From positions 62,001 to 126,000 of the IMG/VR virus record IMGVR_UViG_3300036770_006893: 64,000 nt of DNA, one strand, 5' to 3'. A program made the position numbers and the translations under genes. Below, in pieces: positions 1 to 64,000 of this stretch. The notes beneath the pieces are model-generated. The model had not been told where the DNA came from, ran no database searches, and worked only from the letters and a program-made list of their open reading frames with translations. How positions within the stretch are numbered: the first letter of the stretch is position 1; every line of letters starts with the position of its first letter.

Positions 1-2574
1 TATGATTCAGCAACAGATTATTGGGTTCCGTCTAGTAGCGGAAATTTTACTAATCTAAATATTAATGGAAATCAAATTCCAATCGGTAGTGGTCTAGCTA
101 ATCATATAGCTTATTGGAATAGTTCTAGCGGTTTAGTTGCTGATAGTGGTCAGCTTTATTGGGATAGTTCTAATAATAGATTGGGTATAGGAATAGATAA
201 TCCAACAAGTAAATTAGAGGTTGGTGGATCAGCAAGAGTTAGTGGGGTTCTTAGCTTATACGATGATGGTGTTTCTGCTTGGAAAAATATAACAGCGGCC
301 AGCAACAACTTAACTTTTGATGGTGTGCATGGTATTTTTGGATTCAGCATAGGCTTAAGAGGAAGTCGCGGTTCCGCTTGTGGAATGGAGAGCAACGCCA
401 CAAATGGATATTTAGCATTAGCTGCTGGAGGAAGTGAAAGAGTTAGAATAGCCACAGATGGTAAAGTCGGCATTGGGACCACGAGTCCATCACACTCATT
501 TCACGTTTCTGGCAGTGGCTTAGTCACAAACGGCTTTTATACAAACCATATTAATGTAAACAACTCTGTACTAACCTCTGCTAATGGCGCATTAGTTGTG
601 AACGGAGTGATTACCACCCAGGGTAGTTCTGTTAGAGGCTCAGATTTTTCTATCTATGGAGATAACAATACTAGAATTTATAAACCCAATGGGTCTACAT
701 TAGCAAGCAGCGTTTCTAACTCAGAATATAAACATTCTTTTGGTTTTAATTCTCTCGGTACGCATTATGATTGGGCAACTATCAATAGTACCGGATTGGG
801 AATAGGAACAACCAGTCCCACAACAGCCCTAGACGTTAGCGGAGTTATAACAGCAACCGGCGGAAATAGCACTGATTGGAATACTGCTTTTGGTTGGGGA
901 AATCACGCAATCGCCGGATATGCTCCATTAAATAGTCCAACTTTTACAGGAACACCATCCGCACCAACAGCAGCTAGTGGAACAAATACTACTCAAATTG
1001 CTACTACTGCATTTGTTAGAACAGAAATCACAAACCTAGTTGATTCGGCGCCAGGAACACTAGACACATTAAATGAATTAGCTGCGGCTCTTGGAGATGA
1101 TCCTAATTTTGCAACCACTGTGACTAACAACCTAGCGACAAAAGTTGCTGGTACAGGAACCACAAATAAAATTCCAAAGTGGGGCTCTTCTTCGGCTTTG
1201 ACAGATAGCATAATTACAGAGGCTAGTTCTGTGTTACAAATTGCTGGCTCAATACAAGGAGCTATTGATAACAACTATCTTAGCTTTGACGCAAATGCTA
1301 ATAGAGTTGGTATAACTAAAAAAGGTGGATTTTTTAGCAAATTTACTTACGGATCATCAGCCGAGTTTGCTATTGCCCAGTCTAACTCTACAGACATTTT
1401 ACCAACAGGAACCTTCACAGACAGATTTATCATTACATCGAATGGTACTATTAGATTCCCTGGGTTGACCAGTAATGGGTTTTTAAAAACTGGTAGTAGT
1501 AATGGTACTTTGAGTGTTGATACAACATCATACCAGCCATTGTTAACAAATCCGGTTACAGGATCAGGAACAACAAATTATGTTAGTAAATGGACAAGCA
1601 GTTCATCCCAGGGAAATAGTATAATATCCGATGATGGAGTTACCTGCGCCATAGGAACTGCTGGAGGAACAAGAGTTCAAATAGCAGGAATTGGTGGGGC
1701 CAATGCTGTTAGTGAATATTTTTCTACTCAATCTAACCCTAGATGGCAAATAGGTAGGGATTTGTTAGGAGGAGGATTGGCAGGTATAGGTTTTGGTATA
1801 GGAACTTCTACTATTGCTGCTGGTGGTGTTGCTATAGGATATGCTGCTAGTAGAGAAATGGGTTTTTACACATCCAACGGATCATCTCTTGTAGAAAGAA
1901 TGAGAATAGACGATGCTGGAAATATTGGGATAGGTACCTCTAACCCAACCGTCAAATTAGATATAGAAGGAAAGGGCAAATTTGGAGAACCAGGATATTA
2001 TGTATATATTGGCAATGATAATCTTGGAAGCGATTTGGGGATATCAACTGCAACTGAATATATAGCAGTTAAAATGTCCGATGGTAAATTCAGATACGGA
2101 GGAGATGGCGGGTCTAACATTGGTATAGTAATCGACTCGACTTATAAAGTCGGTATAGGTACAGACTCTCCAGAATATAAGCTTCAAGTAAACGGTAGTT
2201 TTGGCGCCACAACCAAGAGTTTCCGTATAGATCATCCAAGCAAGCCGAATTATAGTCTAGAATATGGAAGTTTAGAAAGTCCGTATCATGGAGTTCGTTT
2301 AACTGGTCGCGGTAAGATTACTAGAGGAATAGGAGTGGTTGAATTGCCATTCTACCTCAAAGATCTAATTCACAACGACGACACTATAAATATTCAGCTA
2401 ACAAACTATAAGCACGGTAAAACTCTTTATGTTAGCGATATTGATTTAACTAATGATCGATTCACAGTCAAGGCGGATAGAGCCAAAACCCTTGGAGATC
2501 TAGAATTCTTTTGGACTCTAACGGGGGTTCGTAAAGATGTGGATCACCTAGTAGTAGAAAAGGAAAAAATATGA
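1..2574 (+). CDS. Tail fibre protein, 5'-truncated by the window edge
   Basis: Frame 1 is open from base 1 (YDSATDYWVPSSSG...), so the listed 181 start is internal. It has repeated 'GIGTxxP' fibre motifs and a P2-gpH-like fibre block (YAPLNSPTFTGTP...LDTLNELAAALGDDPNFATT). The C-terminal KSFRIDHP...LESP...FFW domain is of the kind ending many phage fibres (possible chaperone-like domain). Confidence 0.85.
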   Translation, partial: YDSATDYWVPSSSGNFTNLNINGNQIPIGSGLANHIAYWNSSSGLVADSGQLYWDSSNNRLGIGIDNPTSKLEVGGSARVSGVLSLYDDGVSAWKNITAASNNLTFDGVHGIFGFSIGLRGSRGSACGMESNATNGYLALAAGGSERVRIATDGKVGIGTTSPSHSFHVSGSGLVTNGFYTNHINVNNSVLTSANGALVVNGVITTQGSSVRGSDFSIYGDNNTRIYKPNGSTLASSVSNSEYKHSFGFNSLGTHYDWATINSTGLGIGTTSPTTALDVSGVITATGGNSTDWNTAFGWGNHAIAGYAPLNSPTFTGTPSAPTAASGTNTTQIATTAFVRTEITNLVDSAPGTLDTLNELAAALGDDPNFATTVTNNLATKVAGTGTTNKIPKWGSSSALTDSIITEASSVLQIAGSIQGAIDNNYLSFDANANRVGITKKGGFFSKFTYGSSAEFAIAQSNSTDILPTGTFTDRFIITSNGTIRFPGLTSNGFLKTGSSNGTLSVDTTSYQPLLTNPVTGSGTTNYVSKWTSSSSQGNSIISDDGVTCAIGTAGGTRVQIAGIGGANAVSEYFSTQSNPRWQIGRDLLGGGLAGIGFGIGTSTIAAGGVAIGYAASREMGFYTSNGSSLVERMRIDDAGNIGIGTSNPTVKLDIEGKGKFGEPGYYVYIGNDNLGSDLGISTATEYIAVKMSDGKFRYGGDGGSNIGIVIDSTYKVGIGTDSPEYKLQVNGSFGATTKSFRIDHPSKPNYSLEYGSLESPYHGVRLTGRGKITRGIGVVELPFYLKDLIHNDDTINIQLTNYKHGKTLYVSDIDLTNDRFTVKADRAKTLGDLEFFWTLTGVRKDVDHLVVEKEKI

Positions 2575-2756
2575 TAATTTATGTAAATATTGATAAAACT
2601 ACTGGACAAATAACCGTAAACAATGATTTATATCCAGATACTGATGTGGTACAATTCAACCCTAATACTTTAGAACAAACAGATAGCGAAACTAAATTTG
2701 AAATAGCTTTTAATGTTAGTAGTTTCCAAAATCATGAAAATCCAAGAGAATTTTAA
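2571..2756 (+). CDS. Small hypothetical protein
   Basis: 61 aa, ATGA overlap with the upstream stop, AAGGA ribosome-binding-like site, next gene starts immediately after. Confidence 0.6.
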   Translation: MIIYVNIDKTTGQITVNNDLYPDTDVVQFNPNTLEQTDSETKFEIAFNVSSFQNHENPREF

Positions 2757-5288
2757 ATGGCTATAAGAACTAGTACACAAAGCGGCAATTTTAATAGTAC
2801 CACTACATGGGGAGGTAATCCTGTTCCTGTTGATGGAGATAGCTTTATTGTTGCTCCTGGACACATTGTTACTATTGACGATGACAGACGCACAACCAAT
2901 GGATTTAATGACAGCGATATTGACGGTAAGTTACATATCACCGGAACAGGCAAGTTACGAATGAACGGTATATTGCTGATAGACAATCCAAGCAACTCTA
3001 ACAATTCTTTCACAGAGGGAGTAACTAGTGCGGGATTTTTTAGAATGGATCCTGGCGCTGTGTTAGAGATCAAGGGCACAAACGCAGATCAGCACAGATT
3101 AGAAATAAATAATGCACAAAGATTAACCTGTGAAATTATAGGAGACAATCCAAATCCTCAGACTACTCTGTTGGCAGATGCTGATAGTAATTCGATATCA
3201 TTGTCTGTAAATGATGCCAGCCAATTTGCTGCTGGAGACTGGATAACCGTATACAAAGAAGAAAGACCCGGAAAAAGTTGGATCTATTATAAAACAGACG
3301 AAGGAATGTGGGTACATGACGTAGATTACCCTAATGATGTTATATATTTGCGACAGTTTGTTAGTCCTCAATCGACTATAGTTAGCACTAGCGGGTCTGT
3401 GGCTGTCGTTAACGATTCTAGTGTGTTTAGAGTTGGTCATAAGCTAATTTTTGGTACAGGGAATAATCGTAACATACTAACTGTCACAAATATTAATTAT
3501 GCTACTAATACCATAACTTTTGATTCTAATATCACCGGTTCAGTTGTAGGATCGGACATGTATCAAACCGGTACAGAAAAAGGACATTTTAGCGGAGACA
3601 ATGTTTTAAGAATATCTGCCACATTAACAGCTGACAGCAACGCTGGATCAAATGTTGTGTCTGTTAATAATATTAATGGATTTAATATTGGTGATATGAT
3701 ACTAATTCCAAATAATGATCCTAATTATACAGCAACATGGGACAGAGTTTGTGATTATACCATAACTAATATTGATACACAAAATAAAACCATAACTATC
3801 GGAGCAGGATACACGAGTTCTTCCCAAACAACGTTGTTAGACAATGTTAAGTCGGGTGGTCTGGTTGTAAATATATCTAGAAACACTAAGGTTATAGCTC
3901 CTGAAGGAACCAGTTATGGAGATGATCAGTGTTCTTTTATTTGGGCTGAGCGCACTAGTAATTTTAACTATACAAGAAGAATCAAAATCAAAAACACATT
4001 GATAAATTTAGGCTCTAATACTAATAGTAATAACTTTGGTTGTATTGGAATAAATGGCGGCAATAGTTTTGACTTAGTTTCTGGTGGTCAGTATACTTTT
4101 GAATTTGAGGGAAATGTTATTTATCCTGTTCGACGACAAACTTATAGTAATAGTGGCTTATTATGGGAACAGCATCAACAAAATTATCGCAACAATATAA
4201 GCTACAATGGAAATAGTCACGGAGGATTTTATTGCTTAGGCAATAATATGGGATGGTTTAATAATCTTATGATTAGATGTCTTGTTGGTTGGCAAACCGC
4301 AGGATTTTATGAGCCGGCTACACATATGGAATATAATTATGCTATTAGAACAGATACTTGCTATGGAGGATCTCAATGGAGGGAGCCTCAAGTATTTTTA
4401 CGCCAATGTTACGGATTATTTAATACCGGAAGACCATTTGGTATGACTTATCGTGGTGGTATATGGAAAATCAGTAAATGTTACTTTAATTATTATAGAT
4501 ATAATGACATCTACTCTGATAGGGGTTTTACTACGCATATAGACAATTCTTATATGGGTAATGATTGGGATGTTACCGGTGAAAATTCATCAATCTTTTA
4601 TAATGACAGTATAGATACTGCACGCTTAGATATTCATCGAATAGAAAGAGGAGACGCTACATCTGGGTTATGGCTAGTTACTAGTCGTAACTTTAAATAT
4701 AATGAAATTATGATGGGTAATTCACTAGCTATAAAATATTATGATTTTAGCGAAAAATCTTGGAGAATACTGCCAGACAGAGATGGAGGTGCGTTATTTA
4801 TGGGAATATATGATACAGTATTTGTGCCAGCTAATAGTCAAGTATTTATAAAAGCTACAATCAAGATGTTTCCTAACAATACCAATTATCCCTATATTTA
4901 TGCTCACAGAATTTTAGATTATTGGGCCGGACAGTACCACAACCTGAACGAAACTACGCTATCTCCCGATAGTCAATATGTAAATGAAGGAATTGGATTT
5001 AGGGACGCTAGCACAAGATTTACTAGCTCAAGTACCAGCAACTATGAAACTAAGACGCTAACACTACCACCCCAATCCTTCAACTATTTGCTCAATATTG
5101 GGGTAATGTGTAATGGAGGCCTTGGTGGAAATTATCGTTTGGGTTGGTGGGAAAAAGATTTAGATATCGCCATATCTAATCCCGACTATATGAATCTACC
5201 ACCAAATATTTTGAACATTACTACCAGTAGATCTATTCCTAGGGTCAGAGCAACCATGAATCAACTTAAAACAATATTAGGTGGATAA
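2757..5288 (+). CDS. Virion/tail-associated protein with G8-like N-terminus and probable beta-helix
   Basis: The N-terminus (SGNFNSTTTWGGNPVPVDGDSFIVAPGHIVTID) resembles G8-type starts. It has three SVNxxxxFxxGDxI-like repeats and an Asn/Tyr/Gly-rich central region, and lies in the fibre cluster. Confidence 0.55.
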   Translation: MAIRTSTQSGNFNSTTTWGGNPVPVDGDSFIVAPGHIVTIDDDRRTTNGFNDSDIDGKLHITGTGKLRMNGILLIDNPSNSNNSFTEGVTSAGFFRMDPGAVLEIKGTNADQHRLEINNAQRLTCEIIGDNPNPQTTLLADADSNSISLSVNDASQFAAGDWITVYKEERPGKSWIYYKTDEGMWVHDVDYPNDVIYLRQFVSPQSTIVSTSGSVAVVNDSSVFRVGHKLIFGTGNNRNILTVTNINYATNTITFDSNITGSVVGSDMYQTGTEKGHFSGDNVLRISATLTADSNAGSNVVSVNNINGFNIGDMILIPNNDPNYTATWDRVCDYTITNIDTQNKTITIGAGYTSSSQTTLLDNVKSGGLVVNISRNTKVIAPEGTSYGDDQCSFIWAERTSNFNYTRRIKIKNTLINLGSNTNSNNFGCIGINGGNSFDLVSGGQYTFEFEGNVIYPVRRQTYSNSGLLWEQHQQNYRNNISYNGNSHGGFYCLGNNMGWFNNLMIRCLVGWQTAGFYEPATHMEYNYAIRTDTCYGGSQWREPQVFLRQCYGLFNTGRPFGMTYRGGIWKISKCYFNYYRYNDIYSDRGFTTHIDNSYMGNDWDVTGENSSIFYNDSIDTARLDIHRIERGDATSGLWLVTSRNFKYNEIMMGNSLAIKYYDFSEKSWRILPDRDGGALFMGIYDTVFVPANSQVFIKATIKMFPNNTNYPYIYAHRILDYWAGQYHNLNETTLSPDSQYVNEGIGFRDASTRFTSSSTSNYETKTLTLPPQSFNYLLNIGVMCNGGLGGNYRLGWWEKDLDIAISNPDYMNLPPNILNITTSRSIPRVRATMNQLKTILGG

Positions 5289-5289
5289 T

Positions 5290-7173
5290 ATGAGCGATAT
5301 TATTATAACTCCATCTGGCGGAACTATTGACTTCTATCAAGACAAAGGAGCTAGTAGTTTAGCCAAAATAGAGCTAACAAATAGTAATGATTTGGCTTTG
5401 TCTGCTATAAGTGGTAATCTTATTATTGGAGATGCTAGCAGAGATGTTTATATTGGAGATGGAGTTAATGAAGTAGATATAGTATTCGAACAAAACGGAG
5501 AGATAAGATCTTTACCTAATAAGTATATTGGTATTACTGCCGGGCAAATTAATGCAACAGGAGTTAGTGTTAACGGCACTTCGGTGAGCGTTATTGGTCA
5601 TACACATACCTCATCAAATATCACAGATTTCAATTCTAGTGTCAGCGGATTGTTTCCAACTATAGCTAATAGCGGAGATAATCGTATTCTTACCAGCACA
5701 GGATCAACTGTTGGTATCAATGCTGAAAGCAATTTAACTTTCGATAGCTCCGCTCTTGTATTAACCGGTAACTTGAGACTGGGTACTGAAGCAAATAAAG
5801 CAACATTAACTTATACAACAAATGCTCCTAGAGCTTATACTATACCAAATGTTGGAGAAGATGCTAGTTTTGTTATGACCGGCGGCAGTCAAACAATTGG
5901 CGGAGTAAAAACATTTAGTTCTCAAGTAGTTAATACTGCTGGCAATAGTACAACAACAGGTGGGGGCCAAATATATCTCAATGGAGCAACAGGTAATAGA
6001 ATCGATTTTAATACCAATGGAGTAGCCGCTCCGTCTTTTATAACAAGAAGTGCTGGCACTAAAGTAGTATTATATCCACAATTGTCCTCTAATACTGTGG
6101 ATTATGCTTTAGGAATAGAGGGTAACACATTCTGGTCATCTGTTCCAAACAATACCAATACTCAATTCAGGTGGTATGGAGGAACAACAAACATCGCAAC
6201 ATTAACTGGTCCTGGAGTATTTACTATTGCTGGAAGTACTAGTCAAATTAATGTTGATAATTTGCGCTTAGATGGAAATACACTTAGTTCCACCAATACC
6301 AATGGAGGCATAATAGTTGAAACCAATGGAACCGGAGCCTTGCAAAGAGATTCTGGAGGCAATTCTAGGGGCCAATATGCTGTTGATTTACAAAATGTTA
6401 GATCAACTGGTACGATGGTTGCGGCTGGCGATTATAGTGTTATTGGCGGCGGACAAAATAATACCGCTACAAGCTATGGTGTTGTATGTGGAGGTAGTAA
6501 TAATAGCGTTATTGGAAATAATGGGTTTGTAGGAGGAGGAACAAGTAATTCTATTACAGACGGTGGGGCTGTTTCTATAGTTGGTGGATTAGGTAACACA
6601 TCTAGTTCATACTATTCATCCATAGGAGGAGGTTTCTATAACACAGGTAGTGGATATTGCAGTACTATTCCCGGCGGAATGCAAGCAAAAGCATCAAGAC
6701 ACGGAGAATTATCTCATTCTGCCGGCATGTTTACAAATAATGGAGATGCTCAACACACAATCCTAATAGCAAGAAGGTTAACCACAACCGACACTGCTCA
6801 ACTCTTATATCTGGACGGAAACTCCTCAAAAATTACTCTTCCTACACCCAGCTCAACTTTTGATGGTACTATGTGGAATTTTGATGTTAAATTAAGTGCC
6901 TATGGTTCTAGCGCATTTGGTATTAATCAACAAGCTTGTGGATATTGGACTTTTAGAGGAGCTATAGCCAGATCTACTCTTGGAGGCACTAGATTCATAG
7001 GTTCTGTGATTAATGAAAATAACGTAGAGCAAGGTTTTATAGGAGCGGACGCAAGTATAATAGCGAATAATACCGATGGTTCTTTAGATATATCCGTAAC
7101 AGGAAAACTCTTTTGGACCATACGCTGGGTTGCTACTATAGATATTAGTCAGGTGATCAACGGTAATATATAA
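5290..7173 (+). CDS. Tail fibre/adhesin-like protein with Gly-rich GGxxN repeats
   Basis: ATG at 5290 directly follows the upstream TAA (the track start 5281 is GTG inside the previous gene). About six 14-15-aa GG-x-x-N repeats; C-terminal half is paralogous to 8373-9485. Confidence 0.7.
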   Translation: MSDIIITPSGGTIDFYQDKGASSLAKIELTNSNDLALSAISGNLIIGDASRDVYIGDGVNEVDIVFEQNGEIRSLPNKYIGITAGQINATGVSVNGTSVSVIGHTHTSSNITDFNSSVSGLFPTIANSGDNRILTSTGSTVGINAESNLTFDSSALVLTGNLRLGTEANKATLTYTTNAPRAYTIPNVGEDASFVMTGGSQTIGGVKTFSSQVVNTAGNSTTTGGGQIYLNGATGNRIDFNTNGVAAPSFITRSAGTKVVLYPQLSSNTVDYALGIEGNTFWSSVPNNTNTQFRWYGGTTNIATLTGPGVFTIAGSTSQINVDNLRLDGNTLSSTNTNGGIIVETNGTGALQRDSGGNSRGQYAVDLQNVRSTGTMVAAGDYSVIGGGQNNTATSYGVVCGGSNNSVIGNNGFVGGGTSNSITDGGAVSIVGGLGNTSSSYYSSIGGGFYNTGSGYCSTIPGGMQAKASRHGELSHSAGMFTNNGDAQHTILIARRLTTTDTAQLLYLDGNSSKITLPTPSSTFDGTMWNFDVKLSAYGSSAFGINQQACGYWTFRGAIARSTLGGTRFIGSVINENNVEQGFIGADASIIANNTDGSLDISVTGKLFWTIRWVATIDISQVINGNI

Positions 7174-7194
7174 AATTTTTACCAAAGGAAAAAT

Positions 7195-7995
7195 ATGAAA
7201 AATTTCTTTTTTATTAGCGGACTTCCACGTTCCGGCAGCACACTGCTTTGCAATATATTGGCCCAAAATGATAACCTATTTGTTAGTAAAGCAACTAGCG
7301 GATGTCATGATATTTTATTTAACGTCAGGAATCAATGGGATAAATTAATCGAGCATCAAGCAGAGGGCGTTAATTACAATCAGCTAAAGCGAGTGCTACA
7401 ACACATACTAAATAGCTATCATTCTACAGAAAAAAATAATATTGTAGATAAGGGAAGAGGATGGTTAAGCCTTATAGAAATGACTGAATTTATTCTGGGA
7501 TATGTTCCAAAAATTATTGTCCCAGTGCGAAACGTTAACGAAATACTAGCAAGTTTTGAAAAATTGTGGAGAAATAGCACTGGTCAAAGTCAATGGCTCT
7601 TTGAGCAAAACGACTATTTCAAAGCTCAAACAATGGAGGGGCGTTGTGATATATGGGCTAATAATTCTCAGCCAGTTGGCTTGGCTTTTAATCGTGTAAA
7701 AGATGCCATAGATCGCGGATTCAAAGATAGGCTATTATTTGTAGAGTTTGACGAGTTAACATCTCAACCCTTTCAAACTATGAAAAAGGTGTATAATTAT
7801 TTAGAACTACCATATTTTGAGCATAATTTTAACAATGTTGAACAATACACAAAAGAAGACGACGAAGGAATACATAGGATCCCAAATTTACATAGTATTC
7901 GTCCTAAAGTAGCTCCCGTACCACATGTTAGCAAACAAATCTTGGGAGAATTTTTAACACAAAAGTATAGTAACCTAGAACTATGGAGAAATTAA
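7195..7995 (+). CDS. Sulfotransferase family protein (P-loop, PAPS-dependent)
   Basis: 5'-phosphosulfate-binding loop FISGLPRSGSTLL, a DK motif, 3'-PB-like VRNVNEILASFEKL, and FVEFDELTSQP...KKVYNYLEL typical of Sulfotransfer_3-type proteins. Confidence 0.85.
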   Translation: MKNFFFISGLPRSGSTLLCNILAQNDNLFVSKATSGCHDILFNVRNQWDKLIEHQAEGVNYNQLKRVLQHILNSYHSTEKNNIVDKGRGWLSLIEMTEFILGYVPKIIVPVRNVNEILASFEKLWRNSTGQSQWLFEQNDYFKAQTMEGRCDIWANNSQPVGLAFNRVKDAIDRGFKDRLLFVEFDELTSQPFQTMKKVYNYLELPYFEHNFNNVEQYTKEDDEGIHRIPNLHSIRPKVAPVPHVSKQILGEFLTQKYSNLELWRN

Positions 7996-7996
7996 A

Positions 7997-8362
7997 ATGA
8001 GCATATTAGATCGTAATGATGTTCCTAATGCTGTACCGCCAGCAAAAATAGCTGCTGACAGACTAATAAATCAGACAAGAATGACTTATCAACAAATGGT
8101 TCAAGCTTTCAATCAGGGATCAAGAATTTTCTGGGCAAATGGTTTGGGCGCTAGTTCATCGGATATTGCTGCTGAATTAGGAACCGACGCTAGAGAAGTT
8201 TTTGAACTGCACTATAAACTTGGCCAATTAATTGCTAGCGTTAAACCAGAAGCAATTCTTGAAGGCAATTCTTTGGTTGGGAATTTTACTATGAATGAAG
8301 ACGGCACCGTAACAATTATCGACCCTATTTCGGAAGATAATCCAGCTACTCCCACAGAATAA
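7997..8362 (+). CDS. Hypothetical protein, possibly fibre-associated
   Basis: 121 aa, tightly packed between the sulfotransferase and a fibre-like gene. Confidence 0.55.
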   Translation: MSILDRNDVPNAVPPAKIAADRLINQTRMTYQQMVQAFNQGSRIFWANGLGASSSDIAAELGTDAREVFELHYKLGQLIASVKPEAILEGNSLVGNFTMNEDGTVTIIDPISEDNPATPTE

Positions 8363-8372
8363 AGGTTAGTTT

Positions 8373-9485
8373 ATGGCCATCGACTATGGATCAAATTCAT
8401 TAACCACCATCTCATCGGTAACAGCTGCTAATGTGAGGTTATCTGGAAATGGTATTTCAGTACTAAATACCAATGGAAATCTCGTAATTCAAAGCAATGG
8501 GAGCGGTGCTTTACAGAGAACCATTTCTGGAAATACAAGAGGATCACATGCTACTGATCTACAAGGCCACAGATCGAACAATGCGCAAGTTGCTAATGGC
8601 GTATTTTCATTTATAGGAGGAGGGGGTAATAATACAGCAAGCTCAACATATTCTTGCGTTGTTGGCGGATACGGTAATACATCTTCTACTGTTGGTGCAT
8701 CTGTAGCAGGAGGCAAGTATAATACTTCTAGTGGCCCGTATTCTTTTGTTGGTGGAGGAAGTAGTAATTTTGCTACTAATGTTGCTACTGTTTGTGCTGG
8801 AGGATTGGGTAATTCCAGTAGTGGGTCGTATTCTGTTGTGTGTGGAGGAGATTTTAATTCTAGTAGTGCATCAAGGAGCTGCGTTTTAGGAGGAGGTAAT
8901 AACGCCAGTTCGGGTTCAAGTTCAACAGTTTGCGGAGGCGTTTTTAATACCGCTAGTGCTAGCTATAGTTCTATTGGGGGTGGATCAAATAATTTAGCAA
9001 CCGGTAATCATAGCTGTGTTCCTGGGGGTTTGTCAGCAGTTGCTTCACGTACTGGCGAATTGGCTCATGCTGCCGGTCCTTTTAGTGAGAGCGGAGATGC
9101 TCAACATAGTATTTTTGTGTTACGAGGCAAAACAACTAGTGGGTCACAAACAACAACATTGGGCTTGGACGGAACCACAACAAGCAGACTAACAGTTGCT
9201 TCTGGATTTATACTATCTGGCACTATTAATATAGTTGGTAGTATAAGTACTGGCGCTAGTGTAGCTAGATATGTTCGTCAATTCACAATAAAAAATGTTG
9301 GTGGAACTACAAGTCTTGTAGGGTCGATTATAACATTGGGAACCGATGAAGCGGCTGGAACCACAATATCAATAACGGCGGATAATACCAATGATGCTCT
9401 TCAAATTAGTGTTACAAGAGCAGCTAGCGAAACGTGGAGATGGGTTGCCGTTGTAGATGCTGTGCAAATGAAATACGGATCATGA
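8373..9485 (+). CDS. Tail fibre/adhesin-like protein with ten 15-aa GGxxN repeats
   Basis: Ten tandem 15-aa units (FSFIGGGGNNTASST, YSCVVGGYGNTSSTV...) at 8604-9053, resembling beta-roll/YadA-head-like repeats; paralogous to 5290-7173. Confidence 0.7.
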   Translation: MAIDYGSNSLTTISSVTAANVRLSGNGISVLNTNGNLVIQSNGSGALQRTISGNTRGSHATDLQGHRSNNAQVANGVFSFIGGGGNNTASSTYSCVVGGYGNTSSTVGASVAGGKYNTSSGPYSFVGGGSSNFATNVATVCAGGLGNSSSGSYSVVCGGDFNSSSASRSCVLGGGNNASSGSSSTVCGGVFNTASASYSSIGGGSNNLATGNHSCVPGGLSAVASRTGELAHAAGPFSESGDAQHSIFVLRGKTTSGSQTTTLGLDGTTTSRLTVASGFILSGTINIVGSISTGASVARYVRQFTIKNVGGTTSLVGSIITLGTDEAAGTTISITADNTNDALQISVTRAASETWRWVAVVDAVQMKYGS

Positions 9486-9519
9486 TCATGCAATTAGGTA
9501 ATAATAGGCCTACTTATTG

Positions 9520-9530
9520 TTTTGGTGTAT
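9520..9530 (+). promoter_or_regulatory. Candidate phage late-promoter motif TTTTGGTGTAT
   Basis: Exact 11-mer in the 9486-9569 intergenic gap, repeated in the 13455-13535 gap. Confidence 0.4.
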
Positions 9531-9569
9531 CATTGTAATTACAGCACTTCTTATAAAGAAAGCAATATA

Positions 9570-10097
9570 ATGGCTAATACTTACTGGGATATAGAGATAC
9601 CAATTATTGTTAGAACCCTAATTAATGATATGGATAATAATCCAACATACAGTGATGATAGAATAAAACAACTCATAGTAGTATCTGCTAATTATGTTAT
9701 TCAAGACGCTATACTATCGACAAGCTACAGTATAGATACTGTTGCCGAAACCATATCCCCAGATCCAGCATCACCATCGTCTAGGGACGGTGTTTTTATT
9801 GGGTTATTGGCCTTAAAATCGGCATGTTTCTTAGATCAAAGCACATTTAGAACCAAAGCTATGCACGAAGGAATATCTGCTGCTTTAGGACCAGCAAGAC
9901 TAAGTGTTGGCGGCAGTCTACAGGGATATAAGACGCTATTGGAAATGGGTCCTTGCTCTATGTACGAAAAACTTATTATGAATAATAATATAGGAGATAT
10001 TAATAATGTAAGAGCAATACTTAGTCCGTTTGTTGGCAATAATTTTGATCCCAGATATCTGACCGGAAATACTTTAAGAGGTCGAGACTTTTACTAA
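9570..10097 (+). CDS. Probable head-tail connector/neck-type structural protein
   Basis: First ATG in frame is 9570 (MANTYWDIE; the track start 9522 is TTG). Helical N-terminus (IVRTLINDM...YSDDRIKQLI) and position ahead of the tail block suggest an adaptor; function inferred from synteny. Confidence 0.5.
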   Translation: MANTYWDIEIPIIVRTLINDMDNNPTYSDDRIKQLIVVSANYVIQDAILSTSYSIDTVAETISPDPASPSSRDGVFIGLLALKSACFLDQSTFRTKAMHEGISAALGPARLSVGGSLQGYKTLLEMGPCSMYEKLIMNNNIGDINNVRAILSPFVGNNFDPRYLTGNTLRGRDFY

Positions 10098-10108
10098 AAG
10101 GATAATTT

Positions 10109-11167
10109 ATGCCAGCCGCTATTCATAATTTCTCAATAGAGTCTGGATCAGACTTTCAAATTACTTTTAGATATTTAGACCTTAATCAAAATCCAATAGA
10201 TCTAACTGATTATTGTGTTTCTTTTCTATGGAGACCTGTTGATGGATTAGGTTCTCCAAAAGCCTTTTCGTCTAGTGAGAATAGTAGTTTGTTTGTTAAT
10301 GGCTATAACCTCACATTAACAACATCTGGCGACATTATAATAGCCATGTCGGCTGCTTTTACTAAAGCAATAAATTGGACGAATGGAGTATATGACCTAT
10401 ACCTTTCTCAAAAATCCCCCACTTTCGCCAAAAAATTTAGACTCTCCACAGGCACTATCACTATACTGCCAAATAATTTCCCTGAATGTGCAACGAATAC
10501 TGCCGGATATTGTGCGGATTGTGAGTCTCTAGCATACGATCCAACCGAACCAGAATTGACTTCCACGCCAACGCCGAGTAACGGATCTGTACCTCAACCA
10601 ACCCCTACTCCAGATACCAATCTCTGTGACTTGGTTTGCGACGGACTAGACCTATATTCTGAGATGTATACTGGCTCATCCATAACAATCGATGACAACA
10701 GCGCTAGCTCTGGAACAATATCAATATCAGATATGCGTGAGATACAGAATATAGAGTTGTTTGTTAATAAGCTAAAGCACCAGCATCCACAAGATTTGGC
10801 TTTTGTATTAGTTACGCCGAACCAGGATAAGATTCTATTGTCTGCCCATAATAAGATATTAAACAATAATATTGTTAATGGATTTAATTTTGTGATCTCC
10901 AATAAGGCTGTTCCTGGAACTTATATAAATAATGTGGCAAATATACCTTACCAAATACCTTATGTTAACATACTAGATAAAAGGTCTTCATATAATTTTA
11001 ATAACGAAACACTATTGGCTGATTTTGACCATCTTATTGGCACCTCACCAAGCGGCGATTGGACATTAATAATTAAAGATGATGACATCGGCACATCTGG
11101 ATCTATATCAGATTGGGGTTTGGTAATAGCATATAAGCCTCCTCCATTTACTATAGATGAAATATGA
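10109..11167 (+). CDS. Structural protein: N-terminal BppU-like beta domain, Pro/Thr linker, C-terminal proprotein-convertase P-domain
   Basis: N-terminus FSIESGSDFQITFRYLD...PIDLTDY; PTPTP linker; P-domain pattern IQNIELFVNKLKHQHPQDLAFVLVTP...GDWTLIIKDDDIGTSGSISDWGLVI. Confidence 0.7.
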   Translation: MPAAIHNFSIESGSDFQITFRYLDLNQNPIDLTDYCVSFLWRPVDGLGSPKAFSSSENSSLFVNGYNLTLTTSGDIIIAMSAAFTKAINWTNGVYDLYLSQKSPTFAKKFRLSTGTITILPNNFPECATNTAGYCADCESLAYDPTEPELTSTPTPSNGSVPQPTPTPDTNLCDLVCDGLDLYSEMYTGSSITIDDNSASSGTISISDMREIQNIELFVNKLKHQHPQDLAFVLVTPNQDKILLSAHNKILNNNIVNGFNFVISNKAVPGTYINNVANIPYQIPYVNILDKRSSYNFNNETLLADFDHLIGTSPSGDWTLIIKDDDIGTSGSISDWGLVIAYKPPPFTIDEI

Positions 11168-11382
11168 CAATATCCGAAATAACCACAGGAATAGCGTACG
11201 TTTATGCTGCTATACCCAATAATTTTACAATATCATCAATTGATTCTTTATCAAATACAATATCGTTGTCACCAGTTTTAGCTAGTTCGCTAGTAAATTT
11301 AACCCAAGACTCTATTGTTGAAATAGTCCCTAGTCCATCATTAGTAGCAATTGTTTATAATACGAATGACACTAATATCTGA
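11164..11382 (+). CDS. Small hypothetical protein
   Basis: 72 aa, ATGA coupling to the upstream gene. Confidence 0.45.
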   Translation: MTISEITTGIAYVYAAIPNNFTISSIDSLSNTISLSPVLASSLVNLTQDSIVEIVPSPSLVAIVYNTNDTNI

Positions 11383-11869
11383 ATCTTTTAAAAACCTTTT
11401 TAACAAATCCATCGACGAGCTCTTGAAAAAGAATGCTCTTACGTCCTTATGTACATTAAAATTTACTAATTTTTTTGTAACTCTTTGTGATAACTGTATC
11501 TATGATAATATATCAAAAAATTCTTCTGGATATTATAATAATATCGGCCCAATACCTTTTGAGTCTGGTTCTGTATGTCCGGTATGTATGGGGCAGGGTA
11601 GTATAAAAAATAATAGTAACGAATACGACACCTATCTTGCTGTAATCTTTGATAGTAAATACTTTATTAATATATCTAATTCTGTTGTAAATATTCCAAA
11701 TTCTTCCATACAAACAATTTGTAGTACCAAAGAACTATCTTTTATATCCACATGTAGTGAGCTTATAGTTAAGGATCACCCAACCAGAATTTATGAGAGA
11801 GCTTCGGAGCCTATGCTGTGCGGTCTAGGTAATTTAGATTATATTATTACTATGTGGAATAAAAAATAA
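11366..11869 (+). CDS. Hypothetical structural protein with CxxC...CxxC motif (possible head closure/neck protein)
   Basis: ATG at 11366 (MTLISESFK); LCDNC and VCPVC pairs; position in the neck cluster. Confidence 0.5.
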   Translation: MTLISESFKNLFNKSIDELLKKNALTSLCTLKFTNFFVTLCDNCIYDNISKNSSGYYNNIGPIPFESGSVCPVCMGQGSIKNNSNEYDTYLAVIFDSKYFINISNSVVNIPNSSIQTICSTKELSFISTCSELIVKDHPTRIYERASEPMLCGLGNLDYIITMWNKK

Positions 11870-12516
11870 TGACTAAAATTAATATATCTTTATTAGAATC
11901 TGACGCACAAATATCGAAACTAATTTTTAAAGAACTAAAAAATAAATTAGAATCAGCGTTTAAATTAATTCCAAATAAAATTTCTTCGCCATTAAAAGAT
12001 ATAGTTTCCAATGCTCTAAAGTCAGAACCAGAATATTCATCTTTAAAATCGGGTAGATTAAAATATGAAATGGGTATATACGACACGTCTTCAGTAGATA
12101 AAGTCATAGATGGTCTAGTAAACACCCTCGATACACAGCTCTCTCCAATAAAATTTACTTCGTCGTCTCTTGTGGGCGGAATAACAATAACTATGATGAG
12201 AAGTAGTGACCTAGGGGGTGTAATTAATAGTCCAGATGCTTATGTTGTTGATAGCTCAAGAGGATATTCTCTACCTTGGTTAGAATGGCTGTTGCTCAGA
12301 GGTAACGAGGTCATAGTTGCTGGACACACAGTTAAAATAGGCCCTAATTCTGCTTCTCGCACAGGCAACGCCCTGATGATTAAGTCAAATGGTAATTGGA
12401 GGGTTCCGCCTGAATTTGTAGGCAATGAACAAAATAATTGGACAACAAGAGCATTATCCGCCACAGAATTATCAATAAACAGGCTTATAGAATCAGCTAT
12501 AAGAGAATCCATATGA
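11869..12516 (+). CDS. Hypothetical neck-region protein
   Basis: 215 aa, TAATG coupling; lies between connector-like genes and the tail tube gene. Confidence 0.5.
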   Translation: MTKINISLLESDAQISKLIFKELKNKLESAFKLIPNKISSPLKDIVSNALKSEPEYSSLKSGRLKYEMGIYDTSSVDKVIDGLVNTLDTQLSPIKFTSSSLVGGITITMMRSSDLGGVINSPDAYVVDSSRGYSLPWLEWLLLRGNEVIVAGHTVKIGPNSASRTGNALMIKSNGNWRVPPEFVGNEQNNWTTRALSATELSINRLIESAIRESI

Positions 12517-13454
12517 CATACATGTTCCAGTCTGTTACTAGTATTAGTGAAAAACTATTATTTTCGTCTCTCGAAGATAATATTAAAAGTTTTTTGGATT
12601 GGGGCTTTTTAAATATTGGCGGTTTTGTAAATGTGAATATTCCCACATCAGGTATGTCTAATGGAGAGTTTAATCTACTCAAGCCATCACCAGACCCTAC
12701 CGCTAAACCCGGATGCGTTTGGGAGGCTGTAAGAAAAGATTGGGTATGTGAAACTGGTGTTTCCTATAAATCTTCTTCTCCTGTTACTGTTAGTGGTATT
12801 TTTGTTGATAATAATTTCTTGCCATTACCAACAGATAATTCTGGTCCATATTACATCAACTATCCTCTTGGTCAAGTTGTTTTTAGTAGTCCACAGAGGT
12901 CCACAGCTAAAATATCTGTAAGTTATTCATATAGATATATACAGGTATATAAGTCTACTGATTCTATATGGTGGAAAGAATTACAGCAATTATCATATGA
13001 CCCAAACTGGTCAAATACAAATAAGCCAGATTTAGTAATGGTTAATCATAGGGTTCAAATGCCAACTATTATCGTAGAGAATACAGCAAGAACCATACAA
13101 ATACCATATGAATTAGGTAATGTTAAAAATATAATGGGTCAAGATATTTTGTTACATATTTTTGCTGAAAACCCTACTCAGTTAAATTCTATAATAGATA
13201 TTTTATTGCTACAAAAAGAAAAACAGGCCCATTTATATAATATCAATAAAATTATAGAAAATAATGTTAGCTTATTAGATTATCTTGGTAGAAAAAATAT
13301 CAACGGCTTAAATTATGGTCAAATTCTTAGCGACCCCACATACAAAAGCAATGTTTTTTACATTCATGATGCTTCTGTGTCCGAAACCAATAAGATATCT
13401 TCTTCTATATATAATGGTGTAGTGAGATGGCATATAAGAATTTTTCCGATATAG
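12513..13454 (+). CDS. Probable tail completion/terminator-like protein
   Basis: ATG at 12513 overlaps the upstream TGA. The C-terminal alpha/beta pattern (QDILLHIFAENPTQLNSIIDILL) and its position just before the tube gene fit; inferred from synteny. Confidence 0.45.
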   Translation: MTYMFQSVTSISEKLLFSSLEDNIKSFLDWGFLNIGGFVNVNIPTSGMSNGEFNLLKPSPDPTAKPGCVWEAVRKDWVCETGVSYKSSSPVTVSGIFVDNNFLPLPTDNSGPYYINYPLGQVVFSSPQRSTAKISVSYSYRYIQVYKSTDSIWWKELQQLSYDPNWSNTNKPDLVMVNHRVQMPTIIVENTARTIQIPYELGNVKNIMGQDILLHIFAENPTQLNSIIDILLLQKEKQAHLYNINKIIENNVSLLDYLGRKNINGLNYGQILSDPTYKSNVFYIHDASVSETNKISSSIYNGVVRWHIRIFPI

Positions 13455-13458
13455 GTTT

Positions 13459-13469
13459 TTTTGGTGTAT
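13459..13469 (+). promoter_or_regulatory. Candidate phage late-promoter motif TTTTGGTGTAT
   Basis: Second exact intergenic copy, 67 bp upstream of the probable major tail protein. Confidence 0.4.
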
Positions 13470-13535
13470 TAATTTTTGGCTTTCCACACGACAATATAAT
13501 TCAAATCAAGTCCAAAAGTATTCTGGAGATAACAC

Positions 13536-14615
13536 ATGGCTACTAATAAAAGAGTTTTCTATGCATGCGAGGCCGTACAACTCCGTCCACTCAACTACGC
13601 AAATGGGTCATATACACCAGCAGGCGACTACCAAACACCACTAGGCGTTCAGAGCGTTGGAATGACCACAAACTTTAATTTAGAAAAAATCTTCACTCTA
13701 GGACAACTAGCTCAATACGAAAGTATTGAAAATAATCCAGAGATTGAAGTTACAATCAATAAAATTTTTGATGGCACTACCCCATTGTATTTATTGTGCA
13801 TGGGCGGCGAAAAATGGAATATTGGCGGCAGTTTAGTGGAACTCAATAATAATAGAGTAGATATGAAGTTTGCGATCTACAAAGATACCACAGACCTTGC
13901 TTTAGCAGCATCTGGCGTATCTAATATGGAATGTACCGGTATGTTTCTACAGAGTGTGACATGGACATTTCCCACTGATGGTAATGCTACAGAAGACGTT
14001 ACTCTTGTAGCATCAAACAAAAAATGGACAGCTGGTACAGCACCTACTGCTATAGGTGCAGAAACTGCAGCTCGTACTATTGTTAGAAGATGGAAATTCG
14101 ATCTCTCGAGCGGTGGAGAAACCTCCACTGTGCTACCAATAGGCGATGGAGGTATGAGGCCCGGATCACCATTAACTAGCGTTACCGTAAGCGCCGACCT
14201 TAATAGAGAGGCTATCTACACCCTAGGATCTTATGAAGTCTACGATAGATCGGTACAATTTCCTATTGAAATTACGTGTGAAATTGAAAGCTTAGCTATA
14301 GACGGTGATTTTATCAATATCGATGAAGTATCTTATGGTTGTGTTGATACCAACTCTACTAATAAGCTCAAAAATTTCCCCATTAAGTTTGCTTTATGTG
14401 GCAAAGATGCCGGAGATAAGTTGATTATAGACCTTGGCAATAAAAATAAATTAACTAGTATTAGTTATGGCGGTGGTGAGGCTGGTGGTGGTAATCTAAC
14501 TATTACATATAGTTTCACAACAGATAATACCCTGATTGTTACTCCTTTTGGAAGTTACGCAGATACTATTGCATGCTCTGTGAATCAACTAACCGGAGAG
14601 AAAATTTGTAACTGA
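13536..14615 (+). CDS. Probable major tail (tube) protein
   Basis: 359 aa, beta-rich (GVQSVGMTTNFNLEKIFTLGQLAQYE; EIEVTINK; ITYSF), strong GGAG RBS, canonical position upstream of the chaperones and TMP. Confidence 0.7.
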   Translation: MATNKRVFYACEAVQLRPLNYANGSYTPAGDYQTPLGVQSVGMTTNFNLEKIFTLGQLAQYESIENNPEIEVTINKIFDGTTPLYLLCMGGEKWNIGGSLVELNNNRVDMKFAIYKDTTDLALAASGVSNMECTGMFLQSVTWTFPTDGNATEDVTLVASNKKWTAGTAPTAIGAETAARTIVRRWKFDLSSGGETSTVLPIGDGGMRPGSPLTSVTVSADLNREAIYTLGSYEVYDRSVQFPIEITCEIESLAIDGDFINIDEVSYGCVDTNSTNKLKNFPIKFALCGKDAGDKLIIDLGNKNKLTSISYGGGEAGGGNLTITYSFTTDNTLIVTPFGSYADTIACSVNQLTGEKICN

Positions 14616-14669
14616 TAATTTATTAGCCTTAAAGATATAAATAAAATTAGGACACAAGGATTTTAGCCA

Positions 14670-14789
14670 ATGGAAGAATTATATACTATTATAGGAAAAA
14701 TGTATGTTGAAATAATCAATATGCAAAAATATATAGAGCTATTAAGATCTCAAAATAGTTCGAAGGAAGAATCTAATAAAAATAACTAA
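14670..14789 (+). CDS. Small 39-aa protein missed by the ORF track (MEELYTIIGKMYVEIINMQKYIELLRSQNSSKEESNKNN)
   Basis: AAGGA at 14656-14660, ATG at 14670, TAA at 14787-14789; fills the gap between the tube and chaperone genes. Confidence 0.5.
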   Translation: MEELYTIIGKMYVEIINMQKYIELLRSQNSSKEESNKNN

Positions 14790-14795
14790 TGATTA

Positions 14796-15839
14796 ATGAA
14801 TAATGATAACGATATAGAAAATTTTTTATATAGAATATTATGTGGATATACATGTTTTGAGTATAATGACGAACAGTATATACTAAAATCACCAAATAGT
14901 GATATTAGATACAGGGCCACTATACTATATAACAAAATTATATCAGAAGAGAAATATCATAATTGGATTCGAGAGGAAAACATCGAAGCCACAATGATAT
15001 CTTCTGGTGTTTGGGGCAGGAATACTGAGGATGTCATAAAGGGATTGTATAAAAGGTTGGATGATTTAAAAATACAACTTTATAAATCGTGGATTATGCC
15101 AAGTCAACAAAAACCTATTAGAAAAAATATTGAACATATAAAGAGAGAATTAAATAAAATTCTATCTATTAAAAATAACTTCTATAATCATACATTAGAA
15201 GGCTACGCTAGCTCTATCAAAAATGAATATATTATATGTCAAACACTATATAAAAATACTAAACTGGTTTTTGATTTTAATAATATATCAAGCTCTAAAA
15301 GCTATTTAGACTTTAATAATATAAGTCAAGAGATAGAAGCTTTAACAGTCAATATATCAGATATCAAAAAATTAGCCAGATCGCCATCTTGGAAGTCCTA
15401 CTGGACTGCTAATAAAAATCACTCGGTATTTTCTGGTCCAGTTTCTGAATGGTCAGAAGAACAGCGACTTTTGTATAAGCTATCTCAAATGTATGATAAT
15501 ATATATGAGCATCCAGAATGTCCAGAGGACATAGTAATAGAGGACGACGATATGTTAGATGGCTGGTTATTACTACAACAAAGAGAAAGGGTTAAGGCTA
15601 AAAAACAAAAATCTTTGGAGCTCAATAATAAAAAGATCAAAGACTCGAATGAAGTATTCTTATTCCCCAAAAGTCAAGAAGAATTTGCAGATGTTATGGC
15701 CCTAAATTCCGATGAGGCTAGATTGGATATTCAAGAAAAAATGAGATTTATAGAGGCTAAGGGCTCAGCTGAAGATAGCGAATTGCCTGATGTTAAACGC
15801 AATATACAATTACAATTAAATGCTCTAAATAAGAGGTAA
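14796..15839 (+). CDS. Probable tail assembly chaperone
   Basis: Helical and charged; the C-terminal part (LSQMYDNIYEHPECPEDIVIEDDDMLDGWL) resembles gpT-like segments; lies between tube and TMP. Confidence 0.5.
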   Translation: MNNDNDIENFLYRILCGYTCFEYNDEQYILKSPNSDIRYRATILYNKIISEEKYHNWIREENIEATMISSGVWGRNTEDVIKGLYKRLDDLKIQLYKSWIMPSQQKPIRKNIEHIKRELNKILSIKNNFYNHTLEGYASSIKNEYIICQTLYKNTKLVFDFNNISSSKSYLDFNNISQEIEALTVNISDIKKLARSPSWKSYWTANKNHSVFSGPVSEWSEEQRLLYKLSQMYDNIYEHPECPEDIVIEDDDMLDGWLLLQQRERVKAKKQKSLELNNKKIKDSNEVFLFPKSQEEFADVMALNSDEARLDIQEKMRFIEAKGSAEDSELPDVKRNIQLQLNALNKR

Positions 15840-15844
15840 AAATA

Positions 15845-16159
15845 ATGAATCAAAAAGAAAATAAATTAATCAAAAATATAGAAAAAAAATTTACAACAAT
15901 TATGATAGGTGCTCTCGCTAGATTCGAAAATAATTTCGGTTATTTGTGGGATGAAAATTCACAAAATGGCGATGACTTTTATAATAAATGGGAAAAAACT
16001 AGGAACGAAATTTTAAATTTTGGCAACAACCAGCTGAGACTTGGAGTAGAAGAACTATACGAATTTTTTATCTATAATAAAAAAATAGGATCATATCACT
16101 ATAAGTTTGACACAAAAAACAGCTATAATAACACCAAACAAGGAGATAATCAGCAATGA
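15845..16159 (+). CDS. Hypothetical protein
   Basis: 104 aa, coupled to the downstream gene by an ATGA overlap. Confidence 0.55.
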   Translation: MNQKENKLIKNIEKKFTTIMIGALARFENNFGYLWDENSQNGDDFYNKWEKTRNEILNFGNNQLRLGVEELYEFFIYNKKIGSYHYKFDTKNSYNNTKQGDNQQ

Positions 16160-17073
16160 ACACAAAAACTTTTACCGCTACAGTAAACGACAAAAATATA
16201 GAACTTATGGTTAAAACACCGTCTTTACAAGATCAAAGAGAGGGTCAAAAAATATACAATCAAGCCTTTACGGATGCTATAAAGTCGAAAAGCGTAGTAA
16301 GAGCAAAACTAGATGATTTACTACAAGAACAAGGATTGTGGAATGACGAAAAACAGGCCCAATTCACTAGCCTGCAAAAAGAACTATTAGAGGGTGAAAA
16401 GAAACTTGCTAAAGGAGGCTTTAGTATTCAGGAAGCGAAATCACTAGCTCTTAAAATGAGGCTAATTAGAGAAGAAATAAGAGACTTAATAAGTGTTAGA
16501 ACATCGCTAGATAATCATAGCGCTGAAGGACAGGCAGATAATGCTAGATTTAATTACTTAGTATCTGTTTGCGTGGTGTATAAAGATTCTGGAAAGCCCT
16601 ATTTTAATAGCTTAGAAGAGTACCTAAATAGTTCCGATAACCCTGTTGCTATGCTAGGTGCCCAAACTTTGGCCGGTATGATTTATGGACTAGATAATAA
16701 TTTTGAAAAAACTTTGCCAGAAAATAAATTTTTGCACAAATACAAATTTGTTGACGAAAAACTAAGACTAATAGACAAACAAGGAAGACTAATTGATGCA
16801 GAAGGACGGCTTATTGACGACAACGGCAGATATATCGACGAGCAGGGTAATTATGTTGATAAATTTGGAAACAAGGTGGATAAAGATGGCGAATATGTTG
16901 TTGAGCAGCAGCCTTTTCTTGATGAAAACGGAAACCCTATTATTCTCGAATCGGATAAGCCAAATGATAAAGACGCAACTACTGTTGAGCCCAGTGCTAA
17001 TAAACCATCTGAAGCTAATGATAGCAAGCCTGTTGAAGCAGCAGGAAAAGATGCCGTCTCATCTACTACTTAA
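16156..17073 (+). CDS. Probable tail assembly chaperone with 7-aa DxxG repeat tract
   Basis: GGAG RBS; coiled-coil middle; NFLVSVCVVY-like gpG-type segment (NYLVSVCVVYKDSGKPYF); heptad repeats at 16747-16938; immediately upstream of the TMP. Confidence 0.55.
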   Translation: MNTKTFTATVNDKNIELMVKTPSLQDQREGQKIYNQAFTDAIKSKSVVRAKLDDLLQEQGLWNDEKQAQFTSLQKELLEGEKKLAKGGFSIQEAKSLALKMRLIREEIRDLISVRTSLDNHSAEGQADNARFNYLVSVCVVYKDSGKPYFNSLEEYLNSSDNPVAMLGAQTLAGMIYGLDNNFEKTLPENKFLHKYKFVDEKLRLIDKQGRLIDAEGRLIDDNGRYIDEQGNYVDKFGNKVDKDGEYVVEQQPFLDENGNPIILESDKPNDKDATTVEPSANKPSEANDSKPVEAAGKDAVSSTT

Positions 17074-17104
17074 TCGAGTACTAAAACATTTCTATCAAGC
17101 TGAT

Positions 17105-17141
17105 AAACACCATGCTGCTAATAACAGCGTGGTGTTTTTTT
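17105..17141 (+). terminator. Intrinsic terminator-like hairpin
   Basis: 13-bp stem AAACACCATGCTG / CAGCGTGGTGTTT (one G-U pair), 7-nt loop CTAATAA, running into a T7 tract. Confidence 0.7.
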
Positions 17142-17161
17142 AACTAGGGGAAAGAAACTAT

Positions 17162-20100
17162 ATGGCATTTAATCTTACGGCAGAAATTAATTTACGCGGA
17201 CCCAGCAACATTAGGAACGTTGTTTCTAATATTAGAAGACAGTTAAATTCTATATCTGTTGACGTATCTCCTTCGGTTAGGAACTCAGATATAAGGTCTA
17301 TAGCAACAACTATTAGATCTAGACTAGCTGGTATTAGCATACCAGTGAATATTGCTGCAAGTAGTTCTTCTATAAGGGCTGTGTCTAGAAATATAAGGAC
17401 TGGAATAGGTAACGTAAACATTCCGGTGTCTGTCAATGTTAGCCAAAGAAGCTTATCGGCTGCCAGAAGGGATATCAATGCCCGACTTAATAACATCAGA
17501 GCAAATGTCAATGTCGTTGTTAATCCCGTTTCAGTTAGAAGTGCTGCTGCTCTTAATGCCAATCTTACCAATCTTAATCAAACATTGACTAATGTCACCG
17601 CGTCAGCGACTTCAGCAGCTACGGCAATCAGAGATTTATCTGCTGCTATGAGAGCAGCTGGCGGAGGAGCAAATGCTTTAACCCAAATTAATACTGCTTT
17701 AAATGTTACTACCAATAATGCATCATCAGCAAATGCAAGCATTAGAAATATGTCCGGAGAAATAGAAAATTTCGGAAGACAAGCGGGATTAGCAATTAGA
17801 AGATTTGCCGCGTTCACTACTGTTACATCTGTTTTTTATGGCTTGGCTAGATCTGTACAGTCTGGACTATCGGCATTTATAGAATTTGATAGGCAGCTAG
17901 TTAGAATATCTCAGGTTACTGGGGATAGCTTAAGTAGTATAAAAAATCTTTCTAATAGTATAACCTCTTTATCTCAACTATACGGAGTATCTTCTGAAAA
18001 ACTAGCTGAAGTAGCTGTTGTGTTGGCTCAAGCTGGGTTATCTGCTAAAGAAACTCAACAGTCTCTTGCGTCTTTAGCAAAGACTACACTGGCTCCATCG
18101 TTTGATAATATTAACGATACTGTGGAAGGTAGTATCGCACTAATGAGACAGTTTGGAATACAAAGTAATCAGCTAGAGCAAGCATTGGGTTCTGTTAACG
18201 CGGTAGCAGCAAAATTTGCTGTGGAAGCTGGTGATATTATTGCAGCTATTCAGAGAACTGGTGGTGTTTTTGCAGCTGCTAGCAAAGGCGTAAGCGAAGG
18301 AACCGATGCTCTTAATGAATTTATTTCTGTGTTTACCAGCGTACGAGCCACTACTCGTGAAAGCGCAGAAACAATCGCCACAGGTTTAAGAACTATTTTT
18401 ACAAGAATACAAAGAGGCGGGACTATAGAAGCCCTAAAAGATTTTGGTATTAGCCTAACGGACGTCGAGGGGAAGTTTGTTGGCGCCTACAAGGCTGTAG
18501 AGCTATTGAGTACTGGGCTATCCAAATTAGACCCAAGAGATTTAAGATTTAGTCAAATCGTAGAAGAGCTCGGCGGCTTTCGACAAATTGGTAAGGTTAT
18601 TCCACTTATTCAACAGTTTGCTACGGCACAAGACGCTCTTCGAGTAGCACAAACTGGTGCTGGTTCTTTATCGGAGGATGCGGCAAAGGGTCAATTAGCA
18701 CTCGCTGTGCAGATAGCAAGAGTAAGAGAAGAATTTTTAGCTCTTATTAGAAGCGTTGGCGATACGTCTAGCTTTAGAACTTTGGTTAAATTAGGGCTAG
18801 ACCTGGCCAGCTCTCTAGTCCAGGTAGCAGATGCTGCAAAAGAATTGATCCCGCTTATAGGAGCATTTGCGGCTTTTCGTGGGGCTCAATCATTAACTAG
18901 GTTTGCTGCTGGCTTTGCTGGCGGAATCAGAGGTACTCCAGCAAGAGGTTTTGCTAGTGGTGGTTATGTTCCTGGGTCTGGCAATAGAGATACTGTTCCT
19001 GCTATGCTTACCCCAGGAGAATTCGTCATTCGCAAAAAGGCTGTTGAAAAAATTGGCGTCAGCAGTTTATCTAGATTAAATCGTAATAATGGCGGCCCAG
19101 TGCCCGCTCAATATTTTGAAGATGGCGGACAAGTACAACGGTTTGGCATAGGAGGAGTTGCCAAGAAAGGTGTAAACTGGAAAAATCTGTCTAAAGGCAG
19201 GGGTAAAAAAGGGCCTCGCGGACCACGAGCCAGATTTGATTTACCGCAACCAGGAGATGCAGACTTTGCTAAATGGCAACGTGAAGTATACGCAGAGTAT
19301 GATGCCGATCCTTCCTTGCCAAGAGTAAGAGTAAATGGTATACCAATGCCACCTGAAATCGCCTATGTCAATGAATTGATAGGAGAGGAGATTTTTAGGC
19401 AAAATTTTAGAAGCCGTAAAAGCAAAAAATCTGGCAAGCTTAAAAAAACACCGCTAGGATTAATAATAAGTGCCGCAAAAATGCCCAGAGGTCCACGAGC
19501 ACCAGCTGGTGAGATGGAAAAAATTATGGCTGGATATCAGCAATCTCCTGAGTTTCAGAAAGAAGCCGTCGGGGCAGGATCTTCCTTATTTTCAACCCTA
19601 AAAGGACCATTAGCATCTTTTAAGAAAGGAGGTACTTTTGGTGGTGTGATAGCTCCAGGCTCAGAAAATGCCACAAAGATAAAGGGCGCTTTAGCGAAAC
19701 TACTGAGTCAGTCATCTGGACAAGATGCTACTAAAGCTAAAACAGCACTAGATAAATTCGATTCATTTATAGCTGGTTCAACACCAGAAAAACCTGGACA
19801 CGTCTCCCATTTTACCTGGGCTATGAATCAGATATTCAAGAAAGGAATAGCAACGTTTGGTAGAGGAGGAAGAGCCTCAAGAAGAATGGGGGTTTTTGAT
19901 TTTGATATGACAACTGGAATAACGAAACAAAAAGAAACACCAAGCCTGTCTGGTTTTAGAGATCCAAAATTAGCAGTGCCAGATATACTAGGAGCAACTC
20001 CAACTGGCCTGGTTGGCCTTATGCGTAGATATGGTGCTTCACAAATTCTTACAGCACGATCCGGTGGACCAAGAGGGGAGATGAGAAGAGCTCTCGGCAC

Positions 20101-23100
20101 CTTTTTTAGACGAAGCGGAGTGATGTTACCGCAATCTAACATAATAACCCTCGGCGACCAAGTAGGATCTCTTAGTACAGCAGAGAAAAAAGCTAGGGCG
20201 CTCTATGCTATAGTTAAAAAATATGGAAAAGTTGATTTTTTTGATGACGACACAGCTAATATAGATGCTGCAAAAATGGTTAGGGGAGTAAGCGCCAGAA
20301 AAGTATCAGTAATGAAAAATTTGGGTGGCTTTGTTCAGAAGTTCATGGCTGGCAAAGCCGTAAAAAGAATGCCCGATTTGCCGCCTGATATTAAGGCGCT
20401 AATAACTAGAGAAGCGCGTCTAGGCATAGGCAAAGAAGACCCAGCACTACAATCCGCCTTATTAAATTTGGTAGCTAAGAGAAATAGATCTGTAGGAACA
20501 ACAGAATTAGCTAGTAGACTTGCGGGCTTAATCAAATCAAATCAATTAACTCCACGACTGGCTAATCAAATGCTGTCTACAGGAGGATTAGCAATACCTA
20601 CAGGACCAGGAGGTAAAACAACCATACAAGCATTATCTTTGGAGGCTCTAGGACCAAAAGACACAACCAAATACACAAGAAATATAGGAGGAAGAGAAAC
20701 AGATATTCTTAGAGCTTCTCCAACACCTGATTTATCAGCACGGCTGACTAGAGATTTAGTGCAAGGCACCAGAATAGGCATTGCTAGATTCATACGAACC
20801 GGATTAACAGAATATGCTATGCAGAGTCCAGAAAATAGACGGAGCCTAATTGATAGGGGAATTAAATTTGATAGCAAAGGCAGGGCAATACCCCCTAGGT
20901 CTGCTGTTGATGCTGCTATGTCGCATGGAGATGCTGGTAATTTTTTGGGCCCATTATTCGAAAAGGGAATCATTGGATTGGGAGCACAAGCTGGACCAAG
21001 CCTTCCTGGAAAAGCAGCACCGATAGACACATCAAGAGTCGGAGATATAGTAGCAAGCATTATGAGAGGAGGGGCGCCGATATCCGCTGAACTCCCAACA
21101 GAACTTAGGGCAGCCAAAGCTAAAACACGAGCATCAGCAGGTATTCCTAATATTAATAAAAGAGGATTAGTCAATCAAATATTGAGATTTTTTAAATTAC
21201 CAGGACTAAAGTTTGCGCAAGGAGGACTCGTTCCTGGTGTGTCTTCTTCACGAGCTAGAGAAGCTATATTAGGAAAACAGCTTAGTGGAGTTGAAATGAT
21301 CAGAGCCGCTAGGCGCGCTGGTTATGATATAGAAGAATTAGACAACGGATTGATTAGGTTATCTCGTAATAATAAGACTATGCACACACTGAGCCGACAG
21401 GAGGCGTCTAAGCTTCTGGGTAGTATGACTACTGGTTATAATCTCGGTGGAATGATACAAAAATTTGCTAGGGGGGGGTCTCCAAAAGATACTGTACCAG
21501 CACTGCTAACCCCTGGTGAGTTTGTAATTAATAAGAAGGCTGCTGCCAGACTAGGATCTAGTAAATTACATCGATTAAATAAAGCTGATAAAATTAGTGG
21601 CTTTAACACCGGAGGAGAAGTTGGTCGTGTGCCAACATTTTCTTCTGGTGGTGATGTTCAGAGATTCTTTTTTGGAGGAAGAGCAAGTGCTAGACCAGGA
21701 ACCGAGGCAAATACATCAAATCTTATGATAGCAGGAAATGTGACGACCCAACTTAGAGAGGTCGCTACTGCTTTACAAGAATTAGGCGCGGCTTCGTCTG
21801 CTTCCGCTGATATTTTAAGAAGAGGAGGTAGAATAAGCGTAGAGTCAGCAAATGCTGCTTATGAAGCTGATATACTAAGAATGAGAGTTGCCGGAGCGCC
21901 AATGGATGCTGTAATTCAGGCAGAAACACGTTTGGCAAATATGAGAAGACAAGCTCAGACTCAAGTAGCTGCACAAAGACAATTAGCCGGCGTTGGCGGA
22001 GCGCAACTAGAGAGAGTAGACACAACGGCCCAACAAAATATACAAAGAATGATACAAAGAGCCCAAAACTCTGGGGTTGATCTCAACGAAGCTCAAAGAG
22101 CTAGAATCGAAGATTTAGGATATCGTAGAGCGGCTCAAGCAGGAGGATTATCAGCAGCTCAAACTGCAGGTTTAAGTGGTAATGATATTAGGCAGTTTAT
22201 TAATAGCGCTATGGGAGATCCTAGAACATTCGAACAAATGAACAGACAGTTTGAGGCTAGAAGACGAGCTGAGTTAAACAATCAATATATTGCTGAAAAT
22301 AGATTTGGTGGTGATCGGAGACGTATACTGCAACAAGCGAGTAGAGATGCTGCTGAAGAAGCCAGAATACGAAGACAAACACTAAATCAAACACGAGGAG
22401 CAGCAGGCCCAGGAGGTACTCGTGGACAGCGAATGCAACAAGGTATGTTTGCGGCTAGTTTTGCACTACCCATGCTAGCACAAATGCTTGCTGGAGATCC
22501 TTCCAGAGCAACTAGTGCTGGTGGAGCCGCAATGTCTGCTGGTATTCAGGGTGGTGCTAATGCTTTAGCTTTGGGTACAATGTTATCAAGCCTCGTCCCC
22601 CCAGGACTGCCTCAAGTTTTTGTCGGCGTTGCAACAGCTGCCGGGGCTGTGGCTCAGGGATTTATAGATGCGCGTAATGCGACTATAGAATTTGAAAAAA
22701 ATATGTCAGCTAAAAAAGTGGAATTTGCGATAGCCGACACGGTAAGGCTTTTTGATAAACTGTCTAAAGATATTAAAAATATAGATGTTCAAAACGCTAT
22801 AGGTGATAAGCTAGTAGAAGCCGCCAAAGCCGCAGAAAGATCAATAGAAATTCAATCCAATACAGCCAGAGCATTTTGGATAAATATGATAGATGCTTTT
22901 GCTTCAAACGGTAGAGAAGCAGCACAAAGGGCCCAAATTTTAGAAAAATATGGAACCACAGCTTATTTATCAACAACTACTATAGGCCAATCTTTTATGG
23001 GAGGTTCTGGAACAGCGCAACAAAGAGCTGAACGCCGCAGGTCTAACTTTGCTATGGAAATGGCTCCAGAGCAAGCTAGAGAAATTTCTAGACAATTTTC

Positions 23101-26100
23101 TGAAATAGCAGATAGTTCAAACAAGCTTTTAGAAGAAAAAATTCGTAGTGGATTAAATATTGAGCAGTATATAAATACAGATGAATTTAAGGGTCTTAGC
23201 CAAGCAATAGCACTATCAAATGCCGCTATTGCTGAACAAATTCTCAATATTAGAGCCAGTACTGTTTTGACCCAGGCTCAAAAAACAGCACAAGAAAAAC
23301 TTATTATATCAACATATGCTGAACAAGAAGCGCGTAAAAGAGCAGCTGCAATAACGAGAGAGCTTGAAATAAAACAGGCCCAAAAAGTTGTGAATCAATT
23401 GGCTCGGTCTTTGGATCGTATGTTTGGTAATATGGAACAGGCTATAAATAAGACAAATTTTGCACTAGAAAAAATGAGTCGAGATTTGGATCTGGTTTCA
23501 TCCTCTCTAACCGGACAGGCTAAATTAGGTGAAAGATCAATACAGGCGATTAATGTATTGCAAAACCCTAGAGCCTATGGCTCCGGAGAATTGAATATGG
23601 CTCGCGGTCAAGCTGCTGGATTTTTTGGAGATAGTGGAAATATCATTCGTGGACTATTGACTCTTGGAGATGATATTGAAGCTAATATAATGGGCACTAT
23701 TAATAGGACATTAAGAGATACTAGAGATGATTCTCCTGGTAAAATAGCTATAGCTATACAAAAATCCGTTAAGGAAAAATTAGCAGGGCTAGCTTTACCA
23801 AAAGATCTATCGGATAAATTAGCTCGTGAAGTATCCAAGGCTCTAGAAGAAATACGTAAAGATGGTGAAGACCAAGCGGATTTTACACAGCTGGAAGAAA
23901 AACTACAAGATTTAAACAAAATTATTGATAGTACAACGAAAGCTCAAGACATAGCTATTAAAGCGTTAGAAACATGGCAAAATGCTCTAAATTCATATTC
24001 TTCTTCTATGAATTCTTTGGTCGATCTACAAATAGACTATCAGTCCAGACTAAGAACCAGTAATGATATTCTTTTGGATGGTCAGGCATCATTAGCTAGA
24101 TCTCTCGGTAAAGATATTGGACTGGAGTCTATAGCTAATCGACGCAATTTAAGAATTGCTCAACAAACTGGAGGAGCTACGGCCCCACAGGATATTTTTC
24201 GCAACATAAATAGACTAGAATTATTGAGGGCGCAACAAGAAAACGCTTCGAATGTAGCTGCTCAAAGAGGCCCATCTGGAGCTAAAGATTTTGTAGAAAT
24301 GCAAAATAACCTTAGGTCTACTAATGTTGCACTAAGAGAAAATTTTGATGCGCTAAAAAATCTTGCTGAAAATTCCGATTTAGCATCAGCCGCTCTTAAT
24401 AAGATACAAGAAGCACAACAAAGACAACAGGGAAAAGTTTCTTTTATCGAAAAGCTTGTGACCTCAACACCAGAAGAATTAAGTGGACTCAATCGAGCTT
24501 TCGTAAGACTGCAAAACAATATTAATGGTCAGGTTAATACTATCAATAATAGTGTTGGTGCCCAACGAGCCTATATTGAAGCCATCAGAAGTGGATCCAA
24601 TGCTTTTGAAGCTATGAAGGCTGCGCAAGATGCTTTTGCGAACGAAAGAAGAGAGACTCTGTCGGCTCTAAATGATATACTACCATTTTTAGGAGGAGGA
24701 AATAAAGCAAATCAAATAAGAGCCAATACTTTAGAATCAATGCTAGCTGAGTCTGGTGTTGGTGTCTCTCCTATGTTTCAAGATATATTAAACTCTCTTA
24801 GAGATCCAGAACTAGATCCAGAAACACAAAAAGCCATTGCTCTTTATGAACAGGCCAACATTCTTCAGGTTAAGGCCAACGATTTTCTTGCTCAAATTAA
24901 TCTAAAACTAGGTGAACAAACAGCAGAAGCAGCAGCCAAAGCTATAGCAACGGCTCTTTCTTCTGTGGTGCTAACATTCAAAAATGCTGAACAAGCAGAC
25001 ATAAATAGAGGACTTATTCCACAAAATAGAGCTAAAGGAGGAATAATTTATGCCTCCAAAGGAGTTTTTGCACCAAAAGGAACAGATACTGTTCCAGCGA
25101 TGTTAACTCCTGGAGAATTTGTCGTTAATAAAAATGCTACAGCAAAAAATTTACCTCTATTAAAAAGCATTAATAGCCAGACTCTTAGTTCTGGAGGTAA
25201 AGTAAAGTATTATGCTCGTGGAGGCTTAGTAAGTAGTTACTTAAGTACCAACGCTCAGTCTAGGGACGATTTTCAGCAAACAAAAGACAAATTTCTAGAT
25301 CTTTCTGAAAATGAACAACTATTTCAGGATGTGTCAAAGACATCACTATTTAGATTACCAAGCACATATATCAGAAAACCACAAGCTGGATTACAAACAC
25401 CCAGTAAATCATCTCCCGCAAGAGAAAGATACGATGATCGGCCAAATAAATATCGCTTAAAAGAATTATATTCTAATTCTGGAGAAATACTACCAGGATA
25501 CGTAACTAGTAAAATAGATTTAGGCCCCTATTATTATAGTGTTCCGTCTATGGCTACGGTCGCTAACAGAGAACTAGGCAAGTATTTAGAGCCTGTTAAT
25601 TTGATTCCTGCTGGTATTAAAACCACAATTTTAGGACTAGACTCCACAGATTTAGACATATCGTCTAAAAAATATAGCAAAAAAGATTTTGCTGAATATA
25701 AGAAAAAATTAGAGACGTTAAATATAGAAAGATTTAATTGGATTAACAACCCAGCAAGCTTTGCGCTCAGAGCATTAGAGGGTGTTACACAAGAATATCC
25801 TTCAAATATAGATCCAACCGCTTTAAACAATAGATTTTTTGATCCTAATTCTAAGCAAAAGCTAAGCTCTATCTATCCATCAGATGCAGGTCTCAGAACT
25901 TCTTCTGTTCCTTTTAAATATGCTAAAATTTTATCTGACAACCGATCTGATTATTTCGGTATTACTACTGGTTCAATAGGAACAGAGCCTCCAAATGGAG
26001 ATTTTTCATCTGGCCCCACTTTATCTAAAACAATAGATACAATGTGGGCTAAGGTATGGAATATAGATAAAAATAAAGCTTTGTCTCCACAGAGAGCCAA

Positions 26101-29100
26101 AGATATACTTAACTATAATCGCAAACAATTTAAGCTTATAAATAAAACTGTTCAAGCAGCTAAAGATAATTTTAAAGATATAGAGCTAGAAGATTCTGGC
26201 GAATTAAAAGACTATTTTGAGCTACAGCAGCAGTTGGGTAATCTATATAATAATTTTTCTATATACGAGGACTTTAATAAGCTGGATTTATTTGCAAATC
26301 CGCTATTATCTAATGCTAAATCACTAACAGTATTGTCTAATACTTCTGTTGCTAGATCAGATCTAAAAAAATATATCGAAAACCAACAAGCCCAGCTCGC
26401 TCAAGGAGTCGCCCCAGACAATAACGATAATCCAATCCTTATTGGTCTTAGAGATCCGCTTCCGCCAGATCTACAAGACGCAACCAACAAGTGGGTTAAA
26501 AAAACTGAATTTGATATTTTTTCTAGAGATGGGACCGGCCCAGTCAAAACTTTCCCATTCTTAATTAATGCAGATGCCAGAGATTTAGGCGAGGGTTTTA
26601 TGAAGAGAGCCGCTGTTGCTCTACAGGCCCAAAAAGATGCTATAGAAACAAGCATGGTAATAGATAATAATAAAATGACGCTTACGCTTGGCGCCGGTAA
26701 GAACATAGAGCTCCCCTATTCTGCAACATACACAAAATATAGTGGTCCTTTGTGGGATTTAAACAATAATACTTTTAGTGATGATAAAAATAAACAGCTC
26801 AAAGATTTATTCCTTCCAGATAAGGGTGCTGAAAATTCTATTTTTTCTAGTTTAGATACTAATGGAAGTAGATTATTTAAAAGGGGTGGTGTTTTTGATC
26901 TAAATAATATTCAACAAAGTATACCAGCTGACAATATCAATAAATTAATAGATTTGGTAAAAAATAATTCTGAACAAAATTTAATAGATAAAGAAATACA
27001 AAATATAAAAAATCAATCATCATTAACATTTAGACATATTGGAGATAATCAGGGATCACTAATTAAACTACAAAGAGCTATTGGTAAAGAAGTTTTTGTA
27101 GGCTATTCTCAATTAGCAAACACACCTGTTGATTTTGGAGCGTTTGTTGCTCAAGGTGTTATAGACTATGCTAAAAATTTAAAACAAGAAGCTGGAATAG
27201 CAGCTGGTCGTGCTCAGGGAGCAGATGATCAAGACCGAGTAGTATCAGATGTTCCGATGGCATTGCAACAACTAACAAAAGGAGCATTGAATGTATTTGG
27301 TAGAAGGCCTATTCCAGGTATAGGTCGTGGATGGCTAGCAAATAACATAAGACCGCTTATTGGATTAATGTCTAGACAGGGTCGCGGCAGAGCACCCGGT
27401 CTTACTAACGATCAAGCTAGAGGAGCATCTGCGTATATTAGAGATGTGATGAATAATGTTGGTGGATATGTTAATCAAATATCCGGAAGAGTATCCAATC
27501 CTGTGCTATACAATAGCTTAAAGGATACTTTAATTCTTATACAAGGTGCCTATAAATCATTTGATGCGCTGGCCAGATCAGATAGTGCAGATTTAGCACA
27601 AATGCTGAAATCTAATCTGGATCCAGAATCTATATTCCGTAGTTTTGGTTCTGGTGCTATGCTTGATAGAATAGCCATGAGCGAACTATCTGGCGACTAT
27701 AAGAATATTCTTGGTCAGCAGCTACGTGGGTCAAAGATAGCAACGGTTGGTGATAATGGCGATATTAAGCTACAAGAAGCGGCCAATCTTGAATTTAGAA
27801 ACTATAAAGACTTAATCAAATTGGCCATCAACCCGTATAATGAGTTTTCTTCTGTAAAAACTAGAAGAGGTATTTTTGGTAAGCTTACGAACGATATTTC
27901 TGGTGCTGTTGATAATAGGGGTATGCCTTATTTTGATCCTAACACACTCAATTTCTTATTAACTTCGCTCAATCAGCTAGATAAATGGTATGGTGGTGTT
28001 GGTCCTTGGCTAGGTCAAGACTATCTCTTTGATAAGACCTTAGACCCGGATCCTGCTACACGATCTCAAAAATTCCTGGCTAGTTTGCAGAAGGCCCAAG
28101 GAATATATGAATTATCTAATGTTGCCTATCAAAATCTTGGTGGGGCTGGTAAGTTTGGTCCAGTTTTACCAAATAAAGAATGGTTTCAAAATCGTATAGA
28201 TGCTGGCAACTTTGCTACCGGCGGTATGGTTTATGCGTCCGGTGGAACACTAGTTAACTATCAGCCACGAGGCACAGATACTGTTCCTGCTATGTTAACT
28301 CCGGGAGAGTTCGTGGTCAACAGATCTGCTACAAGAAAAAACCTGCCACTATTACAGCAAATTAATAGCGGTTACTTAGCAGAAGGCGGTATGGCCGAAA
28401 GTGCTGGTGTTAGTAGATTAAGATGGACTCCAGAAGGACGAACACGAGCTATAGAACAAAAGGACACAATCACCCCAAAACTAAACAATATAAATAAAAA
28501 CGTTCTCAATAATTTTACTAGTATTACATCTATTCAAAAAGATATTAAAAATATTAAAGATAGCATAAATAACAATACGCAATCTTTACAACAAACTATA
28601 AGCCTACTAAATATTAAATTTACTGAATTACAAAACCTATCTCAAGCCTTGGCTCCGTTTGTTTATAGTCAGTTACTGGTGGCTTTAAGAAATTTCTGGA
28701 GTAGTTTAGGAACAGCCATTATAACACAGGGACTCGGTAATGGTGCGCCATGGCCTCCTGCTCCGTTTAGCGATGGAGGAATTGTATATGCTAGCAAAGG
28801 ACAGCTCATTAATTTTCAACCAAAGGGAACCGATACTGTCCCGGCAATGCTTACTCCGGGCGAGTTTGTTGTTAATGCTAAAGCAACTAAAAATAATTTG
28901 GGATTATTACAAAGTATAAATAATGGAGTTGGTGGGTATAATAGGGGTGGAGTGGTTTATTTGGAAGATGGCGGCTTAACTCCTGGAGCAAAACAATCAT
29001 TAATAGACTTACAAAATCAAGGATATAATTTACAAGATATTGTATCTGGTAAAACAAGAATTCCTGGTATTATAGTAGAGACATCTAAAAAACAATATGA

Positions 29101-32100
29101 TCCTATGATGCCAACAAAACCGGCCCCAAACATAGAAACATATAGAGAAAATCCAAAATTATGGAACGGATTTAAAGACTCTAGTGGTTTTTGGTGGAAT
29201 AAAAGAGGAGAATCTGTCATAAGCGCATATGGGACTCCCCCAGTATTGCCAAATTTTCAAGAAAGAATGCAAGCATTTGAGTCTATTGTAAGTGCTTTTG
29301 CCGGGGCGGGCGGAGTAGGAGGTGGTCGCGGAAAACTAGCAGATGTTCGTGGCCTGCCTGCTGGAATGCCAATGCAGAGAAACGCTCCCGGACCATTAGG
29401 AACTAAAGTCGCTATTCCATATCTTATTGGTAGACCAAATCCCAATAATGCACCAAGAGCTAATTCAATGGGTCTCACATTAGACGCGATTAGAGATCCG
29501 CTAACAGGAAACTACTACGTATCAGATACTCCCGCAAGAAATATTACTATTTCTGGACGCCAAGGATTACCAGCGCCAAAAACTAGACAAAGAACAAAAT
29601 CACCTCTAGATTTAGAAAATGGTAAAATACCAGATTCTATTACTAATCCCAAATCCAAAGAATTTATGCATCTTGCGATAAAAGAAATGATTGGATATAC
29701 TGAATTCATGAATCTGGTTAAGCTAAAAGTACAAAGATCAGATAGGACATACTCTAGCTTATTAAAATTTTTAGCCTTAGATATATTTCCAAAAGGAAAT
29801 GCTTATGGAGTTGATTCTCTAGATAAAGCTATTTCATTTTTTAATACTCCAGAAGGTATAGAATTATATAATACAAAAATATCTCCAAAAATAGGCGTTG
29901 TTCCAGAGATAGGTGGATATAACGCATCTATAATTAATCAAAATTCTAAAACAGGTGGCGGAGGCATTACAGGAAGACTATTAAAAGAATTATTTCAACA
30001 AAATATATTTCATATTAGTAAAAGATCAGCAAATGTTCCAGACGATCTTAATTCCAGAATGGCGTCGTTGATTCCCCCAACAGCTGGATTGCTATATGAT
30101 GACAATATAGCAAAACTATTATCTTCCGCTGGCGTTACGCCAAAAGTAGATTCGAATAGAGTTAGTTATGTATTTGATGTCGCTGAAGCAGGGAAAGACT
30201 GGGGGTTACTTACTCCAGATCAAAGGGCCCATCTACAACAATTTGCTCCAAAAGCAACTGGCAGCGAATCATCTAATATGAAAAGAGGTCAGCTTAGGAC
30301 ATCATCCAGAGAAAGATTAGGTGATGGGCCGCCTAGCTTATCGAAATTTGGAACAGCCACTCCTAAAAAATCTTTTCACGGATCAGGATCAGAAATTATT
30401 CAAGTAGACCCAATGAAGCTGAACCAGGGTATGCTTGGTGAGGGTTTTTATGTGGGTTTTGATGCTAACGAAGCACCTATTAATTTTTTAAAGATGAGAT
30501 TAGACAGCTGGTTACTAGCTAACAAGCTAAAACCAGGAAATATTACACCAGAGCAATTAGCGCAATTTAAGGGTGGTATATATCCAGTTGATATATTAGG
30601 AGGCATTGATGACTTTTTGGCTGCTGATCAAATTCTAAAAGACAATCCGGCAGCGTTAGCAAAAATAGAAAATATATACAAAGACTTAGGACTAAGAAAA
30701 GTTTCTCTTGGACCAATAGAATATAAAAATGATCCAACGACAGGAAGAGCAAAAGCAGTAAGAACAGAAGGACCGCTTGATCTACCATCTGCCACAGTTA
30801 TGCAGGTTTACGACAATATTCAAAACCAGCTAGCAGCTAAATATGAAACTGAATTTGCTGGTAAATCCAATATTCCTGATCCAAGATTTGAGGCGCTCAC
30901 AAGATCAGCTACAGATATGAGAAATATATTTGTAAAATATGGCATACCCGGATTTACCGATTTAAATAATGCTCGTAGTCAAGGCTCGATGGCAGCTATA
31001 TTTGATTTGAATAGAATTAAATTAGGTAAGGCATATATTCCTGATAAAATACTCAAAGAAATAATGATGCCCATTGATCAAAATACTTATAAAGATATTG
31101 ATGGCGACTTAGAAATATTAGAATCTGTAAATAAAAAGAAAGGAGGTATAATTTATGCTAGCAAAGGCCAGTTTATAAACTTCCAACCTCGTGGCACCGA
31201 TACTGTTCCCGCAATGTTAACGCCTGGAGAATTCGTAGTTAACCGAACGGCCACACAGAAAAACCTACCTCTGTTAAAAGCTATTAATAGCGGTGTTGAC
31301 GGATATAGCAATGGAGGAGTTGTTTATTTAGCTGCTGGTGGCAGGCCACAGCGTACAACTCGAGATAAAAATAAGCTTGATATTAGAGAAATAGATAATA
31401 GATTCAGGTCGCAAATGACCAGTCGCAATGCTCAACAAATGGCCGAGGCCGCCGCAAACAGAGAAGGCAAGCTATGGGTATTCATGGTTAAGACTAGAGA
31501 TAATAATGGCGCAGAAACAACGGGCTTTTTAACAAAGGATCCTAATAACCCCAATCAGCCGGCACCAAAAAATATTCCGCCACAAACAGAATCTTTACTT
31601 GCGAATAGACTAGATGAAATATTTACTCTAAGAGCAAGAAATGAAAAAGAGGCCATGGATGCCTACAAAGAGATGAATGTAGCCGGACTGTTACCTGAAG
31701 TCAAACCAGCCTCAGCTCAACAAGCACTGAACAAGGCTAGAAAAAAATGGATGCAGCAACCACTATATGCCAAGATTTTTGATGAACTAGCTTATCAAAT
31801 TAATTTAGATCGAAATCAATTTAGCATATTTAATCCTGATTTCTTCAATCGAAATGTTAATGTTGATGAAAATATAAAGCCAATTATGGCTATTGTTGAT
31901 AATATGGATCCCAACAACCCCGCATCTGTTGCTTTGGGCGTTCCAGCAATATTAACTAAATTAAGACCAATAGTTCAAAGAATTAATTATTTGCGACACA
32001 TTATTAGAAACAATGAGCAGGCCCTAACAGCAGTTAAGAGTGCGATAGCCTCAGGCCTAAATATAAACGATCCTGCTAATATGAGAAAAGCTTTCGAAGG

Positions 32101-32965
32101 CAATCCTGCTACAAAAATTAATGAGGAACAACTTAATGGCGCCAAGCCCGAATTGGCTGGTGGTGAACAAGTATTAAATAAGCTTGGAACTAATCCTGTA
32201 CTAGCTAATCTTGGACGAGATCCTAGGTTTAAAGAGATAGTATCCACGTTTGGTTATGGTCCAGGAGTGGCTGTATCCACATTTGAGCGCCGTGTAGAGC
32301 AGATGGCTGCTCCACCAAAACTACTAGCCTCTGGTGGTAGAGTTACCTATGCTAGTAACGGACAGCTTATTAATTTCCAGCCACGGGGTACCGATACTGT
32401 ACCAGCTATGTTAACACCAGGAGAATTTGTGGTTAATCGCGAAGCGGCCAATAAGCACTTGTCTCTATTGCAAGCTATTAATAACAATAATTTTGCAAAT
32501 GATTCTGTTTTAACTTTAAGTCGAGGTGGTTTTATTTCCCCAGCATATTTACGTAATGGTGGATCAGCACCCTCTTTGGCCGGTTTATCTGATATGGTAT
32601 CAAAACTTACTCAGAGCATACAATCAGCAGTAGAAACAGCTATAACCAAAGCTTTTGAAAATTCTGAGCTATTGCGATCTAATTCTAGCGATGGTGTATC
32701 TGATAATGGTGCTGTTGTTGATCAAATAGCGGCGTTTACTAGAAATTTGGGAGATTTGGCGAATCGACTAGAGACGATATCTGTACCACCAGAAATCACT
32801 ATACAAGGACGACAAGACATCAATGTTAACGCTAATGGATTACAGGTACTTTCCAGTCTAGACCCATCTATGAAACAGCTCGCTATGAATATGATCAAAA
32901 CCGCATTTGATAATTTGGCCACAAAAAATCCCGGAACTTTAGATTTTAATGTAGACTATCCATAG
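17162..32965 (+). CDS. Giant tape measure protein (5267 aa), TP901 family, with embedded HAD and ADP-ribosyltransferase-like domains
   Basis: PhageMin_Tail/TP901 core near 17870-18700 (LAQAGLSAKET...LMRQFG...AVAAKFAVEAGDIIAAIQRTG...AETIATGLRTIFTRI); long Ala/Arg/Gln helical tracts; hydrophobic stretch near 22440-22670; follows tube and chaperones. Confidence 0.92.
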   Translation: MAFNLTAEINLRGPSNIRNVVSNIRRQLNSISVDVSPSVRNSDIRSIATTIRSRLAGISIPVNIAASSSSIRAVSRNIRTGIGNVNIPVSVNVSQRSLSAARRDINARLNNIRANVNVVVNPVSVRSAAALNANLTNLNQTLTNVTASATSAATAIRDLSAAMRAAGGGANALTQINTALNVTTNNASSANASIRNMSGEIENFGRQAGLAIRRFAAFTTVTSVFYGLARSVQSGLSAFIEFDRQLVRISQVTGDSLSSIKNLSNSITSLSQLYGVSSEKLAEVAVVLAQAGLSAKETQQSLASLAKTTLAPSFDNINDTVEGSIALMRQFGIQSNQLEQALGSVNAVAAKFAVEAGDIIAAIQRTGGVFAAASKGVSEGTDALNEFISVFTSVRATTRESAETIATGLRTIFTRIQRGGTIEALKDFGISLTDVEGKFVGAYKAVELLSTGLSKLDPRDLRFSQIVEELGGFRQIGKVIPLIQQFATAQDALRVAQTGAGSLSEDAAKGQLALAVQIARVREEFLALIRSVGDTSSFRTLVKLGLDLASSLVQVADAAKELIPLIGAFAAFRGAQSLTRFAAGFAGGIRGTPARGFASGGYVPGSGNRDTVPAMLTPGEFVIRKKAVEKIGVSSLSRLNRNNGGPVPAQYFEDGGQVQRFGIGGVAKKGVNWKNLSKGRGKKGPRGPRARFDLPQPGDADFAKWQREVYAEYDADPSLPRVRVNGIPMPPEIAYVNELIGEEIFRQNFRSRKSKKSGKLKKTPLGLIISAAKMPRGPRAPAGEMEKIMAGYQQSPEFQKEAVGAGSSLFSTLKGPLASFKKGGTFGGVIAPGSENATKIKGALAKLLSQSSGQDATKAKTALDKFDSFIAGSTPEKPGHVSHFTWAMNQIFKKGIATFGRGGRASRRMGVFDFDMTTGITKQKETPSLSGFRDPKLAVPDILGATPTGLVGLMRRYGASQILTARSGGPRGEMRRALGTFFRRSGVMLPQSNIITLGDQVGSLSTAEKKARALYAIVKKYGKVDFFDDDTANIDAAKMVRGVSARKVSVMKNLGGFVQKFMAGKAVKRMPDLPPDIKALITREARLGIGKEDPALQSALLNLVAKRNRSVGTTELASRLAGLIKSNQLTPRLANQMLSTGGLAIPTGPGGKTTIQALSLEALGPKDTTKYTRNIGGRETDILRASPTPDLSARLTRDLVQGTRIGIARFIRTGLTEYAMQSPENRRSLIDRGIKFDSKGRAIPPRSAVDAAMSHGDAGNFLGPLFEKGIIGLGAQAGPSLPGKAAPIDTSRVGDIVASIMRGGAPISAELPTELRAAKAKTRASAGIPNINKRGLVNQILRFFKLPGLKFAQGGLVPGVSSSRAREAILGKQLSGVEMIRAARRAGYDIEELDNGLIRLSRNNKTMHTLSRQEASKLLGSMTTGYNLGGMIQKFARGGSPKDTVPALLTPGEFVINKKAAARLGSSKLHRLNKADKISGFNTGGEVGRVPTFSSGGDVQRFFFGGRASARPGTEANTSNLMIAGNVTTQLREVATALQELGAASSASADILRRGGRISVESANAAYEADILRMRVAGAPMDAVIQAETRLANMRRQAQTQVAAQRQLAGVGGAQLERVDTTAQQNIQRMIQRAQNSGVDLNEAQRARIEDLGYRRAAQAGGLSAAQTAGLSGNDIRQFINSAMGDPRTFEQMNRQFEARRRAELNNQYIAENRFGGDRRRILQQASRDAAEEARIRRQTLNQTRGAAGPGGTRGQRMQQGMFAASFALPMLAQMLAGDPSRATSAGGAAMSAGIQGGANALALGTMLSSLVPPGLPQVFVGVATAAGAVAQGFIDARNATIEFEKNMSAKKVEFAIADTVRLFDKLSKDIKNIDVQNAIGDKLVEAAKAAERSIEIQSNTARAFWINMIDAFASNGREAAQRAQILEKYGTTAYLSTTTIGQSFMGGSGTAQQRAERRRSNFAMEMAPEQAREISRQFSEIADSSNKLLEEKIRSGLNIEQYINTDEFKGLSQAIALSNAAIAEQILNIRASTVLTQAQKTAQEKLIISTYAEQEARKRAAAITRELEIKQAQKVVNQLARSLDRMFGNMEQAINKTNFALEKMSRDLDLVSSSLTGQAKLGERSIQAINVLQNPRAYGSGELNMARGQAAGFFGDSGNIIRGLLTLGDDIEANIMGTINRTLRDTRDDSPGKIAIAIQKSVKEKLAGLALPKDLSDKLAREVSKALEEIRKDGEDQADFTQLEEKLQDLNKIIDSTTKAQDIAIKALETWQNALNSYSSSMNSLVDLQIDYQSRLRTSNDILLDGQASLARSLGKDIGLESIANRRNLRIAQQTGGATAPQDIFRNINRLELLRAQQENASNVAAQRGPSGAKDFVEMQNNLRSTNVALRENFDALKNLAENSDLASAALNKIQEAQQRQQGKVSFIEKLVTSTPEELSGLNRAFVRLQNNINGQVNTINNSVGAQRAYIEAIRSGSNAFEAMKAAQDAFANERRETLSALNDILPFLGGGNKANQIRANTLESMLAESGVGVSPMFQDILNSLRDPELDPETQKAIALYEQANILQVKANDFLAQINLKLGEQTAEAAAKAIATALSSVVLTFKNAEQADINRGLIPQNRAKGGIIYASKGVFAPKGTDTVPAMLTPGEFVVNKNATAKNLPLLKSINSQTLSSGGKVKYYARGGLVSSYLSTNAQSRDDFQQTKDKFLDLSENEQLFQDVSKTSLFRLPSTYIRKPQAGLQTPSKSSPARERYDDRPNKYRLKELYSNSGEILPGYVTSKIDLGPYYYSVPSMATVANRELGKYLEPVNLIPAGIKTTILGLDSTDLDISSKKYSKKDFAEYKKKLETLNIERFNWINNPASFALRALEGVTQEYPSNIDPTALNNRFFDPNSKQKLSSIYPSDAGLRTSSVPFKYAKILSDNRSDYFGITTGSIGTEPPNGDFSSGPTLSKTIDTMWAKVWNIDKNKALSPQRAKDILNYNRKQFKLINKTVQAAKDNFKDIELEDSGELKDYFELQQQLGNLYNNFSIYEDFNKLDLFANPLLSNAKSLTVLSNTSVARSDLKKYIENQQAQLAQGVAPDNNDNPILIGLRDPLPPDLQDATNKWVKKTEFDIFSRDGTGPVKTFPFLINADARDLGEGFMKRAAVALQAQKDAIETSMVIDNNKMTLTLGAGKNIELPYSATYTKYSGPLWDLNNNTFSDDKNKQLKDLFLPDKGAENSIFSSLDTNGSRLFKRGGVFDLNNIQQSIPADNINKLIDLVKNNSEQNLIDKEIQNIKNQSSLTFRHIGDNQGSLIKLQRAIGKEVFVGYSQLANTPVDFGAFVAQGVIDYAKNLKQEAGIAAGRAQGADDQDRVVSDVPMALQQLTKGALNVFGRRPIPGIGRGWLANNIRPLIGLMSRQGRGRAPGLTNDQARGASAYIRDVMNNVGGYVNQISGRVSNPVLYNSLKDTLILIQGAYKSFDALARSDSADLAQMLKSNLDPESIFRSFGSGAMLDRIAMSELSGDYKNILGQQLRGSKIATVGDNGDIKLQEAANLEFRNYKDLIKLAINPYNEFSSVKTRRGIFGKLTNDISGAVDNRGMPYFDPNTLNFLLTSLNQLDKWYGGVGPWLGQDYLFDKTLDPDPATRSQKFLASLQKAQGIYELSNVAYQNLGGAGKFGPVLPNKEWFQNRIDAGNFATGGMVYASGGTLVNYQPRGTDTVPAMLTPGEFVVNRSATRKNLPLLQQINSGYLAEGGMAESAGVSRLRWTPEGRTRAIEQKDTITPKLNNINKNVLNNFTSITSIQKDIKNIKDSINNNTQSLQQTISLLNIKFTELQNLSQALAPFVYSQLLVALRNFWSSLGTAIITQGLGNGAPWPPAPFSDGGIVYASKGQLINFQPKGTDTVPAMLTPGEFVVNAKATKNNLGLLQSINNGVGGYNRGGVVYLEDGGLTPGAKQSLIDLQNQGYNLQDIVSGKTRIPGIIVETSKKQYDPMMPTKPAPNIETYRENPKLWNGFKDSSGFWWNKRGESVISAYGTPPVLPNFQERMQAFESIVSAFAGAGGVGGGRGKLADVRGLPAGMPMQRNAPGPLGTKVAIPYLIGRPNPNNAPRANSMGLTLDAIRDPLTGNYYVSDTPARNITISGRQGLPAPKTRQRTKSPLDLENGKIPDSITNPKSKEFMHLAIKEMIGYTEFMNLVKLKVQRSDRTYSSLLKFLALDIFPKGNAYGVDSLDKAISFFNTPEGIELYNTKISPKIGVVPEIGGYNASIINQNSKTGGGGITGRLLKELFQQNIFHISKRSANVPDDLNSRMASLIPPTAGLLYDDNIAKLLSSAGVTPKVDSNRVSYVFDVAEAGKDWGLLTPDQRAHLQQFAPKATGSESSNMKRGQLRTSSRERLGDGPPSLSKFGTATPKKSFHGSGSEIIQVDPMKLNQGMLGEGFYVGFDANEAPINFLKMRLDSWLLANKLKPGNITPEQLAQFKGGIYPVDILGGIDDFLAADQILKDNPAALAKIENIYKDLGLRKVSLGPIEYKNDPTTGRAKAVRTEGPLDLPSATVMQVYDNIQNQLAAKYETEFAGKSNIPDPRFEALTRSATDMRNIFVKYGIPGFTDLNNARSQGSMAAIFDLNRIKLGKAYIPDKILKEIMMPIDQNTYKDIDGDLEILESVNKKKGGIIYASKGQFINFQPRGTDTVPAMLTPGEFVVNRTATQKNLPLLKAINSGVDGYSNGGVVYLAAGGRPQRTTRDKNKLDIREIDNRFRSQMTSRNAQQMAEAAANREGKLWVFMVKTRDNNGAETTGFLTKDPNNPNQPAPKNIPPQTESLLANRLDEIFTLRARNEKEAMDAYKEMNVAGLLPEVKPASAQQALNKARKKWMQQPLYAKIFDELAYQINLDRNQFSIFNPDFFNRNVNVDENIKPIMAIVDNMDPNNPASVALGVPAILTKLRPIVQRINYLRHIIRNNEQALTAVKSAIASGLNINDPANMRKAFEGNPATKINEEQLNGAKPELAGGEQVLNKLGTNPVLANLGRDPRFKEIVSTFGYGPGVAVSTFERRVEQMAAPPKLLASGGRVTYASNGQLINFQPRGTDTVPAMLTPGEFVVNREAANKHLSLLQAINNNNFANDSVLTLSRGGFISPAYLRNGGSAPSLAGLSDMVSKLTQSIQSAVETAITKAFENSELLRSNSSDGVSDNGAVVDQIAAFTRNLGDLANRLETISVPPEITIQGRQDINVNANGLQVLSSLDPSMKQLAMNMIKTAFDNLATKNPGTLDFNVDYP
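18989..32431 (+). repeat. Seven dispersed copies of the peptide motif DTVPA(M/L)LTPGEFV inside the TMP
   Basis: Asp codons begin at 18989, 21488, 25085, 28277, 28832, 31199 and 32393 (aa 610, 1443, 2642, 3706, 3891, 4680, 5078). Each copy is flanked by (F/Y)xxGG half-motifs. Confidence 0.95.
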
Positions 32966-32974
32966 GATAATTTT

Positions 32975-35900
32975 ATGAATCAACCAATACAAATTTATAA
33001 TAACATAGGCTGTGAGTTTATTCTAGACAACAATAATTTTATTATCGGCACAGCTTTAAAAGGCTATAATACTCTCGATAATAATCATGTGGGTAGTTAT
33101 ATTCCCTATTTAGTAAGAAATATATCTAGAGATCAGATTATAGCATGGGAGATAGGGGTTGGGTTTGTAGAGAAGGCTGATAGTAAGATCATAGTTTCTA
33201 GACATAATGTAATACAGTCATATGGGTCGATTGAGTCCCCCGGACAAAAAAACTTCTATTTATTTGCTAATGCCGATGGCTATAATAGTGGATTCAACAA
33301 CGTTGTTGTTGCAACAAGCGATTTTTTTGCTGGGACATCCAGAGCCTGCTACTTAATAGAAAAAAACGGTATCACTAAAGTCAAACTAATTGATCCAGCC
33401 AAAGCTAAATCTGTAGAACTTCAATTTAAGATTATATCTAGCGATGAAAATAGTGTAGTAGAGATATCTGATGACCACAGTTTTCGCTATGTGTTAAAAT
33501 ATAATCAAAAATATCTATCTATAGTCTCCGATGGAAGTAAGTGGAGGATATTACTTAGTCCATCATCTAATAGTAGCAATATGCTCTCAGCACTATCTGC
33601 CTCAAGCGATTTTTCTATACTTGGTGATCCAGCCGGAGACGATGGGTCATTTCAGTACAAGGTCGGAACTAGTTTTTCTGGCGGTCCCGTATATTTAGGT
33701 TCTGATGATAAGATTCTTTTTGGTCCTGATAGCATAGAATCTAACGCTAAAAGCATTATACCAACTTCTGGTAATTATGACACCATCATTAATAATACTA
33801 AAAATAAATCGGACTTTATTGTTCATGGAAGTGGTGTGCCAGATGGTTATCTACCAAAAAATCTTATTTTCACCTATGATGGTAAGCTTGGATTAAATCT
33901 CCCTTCTGGGGCTAAGCCACAAACTGCTCTTCATATAATCAACAATTCTTGCAGAGAAAGCATCAGGATCGAAAATCTCAGCGACTGTCCAACGCATATA
34001 CCCAACGTCACACTATATCACAAGCCATCTGGTGTTTCTGATGATACTATTATAAGTAAAGTTGTTTTCGCTAGTCGCGACTCCAATAATAACAAAAAGG
34101 ATTATGCTGTACTACAGACAACCGCTCAAAAAGTTGATCCGTCGGATGCTACTGGAAAGTTTGACTTGATTTTGGCGTCCGGATATCAGAGCGTAAACAC
34201 ACTTTCTTCCGATCCGTTGTCTACTGTTTTAGGCTATTTATCTGATTACTATTTGGTTGCTAACAGCACATCTGGTATTCGAATGATAGCACCCAGATCA
34301 AATAATCAAATTTTTGTATCAGATAGTTTAGCTGGTATGTCAGGTGGTATTGTATCAGTTTCTGGAGGTAGTGCTGTAAATATCACCTCCACCGGAACCA
34401 TAAATCTTAATCAAGCCGTTATTATTAACGGTATTAATATTGGTATGCCTTATATTGAACAAAATAAAGTATTAGCAGTTAATTCTCAAGGTTTACTGGC
34501 ACCAGCTACTAATTTCACTATTAATGGCGTAGGATCAAATAAACTATTGACTACTGACGCTAGTGGTGTTGTTACTGGTGCTTATAGTGACGATTCATTT
34601 TTGCTCACAGATGGCGACATAACATGGAGTAAATTTCCTCCTAGACTAGGCAATGTTTGTTTGAGACAAATTACTCCCATAGAAGATTTTCCCGTTAACG
34701 AATTTGCTGTAGGAGATCAGCTAGCAATAGTAACAGGAGTTGCACCAAATCAAGGCACCATATATCGCAATATAACTTCTATAGACAGAACAGATGATCT
34801 TATTAGCTATATCTTATTAGATCAAAACGTTACAACTATTGATTCTACCATATTTTGTTATTCGATCACCAAAGGCGGCGTGTTAACTATTCAGGTTAGA
34901 ACAGAAGACGGCACAGAATCCCAGGCTACTGCCACCATATTAAGCACAAGACCAGACACAAACACAGTGTTCAATACTAAACAAAAAAATATTAATTTCA
35001 CCGTATATGGTATTGAGGACACCCCAGCTCTACATATTATGGCCAAAGCAACTACGGTGCCTGTAAATTCTGGAGTTTATAACAAATTTGCTACTATCGA
35101 TGAGCCATTTGCTAGCATACCGAATCCACTAGGAGTAGGAATAGGTACTTCTCACAACAGTGTTAATTTTGCCAATATCCCTTCTGATTTATGGCTAAAC
35201 AAAGTTACATCTGTTGGTACTAATGGTAAGCCAAGTTTCTACGGCACATATGATCAAAACGGAAATGTTTACGAATGGGTAGAAGACACAAACCCAGCAT
35301 CTATATCGATAAACCAGAATGTTTGCGGTGGCTCATGGAAAACTTTAACTGCTGAGGGTTTGAGGAGTGTAATTTCTACACCAGCTAATTTAGCCTTAGA
35401 AGATGTTGGATTTAGAATATGTTCTAGATATGGTTATTCTGATGATGCGATATCGCCAACCATCGGACTTTCTTTTGTTGCTGTTTCTAATTTAGATAAT
35501 ATAGAAGACAACTCTTTTATATATACAGAATCATACTCTAATCGAGACGAATTAAATCTTCCTCCCGTACCATCATCTATTATTAATTTGGGCAAGGTTC
35601 AGCATCCATATCGCATATCGACATACGAGATTACCAACGCTCAATATATTAAATTTTTAAACTCGGTTAATAAAACTGCTATTTTCGATCTGTATAACGA
35701 TAATATGTCATCCGCTATAGTTGGTGGAATACTGAGGTCTGGTTCTGATGGCGACTATGTTTATACAACCAAAACCAACATGGGCGACAAGCCAGTTGTG
35801 TATGTAAATTACTTAAGCGCTATCAGGTTTATCAATTGGTTGCATAACGGTGCTCCCGATAGTGAAAATTTTGAATTAGAAGATATCGAGGATGGTGCGT

Positions 35901-38602
35901 ATACTATAGTGTCTAATCCTTATGGGACCACAGTATACAAAAACCGAGACCAAAAATACTGGTTGCCAAATTTGAATGAGTGGCATAAAGCTGCTTATTT
36001 TACTCCTGTCGTTAGCGACGCAGAGGCAGATGCCTCCGCAATAATGATTAGGAGAGAGCTGCCTGTTGAAATTTCTAGCGGTAACTTAGCATCATTTAAT
36101 GTTGGTGGAGGTATTTATGCTGATGAGCTAGTAATTGGAACCAATAATGATTCAGTCGGCTCTTTACTATCCACACTAGATGAAAATGGGTCTGGTATTA
36201 CTAGCATTAATTATGGTTATAATAATTATATGTTAAATATAGGACCTTCAGGTGCTATTGCATTAGATTCAGAGACTGAAGATTGGGATGGCGAACACTC
36301 AACATTTATATCTCCCTATCCTACAGAGGGGATACAACTAGCTACCAGCGGAACAATTAAACTTATTAGTCCCGAGTGTGTAAAAATCAGCGGATTATGT
36401 AGCGACCACTTATTTACTAAAAATATAACTTACATAGACCCAGACACCGGTGATCCTATAGAAGGAGGTCAGTTTCCAGGACCAAATGGTGGCTTTATCT
36501 ATAAAGACGTTACAACTGATTTGCCACTAGCATCTAATTTACTTTCTTATGTTGAGGCAGACAATGTGACGGGTATTGTGCTAGCTGGCTCAGAACCAAA
36601 TAATGCTATATATGCAAATAATCTGGGTATTTTATCTAGTTATGAGTTTGTAAGATTTGGCGCTACTGTTGAAGGACTAGATGGAGAAGTGGTCGCTATA
36701 GGTAATGTTGAGGCAACACCTGGCGAAACTGATGGAGAAGGCAATGAGCAGCCTAGTATTCCACTAGTGGTCGAATCCATTAGAATCGGCCCGCCGTTAC
36801 CAGCTTTTTCTGGAAGCATTTTGACCCATAATGGTACGGATCTTGCTGTTTGGCAACCAGCGAATTATATGCGAGCAGATGGTATGAGTTGGAATAGATA
36901 CGAGCGTCGTGCAGTAGAAATACTTTCTGGTAATGTCTTACGATTCTCTAGTCTGTCTCAGTCAGATGGTGGTACTGGTGCTGTAACTAGAGAGGCAATA
37001 GAGCAAGAATTTGGGCTAAATGATACTATTGCTATTTATAATCAGCAAAGAGAAGTAGAATATGTAAAAATAGCAGCTATAGTACCAGTCGGACAAAATG
37101 ACGAAGATATTAGCATTTTTAGTAACGAGGAAGCACTAGAGATAATAGTCTGCCCCAGCTTGCCCGATGCCTTCATAGATAATAGCTTGGTGCCAAATTC
37201 TGATCCTTCTGTATACATAGGTTACGCTTTCTCTGTTGACAAGGGTGCTCATCTCGATATGTCAATAGAGCCCAGCGCCACCAGCAGGTTTTCCTGTGAA
37301 ACAGATGCTGATTTAGAAAATTCGCCGTATGGCTTTAAGCCAAGCACAATAAATACAATAAGTATTCGTCCTGGCACAGATACTTCTTTTAATAAGCTTG
37401 GCGAAGATATCGATTTTGCTATTTATAATTATGTGCAAACGCTTAATGATAGATATGAAGAGGAGCTATTTGCATCAAACAGTCGAGGCAATCCATCTGG
37501 GCTTATTCCAGCACTATATATAGATTCTTTTATTGATTCATCTTTTATTGGCACCATAGGCAGTGGCGTATTTGCTGACAACAAGAGATTATTTGCTTCT
37601 GGCATTATCCCAGACCCTAGTGCAAAAATCACAATAAATACAAAGCAACCTCATATTGTAACATCATTATCTGGTGTGAAAACAGGTCTTATTTATCCAA
37701 ATAGCGTTTTACCTACCGGTAAACTAGTGTCTTCGGAACAAGACATAGCCACATATGCAGACTTGACCATTAACGGATATACATATAGTAGTGGAATTAT
37801 ATCAACAGAAATTGTATTAAAAAACACAGAAAATAGAGAGTATATACCCAATGCTCCTTTGACTATTAATTCGTTGGGTCAAATAGTGTCTATAGTCCCT
37901 CCCCCACAACCCACTATTTCAGATCCTCCAACTAATGTTTCTGGTTTTGCCGCAAATAGTAGTGTTAGACTTCAATGGAACCAGCCAGAAAACACCGGCA
38001 ACACCCCGATTATAGACTATGTGATAGAGTACTCAGAGAATGGAGAAATATGGGAGGTATTTGAACACGACCCATCGGTTGATACCTCTATATTAGTCAC
38101 CGGGTTACAAAATGCCATAGATTATAAGTTTAGAATATATACTGTTAATGAAATTGGAACCAGCGTCCCATCAGAAGCAAGCGATGCTATAAAACCAACA
38201 GCAAATGCTCCTACGCAGCCAACCAATCTTACAATTATAAACAGATCAGAATCACAAATTATTGTGGATTGGGCGATACCTCAGTACCAAGGTCCCACGG
38301 GTCAATCTGTAGTAAATTATATTGTAGAATATGCAAGTTCTGTAAGCCCTCCTGGTCCTTTAACATGGACGACTTGGCCAGAGTTTATAGGTACCACAAC
38401 TAATGTGACACTAACCAACTTATCTTCTGGTCCTACTTACTATATAAGAGTGAGGGCACAAAATTCCATCACTTCAGGAGCTTATGCTTCTATTTTTTCG
38501 GTAGGATCAGATAACGATATTAATCAGCCTGTTGCGCCAGAGCCCGAGCCCGAAGAGGATTGGGATTTTGGCGAAATAGCATTTACAGGAGTATGCTTAT
38601 GA
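32975..38602 (+). CDS. Large tail fibre/tail-tip protein with circularly permuted FGE-sulfatase (SUMF1-like) domain and two C-terminal FN3 domains
   Basis: N-terminal fibre-anchor-like segment (...IAWEIGVG); FGE motifs at about 35158-36001; FN3 x2 at about 37920-38490 (LQWNQP...DYVIEY...YKFRIYTVNEIGTS; VDWAIP...NYIVEY...YYIRVRAQN). Confidence 0.75.
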   Translation: MNQPIQIYNNIGCEFILDNNNFIIGTALKGYNTLDNNHVGSYIPYLVRNISRDQIIAWEIGVGFVEKADSKIIVSRHNVIQSYGSIESPGQKNFYLFANADGYNSGFNNVVVATSDFFAGTSRACYLIEKNGITKVKLIDPAKAKSVELQFKIISSDENSVVEISDDHSFRYVLKYNQKYLSIVSDGSKWRILLSPSSNSSNMLSALSASSDFSILGDPAGDDGSFQYKVGTSFSGGPVYLGSDDKILFGPDSIESNAKSIIPTSGNYDTIINNTKNKSDFIVHGSGVPDGYLPKNLIFTYDGKLGLNLPSGAKPQTALHIINNSCRESIRIENLSDCPTHIPNVTLYHKPSGVSDDTIISKVVFASRDSNNNKKDYAVLQTTAQKVDPSDATGKFDLILASGYQSVNTLSSDPLSTVLGYLSDYYLVANSTSGIRMIAPRSNNQIFVSDSLAGMSGGIVSVSGGSAVNITSTGTINLNQAVIINGINIGMPYIEQNKVLAVNSQGLLAPATNFTINGVGSNKLLTTDASGVVTGAYSDDSFLLTDGDITWSKFPPRLGNVCLRQITPIEDFPVNEFAVGDQLAIVTGVAPNQGTIYRNITSIDRTDDLISYILLDQNVTTIDSTIFCYSITKGGVLTIQVRTEDGTESQATATILSTRPDTNTVFNTKQKNINFTVYGIEDTPALHIMAKATTVPVNSGVYNKFATIDEPFASIPNPLGVGIGTSHNSVNFANIPSDLWLNKVTSVGTNGKPSFYGTYDQNGNVYEWVEDTNPASISINQNVCGGSWKTLTAEGLRSVISTPANLALEDVGFRICSRYGYSDDAISPTIGLSFVAVSNLDNIEDNSFIYTESYSNRDELNLPPVPSSIINLGKVQHPYRISTYEITNAQYIKFLNSVNKTAIFDLYNDNMSSAIVGGILRSGSDGDYVYTTKTNMGDKPVVYVNYLSAIRFINWLHNGAPDSENFELEDIEDGAYTIVSNPYGTTVYKNRDQKYWLPNLNEWHKAAYFTPVVSDAEADASAIMIRRELPVEISSGNLASFNVGGGIYADELVIGTNNDSVGSLLSTLDENGSGITSINYGYNNYMLNIGPSGAIALDSETEDWDGEHSTFISPYPTEGIQLATSGTIKLISPECVKISGLCSDHLFTKNITYIDPDTGDPIEGGQFPGPNGGFIYKDVTTDLPLASNLLSYVEADNVTGIVLAGSEPNNAIYANNLGILSSYEFVRFGATVEGLDGEVVAIGNVEATPGETDGEGNEQPSIPLVVESIRIGPPLPAFSGSILTHNGTDLAVWQPANYMRADGMSWNRYERRAVEILSGNVLRFSSLSQSDGGTGAVTREAIEQEFGLNDTIAIYNQQREVEYVKIAAIVPVGQNDEDISIFSNEEALEIIVCPSLPDAFIDNSLVPNSDPSVYIGYAFSVDKGAHLDMSIEPSATSRFSCETDADLENSPYGFKPSTINTISIRPGTDTSFNKLGEDIDFAIYNYVQTLNDRYEEELFASNSRGNPSGLIPALYIDSFIDSSFIGTIGSGVFADNKRLFASGIIPDPSAKITINTKQPHIVTSLSGVKTGLIYPNSVLPTGKLVSSEQDIATYADLTINGYTYSSGIISTEIVLKNTENREYIPNAPLTINSLGQIVSIVPPPQPTISDPPTNVSGFAANSSVRLQWNQPENTGNTPIIDYVIEYSENGEIWEVFEHDPSVDTSILVTGLQNAIDYKFRIYTVNEIGTSVPSEASDAIKPTANAPTQPTNLTIINRSESQIIVDWAIPQYQGPTGQSVVNYIVEYASSVSPPGPLTWTTWPEFIGTTTNVTLTNLSSGPTYYIRVRAQNSITSGAYASIFSVGSDNDINQPVAPEPEPEEDWDFGEIAFTGVCL

Positions 38603-39126
38603 CCAGTAGATTCAAAATCAAGAGAGACATAGTAACCACAAACGCCCCTCATCCTGACCAACTACAGATTGGAGAACTAGCACTTAATGCGGTTACGGGT
38701 AAACTATATACCAAATTAGTTAATGGTAAAATTATTGAATATGTTGGACAGCTAATATGCTATGAACAGACACCGTCCATATCTTTTAGCGACGTGGCTG
38801 GATTTTGCTGTTTCGGTGACCTACTTACTGTCACCGTAAGAGATCTTAAGCCTGCGCCAACATCTTATATTTTTGAAATAGAAGACTTAAGTAATAATAC
38901 TGTTAACTATAGTATTAGTGCCGCAATATATAGCGATTATACGACCTATCCAGACTCTATTGTGGCCGATTTGGCTCCAACACCGATAAATCTAAGACAG
39001 GCCATAGTTCCTATAACACTAAACATACAAGGACAAAAAAATTTGACCGTACTAAAATTTAAAGTTGTTTCTGATAATAATATCGTTGCTGAAAGAACTT
39101 TGACAATAGCCTGTAAGGAATGCTGA
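38599..39126 (+). CDS. Tail-associated protein with Mtd_N/hyaluronidase-like N-terminal motif
   Basis: ATG at 38599 overlaps the upstream TGA. FKIKR...PDQLQIGELALNAVTGKLYTK is the typical fibre N-terminal GELAxN motif; ends in a CKEC motif. Confidence 0.6.
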   Translation: MTSRFKIKRDIVTTNAPHPDQLQIGELALNAVTGKLYTKLVNGKIIEYVGQLICYEQTPSISFSDVAGFCCFGDLLTVTVRDLKPAPTSYIFEIEDLSNNTVNYSISAAIYSDYTTYPDSIVADLAPTPINLRQAIVPITLNIQGQKNLTVLKFKVVSDNNIVAERTLTIACKEC

Positions 39127-39128
39127 TT

Positions 39129-40397
39129 ATGTTTGAAACAATGAGGCTAAATAATAAAAATTGTGAATGCGGAATACCTTTAGGGTTCACTGAGGTAAGA
39201 CCAGCTAAGACCAAACTAGGAGATCTTATAAGCGTACAGGTTAACAATTTTGTTGTCACATTCACAACCCTAGTTGATCATACAATAAAAGCTGGCGATT
39301 TAATAGAAATTGTTTCGGGTGGTACACTAGACTCTGTTTTTGTTGGAAGACATACTATAACAGCCGTTGGTTCTCTTAATCAAAATGCGGCAAATACTTT
39401 TTCCTTTGGGTTAAGAACTCCTGATGTTACAACCACAGAGGTATCCGGTTATGTATATACGGTCCCAAATATAGAGAATAGTGATTCATATGTGATTAAT
39501 TTTACAAAAGAATTATCTATACCAGACAATTCGGATGTTGTTATTACTCCTGAGTCTTATACAATTCAAGGAGGTAATAATTTTATACCGACTACTAGCG
39601 TTAGAATTAGTTCTCTCTATACAACCTCTAGTAAAACAATTATTAAACTTTCTATTACTAATAGTTTTGGCAAGGTCCTATTCACTGAATATAAACAAAT
39701 TGTTTGCTCAAGATCCGCAGACTCTCCATGCGAAATAATTGCTCAAAAGCCTATAGTACCTTCTTTTATTTATCTAAACAGACAAAATAATTGGACATAT
39801 AAAAATAATGGGTTTTTGATTGCGCAATTTATTCCAGATAAAAATCTAAATGGCTATGAGAATATTAAAATTAGGTTGCCTAAACCAGCAGATGGCATAT
39901 TACCAAGTAATACTAACTTTGATAGATTAATTTTTACATATGATCCACTATTAGGTCAAAGCAAAGGTATCTCTAAAGGACAGGTTAAAACAGTAATTTT
40001 AGAAAATCCAATAAGTGCATCTTTACAAAAAAATATTTCTATAGATGAAAAATTTAATAGATTTATCGTATCTTTTTCTGGTATGTCGGTTCAACAATTA
40101 GAAAACCTACAAATAGAATCACTTTCACCAGGAGAGACTCAGACCAATAGGATAACACTTAAAGATGTAGGAGAGGTAGCGCTCTATATCTCTGAACCAC
40201 AAAGCATACCATCTATTATGTTTTTATCTTGGTCCGATACTAATCAAGTAGGCTATTTTTTTGGACAGCTACTATATGATTATCATGTTCTTAATAATAG
40301 CGATATTGTTGTAACTTTTAAAAATAATAATATAGAATATAGAATATCTCCTTTCGTAACCGTCGAGGACTTGTTTAATTATGATTATTCAGGCTAA
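39129..40397 (+). CDS. Hypothetical tail-associated protein
   Basis: ATG at 39129 just after the upstream stop; beta-rich; in the structural cluster. Confidence 0.55.
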   Translation: MFETMRLNNKNCECGIPLGFTEVRPAKTKLGDLISVQVNNFVVTFTTLVDHTIKAGDLIEIVSGGTLDSVFVGRHTITAVGSLNQNAANTFSFGLRTPDVTTTEVSGYVYTVPNIENSDSYVINFTKELSIPDNSDVVITPESYTIQGGNNFIPTTSVRISSLYTTSSKTIIKLSITNSFGKVLFTEYKQIVCSRSADSPCEIIAQKPIVPSFIYLNRQNNWTYKNNGFLIAQFIPDKNLNGYENIKIRLPKPADGILPSNTNFDRLIFTYDPLLGQSKGISKGQVKTVILENPISASLQKNISIDEKFNRFIVSFSGMSVQQLENLQIESLSPGETQTNRITLKDVGEVALYISEPQSIPSIMFLSWSDTNQVGYFFGQLLYDYHVLNNSDIVVTFKNNNIEYRISPFVTVEDLFNYDYSG

Positions 40398-42129
40398 TAG
40401 TAGCGTTTTAACCTACAAAAGTAGTCAGGTTCTGGACCTTATGCATCCGCCTTCTCCGGACTCGGATAGGCAACTATACTATGATTATAATGCATTTATT
40501 AGTGCTATAGATGCCATATACGCAACTCAAAATAAAGACGGTCACATACCGGTTTTCAGAACAGTATCAAGCTCATCTGATCCGGATATGCTGATACCCG
40601 ACTCTAACAGTACTCTTAAGTTCCTAATTCCTGGGCAATCTTATTTGTTTATTATAAACTCAGACTCTCACCTTCCTTTAAGAATACCAAATCCCATAGG
40701 ATTAAAAGATTTTGTATCTTACGCACCAGAAAACACAACCTATAATGACGACAGCTGCTGTCCAGTTCTTAGCTCTGAAGAAGTAGTAGTTAATTTAACA
40801 CCAGAAAGTGGCACATTTCATAGAATCAGAGCAGATATTCAAAATGCAATAAGTAATGAAATATATAGCTACTCTATATCCCCAGTATATTCAAACTGGC
40901 CAGCTAAACTAAGTCCAACTAGCGGAGAAATAGTCTTAGCTTCAACAGCAAATGATCTTGGTAAAACTAGTGGACATTTAGAAGCAGTTTTTTCATACTA
41001 TCCGTCACTAACGCACGACCTATCTGCGTCAATTCCATACTCCCTCAATAAAGTAGTTGACTCTAATTATTATACAGAAAATATATTTAGCATAATAAAT
41101 TTGAGCATTTTTAATAGTAAATGCAGTGTCTATGACAAAAATTTGATCCTGTCTTGTTCCTCATGTATAGATCCGCATAACTGTCCAACTGTGGAAATGA
41201 TTGCTAGTGGCAACAAAGACAACAATACCAAATATATAATTACTACAGTTAAAAATCTTCCAGATAATAGTAGATTTATGTATAACTTTTCTACCGATTC
41301 GTCTAATTGCACAGCAAATATAACTCCTCTTTCTGGTATTATAGATAGTCGTAACGCTAGCTATGCTATGACACCTTTTAATGCAAATGATTCTGCAGAA
41401 TCAGAATCGGTTATGACCAAGCCATCAATAACCATATATAGTGTTTTTGAACATAGGGATAGCCTAGCGTCAGTTGGTAATTTGTTACCAACTTCCAGCA
41501 TTGTGGCAGACCCAGCAGTTGATACTGACCTATATACCAATTTAATTTTTTCTCTGTATCCTATAGGAAATAATTATTGTAATCCCGTATATAAAAAAAT
41601 GCTACTTGAATGTGAGAAGTGTTTTCCTTCTACAGATTTTAAAACAACCATAAAATTTGATAATCCTGAATATAGAACCACTTTCAGCTCTTTACTTGGC
41701 CCTGGATTTAGATATCCTTCGCTATTTGATGACGGGGTCATTTCTACCTTCAATGGATTGGGTATTACTAGCGATAAAGCAGCTAGCATAAATCGTAGGC
41801 CAAATTGGGAACATAATGCCTATAATAGTGGCTTAGGAGAAGAATGTTGCAGTAAACCTATTAATATTAGTTTACAGATTACAGATGCTGTTTCTGGCGA
41901 GCCATATAGTTATGATTTTTACTCATATCCAGATATAACCATTATTCCCAGAAGCGGCAACTTAAGCTTCGACGAAGGATCTGGTAGTATATCGGTTCTT
42001 GCTTATCTGGACGGTCAAAGAAGCTCGGCGGTTCATGTCGTATTGAATCATAAAAAATCAAATCAAAAAGCTTTTGATGGTACTGTTATCAGATGTCCGG
42101 AGTCTTGGATAGTAGAAGAAGACGTATAA
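40381..42129 (+). CDS. Hypothetical Cys-rich tail-associated protein with three repeated beta modules
   Basis: Three YSY..(L/I)xPxSGxI modules, each bracketed by CC/CP and CxxC motifs. Confidence 0.55.
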   Translation: MIIQANSSVLTYKSSQVLDLMHPPSPDSDRQLYYDYNAFISAIDAIYATQNKDGHIPVFRTVSSSSDPDMLIPDSNSTLKFLIPGQSYLFIINSDSHLPLRIPNPIGLKDFVSYAPENTTYNDDSCCPVLSSEEVVVNLTPESGTFHRIRADIQNAISNEIYSYSISPVYSNWPAKLSPTSGEIVLASTANDLGKTSGHLEAVFSYYPSLTHDLSASIPYSLNKVVDSNYYTENIFSIINLSIFNSKCSVYDKNLILSCSSCIDPHNCPTVEMIASGNKDNNTKYIITTVKNLPDNSRFMYNFSTDSSNCTANITPLSGIIDSRNASYAMTPFNANDSAESESVMTKPSITIYSVFEHRDSLASVGNLLPTSSIVADPAVDTDLYTNLIFSLYPIGNNYCNPVYKKMLLECEKCFPSTDFKTTIKFDNPEYRTTFSSLLGPGFRYPSLFDDGVISTFNGLGITSDKAASINRRPNWEHNAYNSGLGEECCSKPINISLQITDAVSGEPYSYDFYSYPDITIIPRSGNLSFDEGSGSISVLAYLDGQRSSAVHVVLNHKKSNQKAFDGTVIRCPESWIVEEDV

Positions 42130-42160
42130 TATATTTAATAATTATGTAAAGTATATAACT

Positions 42161-42853
42161 ATGAGAATAATTTTTTCAAATTTTGCCGATAGAATTGTTA
42201 AATTGTGCTGCTCCAAATCTAATAATCCAGACCTTCCTCCAGAATGTCTGGAAGATGTTTTTCCCTCGCCTAGTCCCTCCCCAACTCCATCTGTGACGCC
42301 ATCAATCACTCTATCTATTACGCCGTCCATGACACTATCCGTCACGCCTTCTATGACGCCTACGCCATCACCTACCCCAAATGTTGTGTTGCCACCAACG
42401 TCCTATGTTTGCGATCCTTCTGATAATTTTTGCTTTTCTGCACTAGAGCCACTTAACTGTGGCTGTGTATTTAATGCTCCTGAGGTCTATGTTTCTGGAG
42501 AACAGTCCGGTTCGATATGGCGAAGAGTTTCAGTTTCATATAATGGCCCAGATGGTCAGTGCGACAATAATGGTGACTGCTCTATGATCGTCATCCGTGG
42601 TTCTGTGTCAATTAGATATCCTGGTTCTCCGCTATCAAATTGGATCATAGGCGAAAAGGTAGATATGGTATTAGGATACGCTCCCAGCTTTATAAATACG
42701 TTTGGATATATATGTGGCACAACACTAATATCTTCAAACGAGGGTGTATACGAAGGCATAGTCCTTAGGTGTACGCCACCCGCCCAACCTCCTGATCAGC
42801 CAGATCCTCCAGACACATCTAATTTAAGCGTAGTATTTATGAGGGCATTATGA
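42161..42853 (+). CDS. Hypothetical protein with Ser/Pro/Thr (TPS) low-complexity linker
   Basis: SPSPSPTPSVTPSITLSITPSMTLSVTPSMTPTPSPTP tract; Cys-rich flanks. Confidence 0.6.
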   Translation: MRIIFSNFADRIVKLCCSKSNNPDLPPECLEDVFPSPSPSPTPSVTPSITLSITPSMTLSVTPSMTPTPSPTPNVVLPPTSYVCDPSDNFCFSALEPLNCGCVFNAPEVYVSGEQSGSIWRRVSVSYNGPDGQCDNNGDCSMIVIRGSVSIRYPGSPLSNWIIGEKVDMVLGYAPSFINTFGYICGTTLISSNEGVYEGIVLRCTPPAQPPDQPDPPDTSNLSVVFMRAL

Positions 42854-44286
42854 ACATAGTCAATAAAGCTATCCAACAGCTTGGGTTCGGTATAGATGCG
42901 TCGATAAATTCCGTTATGCTTGGATATAAGTATATTGGCGGTATTAAGACTAATAATTTATCTATAGTTTTTAATGTCGATAATAAAAAACCTATTTCGG
43001 AACTGGATCCATCGGAAGTGATTCCACAACAAATTACTATCGATAATGAATTATATATAACGGATGTTATAGAAGACAACTCTCCTATTAAAGCTCTTAC
43101 TTGCTATACTGATTTTGTAAACGAACCCGAGATACTCAAGCTTCAGGGCAATCCCACACTATCAATACCTATTAAGGGAGGTCAAGAAATTGTTCAATTT
43201 CCGACCAAATGGACTCCTTCAGGGGGGTCGTATTCTATTGCTGTTGGCACACTAGGGTTTATGGCTGTTGATAATGAAGATAATCGGCCTGTAGGAGTTA
43301 CTAATGCTCATGTTGCATGTTTTTCGTACCTATTTAACTCTCTAAGAATAGAAAATAGCGACGCTATATCTAATCCATACAATTTATATGAGCCTATAAA
43401 CTGGATTGTTGATAATAATTCATATCCAGCAGGATTAACCGCTAGAAACGGAACCAATATCTTAGCTCCAGCTGACCGACTTGCCACGCGAATCAAGAAA
43501 TATTACCCCATATATAATACAAACATTAATCTTTTAAATTATGTGGATGTTGCTTTGGTTCACCTAAATGGCTCTTATCTTAACAGCAGTTCTTATATGA
43601 TACATTTGCCTCAAGGTGTTCCGGATGTTGGATTCATGACTTTTGCAACAACAGAGGAAATAGATGGTCTGCTGAGCGCTTCACCAAAACCCCCTATATA
43701 TAGCACTGGTCGAACCACGGGTCCTAAGGGATGGGGTTCAACATCCTCGTGTAAACTAGAAATAGACGGATTATTTGTTAGGGTTAACATAATGTTCCAA
43801 GATAGAGATAGGGTTATGGCTGCGCAATACGACGATATTATTAGATTTAGATACGAAGACTACAGTAATTTCCCAATTGCTCCAGGAGATTCAGGCTCGG
43901 CTGTTTTTGCTAATATAGGAGGTCAGTATAAAATAATTGGTCTAGCATTTGCTGGTAATTCTGGTAGTTTAACTAATCCTTCTACGAGTACGCATTACGG
44001 CTATGCTTGCAGAATAGACCGAATAGCCCAATTAATGAATATTAGACCTTGGGATATTTCTTATAATCCAAATTTTAGTGAATTAAATACTACTAATTTT
44101 GAGGTGTACTCAAGACCATTTATAGATGGTGGTGTAAATGATATTAGTGCTACAGTCAATAACAATACTTATTTTAATGTTGGCTTAGCAAATACTAGTA
44201 ATTTTGTGTTATCAAACCAATACAATACAAACACAGATATTACTAATATTAGGACCCTATCAATAGATATTTCTGATAGCATATAG
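42850..44286 (+). CDS. Trypsin-like (clan PA/S1) serine protease
   Basis: Complete triad: TNAH (His codon 43309), VDVAL (Asp 43546), PGDSGS (Ser 43891); also GTLG, GRTTG and IIGLAFAG motifs typical of Nal1-like S1 proteases. Confidence 0.9.
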   Translation: MNIVNKAIQQLGFGIDASINSVMLGYKYIGGIKTNNLSIVFNVDNKKPISELDPSEVIPQQITIDNELYITDVIEDNSPIKALTCYTDFVNEPEILKLQGNPTLSIPIKGGQEIVQFPTKWTPSGGSYSIAVGTLGFMAVDNEDNRPVGVTNAHVACFSYLFNSLRIENSDAISNPYNLYEPINWIVDNNSYPAGLTARNGTNILAPADRLATRIKKYYPIYNTNINLLNYVDVALVHLNGSYLNSSSYMIHLPQGVPDVGFMTFATTEEIDGLLSASPKPPIYSTGRTTGPKGWGSTSSCKLEIDGLFVRVNIMFQDRDRVMAAQYDDIIRFRYEDYSNFPIAPGDSGSAVFANIGGQYKIIGLAFAGNSGSLTNPSTSTHYGYACRIDRIAQLMNIRPWDISYNPNFSELNTTNFEVYSRPFIDGGVNDISATVNNNTYFNVGLANTSNFVLSNQYNTNTDITNIRTLSIDISDSI

Positions 44287-44304
44287 CTTATAGTAGGATA
44301 AAAT

Positions 44305-46440
44305 ATGACAATAAATAATGATCCAAATATATTTTTTGGAGCTCAAAACAATGGTGGTACGCGACTTGCTCCTCCTGTGCCTGTTAGTGTTTTCTGGGGA
44401 GACGCTAAGATATCCGATATTACTGGCCCAACTCCATTTGTGGATATTAGTAACAGAATAAACTTATCATCTAATGGCACACCAGAATCTGTAACTTCAA
44501 CCATCACACTTACTGGTAAAATTCTTAGAGCTACTGATTTTGAGTGGGAGAATCCAGAAGAGGGTCAAGACAGAAGTGTTTCAGATAACAAAGGTATTTC
44601 TGGCACTCTAGAAGCTGTTCAGGGACTAGAGAAACTTTTTAAAAAATGTCCTATTAATGACTTTAAAATAAAATGCTCTAATCCAGACGTAGAAATGTAT
44701 GTGGCTTCTGGAGCAAGACTTGTGGATCTTTCTTTTTCTAGAACAGAAAATAATTGGGGTAAAACCGTTGATTTTACAATATCTTTAGAAAAAACATCTT
44801 CGGTAGATGATGATCCAACAGAAAATGTTACTGAGCGATCTGAAACGTGGTCAATAGAGCCTCTTGATGAAACGGTATATGCTAAATTTATTACCAAGTC
44901 TAATTTGAGGAGTGAGTGGTCCAACCCGAATATGAAGCCAGTAGCACCTAGCATAAATAACACAGTACCACCAGGAGCTGTTGGTGCTCAAGGCGCAGGA
45001 TCTATGGATTTACAGATCTTATCTGTTCCTCAATTTAGAATAACAAGAAGATTATCCGCAAAAGGCATTTCACCTCCAATTACTCCAAAATGTGAATGCA
45101 CAACAAATCTTGATGGTTCAACAACATGCACAGAGCCAAATCCAAATATTAAGCCATCCAAGCCGGGTGATGGCTCGTGGCTATCTGCTAAGTTATGGGT
45201 CGATCAAAAACTAAACGATTTATTTAGTAATAGTCGTCCAACAGGATTACTTCCGTATTTTACAATTCGTAGACCAACAAGCCCAGATATGTTTGGTCCT
45301 TTTCCAAGTACGTACTTATATGACCATAATAGGTCTATTAATATAGATATCAGTAACGGAACATACGAAGCTACGGATACATGGCTAGCTATGCCAACAG
45401 GAATGCCGTATATAGAGACTTATACAGTTGAAACATCAACTAGTTTAGAGATGATAAAAACTGTTAGGGTGGCTGGTAGTGTACAAGGATTGAGTATTGG
45501 TAATATAGATATCATGGACGGCGGAACTACTGTTGCAGGCGCAGCCATATTTCCAACAGGAATGTCGCCAACTGGTAATACGCCCCCAGGCGAAGGGTTA
45601 ACTTTTCCTCCACAACCTGGTATTAATTTGGGATACAGTTTACGAGACGCAATGAGCGGAAGCATAAGAGCATATAATTTGCCAGATGTTGGTAGCAACA
45701 TTATGAGCGCTAATACTCAAATGTATAGCAGTAAATATATAAACGCTTTGAGTGGATGGTTACATGATATTAAGCCGTATATGTACAGACGAGCTAGTAT
45801 GGCCATGAATAGCGCAGATAGAAAACAGCCGTACGTACCAGCCTATGAAACCAATCCTCCTAAGGTTCCTGAAAATCCTATTTACGCAACAGAGTCTTTA
45901 TTAAGTGTTATACCAGTATCAACAACAGAGGGTCATGATCCTAAAAAAGGAACAATATCGTTTACTTATGAGTATAATAATAAATTTAATGTAATTAGTG
46001 GTGTTATTAGTGAAAATATCACCATAACCAATGATGGCCCAGCAGATACTATAGCCGAAACCCAGGTTCCAGGCAGAGAATTGGGCCCAATTATGACCAA
46101 AACTGGCACAACGGCCACTAAAAAAACAATTAATATAGAGGTAGTAGTTATGACTCCAACAGGAGTAGAAGGATTTTTTGTAAATAATCCATCTTGCCCA
46201 TTATATACTGGTGGTTATATATATACTACGATTAATAAATTGATTGAGGGATACAAGCCGTTCGGAATAGCACAGGATGTTGCTTTATTTGGAAGATATG
46301 CTCAATCTAAAAATCAATTTGGCCAAGCATATAAAACTTCCGATCAAGATACTTGGACGCCAACACAAGGAAGATATAATAGGACCGTTAGTTGGATATA
46401 CCAGCAATGCTCTAATCAGCGGTTTTATTTGGATCATTAA
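44305..46440 (+). CDS. Probable tail-tip/baseplate structural protein
   Basis: 711 aa, beta-strand rich (TITLTGKI, VDFTISLE, ISFTYEY, YNRTVSW); downstream of the TMP; AGGATAA RBS. Confidence 0.5.
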   Translation: MTINNDPNIFFGAQNNGGTRLAPPVPVSVFWGDAKISDITGPTPFVDISNRINLSSNGTPESVTSTITLTGKILRATDFEWENPEEGQDRSVSDNKGISGTLEAVQGLEKLFKKCPINDFKIKCSNPDVEMYVASGARLVDLSFSRTENNWGKTVDFTISLEKTSSVDDDPTENVTERSETWSIEPLDETVYAKFITKSNLRSEWSNPNMKPVAPSINNTVPPGAVGAQGAGSMDLQILSVPQFRITRRLSAKGISPPITPKCECTTNLDGSTTCTEPNPNIKPSKPGDGSWLSAKLWVDQKLNDLFSNSRPTGLLPYFTIRRPTSPDMFGPFPSTYLYDHNRSINIDISNGTYEATDTWLAMPTGMPYIETYTVETSTSLEMIKTVRVAGSVQGLSIGNIDIMDGGTTVAGAAIFPTGMSPTGNTPPGEGLTFPPQPGINLGYSLRDAMSGSIRAYNLPDVGSNIMSANTQMYSSKYINALSGWLHDIKPYMYRRASMAMNSADRKQPYVPAYETNPPKVPENPIYATESLLSVIPVSTTEGHDPKKGTISFTYEYNNKFNVISGVISENITITNDGPADTIAETQVPGRELGPIMTKTGTTATKKTINIEVVVMTPTGVEGFFVNNPSCPLYTGGYIYTTINKLIEGYKPFGIAQDVALFGRYAQSKNQFGQAYKTSDQDTWTPTQGRYNRTVSWIYQQCSNQRFYLDH

Positions 46441-46482
46441 TGACTAATTAGTACGCGCAATCATCACAGGAAATACTTTTAT

Positions 46483-49400
46483 ATGAGTAATACATGCCCA
46501 GGCGCTCAAAACAATTCTGATCAGGTTATTCAAACATTATTTCTTGGCGCATCAGTACTATCTTATAGTGTTAATATAGGGTGGGGAGGACAGCCATCAG
46601 TACTTAATGTGGAACTAATTAATGATGAACAGCCAGCAGCGTGTGAAGCAGACAATACGTCTCTTTTTCCTAACTCTAGTTTTGGACCAGACCATTATTA
46701 TACATGTGTTGGTGATGCTTGTTATATAGATGAGCGAGGTCGAACATATAGCCGCAATAACAGACCTCCGCCGCTTAAAAAGATGAGACCGGGCAAGTTA
46801 TATTTTTACTTCGAAAACGGCGAGATAAAATCTCAATATTGGAAAGATGGTGATCCGGGATTTTTTGGAGATTATACCTATATAAATAAAACGGGCGCCT
46901 ATACTAAAGACTTGGCGTCATCCTATGATATTATAGGCTCTCCTGTTGTTTTTGTATTAGATAGTTTTGTATTTGCTGGTATAGTTCAATCATGGGAAAA
47001 AAATCCTATAACTCGCACATACACCGTGACCATAGAAGGACCAGATAGTTTACTAGAAAATAGCTGGATAATTTTAAGAGATTATGGAGGATCTATTTTT
47101 TCGTCTACTGGAAGTTCTTTGGGTGCTCCGCTACCTTATATTGGACCATTAGCGCAAAATAATGGGAAAATAGCAGATGGAAATATTCATAATGTTTTTA
47201 ATGTATATGGATTTTTAGAATCTTTCGGAGTTGATTATTATGGAGGATCAAACGCTACCGAAGACGGAATACCATATTCATCGATTATCGACGCTTTATC
47301 TGTGCTAACTTCAATAGAGGGCAATCAAGCTGCTGCCGTTAACATATTGAATAATCTTAATAAAAGAGCATTTTCTCCATTTGGCAGAATTTTATCAAAA
47401 CCTATTGTTGATTTGGATTTGAGCGTAGCCACAATGGGAAATTTTGGTGTGGTGCCCAGTCAAGTCGATGATCTTAATATCAATCGAAGTTTTTATACGC
47501 TAGATTTATCAGAACTCCCAATCTTGGATAACTCATTTAGAATGTCTGGAGACGTAGTTAGTATCATGGACTTTATTCGTAGCTTAACTGCTGTATCGGG
47601 CAAAGATTTTTATACGCAGCTTCTGCCAGTATCAATCAACGGCATTTTGCATAATATAATTAAAGTAAAAGTTATTGATCGTAATATTAGACCAGCAGAT
47701 AATCAGATATCTTTAACCATTAATTCATTAAAAACAGCCGGATATAAAGTCAATGTAAATAGCCTAGGTAAAGAAAAATCCGATAGTAGTTCGTCCAAGA
47801 TTATGTATGTCGGAGCTAAACAAGAAAGATTATACCAGGCCAAAAACTATAGATTAGGATTTAGACAAACAGCATATGTATATGATCCAGCACTAAATAA
47901 ATTTGTGGATTTTGACTTTTTAAACGATTTAGGAAAAGTTAGATATCCTAGTCCATATTCTACTAGAAACACAGCGATATCTAGCTCGGTTAATGGTACT
48001 TTTGCCACAAATGTCTTTAATCAAATAGAAAACATACGCTTACGCATAGAAAGAGTAGTTCCAGAATCTATTGATAATATTTGGACTGACACAGAGGTTG
48101 GTGGAAGTGATCAGGTAAAACACTGGAATTATTCCCCATCTATAAGAGCAAATCTAGTTTTCAACAGACTGGACAAACAAAATCAAAGATATATCCCAAT
48201 TTATATGGATACCATTAGTCCATTTTTTGGCTATGTTATGGACGACCAAGCCAATGTTAACACAGGCAATGCCTCCAATAATTTTCGCAAAATTCGTCCA
48301 GTTTGGTTTGATAATTTAACAGGTCAGCTCGCAGTAGTTATTAAAACATCCGAACTTCCACCCATCACTTTGGGCTCTAGTTCTCTATTTAGAACAGCTA
48401 GTTTACAAACCATTCTTCCAAACGGGTCTGTGCTAATTACAGAAACAGAAATTCGAGCAGCTATGAGTGGTTTCGATTCTTACTTTACTTATTGTGATGC
48501 TAAGGCCGTTGCTAATAAGCCGCAACTATATCTAATGCTGTTAAGCGCATATTACCATGCTAACCCTGCTTTTGCCAATAATAGGGGCGGAGGCGTTGGT
48601 TGGGCCAGAGGCACCAACGGGTCAATTATTCCTTTTTTACCGCCAGAAAATATATTTGCCGAAGCAAACGTCGCTAATAATTTAGGATTACCGGGTAATC
48701 CACAATCCGCACCGACCTCTATTGGATGGTCAGCTTTAATTGATGATAATTTTATTAAAGACTTGATGACAATTTGTCAATTTATAGCTAATATTGGTAA
48801 TAGCTTTTATGGTAAAAAATACATGGTTAGAATAGGAGGAATTAATTCATACAGAGATACCACGGCTTATCTAAACGGATCTACTCCGTATATCATCAAT
48901 GCTTCTACTTATTTGCCTAACAGTACTGAGCAAATAGCGGTATTTCAAGGTGGTGGAAAAATATACTTTAGCTCAGAGCCATGTGATAGCGCGTGGGAAG
49001 AGCCGGGAAATATAATTGATGATAGTTTTGTGGTTGGTGGCGCAGCATGGTATAACCTGATTAATGAACAAGGTAAAATTCCGCCGCTTTTAGGATATAA
49101 TGCTAGCGACAATTACGACTCAGAAGCTATGAGGCTTTGTTTAATTAGTAAAATAATGCCCGGCGGAGTATCCCGTACTACTAATGCTAATATTGCTCAA
49201 TCCGCTCTATCTTCTCTAGACCCTAGTGCCAGTATGCCAAGAACATTGGGTTATAACTATAGTAATTTTACTTATTTAGGATCTTTCGCTAATCAGTCTA
49301 CCGCTCTGAAAACAGATACTAGTTACGGAAATATGGTTAGATTTTTTCTCACTGCTGGTACAGGATCTTGCTCTAAAGATAAGTTTATTTATCCTTCGAT

Positions 49401-52400
49401 CAATGTTAGCTCATTAAATAAAAATGATTTTGTTATCGTTAATACAAATAGCTCAAGAATAAATGCTTTTGGAGACACTATTAGCCCCGGCAATCGAAAC
49501 ACAATATTACCACCCATTTTACAACCAAATCTTCAATTAGCCCCTGTAACCAACCCTCAAGGGATGGCCAAAAAATTATTTGTAAAAGCACAAGCTGATG
49601 AAATGGGATTCATGGATCCTCTTAATCTAAGAGATCCTAGAATTATTTTAACCTCTCCTGGAGTTGAGCTAAATCCAGTATCTCTCATTTTTTCTGTGGA
49701 TCCTACAAGAACAGTTTTATGTAATGCGGCCGTAGAGGATTTGTTAGTTTATTTAAAGGCTGTGCCAGGACCAATTCAAGACAAATCATTTATAAATCAT
49801 TTACTTAGACAAATTAGGGGTTATGATGCATTTTCCAATGTTTATTTGAATCCTCAAGGAAATGCTTTGGTTGGAGCTCTATTTGGCGGGAGCTGGCCAG
49901 CTATGGCTTATAATAATAACGTAACAACTCAACATGCTCAAATAGCCCCAAAAGCAGCCCATCCTTATTTTGCCGCTATACCCATGAGATTAAACCAGTC
50001 GTGTTATGGACCATGGACAAACTACCCATATTTGATTCGTTCAGAAATTTTTAGTGATGGAATTACTAATCAGTTAGCGTCTTATAATTCTGAATTAGAT
50101 TATCTTAATAGTCAATTAAATAGTCCTCAATTATCTAATTTAGATAGGAAAGAAATTGCTAGAAGTATCAAAAGAATTGGTCAGTTAATTAACCGCGCTA
50201 ATACCGCTCGCAATAATGTTTCTAGTGGTGCGGCTATAGAAAATTTAGTTGGTGGGGTTAAGGTGCAAATAGAGCCAGATTTTGTTCCTTGGAATTATGG
50301 AGGCATGGCTTTTCTAGATAAGGTGGTTATAGGATTTATAAATAGTAACACTGATTTTAGGCAAATATTAGAGACAGCACAAATACAAATTAATAGCGCT
50401 CCAATATTTGGTATAGGCGGCGAATTTATGTATACAGATCCGGATTCTATAACAGGATCAATTCGCTTTAATAATGAGGCCTATCAGGTTAACGTTATTC
50501 CATTGCAGTATGAAGATGTAAAAGCTAATCCTTCGTCTACACCTATAAATATTCCTATTGTAGGAAATCCAATTTATCTTCCGCCTATAGGGGGTACTAC
50601 ATATACCAAAATCAACGTTACTTATAATGTTATAACTCTACTATCGCAAAATAGAACTGGTATAGCTCCCATTATTACTAATATGTCAACGAGGTTCGAC
50701 ACTTCTGGATTTAATACCACATATACGTTTCGATCATATGCTAGAAAGTTAGGATTGTACTCTAAACAGTTCTCTGATAGGCTAAAAAACAGCGTACAAC
50801 AGTCGCTACAATTGAACAAAACACTATTTTCACTAGATAGTGGTATCAGAAACTCTAAAAATATTCTGGTGCAAAATAGAATAAACGAAAGAAACAACGA
50901 CCGATCTTCTTATTCAATAGAGTCATTAAGAAACAGTAAGCTCTTCGGCACCAGCCCCACTGAAGTATTCATAGGCTCCGCACAGGGATACCTTCCTTCT
51001 GTAAATATCATCGAAAATAGAATATCTATGGCGTTTGCTAATAGAACACCAAACGGAATGCCGAACGGTGTCACTACGTCACCGCTTTCTATAAATGGTC
51101 AAGACCCTGGTGATATTGCAGTTAATCCTAAAGATGTTGGTGGTCTAAGTAAAAAATACAGACACAGATCATGGGTAGGGATGTTCCAGCACTGGGAAAC
51201 CAAAACCGAATTACAAGAAGGATATGAAGAAAAAGCAGCTATGAGCCTAGATGGTTTATTATCTCCTGTGTCTTTTTATCCAACACCCAATAATTCAACA
51301 TATGCGATGTTGCCATATCCAAAAATTAATGGGCGATCAATGTGCCCCTGTTGTAGAGGTACTCATTCTGTAACCCAACAAGTTGGAATAGGTAATCAAT
51401 TATCTAATCTAACAGCCCCATGTCCATGTTGTTCGCGAGGTATGCCCTCTATTGTGTTTGCGCAAAACGTTCCTGCTGATATTGGAAGCGGAGTAAGTGG
51501 CGTAAACGCCATGAATCTACAGCCTGTGGTGGTTCCATTTCCTGTGTGGCGCAATGCTCATGCTCAGCCGCCTTCTAGTGGAGAAAGACAAAGACATAGT
51601 ATAAGAGTAGTTGGTAGAAATTGGTTGGCGCCATTTGATGCCCGTAATGGAATGTCTTTAGATATAGATAAAAACAAAGAAGTTTTAATAGATCCTTTGA
51701 ATAATAAAATTGTAGAGAATGGGGCTGGGGTAAACAAAGACTTTCATGTGGCCGATATCGGTATGTTCCATGCGAACGGTGGATTTTATCTAAATAATCA
51801 TAGGTTTTTTGCTTTACGAGGGCCGCTGATGCTTCACGGCTGGGGATACGACATTTCTGGATATCCCGTGCCGAATGAAGCCGACGAACCAGATCCACAA
51901 ACTATGATCAGTAACCTACCAAAAAGATTCAGATTAACAGTATCTGGCACAAATGACTATACTCAAGACGGTGCTGTTTTTGCAACCCAGGCGCCTTATG
52001 GGCTCGGAGATATTATAGGCAAAGGGTGGAAATTCTCCGATGGGTCGTGGACCAGAACACCATCTAAATATTTTCATGTGAATTGGGGCGAGCGCCCTGA
52101 TTTATGGCCTGTTGGTCCTATTGACTTAAGATGGGATGCTAATCGCAGAGTGTGGACCGCCGGTGGCGAGGGTGGTTGTCCAGAGCAGTTGCCGCCATTC
52201 ATAATAGCGGATACAGATGATCCTGCGCTATTGTCTGAGTTCACTAAGTTGCCAAAGAGCGAATGTCCTTACAAGCTAATTTATATTACCCTAGAGGAGG
52301 ACATGATAAAGGAACCAGATTATGATGAAACATATCCTGTAAGAGGGTTCATTGACGATATACAGTATTCCAAGGAGCCACTACCCAATAAAGCTAGAAG

Positions 52401-52716
52401 ACTAGTATTTGTCAAAGATCGATCTGGATATACTGCTCCTAGAGCAGCTAAGTTATTATGTAGATATGATAAAGATACGGGCTTTTATGAACCTGTATCT
52501 AAACAGTCTTATTTTGTATTTGGTACAATAACTGGTGGAAATAATGCGGTTGTTGATTTATCTTATATACAGGGTAAGCACAGAGGTAGTAATTTTCCAA
52601 CGCTAAATATAGTTTTTGATAATACTAGATTCAAAATGAATATATCTGCAAATAGCAGAGGAATGTTTTATTATGAAAATGGCACATGGGTTTTGGTAGC
52701 AAAAAATGATAACTAA
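46483..52716 (+). CDS. Large tail-tip/hub-like structural protein (2077 aa)
   Basis: The N-terminus (LGASVLSYSVNIGWGGQPSVLNVEL...FAGIVQSWEK...YTVTIEGP) resembles hub/Tal-type openings; CPCC...CPCC metal-binding pair near 51340-51430. Confidence 0.55.
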   Translation: MSNTCPGAQNNSDQVIQTLFLGASVLSYSVNIGWGGQPSVLNVELINDEQPAACEADNTSLFPNSSFGPDHYYTCVGDACYIDERGRTYSRNNRPPPLKKMRPGKLYFYFENGEIKSQYWKDGDPGFFGDYTYINKTGAYTKDLASSYDIIGSPVVFVLDSFVFAGIVQSWEKNPITRTYTVTIEGPDSLLENSWIILRDYGGSIFSSTGSSLGAPLPYIGPLAQNNGKIADGNIHNVFNVYGFLESFGVDYYGGSNATEDGIPYSSIIDALSVLTSIEGNQAAAVNILNNLNKRAFSPFGRILSKPIVDLDLSVATMGNFGVVPSQVDDLNINRSFYTLDLSELPILDNSFRMSGDVVSIMDFIRSLTAVSGKDFYTQLLPVSINGILHNIIKVKVIDRNIRPADNQISLTINSLKTAGYKVNVNSLGKEKSDSSSSKIMYVGAKQERLYQAKNYRLGFRQTAYVYDPALNKFVDFDFLNDLGKVRYPSPYSTRNTAISSSVNGTFATNVFNQIENIRLRIERVVPESIDNIWTDTEVGGSDQVKHWNYSPSIRANLVFNRLDKQNQRYIPIYMDTISPFFGYVMDDQANVNTGNASNNFRKIRPVWFDNLTGQLAVVIKTSELPPITLGSSSLFRTASLQTILPNGSVLITETEIRAAMSGFDSYFTYCDAKAVANKPQLYLMLLSAYYHANPAFANNRGGGVGWARGTNGSIIPFLPPENIFAEANVANNLGLPGNPQSAPTSIGWSALIDDNFIKDLMTICQFIANIGNSFYGKKYMVRIGGINSYRDTTAYLNGSTPYIINASTYLPNSTEQIAVFQGGGKIYFSSEPCDSAWEEPGNIIDDSFVVGGAAWYNLINEQGKIPPLLGYNASDNYDSEAMRLCLISKIMPGGVSRTTNANIAQSALSSLDPSASMPRTLGYNYSNFTYLGSFANQSTALKTDTSYGNMVRFFLTAGTGSCSKDKFIYPSINVSSLNKNDFVIVNTNSSRINAFGDTISPGNRNTILPPILQPNLQLAPVTNPQGMAKKLFVKAQADEMGFMDPLNLRDPRIILTSPGVELNPVSLIFSVDPTRTVLCNAAVEDLLVYLKAVPGPIQDKSFINHLLRQIRGYDAFSNVYLNPQGNALVGALFGGSWPAMAYNNNVTTQHAQIAPKAAHPYFAAIPMRLNQSCYGPWTNYPYLIRSEIFSDGITNQLASYNSELDYLNSQLNSPQLSNLDRKEIARSIKRIGQLINRANTARNNVSSGAAIENLVGGVKVQIEPDFVPWNYGGMAFLDKVVIGFINSNTDFRQILETAQIQINSAPIFGIGGEFMYTDPDSITGSIRFNNEAYQVNVIPLQYEDVKANPSSTPINIPIVGNPIYLPPIGGTTYTKINVTYNVITLLSQNRTGIAPIITNMSTRFDTSGFNTTYTFRSYARKLGLYSKQFSDRLKNSVQQSLQLNKTLFSLDSGIRNSKNILVQNRINERNNDRSSYSIESLRNSKLFGTSPTEVFIGSAQGYLPSVNIIENRISMAFANRTPNGMPNGVTTSPLSINGQDPGDIAVNPKDVGGLSKKYRHRSWVGMFQHWETKTELQEGYEEKAAMSLDGLLSPVSFYPTPNNSTYAMLPYPKINGRSMCPCCRGTHSVTQQVGIGNQLSNLTAPCPCCSRGMPSIVFAQNVPADIGSGVSGVNAMNLQPVVVPFPVWRNAHAQPPSSGERQRHSIRVVGRNWLAPFDARNGMSLDIDKNKEVLIDPLNNKIVENGAGVNKDFHVADIGMFHANGGFYLNNHRFFALRGPLMLHGWGYDISGYPVPNEADEPDPQTMISNLPKRFRLTVSGTNDYTQDGAVFATQAPYGLGDIIGKGWKFSDGSWTRTPSKYFHVNWGERPDLWPVGPIDLRWDANRRVWTAGGEGGCPEQLPPFIIADTDDPALLSEFTKLPKSECPYKLIYITLEEDMIKEPDYDETYPVRGFIDDIQYSKEPLPNKARRLVFVKDRSGYTAPRAAKLLCRYDKDTGFYEPVSKQSYFVFGTITGGNNAVVDLSYIQGKHRGSNFPTLNIVFDNTRFKMNISANSRGMFYYENGTWVLVAKNDN

Positions 52717-55700
52717 AACTAGAGAAAATTGTGTTTTTTACGATAAGCATTTTTTAGATGATCTACAAGGATATTCTTTTGTAGAAGAAAACGGGGCGGC
52801 GTTTATACTTTATGATGATAATACCAGACTACCCGTTACGATTAACTCTAATATTTCTAGTATAATATCCTCTGAATACGCATCTGTGCCAAATCGCCAA
52901 AAAGATGTCTGGTATCCCGTTTTTTTAAACCTTGCCAATAACAAGATAAATTCCAGGTTCCTATTCAAAGGTTCTGTACAACCATATATTAATCTTGGCA
53001 TAGATGAAGCAATATCCTTTCCTGGCAAGTTTAGGAGCTGGTCTATCATAGGTTCTTCTACAATGTCGTGCGACTGGCATATTTCTGCTAGCGTATCTAC
53101 GAATATCTCAGAATATGGACTACTATGTTGGATTCAAGATTCTAGCAGAAAAGTGTCGGATATTAAAATTGACGACATACCAGTTGGCGCTATGTTTAAA
53201 ATAAAATCTTTTATCTCTTATGTTATCGAGGTTGTTGTAAATGGCATAAAAAAGAAAAAAACAATATCTATATCACCAAGCGATGTTTTGTATAAAATAG
53301 ATAAAGATAACTTACAAATCATTAATAATGGAGAGATTAGATTTAATCTAGGTAAATTTAATTTTTTAGATAAAAATAAAGCTTTTAATTTAAGCACATA
53401 CTTAGAGTACAATTATCCAAGAGGCAGCAGCGAACCTGAAGCCAGATACAACGAAAGAATCGATTTGGTGAGGTCAAGAATTTTTGGCACATTAAATTCT
53501 GCAACGACTACCACAAATATTATTAGCAATAGCACAATATTATTTATACCAAAAGGTGATGTATATAGTTATTTTGAAGATACACAAACCAAAGCCATAT
53601 CGAGAATTGCGTCATCAACATACCTATCGGCCACACTGCATCAAGAATATAGAGAAATATATAATATCCTTACCATAAATCAACAAAAGATAAATGGCTC
53701 TGCTTTAAAAATTTCTCAGGTTAAATTATTACAAAAAATAGCTATGTTTTTAGCTTCTTATCCTCTTATAGATAGAACTACTATTAGCATACTATTATCA
53801 GAACAGGCTCAAACTATTATTAATGACTTTATTAATTTAAGCGTTGGTAATAATGTACCAGAAGAGACACGACAATTAAAGCTAGCCTTAATCAAGATAT
53901 CTGAACTATTTAAGAACTTGTCTTCTAACATAAAATATAATCAAAATACATCAGGATACTGTTTTTCTACTACAGATATTATTAAAAATTTAATAGGCAA
54001 ATATGGATCATATCTAAATATAGGATCTACAAATACTACACTATCATATACGCCTAGGCTCAAATATGGTCCACATGTGAAAATTAACCAAGATATTATA
54101 AGTAAAGTATCGACTAGTATTAGTAATGCGGTAGTTTACAATAATTTTGTGTCTCAAATAGGCCCATTCACCCTACAATCAGCTATAACTGCTAATCAAA
54201 CTTATTTTTCCGTATATGATACTAGATCTAGATCTCCAAGAGTTAATATTCCTCTATGGGATATCAATAAAAGAAAAATTTTGAACATAACATCAAAATT
54301 TACTGCTGGGGATGATTTTATCATAAACTATGATCAAAAAATTAAGGAAATTGGTAGTGGGGACGAAATACAGTTCAGAATGGATGTCAGAGACCTAGGA
54401 TTGCAAGATGAATTGATTCCGGGTGAAGATTCACAAATATTATGGTCACGAATATCTGGACCCGACTGCCTTAGGTTCAGCGACAGCAATAGATCATTTG
54501 TCAGAGGTATAAATGGTGGGTTTATAGGAAATTTAGATTTAAAATATCAAGACTCTACGGTGCCATATCCTACGCTTTTTATTAAAAGTATAGGTAAGTA
54601 TATTTTGAGGCTCAAGGTATCTAATTCATTTGGCGTATTTTATGATCGCGTAACACTATATGTTGTTAATGCTAATGGTGAGTATGCCCCCGGCCAACGC
54701 CCACCATTGCTTAACAAGGCGACACTTGTGAATATAGCCCCAACTAATGGGATAGTTTCTATATGTCCACACCTTAGAGAATTCGCAATAGGTAAACAGG
54801 GTATTTTTTGGCCTATATATTCTGATCTTAGTACTTTTGATACGGTTACCAATCCTTATGGTAAAACGGCATCGTTTGGTGGAGATCTAAGAAAATATGC
54901 GTTTGATCTCGGTTTAGATGCTAATGGTAAAAAATCTATTATTAATACCCCAGTGCCTTTATCGCTATCATACATACCAAATAATACTAAAATGCAAATT
55001 AGTCGCATTATATTATCTCATATGATGGATAATAATAACGAATGCTATAATTGTGGATCGTTTTTTAAAACCATAATAGATAATAAGGGATTTACGCTAG
55101 ATGTTGATTCTTCATTTTTTCTAACAGATGAAAATAACGCTAGAAAAGAATTCAATTACCCACAGGATGTATCTAGTGACTATACAAAAATAATTAGTTA
55201 TGGTGGGTATTCTCCTAATTTAATCAACAACGATCTCGGAATATCTATACCTTACCACCCTTCCCCGAGCAGCATACTACCCAATATTACCGGGATGGAA
55301 CTAACAAACGACTCTTTTCCCGAAGGCAGACAGGTTCATTTATGCCATCTTAAAAGAGTTGATGCTGAGAAACCAATGGTTTTTGAAAAGGGTTGCTTTC
55401 ATCCTTCTTATGGATGGTTACCTAACAACAGAACCACAGACCCTAGATATAGGCCGTATATCAACAGCCTATATAATAATTTTATTAATAAAACAGCTGT
55501 AATTAATTTTAAACCAGAATATCGTAAAACTTTTATATTTAAGGGTCCTGGTTTCTTTTATTTAGATAATGCTAATTCAGATATTGCAAATCCAAATCAT
55601 ATAAATACACCAAATATTTATTTTAGCTCGATAGAACTTAGACTGGCCGAAGAAGCTCAAGAATGCTATGGTGTTGGTGATTTACCGTGCTCAGAATCGG

Positions 55701-58700
55701 AACGAGCAGAAAAAGAAAGAGAGGAAGTAGCCGATCAATATCCGCATCTTGGATATAGAACCTTTAATATAACCAGAATTTCTCAATTCAATAACCAAGA
55801 TGAATTTGCGTCTTTTTTAAACGTAGAACCAGCCGATGCATCTCCTAGCGAAGATTATTGCACAGCCCAATCGGCTCAAGCATATGAGGCTGCTTATGTT
55901 TTTCCTAGAAAGGGTAAGTATTTACCAGACAACCAAAGATCTAATGTGCGAAGATTTAGTCGAGATATACTTCAGGCTAAAATAGAAGATATAGAAGTAG
56001 AAATTGCTTTTATGAATTATGTGAACACAAAAAATTTGATTATTTGGTTAGACGTATTGCCCTGTGCTGGTATTACGGAAAAGCTGTATCCTAGAAAAAA
56101 TAGCGATACTCAGGACGGGGCTCCGGCACGAGATAGATGGAGTCACATATCAAAAAACCTTAATAACTCTATCTATTTTACGCGATACGATAGGACTAAG
56201 GCCAAGATCGACTCTATGCAAAATGGTCCATTAAAGTCTTATTTAAAAGCATTATTTGAAATGAATGATAATCCAGATCCACGGCAGACAATTTTGGGCC
56301 AAACAAACTCTATCAGTATTCCAGACTCGGACACCACAATAACACTAGACCCAACAGATGAGAGCTTACCAAAAAGTCCAATATTTAGACTATATCTATT
56401 AAACCAGGAGCATATAGAAGGAAACGGGTTTAATTTTAGCATAAAATTTTCTGATTTAATCCATAAAAACACACAGCCTTTTGACAGTAACAACATAGCT
56501 GAAAACATAGACCCCTCTCTGATAAAGGCAGTAGAAAAAGACGGTATAGTACACTTACTGCCAACGCTATCTCCATTTGGATATAGCGATAATGATATAA
56601 ACTTTTTTAGACAGATCATACAATCAAATAATCTTCATACACTAAATAATAGATTCGCTAAATTTTCTGGTATGGATCTATTTACTGGAGCTGAAGATAA
56701 ATTGGGTTTTGGTAGAACAAAATTCAGTTTGGGTATAGCCGTATTGAATCCTAGTGATATGATGTCCGTTTCTGATAATGTATATGCTCTAGATCAAAAA
56801 ACAAATACAGACTCTAGTATAGTGAAATCTACAGCCGATTTATTAAATAATAGTATTTGTTGCTGGAATCTAATTTTACACATAAATACTAATGGATCTT
56901 CTAGGTTTTTGCCATCTGATATATTGGGAAATATACAGTATTACCAAATAGATCCTAAGATATATGGATATAATTTTATTGCTAATTTTGACAACAAGAA
57001 ATACTTATTACCGCCGGTCAACATAAATGCACCCTATGGATCGACACTAGATCCAGAGATTTGTAGATATTCGAAAGAAAAACTAAATGCCCCAAAATAC
57101 AATCCTGTCCCATTTAGTCCCTTTCCTTTTCTTATTGTTAATCCCCAGGCTTCATTGGTTGGAGCTCTAGCGGAAATAGCTTCTGTTGATGCGCAGCTAG
57201 ATCAAATGAATAGAGAATTTTATGATTATTTTAGAGATCTTCGATATGCTAGACAAGCAGAATTGTTTTTCAATAATCTATATGTGTCTAAATATGATAA
57301 ATATGCTATGGGCGGTTCCGACAAGGCTTTATTAAGCGTTAGTTATGATGATACCGCATGGTATATGCTAGAGGCCTCAATATTCAAATATGGTAATTGT
57401 CCAATTGTAAAAAAACGTAGATATAACTACATGAAATTAAATCATGTGGTTAATAAGTCTATGTCAATTTTTCCATTTTCTACTATCAGTAAATTAGACG
57501 ATATCATAAATGAAGACAATATTAAAATCATATCAATTCCACTAACATCTCTATCAGAAGCGACTTCTTTGAGATATGAGACTATTGAATTAGCAAAAGT
57601 CAATTTAGACAATCAAGTAGTTGCTCTGCAGCAACAGATTGATCGAATCGTAGCATCCAATCCGACATCGCCAACATTAGATCAGCTATATATAAGATTA
57701 AAAGAGCTGGTGCTTTTGGTCTCTTTGCATACCGAAACTATGCAAAGTATAGGAGCAAAAATCAAAAAATTTGATATAGTACAAATTAAAAAAACTATAA
57801 TTAACCAGGCTAGAAACACTAGTCATAACGCAACTCTCGCCGGTACGTATATCGTCGATGAAAATAACACTTTGGTGCCCATATCTACTGTTCCAGGGGT
57901 TATACAGTACAATAAGCTAATCAGTGTTCTTAAGACATCCTCATTATTAGACTTTAGTTTTAATCTCATACCGAATCCAGACCCAGAAGAACGCATAGAT
58001 ATTCCTTTTATTCTATCTAATAAATTAATATCGCTAAGCGGATTAATTCCATTTCATTTTTTCGATAAAGATAATGACGTAGTAACGATTAGATCTAAGT
58101 ATGATCTAATTAATGAGCTTAGGTCACAAAATAGATTAGACGAAGCCGATCAAATATTACAAACAATCAAAACTGCTCAAAAAGCACTAGAGTCAGAAGA
58201 AAAAAAACCCAATCCTGATCCAGAAACAATAAAAAGACTTAAGGAATCTCTATGGCTTGCAGAAAATATATTGATAGATAATAAAATCATAGCTAAGGGC
58301 TACACGTATCTTAAGGGTTCGTATAAAACGATACTGGAGCTACAAAATCCTATAATTGGCTATGCTATATCTAAACGTCCTGCCGATACTAATAGCATTA
58401 TCATATATGATGCAAAATATACTACGGTACAAGATTCTAAAACAATGCCAGCTAATATGTGGGGTCTTACCACGTCCAGCAATTCTACTATTTTAAAAGA
58501 TAGTGCTGTTGAATCAACAATATCAACTTTTGGTGAAGGATCGTATGGAACTGGATCTATGTTAGTTTCTCCTCCAACTATTTCTAGAAAAAAGATAGAT
58601 AATTATGAGCAACCATTAAATGAAAGACTTGGTATTGATTTTAATTTTAAAACACAAACAGTTGTTGCAGATTTCTATGACAAAAATCAAAATTTAGTAT

Positions 58701-60202
58701 TGAAAGATTTTATAGATGCAGTAATTGGTTATAGTTATAGTAACATAGAGATGGCCAATATAAGAAGCGGAGATAACTATATTGATCTTAGTACAAAAAA
58801 AATAGCCGCTTTATTCAATAAAAGCCCAATTTTCTTTAGAGACACAAACGACATGGCTTTTATGAATTTAAAGTTTGAAAAAGCATTACCTCAAAATATT
58901 CCTGACTATGGTGAAATAGAATTAGACATTAGTCTAGATTTTGGTATGCCTATCTACAAATTAAATTCTACAGACTTAAGTATTATTAACAGCAGATTAT
59001 CTGTTTTGCTTCGAAAGCGCTCTATAAGACCCAATTGTCAGACAAACAATCCAAATCTTGGTCAATGTCTACAAAACTATTGGACAGGCGTAGATCCTTC
59101 GTCCTTGTTTATCAATGATCTTTATTTCTATTTAGAAAATATAAATTCTGTTAGAGAGAATGTTAGAGAACAAAGAAAAAGCATAGCTACTGCTAGACTG
59201 AGACAACTATTAATAGAGATGAATTTTATTCTATTTTATTGTGACGCCGGGCAAGCTGTAGCAAATATATCTAGAGACGAAGACAGCCCTCCTTCATTTA
59301 GACCGTCGCCTTCTGTTAATATCGGGGTACCAATCAATAAGATAGAAATCTCAACAGAAAGTGATGGCTCTCTATCATTTAAAGAAATATATTATGCTGC
59401 TAATGACTATTGGATAAATATAGATCCAGAACAATCATGCTCTTTAGATAGATCTGCTATGCCAAAAATTTTGCTTAAAACAGAATATACATGCCAAATG
59501 GTCAACGATTACTTGTCTTCCGATATGCGAAACATATGTCCCAAAAGCGCGATAAATATTATAAATGGAATAGATGAAAGTATGGAAAATAATAGCACTA
59601 ACTACATATATAGATCGTCTACTAGAGAAATAAATAGACAAAAATCCTTATATCCTAATACTATATGGCCAGTTATAAACCCAGATGGTAGCGTTACAGA
59701 TGGTGAGACTCTTGTGGTTGATCGAAGTTTTTTCATAAACGCTTATGGAAAAGAAAGAAATCAATTGGTAACATCAAGAGAAACATATGTTCTACCAAAG
59801 ATATTTACTCCCAAAACACCGCCAGATGGACAAGTAGGCAATAAGGTTAAAAATATTTTTAATTTGGACAATATAAATAACCTCAAGGTAAGATTTAGAA
59901 GAATACCAAGAAAGCTTTCTAAGATAGACACTCATCATGAAAAATACAACCCTAATGAATTTGGCCAACTTACAAAAAGCTTGCTCTCCGGCCCTGGCGG
60001 CCCATTTTATCCAGATCTTCAATTCTGGTATTGTATTAACACAAGGACGGGATCTTATATTGATCCCCCTAAATACTTTAAATGGTTGAATGAAATGATA
60101 TTTAGGGCTTATTATGGCAGTATAGACGGTGCCGAGCACAGAGGGTCCAGTTTATCGTCTAGCAAGGAGTACTTCGATTGGTTGCCATATGACTACATGT
60201 AA
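52706..60202 (+). CDS. Large tail-tip/baseplate-like structural protein (2498 aa) with Ig/PKD-like and degenerate P-domain segments
   Basis: ILWSRISGP...GKYILRLKVSNSFG (PKD/K319-like) near 54435-54640; split P-domain-like elements at 55982-56883. Confidence 0.55.
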   Translation: MITKTRENCVFYDKHFLDDLQGYSFVEENGAAFILYDDNTRLPVTINSNISSIISSEYASVPNRQKDVWYPVFLNLANNKINSRFLFKGSVQPYINLGIDEAISFPGKFRSWSIIGSSTMSCDWHISASVSTNISEYGLLCWIQDSSRKVSDIKIDDIPVGAMFKIKSFISYVIEVVVNGIKKKKTISISPSDVLYKIDKDNLQIINNGEIRFNLGKFNFLDKNKAFNLSTYLEYNYPRGSSEPEARYNERIDLVRSRIFGTLNSATTTTNIISNSTILFIPKGDVYSYFEDTQTKAISRIASSTYLSATLHQEYREIYNILTINQQKINGSALKISQVKLLQKIAMFLASYPLIDRTTISILLSEQAQTIINDFINLSVGNNVPEETRQLKLALIKISELFKNLSSNIKYNQNTSGYCFSTTDIIKNLIGKYGSYLNIGSTNTTLSYTPRLKYGPHVKINQDIISKVSTSISNAVVYNNFVSQIGPFTLQSAITANQTYFSVYDTRSRSPRVNIPLWDINKRKILNITSKFTAGDDFIINYDQKIKEIGSGDEIQFRMDVRDLGLQDELIPGEDSQILWSRISGPDCLRFSDSNRSFVRGINGGFIGNLDLKYQDSTVPYPTLFIKSIGKYILRLKVSNSFGVFYDRVTLYVVNANGEYAPGQRPPLLNKATLVNIAPTNGIVSICPHLREFAIGKQGIFWPIYSDLSTFDTVTNPYGKTASFGGDLRKYAFDLGLDANGKKSIINTPVPLSLSYIPNNTKMQISRIILSHMMDNNNECYNCGSFFKTIIDNKGFTLDVDSSFFLTDENNARKEFNYPQDVSSDYTKIISYGGYSPNLINNDLGISIPYHPSPSSILPNITGMELTNDSFPEGRQVHLCHLKRVDAEKPMVFEKGCFHPSYGWLPNNRTTDPRYRPYINSLYNNFINKTAVINFKPEYRKTFIFKGPGFFYLDNANSDIANPNHINTPNIYFSSIELRLAEEAQECYGVGDLPCSESERAEKEREEVADQYPHLGYRTFNITRISQFNNQDEFASFLNVEPADASPSEDYCTAQSAQAYEAAYVFPRKGKYLPDNQRSNVRRFSRDILQAKIEDIEVEIAFMNYVNTKNLIIWLDVLPCAGITEKLYPRKNSDTQDGAPARDRWSHISKNLNNSIYFTRYDRTKAKIDSMQNGPLKSYLKALFEMNDNPDPRQTILGQTNSISIPDSDTTITLDPTDESLPKSPIFRLYLLNQEHIEGNGFNFSIKFSDLIHKNTQPFDSNNIAENIDPSLIKAVEKDGIVHLLPTLSPFGYSDNDINFFRQIIQSNNLHTLNNRFAKFSGMDLFTGAEDKLGFGRTKFSLGIAVLNPSDMMSVSDNVYALDQKTNTDSSIVKSTADLLNNSICCWNLILHINTNGSSRFLPSDILGNIQYYQIDPKIYGYNFIANFDNKKYLLPPVNINAPYGSTLDPEICRYSKEKLNAPKYNPVPFSPFPFLIVNPQASLVGALAEIASVDAQLDQMNREFYDYFRDLRYARQAELFFNNLYVSKYDKYAMGGSDKALLSVSYDDTAWYMLEASIFKYGNCPIVKKRRYNYMKLNHVVNKSMSIFPFSTISKLDDIINEDNIKIISIPLTSLSEATSLRYETIELAKVNLDNQVVALQQQIDRIVASNPTSPTLDQLYIRLKELVLLVSLHTETMQSIGAKIKKFDIVQIKKTIINQARNTSHNATLAGTYIVDENNTLVPISTVPGVIQYNKLISVLKTSSLLDFSFNLIPNPDPEERIDIPFILSNKLISLSGLIPFHFFDKDNDVVTIRSKYDLINELRSQNRLDEADQILQTIKTAQKALESEEKKPNPDPETIKRLKESLWLAENILIDNKIIAKGYTYLKGSYKTILELQNPIIGYAISKRPADTNSIIIYDAKYTTVQDSKTMPANMWGLTTSSNSTILKDSAVESTISTFGEGSYGTGSMLVSPPTISRKKIDNYEQPLNERLGIDFNFKTQTVVADFYDKNQNLVLKDFIDAVIGYSYSNIEMANIRSGDNYIDLSTKKIAALFNKSPIFFRDTNDMAFMNLKFEKALPQNIPDYGEIELDISLDFGMPIYKLNSTDLSIINSRLSVLLRKRSIRPNCQTNNPNLGQCLQNYWTGVDPSSLFINDLYFYLENINSVRENVREQRKSIATARLRQLLIEMNFILFYCDAGQAVANISRDEDSPPSFRPSPSVNIGVPINKIEISTESDGSLSFKEIYYAANDYWINIDPEQSCSLDRSAMPKILLKTEYTCQMVNDYLSSDMRNICPKSAINIINGIDESMENNSTNYIYRSSTREINRQKSLYPNTIWPVINPDGSVTDGETLVVDRSFFINAYGKERNQLVTSRETYVLPKIFTPKTPPDGQVGNKVKNIFNLDNINNLKVRFRRIPRKLSKIDTHHEKYNPNEFGQLTKSLLSGPGGPFYPDLQFWYCINTRTGSYIDPPKYFKWLNEMIFRAYYGSIDGAEHRGSSLSSSKEYFDWLPYDYM

Positions 60203-60581
60203 TTTCATAAAAATAGGCTTAAATTTAGCCACTTGTATAAATTGCGGAATGACTATAGAAATTAATGATAGTATAGAAGATATGCCCATATTTCCGTGTG
60301 CTGGTCCCATAGTAGATCCATTAAAAGCCGACTTGTCTGATGCTGAAATCATTAAAGCTCAGGCCTTAGAATTAAAGCCAGATGGTCTGGATTCATCAAA
60401 CATGTGCTCGGAGGACCAGATTTTGACTAGATACAAACAATGTGGTGAGTGTGATTTTTTTGACCACAATACATGCACTAAATGTGGATGCATATTGGTT
60501 AGCAATAAAATATATATGAGTAAGCTTGCTTGGAAAACAGAGCAATGCCCTATAGGTAAATGGGGTCCTATATCAGACTAA
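60189..60581 (+). CDS. Cys-rich Zn-binding protein (CxxC...CxxCGC...CPxGKW type)
   Basis: ATG at 60189 (MTTCNF); RYKQCGECDFF...CTKCGC...CPIGKW pattern, resembling DUF6171-like proteins. Confidence 0.6.
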   Translation: MTTCNFIKIGLNLATCINCGMTIEINDSIEDMPIFPCAGPIVDPLKADLSDAEIIKAQALELKPDGLDSSNMCSEDQILTRYKQCGECDFFDHNTCTKCGCILVSNKIYMSKLAWKTEQCPIGKWGPISD

Positions 60582-60898
60582 TCCTTTTTCTGATATTTGT
60601 GCCATCCTTTATTGGGTAAATAATTGCCGTTGTCGTCTTTACGTTTTGGAAAAAGAGTACCGCCCTTTTTGTGTTGACCAAAGGCCAGAACAGCTCCACA
60701 GTCAGCGCATCTTAATTCATAGTAATCATTTCCGTCCACAGATCTTACAACAAACTTTAAATTGGTGCTTCCACAAAGACCGCATTTTTCTTCAGAAAAA
60801 ATTTCTTGAATTAGCGCAAGCTCTTTGAATATTTCTTTCTGCCCAGCTGCTTCTAGTTCGAACGATAATTTATCATTTGCTTTATAAATTACTTTCAT
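60578..60898 (-). CDS. Zn-ribbon-containing hypothetical protein
   Basis: CGLC...CADC pairs; start lies 3 bp from the upstream stop. Confidence 0.65.
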   Translation of the reverse strand: MKVIYKANDKLSFELEAAGQKEIFKELALIQEIFSEEKCGLCGSTNLKFVVRSVDGNDYYELRCADCGAVLAFGQHKKGGTLFPKRKDDNGNYLPNKGWHKYQKKD

Positions 60899-60901
60899 AA
60901 A

Positions 60902-61627
60902 TTACTTCCATTCTTGGGTATATCCGATTAGGTTATCTGATATGGAACTAGTATCTTGTTGATACTTGGACAAATTTCTGATTACACTAACCGCATCTTG
61001 GTGTGAAATACTGTATATATTTTTACTGTCTAGGCCACTAGATTCTAATAGCTTAGATATATTTATATTAAGTCTTTGTCCTATAACGTCAATGAAATTT
61101 ATTTGATTATTTGTGATTTTATTGACAGACCCAGAATCCGGATGATCCTCTACTGTATCTACTATTTCTTCAGCGGCCACCACCTTCCTTAGTCTTAGGG
61201 CGCGTCTTAATGCTCTACCCTCCGCTCTTGTTTCAGCTACTGCTACAGGATGATTTCTATATACTTTATCACAATTTCCCCAATAGACATCAGCAGCCCC
61301 ACTAACTGATCGATGTCTAATATCTTTATCTATAGAGCTATCATTAAGAATATAATCAAGCCTATACACTACCGTAGCTCTTTTCTCATTATCCGGAGAT
61401 GGAGACTGAACCACATCCGTCAATATGCTAATAATGGAACAATTTAATACGGACTCAAAGATACGCCTCAATCCATCTGTGGTCGGATTGCCTTTGATTT
61501 TTTCGTCATCAGACAACTGAGACAAAACGTAATCGGTCCAAGATACATCAGAAATATCTGGTTTTTCCAAACTCATTTCTTGTTGTTCTGTTTGTGGTTC
61601 AGGTGTGTCCTTTTTTAATCTTGGCAT
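60902..61627 (-). CDS. Possible single-strand annealing/recombination protein (Rad52/Sak-like)
   Basis: AVAETRAEGRALRRAL resembles the AETxAxGRAL helix of Rad52/Sak-like proteins; AGAGGATAA RBS. Confidence 0.45.
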   Translation of the reverse strand: MPRLKKDTPEPQTEQQEMSLEKPDISDVSWTDYVLSQLSDDEKIKGNPTTDGLRRIFESVLNCSIISILTDVVQSPSPDNEKRATVVYRLDYILNDSSIDKDIRHRSVSGAADVYWGNCDKVYRNHPVAVAETRAEGRALRRALRLRKVVAAEEIVDTVEDHPDSGSVNKITNNQINFIDVIGQRLNINISKLLESSGLDSKNIYSISHQDAVSVIRNLSKYQQDTSSISDNLIGYTQEWK

Positions 61628-62415
61628 TATTTATCCTCTATGGTAAATGAAGAAATCTGTTTATTGTTATTCTGTATCTCATCTATCGTACTCAGCAATT
61701 GCTGTAAAATGTTTTCAGCTCTAGTAGGAGAAAAGTCCTTATATTGTTTTATTCTAATAATATTCCATCCTTTTCCCAAAATTAATCCTGATTTTTTATT
61801 ATCGTATGCTTTATTTTTTTTTAACGAATCCTCACCCCAAACCGGAGCAAAATGAGACGGTCCATCAACCTCTATAGCTGTGTTAATAGTAGGGAGAAAA
61901 AGGTCTATTTGCAACTTGGTATTTGTAAGAATTTGTTCTTTATGAAAGTCTACTCTATAGCCCATTTCTATTAGTTTTGTCAATAAGAAGTTTTCTAATT
62001 TAGAGCCAACCTTACTAGCCTCCCTGACTGCTTTATTAGCCATCGATAACAGCTGTTCTTTTTCGTCCTCTGTTTTTAAATTCCATGCCGCTCTAGCTTT
62101 AGATTTCCTGTCTTTTATCTCTTCCTCCGATAACTGGCTCCAAGACTTAAGAACAGAATTACCAATTGAACGTTTAGTTGCTTCGCTTCTCTTACGTCCT
62201 TTGGTTGGGTGTGTGTGTTTTCCTGTGACAAGGGCGTTTTTTTGCGCCTCAGATTTATTGCGTATATTTATTTTTAAACGTATGGCATCTCGTCTAATTT
62301 TATTAGCATATGTCCCACATGCCTCCGCGATGTCTGCAAAACTTTTATTTTCATCAATATACAGTTTTTTGATTAACTTTTTCTTTTCCTCATCACCCAG
62401 CTGATTGTATAACAT
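61627..62415 (-). CDS. Putative free-standing homing endonuclease (NUMOD3-like motif plus Vsr/DUF559-type nuclease domain)
   Basis: N-terminal HTH-like segment; GRKRSEATKRSIG (NUMOD3-like); SKLE...IDLFLP..NTAIEVDGPSHF...D..K...L..KGWNIIRI nuclease signature. Confidence 0.75.
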   Translation of the reverse strand: MLYNQLGDEEKKKLIKKLYIDENKSFADIAEACGTYANKIRRDAIRLKINIRNKSEAQKNALVTGKHTHPTKGRKRSEATKRSIGNSVLKSWSQLSEEEIKDRKSKARAAWNLKTEDEKEQLLSMANKAVREASKVGSKLENFLLTKLIEMGYRVDFHKEQILTNTKLQIDLFLPTINTAIEVDGPSHFAPVWGEDSLKKNKAYDNKKSGLILGKGWNIIRIKQYKDFSPTRAENILQQLLSTIDEIQNNNKQISSFTIEDK

Positions 62416-62869
62416 TGATTATTTCCTCATATGAGAACTTGTTGATTTTATTGACACGTAATGATGGCCAGCATATGTTATATATGTTTTTTACATCATC
62501 ACTAGTTGATATAATATGTAAATTATTTTTTTCAAACAGTTTTTTCCATAAAGTATATTCTGTATATCCAGAAGCCCATGGTGTCTCATTAGTATAAAAA
62601 AATACGTTATGCGCTTTTGGAAAACTATTAGATAGCATTAAAGACATAGTATCAAATATAACAATATTACCATCAAAAAACTTACTATGGCTTATAGGCA
62701 TAAGAGGGATGTTCATATGAGACGTCATAGACGAAGAGCAATTAAATATGCAAATATTGCTCAACGGATTATGGTCTATAAAAGGTCTTATTTCTGATAT
62801 TAGGGCAATGTGTTCAGCAGACTGATTGAGGTATAGGCATATGAATGCTAGATCTTTTGTTAGTTTCAT
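62393..62869 (-). CDS. Hypothetical protein (Rossmann-like; possibly degenerate glycosyltransferase-related)
   Basis: 158 aa alpha/beta pattern; overlaps its neighbours in operon fashion. Confidence 0.45.
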   Translation of the reverse strand: MKLTKDLAFICLYLNQSAEHIALISEIRPFIDHNPLSNICIFNCSSSMTSHMNIPLMPISHSKFFDGNIVIFDTMSLMLSNSFPKAHNVFFYTNETPWASGYTEYTLWKKLFEKNNLHIISTSDDVKNIYNICWPSLRVNKINKFSYEEIINVIQSAG

Positions 62870-63600
62870 TTTACTATCTTTTCTAGAAAATCCTCTATAT
62901 CTACAGGACTAAAACTATTTGTGTTTTTGTTTATTGTGAGAGTCTCTGCGTCTAATATGACGCAGCCACAGGTATATGCTTCAGCAACATAGGACTCATA
63001 TTTATTTGACACAAAATATTTGCAATTATTTAAGATATCATTTTTGTCTAGTTCTGTAAGCATTCCGAGATTTTGAGGATGCTGTATAGATTTGTTATTA
63101 AATAATAAAAATTTACTATCTTTTGTTTCTGGATATAGATGTTTTTTTATATGTTGTGGAATCTCACTATCCTCATCCAAAAAATATGCTATCCTATCTA
63201 TTCTGTTGTAGTTTTCGTTGTTCTTAGAAGTAAATAAATTTTTGTTTATACAATAATCTGGTAGTACTAGAACATTGCTGTATCGCCGAAACTCATCATG
63301 GTCTTGGGGGTGTAAAATGTGTTTAGCCTTTTTAATATATCTAATAGCATCTTTATTGATTTGTGATCTGCTATGATATATAAACGCTTTTGTCAGTATG
63401 TCACCATATTCGCCCACAAACTGTATGATTTCGTTAGAAATAAAGGAACTATCAAAGATGTAGGCATTAGCACTAATCTTATGATGTATCTCATATAGAT
63501 TTGTAGGTTTGTCTATGAATATTTGAAATTTTGTGCTATTTATGTGTTTGATAGCACTCAATATTCTGTTGTCTCTATCAGACAAAAATACTTTTATCAT
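62866..63600 (-). CDS. Hypothetical protein (possibly glycosyltransferase-like)
   Basis: 244 aa; the C-terminal DILNNCKYFV...YVAEAYTCGCVIL weakly resembles the GT-B donor-binding region (ExA..CG..V). Confidence 0.45.
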   Translation of the reverse strand: MIKVFLSDRDNRILSAIKHINSTKFQIFIDKPTNLYEIHHKISANAYIFDSSFISNEIIQFVGEYGDILTKAFIYHSRSQINKDAIRYIKKAKHILHPQDHDEFRRYSNVLVLPDYCINKNLFTSKNNENYNRIDRIAYFLDEDSEIPQHIKKHLYPETKDSKFLLFNNKSIQHPQNLGMLTELDKNDILNNCKYFVSNKYESYVAEAYTCGCVILDAETLTINKNTNSFSPVDIEDFLEKIVK

Positions 63601-64000
63601 AAAAGTTTTTGACCCTTTTTATATCGTCTAATGTATTAATTTTGTAAATATTCTTTGTATTGCGAATAGCTATTGGTTCTATATCTATATTATTATTTAT
63701 TAGCAGGTTTACAAGCTCAAAAATATACAGATGATCTAATTTGTATAGTTTAGATAATTTTTGGATCGATTTAATTGTCCTGTTGTTCATAAATATGCAT
63801 TCAGACCATTGGTGTTTCAGGCCGTAAAACAGATACTCAACTTTTGTGGGATCTTGTATACCTATAGAGAAACCATCTTTATTTTTTGGTAATACGAACA
63901 GTGCTGTTTTTTGTGATATGGGTAATTTTTCTTTTAAGAGAACACCGTTGTTGATAAGTAAAAGATTTGATGGCTTTTTTGTGATTATATAATGCATCAG
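63578..64000 (-). CDS. Hypothetical protein, probably 5'-truncated (possible nucleotidyltransferase-like C-terminus)
   Basis: The frame stays open to the window edge (CTG precedes the ATG). The ending INTLDDIKRVK resembles the (E)IDT..DL end of sugar/choline nucleotidyltransferases. Confidence 0.4.
   Translation of the reverse strand: MMHYIITKKPSNLLLINNGVLLKEKLPISQKTALFVLPKNKDGFSIGIQDPTKVEYLFYGLKHQWSECIFMNNRTIKSIQKLSKLYKLDHLYIFELVNLLINNNIDIEPIAIRNTKNIYKINTLDDIKRVKNFYDKSIFV

Follow-up and report, generated by a model that had tools for sequence, protein, structure and literature searches.

A predicted serine protease in the tail-gene block of an uncultured phage is associated with a conserved C-terminal tail on the gene immediately upstream

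We analysed a window of 64,000 nucleotides (positions 62,001 to 126,000 of the 224-kb uncultured phage IMGVR_UViG_3300036770_006893) and found in its tail-gene block an intact ORF for a 478-aa chymotrypsin-fold serine protease, P0001. This protein belongs to a large family that Pfam does not capture, with at least 901 homologs, nearly all on uncultured phage contigs. In most loci of this family, the gene immediately upstream, which is otherwise unrelated between phages, ends in a Pro/Thr-rich linker followed by a short strand-like motif and 1-8 further residues. The protein encoded just upstream of P0001, P0121, has this tail, whereas the tape-measure-like protein of the window does not. Hence, the protease probably acts on its upstream neighbour rather than on the tape measure. 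The gene-order association is demonstrated, but the mechanism is inferred.

Results

The protease and its locus

The original prediction described an S1 serine protease with a full His-Asp-Ser triad, no signal peptide, and ATGA coupling among the tail genes that follow the tape measure, and this observation was confirmed. The ORF is open (genetic code table 11) and the codons of the three catalytic residues were verified (Table 1). The triad is invariant in an alignment of 35 family members and present in 63 of 65 unique members from viral loci. No N-terminal hydrophobic signal is visible by inspection of the sequence, and the structural model places residues 3-14 in a helix of a folded N-terminal domain. 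The protease gene lies six genes after the tape-measure-like ORF, which carries a PhageMin_Tail domain (E 1.5e-22), and the window also encodes fn3/lectin-like proteins and a match to a tail-fibre N-terminal domain. The whole block, from genome positions 43368 to 122202, is co-directional and begins with terminase and portal. The assignment to S1 requires some caution, since the fold is clearly chymotrypsin-like but P0001 scores only 17.6 bits against Pfam Trypsin (PF00089), below the cut-off of 20.6. Only 3 of 35 family members match Trypsin at E <= 0.01 (best E 3.2e-4), and Trypsin_2 (PF13365) was not listed for any of them.

Table 1. Features of the protease locus and of the tape-measure-like ORF (window coordinates)
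Position	Strand	Feature	Description
17162-32965		Tape-measure-like ORF	5267 aa
42161-42853	+	Upstream gene (P0121)	230 aa from the first ATG; a public gene call starts at Met65 (42353) and gives 166 aa; orphan protein with two Pro-rich linkers and a conserved C-terminal tail
42251-42406	+	Linker of P0121	Pro/Ser/Thr-rich, aa 31-82
42776-42820	+	Second linker of P0121	Pro-rich, aa 206-220, directly before the tail motif
42821-42850	+	C-terminal tail motif of P0121	Last 10 aa, NLSVVFMRAL
42841-42853	+	Translational coupling	GAGGG (42841-45), then ATGA start/stop overlap (42850-53): ATG of P0001 at 42850, TGA of P0121 at 42851-53
42850-44286	+	Protease gene (P0001)	478 aa
42850-43164	+	N-terminal domain	aa 1-105, one helix and four strands
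43165-44082	+	Chymotrypsin-fold protease domain	aa 106-411; His154 (43309-43311, TNAHV), Asp233 (43546-43548, NYVD), Ser348 (43891-43893, GDSGS); GRTTGPK motif
44083-44283	+	C-terminal mini-domain and low-confidence tail	aa 412-478; in relatives, extensions of up to about 1500 aa with lectin/adhesion domains start after this point

Fold and relatives

An AF2 model of the protein (pLDDT 86.7, pTM 0.90) was compared with known structures using Foldseek and VIA, which returned Nal1, alpha-lytic protease, streptogrisins, and HtrA. The closest is rice NARROW LEAF 1 (Nal1), with Z 29.4 and rmsd 3.6 A over 327 residues, aligning model residues 1-411 to Nal1 residues 94-457. Alpha-lytic protease and the streptogrisins (MEROPS S1E), including Lysobacter L1/L5, follow with Z about 18.5 and rmsd 2.4-2.5 A over about 190 residues, and HtrA proteases with Z 12-14. 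The N-terminal domain (helix 3-14; strands 19-29, 32-43, 61-64, and 67-75) is equivalent to the ATP-binding/trimer-interface domain of Nal1 (residues 89-172; PMC12012508) and likewise directly precedes the protease domain.

At the sequence level these relations are much weaker. Identity to Nal1 is only 14-15%, and a phmmer search of P0001 against PDB sequences gave only chance hits. The family profile ranked Nal1 first in the PDB, sharing GTLG...TN-HVA and GDSGS, but at a sub-threshold E of 0.046. NAL1_N (PF25608) was matched by 5 of 35 members (best E 6e-4) and Nal1_C (PF25819) by none, although the nearest non-viral ESM Atlas clusters are bacterial Nal1-like proteins carrying these families. 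In Nal1, residues 1-88 stack two trimers into the active hexameric cage (PMC12012508), and this region is absent from the phage protein, which begins at the equivalent of Nal1 residue 94. Complex prediction for two copies of residues 1-411, with the family alignment, returned a score of 0.00, which is not evidence either way on oligomerization.

None of the homologs was found in cultured phage records. A tblastn search of 50,697 phage records with P0001 and three distant family members returned a single hit, 25% identical, in an uncultured 484-kb phage. This is a short 335-aa relative beside a Thg1-like gene and outside any fibre context. A scan of genome contigs with one family peptide pattern found no relative, a result that covers only that pattern.

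The protease domain is at the extreme N terminus throughout the family: it starts within the first 9 residues in 120/120 database homologs and is N-terminal in all 81 viral loci. Where C-terminal extensions are present, they carry TIG, Laminin_G_3, FG-GAP, DUF285, BNR, and cohesin-like domains, and in one homolog FGE-sulfatase. No fusion between the protease and an upstream protein was found among more than 200 family members.

A conserved tail on the upstream gene

The conserved association, seen across about 90 loci, is with the C-terminal tail of the gene immediately upstream. A Pro/Thr linker is present in 34/52 upstream neighbours, against 2-12% at positions -6..-2 and +2..+6, 29% at +1, and 23% in the protease gene itself. 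The linker is followed by the motif [LVP]-[NSKR]-[TV]-[IL]-[FY]-x-x-[WF]-x(1-8)-COOH. Under a strict pattern derived from these same loci, the motif is present in 34/53 upstream genes, against 0 at the eight neighbouring positions (-4 to +4 otherwise), 2/332 genes farther away, and 8/3835 internal windows. Among unique tails, 44/48 carry the motif, and they belong to 32 unrelated upstream protein clusters of 94 to more than 3300 aa. At least one residue always follows the core. These patterns and the scoring matrix were derived from the same kind of data, such that only the test on held-out metagenome loci is independent. This test confirmed the association (Mann-Whitney p = 1.7e-10, with 21/38 above the control 95th percentile). 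Still, a minority of family members (about 10-25%) lack a recognisable upstream tail. The codons of the tail vary, are not purine-rich, and show no ribosome-binding-like signal, which led us to reject an RNA-level explanation and indicates that selection acts on the peptide.

In this genome, P0001 is the single protease copy and P0121 has the single high-scoring tail, with the highest motif score among the C termini of all 266 ORFs (13.4 against 5.8 for the next). This tail was itself part of the training set of the matrix, and it is a weak variant of the motif, with Ala replacing the last aromatic residue. Residues 80-230 of P0121 have no homologs besides itself. Other upstream proteins carry BNR/sortilin, RCC1, and Kelch propellers. 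In L046, which has a chain of protease paralogs, each of the five proteins followed by a paralog ends in a tail that reads like the motif by eye, though with weak scores (-5.2 to 4.4, below the cut-off of 5), and the two chain-ending paralogs end differently. One paralog without the triad still follows a tail-bearing gene, so catalysis may not be needed for every pairing. Mutual information between tail positions and protease columns was dominated by shared ancestry and did not point to the active site.

The rest of the neighbourhood is poorly conserved. BLAST found almost no conserved neighbours apart from a 582-aa protein and FGE-sulfatase-domain proteins in four loci. PHROGs and Pfam gave nothing useful for most neighbours, and we read the repeated phrog_15511 matches as low-complexity Pro/Thr linkers. 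Clustering of the proteins had to be tightened because single linkage chained unrelated ones through shared domains. We rejected the idea that 336-aa proteins near the protease in two phages are the same capsid protein, as well as homology between two upstream proteins.

Discussion

We propose, with moderate confidence, that P0001 is a Nal1-like, alpha-lytic-protease-related serine protease of the tail-fibre/host-recognition module, presumably catalytically competent, and that its ligand or substrate is the C-terminal tail of the protein encoded immediately upstream, here P0121. In this view, the protease domain at the free N terminus binds the short strand (T-I-F/Y-x-x-W/F) that lies between the flexible Pro/Thr/Ser linker and the free carboxyl end, and probably cleaves after the last aromatic residue or within the linker. 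This would join or mature consecutive gene products of a fibre, and in relatives the protease protein would then carry lectin or adhesion domains distally. Our data establish the fold (from the model), the conserved triad, the strictly N-terminal position, the types of fused domains, and the association of gene order and motif. Peptidase activity, physical binding, cleavage, presence in the virion, and the joining role are inferences, drawn without direct evidence of binding or cleavage and without a virion proteome or cultured relative to show that the protein is structural.

The interpretation in the original prediction is partly supported. An intact serine protease in a tail/fibre gene block is supported, and the secondary suggestion that it matures fibre proteins fits our results, but its main proposal, that the enzyme cleaves the tape measure at repeated junctions, is not supported and appears very unlikely. 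The two genes share a co-directional block, and the 5267-aa protein has two weak internal motif matches, but these are close to chance, its C terminus lacks the motif, and self-BLAST revealed no internal repeats. BLAST of the window's proteins found no relative of the tape measure within 10 kb of the protease in 80 related loci, and PHROGs detected no tape-measure family in the five large upstream neighbours tested. The contexts of relatives vary, and in the closest large relative the gene sits near a ClpP-like gene and opposite tail genes. Three features of the family also point away from the tape measure, namely the protease domain at the extreme N terminus, the lectin or adhesion modules in the C-terminal extensions, and the tail on the gene immediately upstream.

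The prediction's other alternative, a virion-displayed enzyme, cannot be excluded and remains possible, although we consider it less likely than our reading. Such an enzyme would cut host surface proteins (S-layer, pili, outer-membrane proteins) or peptidoglycan peptide bridges during adsorption and penetration, targeted by its lectin/adhesion modules. The fused TIG, ConA-like lectin, BNR, FG-GAP, DUF285, and FGE-sulfatase domains, the resemblance to the alpha-lytic and Lysobacter L1/L5 proteases, which are bacteriolytic, the location in a tail-gene block, and the strict conservation of the triad favour it. However, it does not explain the conserved upstream tail, the strictly N-terminal position, or the lack of fusions with upstream proteins, and the catalytic domains of known tailspikes are central or C-terminal rather than at the anchoring N terminus. 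The two readings would be compatible if the tail merely anchors or inhibits the enzyme. A more doubtful possibility is that the tail occupies the active site, as the C-terminal tail of the pro-region does in alpha-lytic protease, keeping a virion enzyme latent and tethered until host contact. The gene pairing, the structural relationship, and the requirement for a free C terminus of the upstream protein, inferred from the lack of fusions, would fit, but there is no structural or biochemical evidence for it, and the 1-8 variable residues after the core look more like a leaving group or spacer than a fixed inhibitor end. An intracellular role in host takeover, counter-defence, or late-protein turnover seems very unlikely. 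Nal1 is itself an intracellular regulatory protease that cuts disordered regions (PMC12012508), and the 335-aa relative lies outside fibre genes, but the window's subfamily is embedded in structural or fibre-like blocks, coupled to Pro/Thr-linked propeller/lectin proteins, and itself fused to adhesion domains.

A more speculative and unlikely extension of our proposal is that the protease is a protein "rivet": it would cleave off the few residues after the last aromatic of the upstream tail and keep the new C terminus, either as a product complex or as a stable acyl-enzyme/transpeptidation product, joining consecutive fibre proteins head-to-tail by an enzyme-made lock. This would explain why the triad is invariant, why a free C terminus with a short variable leaving group is always present, why the protease domain is always at a free N terminus, and why tandem paralogs form gene chains, as in L046.

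Receptor-binding modules are the least understood and fastest-evolving parts of uncultured aquatic phages, and here a single conserved, easily recognised protein marks them and comes with a predicted partner peptide on the neighbouring gene. If the pairing is physical, it gives a rule for reading which giant, otherwise unannotatable proteins belong to one fibre and in what order, it suggests a new assembly principle in which a protease fold acts as a connector or lock, and it offers a peptide-plus-domain pair that could be used as a protein-joining tool. It also gives a viral and bacterial context for the Nal1 protease type, so far studied only in rice.

The two-part architecture is already known from Nal1 and bacterial Nal1-like proteases, but Nal1 is a plant cytosolic/nuclear regulator, whereas the phage protein has an extra C-terminal mini-domain and sits in a structural context with a conserved upstream tail peptide. 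We propose a new grouping of N-terminal Nal1-like proteases paired with an upstream C-terminal tail, in which the gene immediately upstream, on the same strand and closely spaced, ends in a Pro/Thr linker plus the strand motif and 1-8 residues; P0121 ends this way and overlaps the start of P0001. Alpha-lytic protease and the streptogrisins share the core double-barrel fold and a GRTTG-type motif, but are secreted bacterial pre-pro-enzymes, while the phage-encoded protein shows no signal peptide by inspection and no cleavable pro-region, its N-terminal domain being conserved and folded with the enzyme. Phage prohead maturation proteases (S77, S78, ClpP-like S14, U9, and U35) have a herpesvirus-protease or ClpP fold and are encoded beside portal, scaffold, or capsid genes. 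P0001 has a chymotrypsin fold and lies about 52 kb downstream of the portal, a separate ClpP-like gene exists at genome positions 173718-174194, and there was no S77 match in a search whose control was uninformative. The peptidase S74 intramolecular chaperone of tail fibres and spikes (K1F endosialidase, T5 pb1) is similar in concept to the role proposed here, as a serine peptidase dedicated to maturing the C-terminal end of a fibre protein, but it has an unrelated fold and a Ser-Lys dyad, is the C-terminal part of the fibre itself, and cleaves in cis. P0001 is a separate, downstream-encoded protein with no S74 match in Pfam. The gene order and the proposed logic are those of the fibre assembly and tip proteins T4/T2 gp38 and lambda/Mu/P2 Tfa, in which the product of the next gene recognises the C-terminal end of the fibre and, in T2-type phages, stays attached as the adhesin, but these proteins are not enzymes and have no sequence or fold relation to P0001. 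Finally, the HtrA-family proteases DegS and DegP couple a chymotrypsin fold to the recognition of a free C-terminal aromatic peptide of outer-membrane proteins, similar to the recognition proposed for P0001, but they do so as periplasmic quality-control enzymes and through PDZ domains, which are absent here.

An intact predicted serine protease in a phage tail-gene block

The ORF is open and encodes a protein of 478 aa, P0001, in which His154, Asp233 and Ser348 lie in TNAHV, NYVD and GDSGS contexts, as checked at the codon level. Its start ATG overlaps the stop of the upstream ORF as ATGA, with GAGGG four bases upstream, and by inspection there is no N-terminal hydrophobic signal. The genome is a single virus record of 224,357 bp (35.8% G+C), judged complete by CheckV. 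A co-directional block runs from about 43 kb to 122 kb of this genome and starts with terminase and portal. It also contains a 5267-aa ORF with a PhageMin_Tail domain, an 1875-aa protein with fn3 and FGE-sulfatase (lectin-like) domains, and a protein with a tail-fibre N-terminal match. Hence, the original prediction described the gene correctly, as an intact serine protease without a signal peptide, coupled by ATGA and encoded among tail genes.

Coordinates of the features discussed (positions are those of the window, bases 62001-126000 of the record, unless stated otherwise)
Feature	Position	Strand
Sulfotransferase-like gene	7195-7995	+
Tape-measure-like ORF (5267 aa)	17162-32965	+
1875-aa protein with fn3 and FGE-sulfatase domains	32975-38602	+
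P0122 (582 aa)	40381-42129	+
Upstream ORF, P0121	42161-42853	+
N-terminus of the long reading of P0121	42161-42200	
Start of P0121 in a public gene call (Met65)	42353	
Protease, P0001	42850-44286	+
Cys85 of P0001	43102-43104	
Cys301 of P0001	43750-43752	
711-aa protein downstream of the protease	44305-46440	+
Three tandem paralogous genes, just upstream of the window	genome 58698-60840 (15698-17840 of extracted region L086)	
ClpP-like gene, outside the window	genome 173718-174194	-
Six tandem protease paralogs in viral locus L046	L046, 4972-18655	
335-aa relative in an uncultured 484-kb phage (locus L163, LR756508.1)	L163, 5890-6897	

Several genes of the structural region have features of their own. 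The tape-measure-like ORF has its PhageMin_Tail domain at residues 265-470 and no other Pfam match, and if the whole protein sets tail length, the tail would be extraordinarily long. The 1875-aa protein has two fn3 domains, an FGE-sulfatase (C-type-lectin-like) domain at 875-1007 and a purple-acid-phosphatase N-terminal-like domain. Proteins sharing its 744-1009 region lie two and three genes upstream of the protease in four related loci (L007, L012, L013 and L041). In the same four loci, full-length homologs of P0122 (27-30% identity) lie four genes upstream of the protease, making P0122 the only whole-length conserved neighbor apart from the protease itself, although without an assigned function. 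The 711-aa protein downstream of the protease has weak ESM Atlas structural leads to tail-tube-like N-domains (Phi812 tail tube, T4 gp19), Dit-like and DNA_circ_N families. It may be the distal-tail or baseplate hub, but all the scores are below the level that can be trusted. The three tandem paralogs just upstream of the window, of 231-245 aa, all match the same PHROGs (24074, and 8510 “virion structural protein”).

Relationship to Nal1-like proteases

Pfam gives only a subthreshold Trypsin match for P0001, and one PHROG labelled “protease” matches its N terminus. A word-based homolog search found at least 901 relatives, almost all unnamed, of which many lie on contigs of 100-320 kb. In an alignment of 35 members, the triad and several motifs (KGGQE, GRTTGPK, RID) are invariant. 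The AlphaFold model is confident (pLDDT 86.7, pTM 0.90), and its best match among solved structures is rice NARROW LEAF 1 (Nal1), with a Foldseek E value of about 1e-15 and a VIA Z score of 29.4 (rmsd 3.6 A over 327 residues, model 1-411 against Nal1 94-457). This match covers both the protease domain and the small domain that precedes it, which in Nal1 binds ATP and makes the trimer interface (PMC12012508). Alpha-lytic protease and streptogrisins come next, at Z about 18.5 and rmsd 2.4-2.5 A. At the sequence level the relationship is faint: the family profile ranks Nal1 first among PDB sequences, but only at E 0.046, and when all 35 members were scanned, 5 touched NAL1_N and 3 touched Trypsin, none convincingly. 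The ESM Atlas neighbors are viral hypothetical-protein clusters, followed by bacterial Nal1-like clusters. P0001 is therefore a divergent viral branch of the Nal1-like, S1E-related serine proteases, which lacks the Nal1 N-terminal region that builds the hexameric cage.

Two cysteines, Cys85 and Cys301, are conserved in 54/65 family members and are lost together in 4 of the 10 exceptions, and Cys387 is also conserved. This may reflect a disulfide linking the N-domain linker and the protease domain, which would suit an extracellular protein.

Distribution and architecture of the family

No cultured phage record matches P0001 or three distant relatives. The only hit is the 25%-identical, 335-aa relative in an uncultured 484-kb phage, a short Nal1-like protease with the triad motifs that follows a Thg1-like gene, lies outside any fibre context, and has neither Pro/Thr linker nor tail motif (see below) upstream. 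Nal1-like proteases in phages therefore fall into at least two contexts. A scan of species-representative prokaryote genomes with one pattern found nothing, whereas scans of IMG/VR and metagenomes returned 80 and 76 loci.

The protease domain is always at the extreme N terminus: it starts within 9 residues in 120/120 database homologs and is N-terminal in all viral loci. The proteins are either about 400-480 aa long or carry C-terminal extensions, up to 1974 aa in total. These extensions contain IPT/TIG, ConA-like lectin, FG-GAP, DUF285, BNR/sortilin and cohesin-like domains, and in one homolog FGE-sulfatase, which are extracellular binding modules typical of phage receptor-binding proteins. 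The triad is kept in 63 of 65 unique members. One exception is a fragment and the other is one paralog in a six-copy locus.

A conserved C-terminal tail in the gene immediately upstream

The genes neighboring the protease are mostly large, co-directional and unrelated between phages, so the protease is the conserved element of fast-evolving regions. One property of the neighborhood is nevertheless conserved. The gene immediately upstream is on the same strand, with a gap of -56 to +22 nt in the motif-bearing loci, and it carries a Pro/Thr/Ser-rich linker in 34/52 dereplicated loci. The corresponding rate is 2-12% at positions -6 to -2 and +2 to +6, 29% at +1, and 23% within the protease protein itself. 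Nearly all of these upstream proteins end with the same short element directly after the linker, with the consensus [LVP]-[NSKR]-[TV]-[IL]-[FY]-x-x-[WF] followed by 1-8 residues and the stop. Examples of endings are TIFITWEN, VLYTAWK and TVFMGFDIL, and P0121 itself ends in SVVFMRAL.

In the last 16 residues, the strict pattern is present in 34/53 upstream genes, against 0 at the other positions from -4 to +4, 2/332 farther away and 8/3835 internal windows. A looser pattern is present in 47/53 upstream genes, against a background of about 2-3%. Of the unique tails, 44/48 carry the motif, and they belong to 32 unrelated clusters of 94 to more than 3300 aa. These patterns were derived from the viral loci themselves. 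For an independent test, we built a weight matrix on the viral loci and scored 38 nonredundant upstream tails from the metagenome scan. Their median score was 3.5, against -6.9 for 334 other C termini (Mann-Whitney p = 1.7e-10), and 21/38 tails were above the control 95th percentile. Several lower-scoring tails are visibly the same motif with other residues at the flanks. Codon choice at the conserved positions is varied and not purine-rich, so the constraint is on the peptide and not on a translation signal.

In locus L046, a viral contig, six tandem paralogs of the protease domain (861, 895, 438, 421, 434 and 401 aa) form gene chains. They are interleaved with one 920-aa protein and apparently arranged as a duplicated three-gene unit. 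Each of the five proteins followed by a protease paralog ends in a tail that reads like the motif by eye, though it scores weakly on the matrix (-5.2 to 4.4, below the cutoff of 5), whereas the two chain-ending paralogs end differently. The last paralog has lost the catalytic residues, with Asn and Cys in place of Asp and Ser. Where the upstream proteins have recognizable domains, these are BNR/sortilin, RCC1 or Kelch propellers.

Within the genome studied here, P0121 has the top-scoring tail of all 266 ORFs and P0001 is the only family member, but this ranking is illustrative only, since P0121 was in the training set. The globular part of P0121 has no homologs. Its start codon is uncertain, giving a protein of 230 aa or, from Met65 as in a public gene call, of 166 aa. 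The first residues of the 230-aa reading (RIIFSNF) resemble the C-terminal tail motif.

Possible mechanism and alternative roles

Our analysis shows that a protease domain with a free N terminus, apparently active as judged from its sequence and fold, is genetically locked to a free, conserved C-terminal peptide borne on a flexible linker of the preceding gene product, in modules rich in binding domains. The peptidase activity itself, the binding of this strand by the protease and its cleavage are inferences. In this view, the protease probably cleaves after the last aromatic residue, because a short variable stretch always follows it like a leaving group, or else it cleaves within the linker. 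This would mature or join consecutive fibre components, and in relatives the adhesion domains lie distal to the protease. A requirement for a free C terminus of the upstream protein is favored by the absence of fusions between this protein and the protease among more than 200 members, and by the several loci in which the stop codon and a 3-nt gap are all that separate the two reading frames. It is also favored by the gene order, which parallels that of the fibre-tip and assembly proteins encoded after fibre genes, such as T4/T2 gp38 and Tfa. Nal1 cuts disordered regions of its substrate, which is compatible with action on linker-borne peptides. A complex prediction for a homodimer gave no verdict, and covariation analysis was uninformative.

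The original prediction, that the enzyme may process the tape measure or mature fibre proteins, is supported only in part, for fibre maturation. Tape-measure processing is not supported: self-BLAST finds no internal repeats in the 5267-aa ORF, which lacks the C-terminal motif and has two near-chance internal matches, and there is no conserved link to tape measures in relatives, where BLAST found no relative of the tape measure within 10 kb of the protease in 80 related loci and PHROGs found no tape-measure family in five large upstream neighbors. A virion enzyme acting on host surface proteins or cell-wall peptides remains plausible, given the fusions to lectin-like domains and the relation to bacteriolytic alpha-lytic proteases, but it leaves the upstream tail unexplained unless the tail is an anchor or inhibitor. 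A role in head maturation is unlikely, given the fold, the position, and the presence of a separate ClpP-like gene (PF00574, E 4.8e-17) elsewhere in the genome. This gene lies among minus-strand genes, far from the terminase, portal and putative capsid genes at genome 48.5-56 kb, and no prohead protease was recognized next to the portal. A purely intracellular role fits only the short relative in the 484-kb phage.

We found no paper linking Nal1-type proteases to phages or describing a tail-module chymotrypsin-fold protease with a partner peptide, and a survey of jumbo phages discusses other peptidases only. The enzyme class is known, but the viral family, its strictly N-terminal modular use and the paired upstream tail appear to be undescribed. 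As for the host, the structural block includes a sulfotransferase-like gene (phrog_27463, E 1.6e-56) with 31% identity to the annotated sulfotransferase of Synechococcus phage S-SKS1, which hints at an aquatic, possibly cyanobacterial, host and at modification of virion or host glycans.
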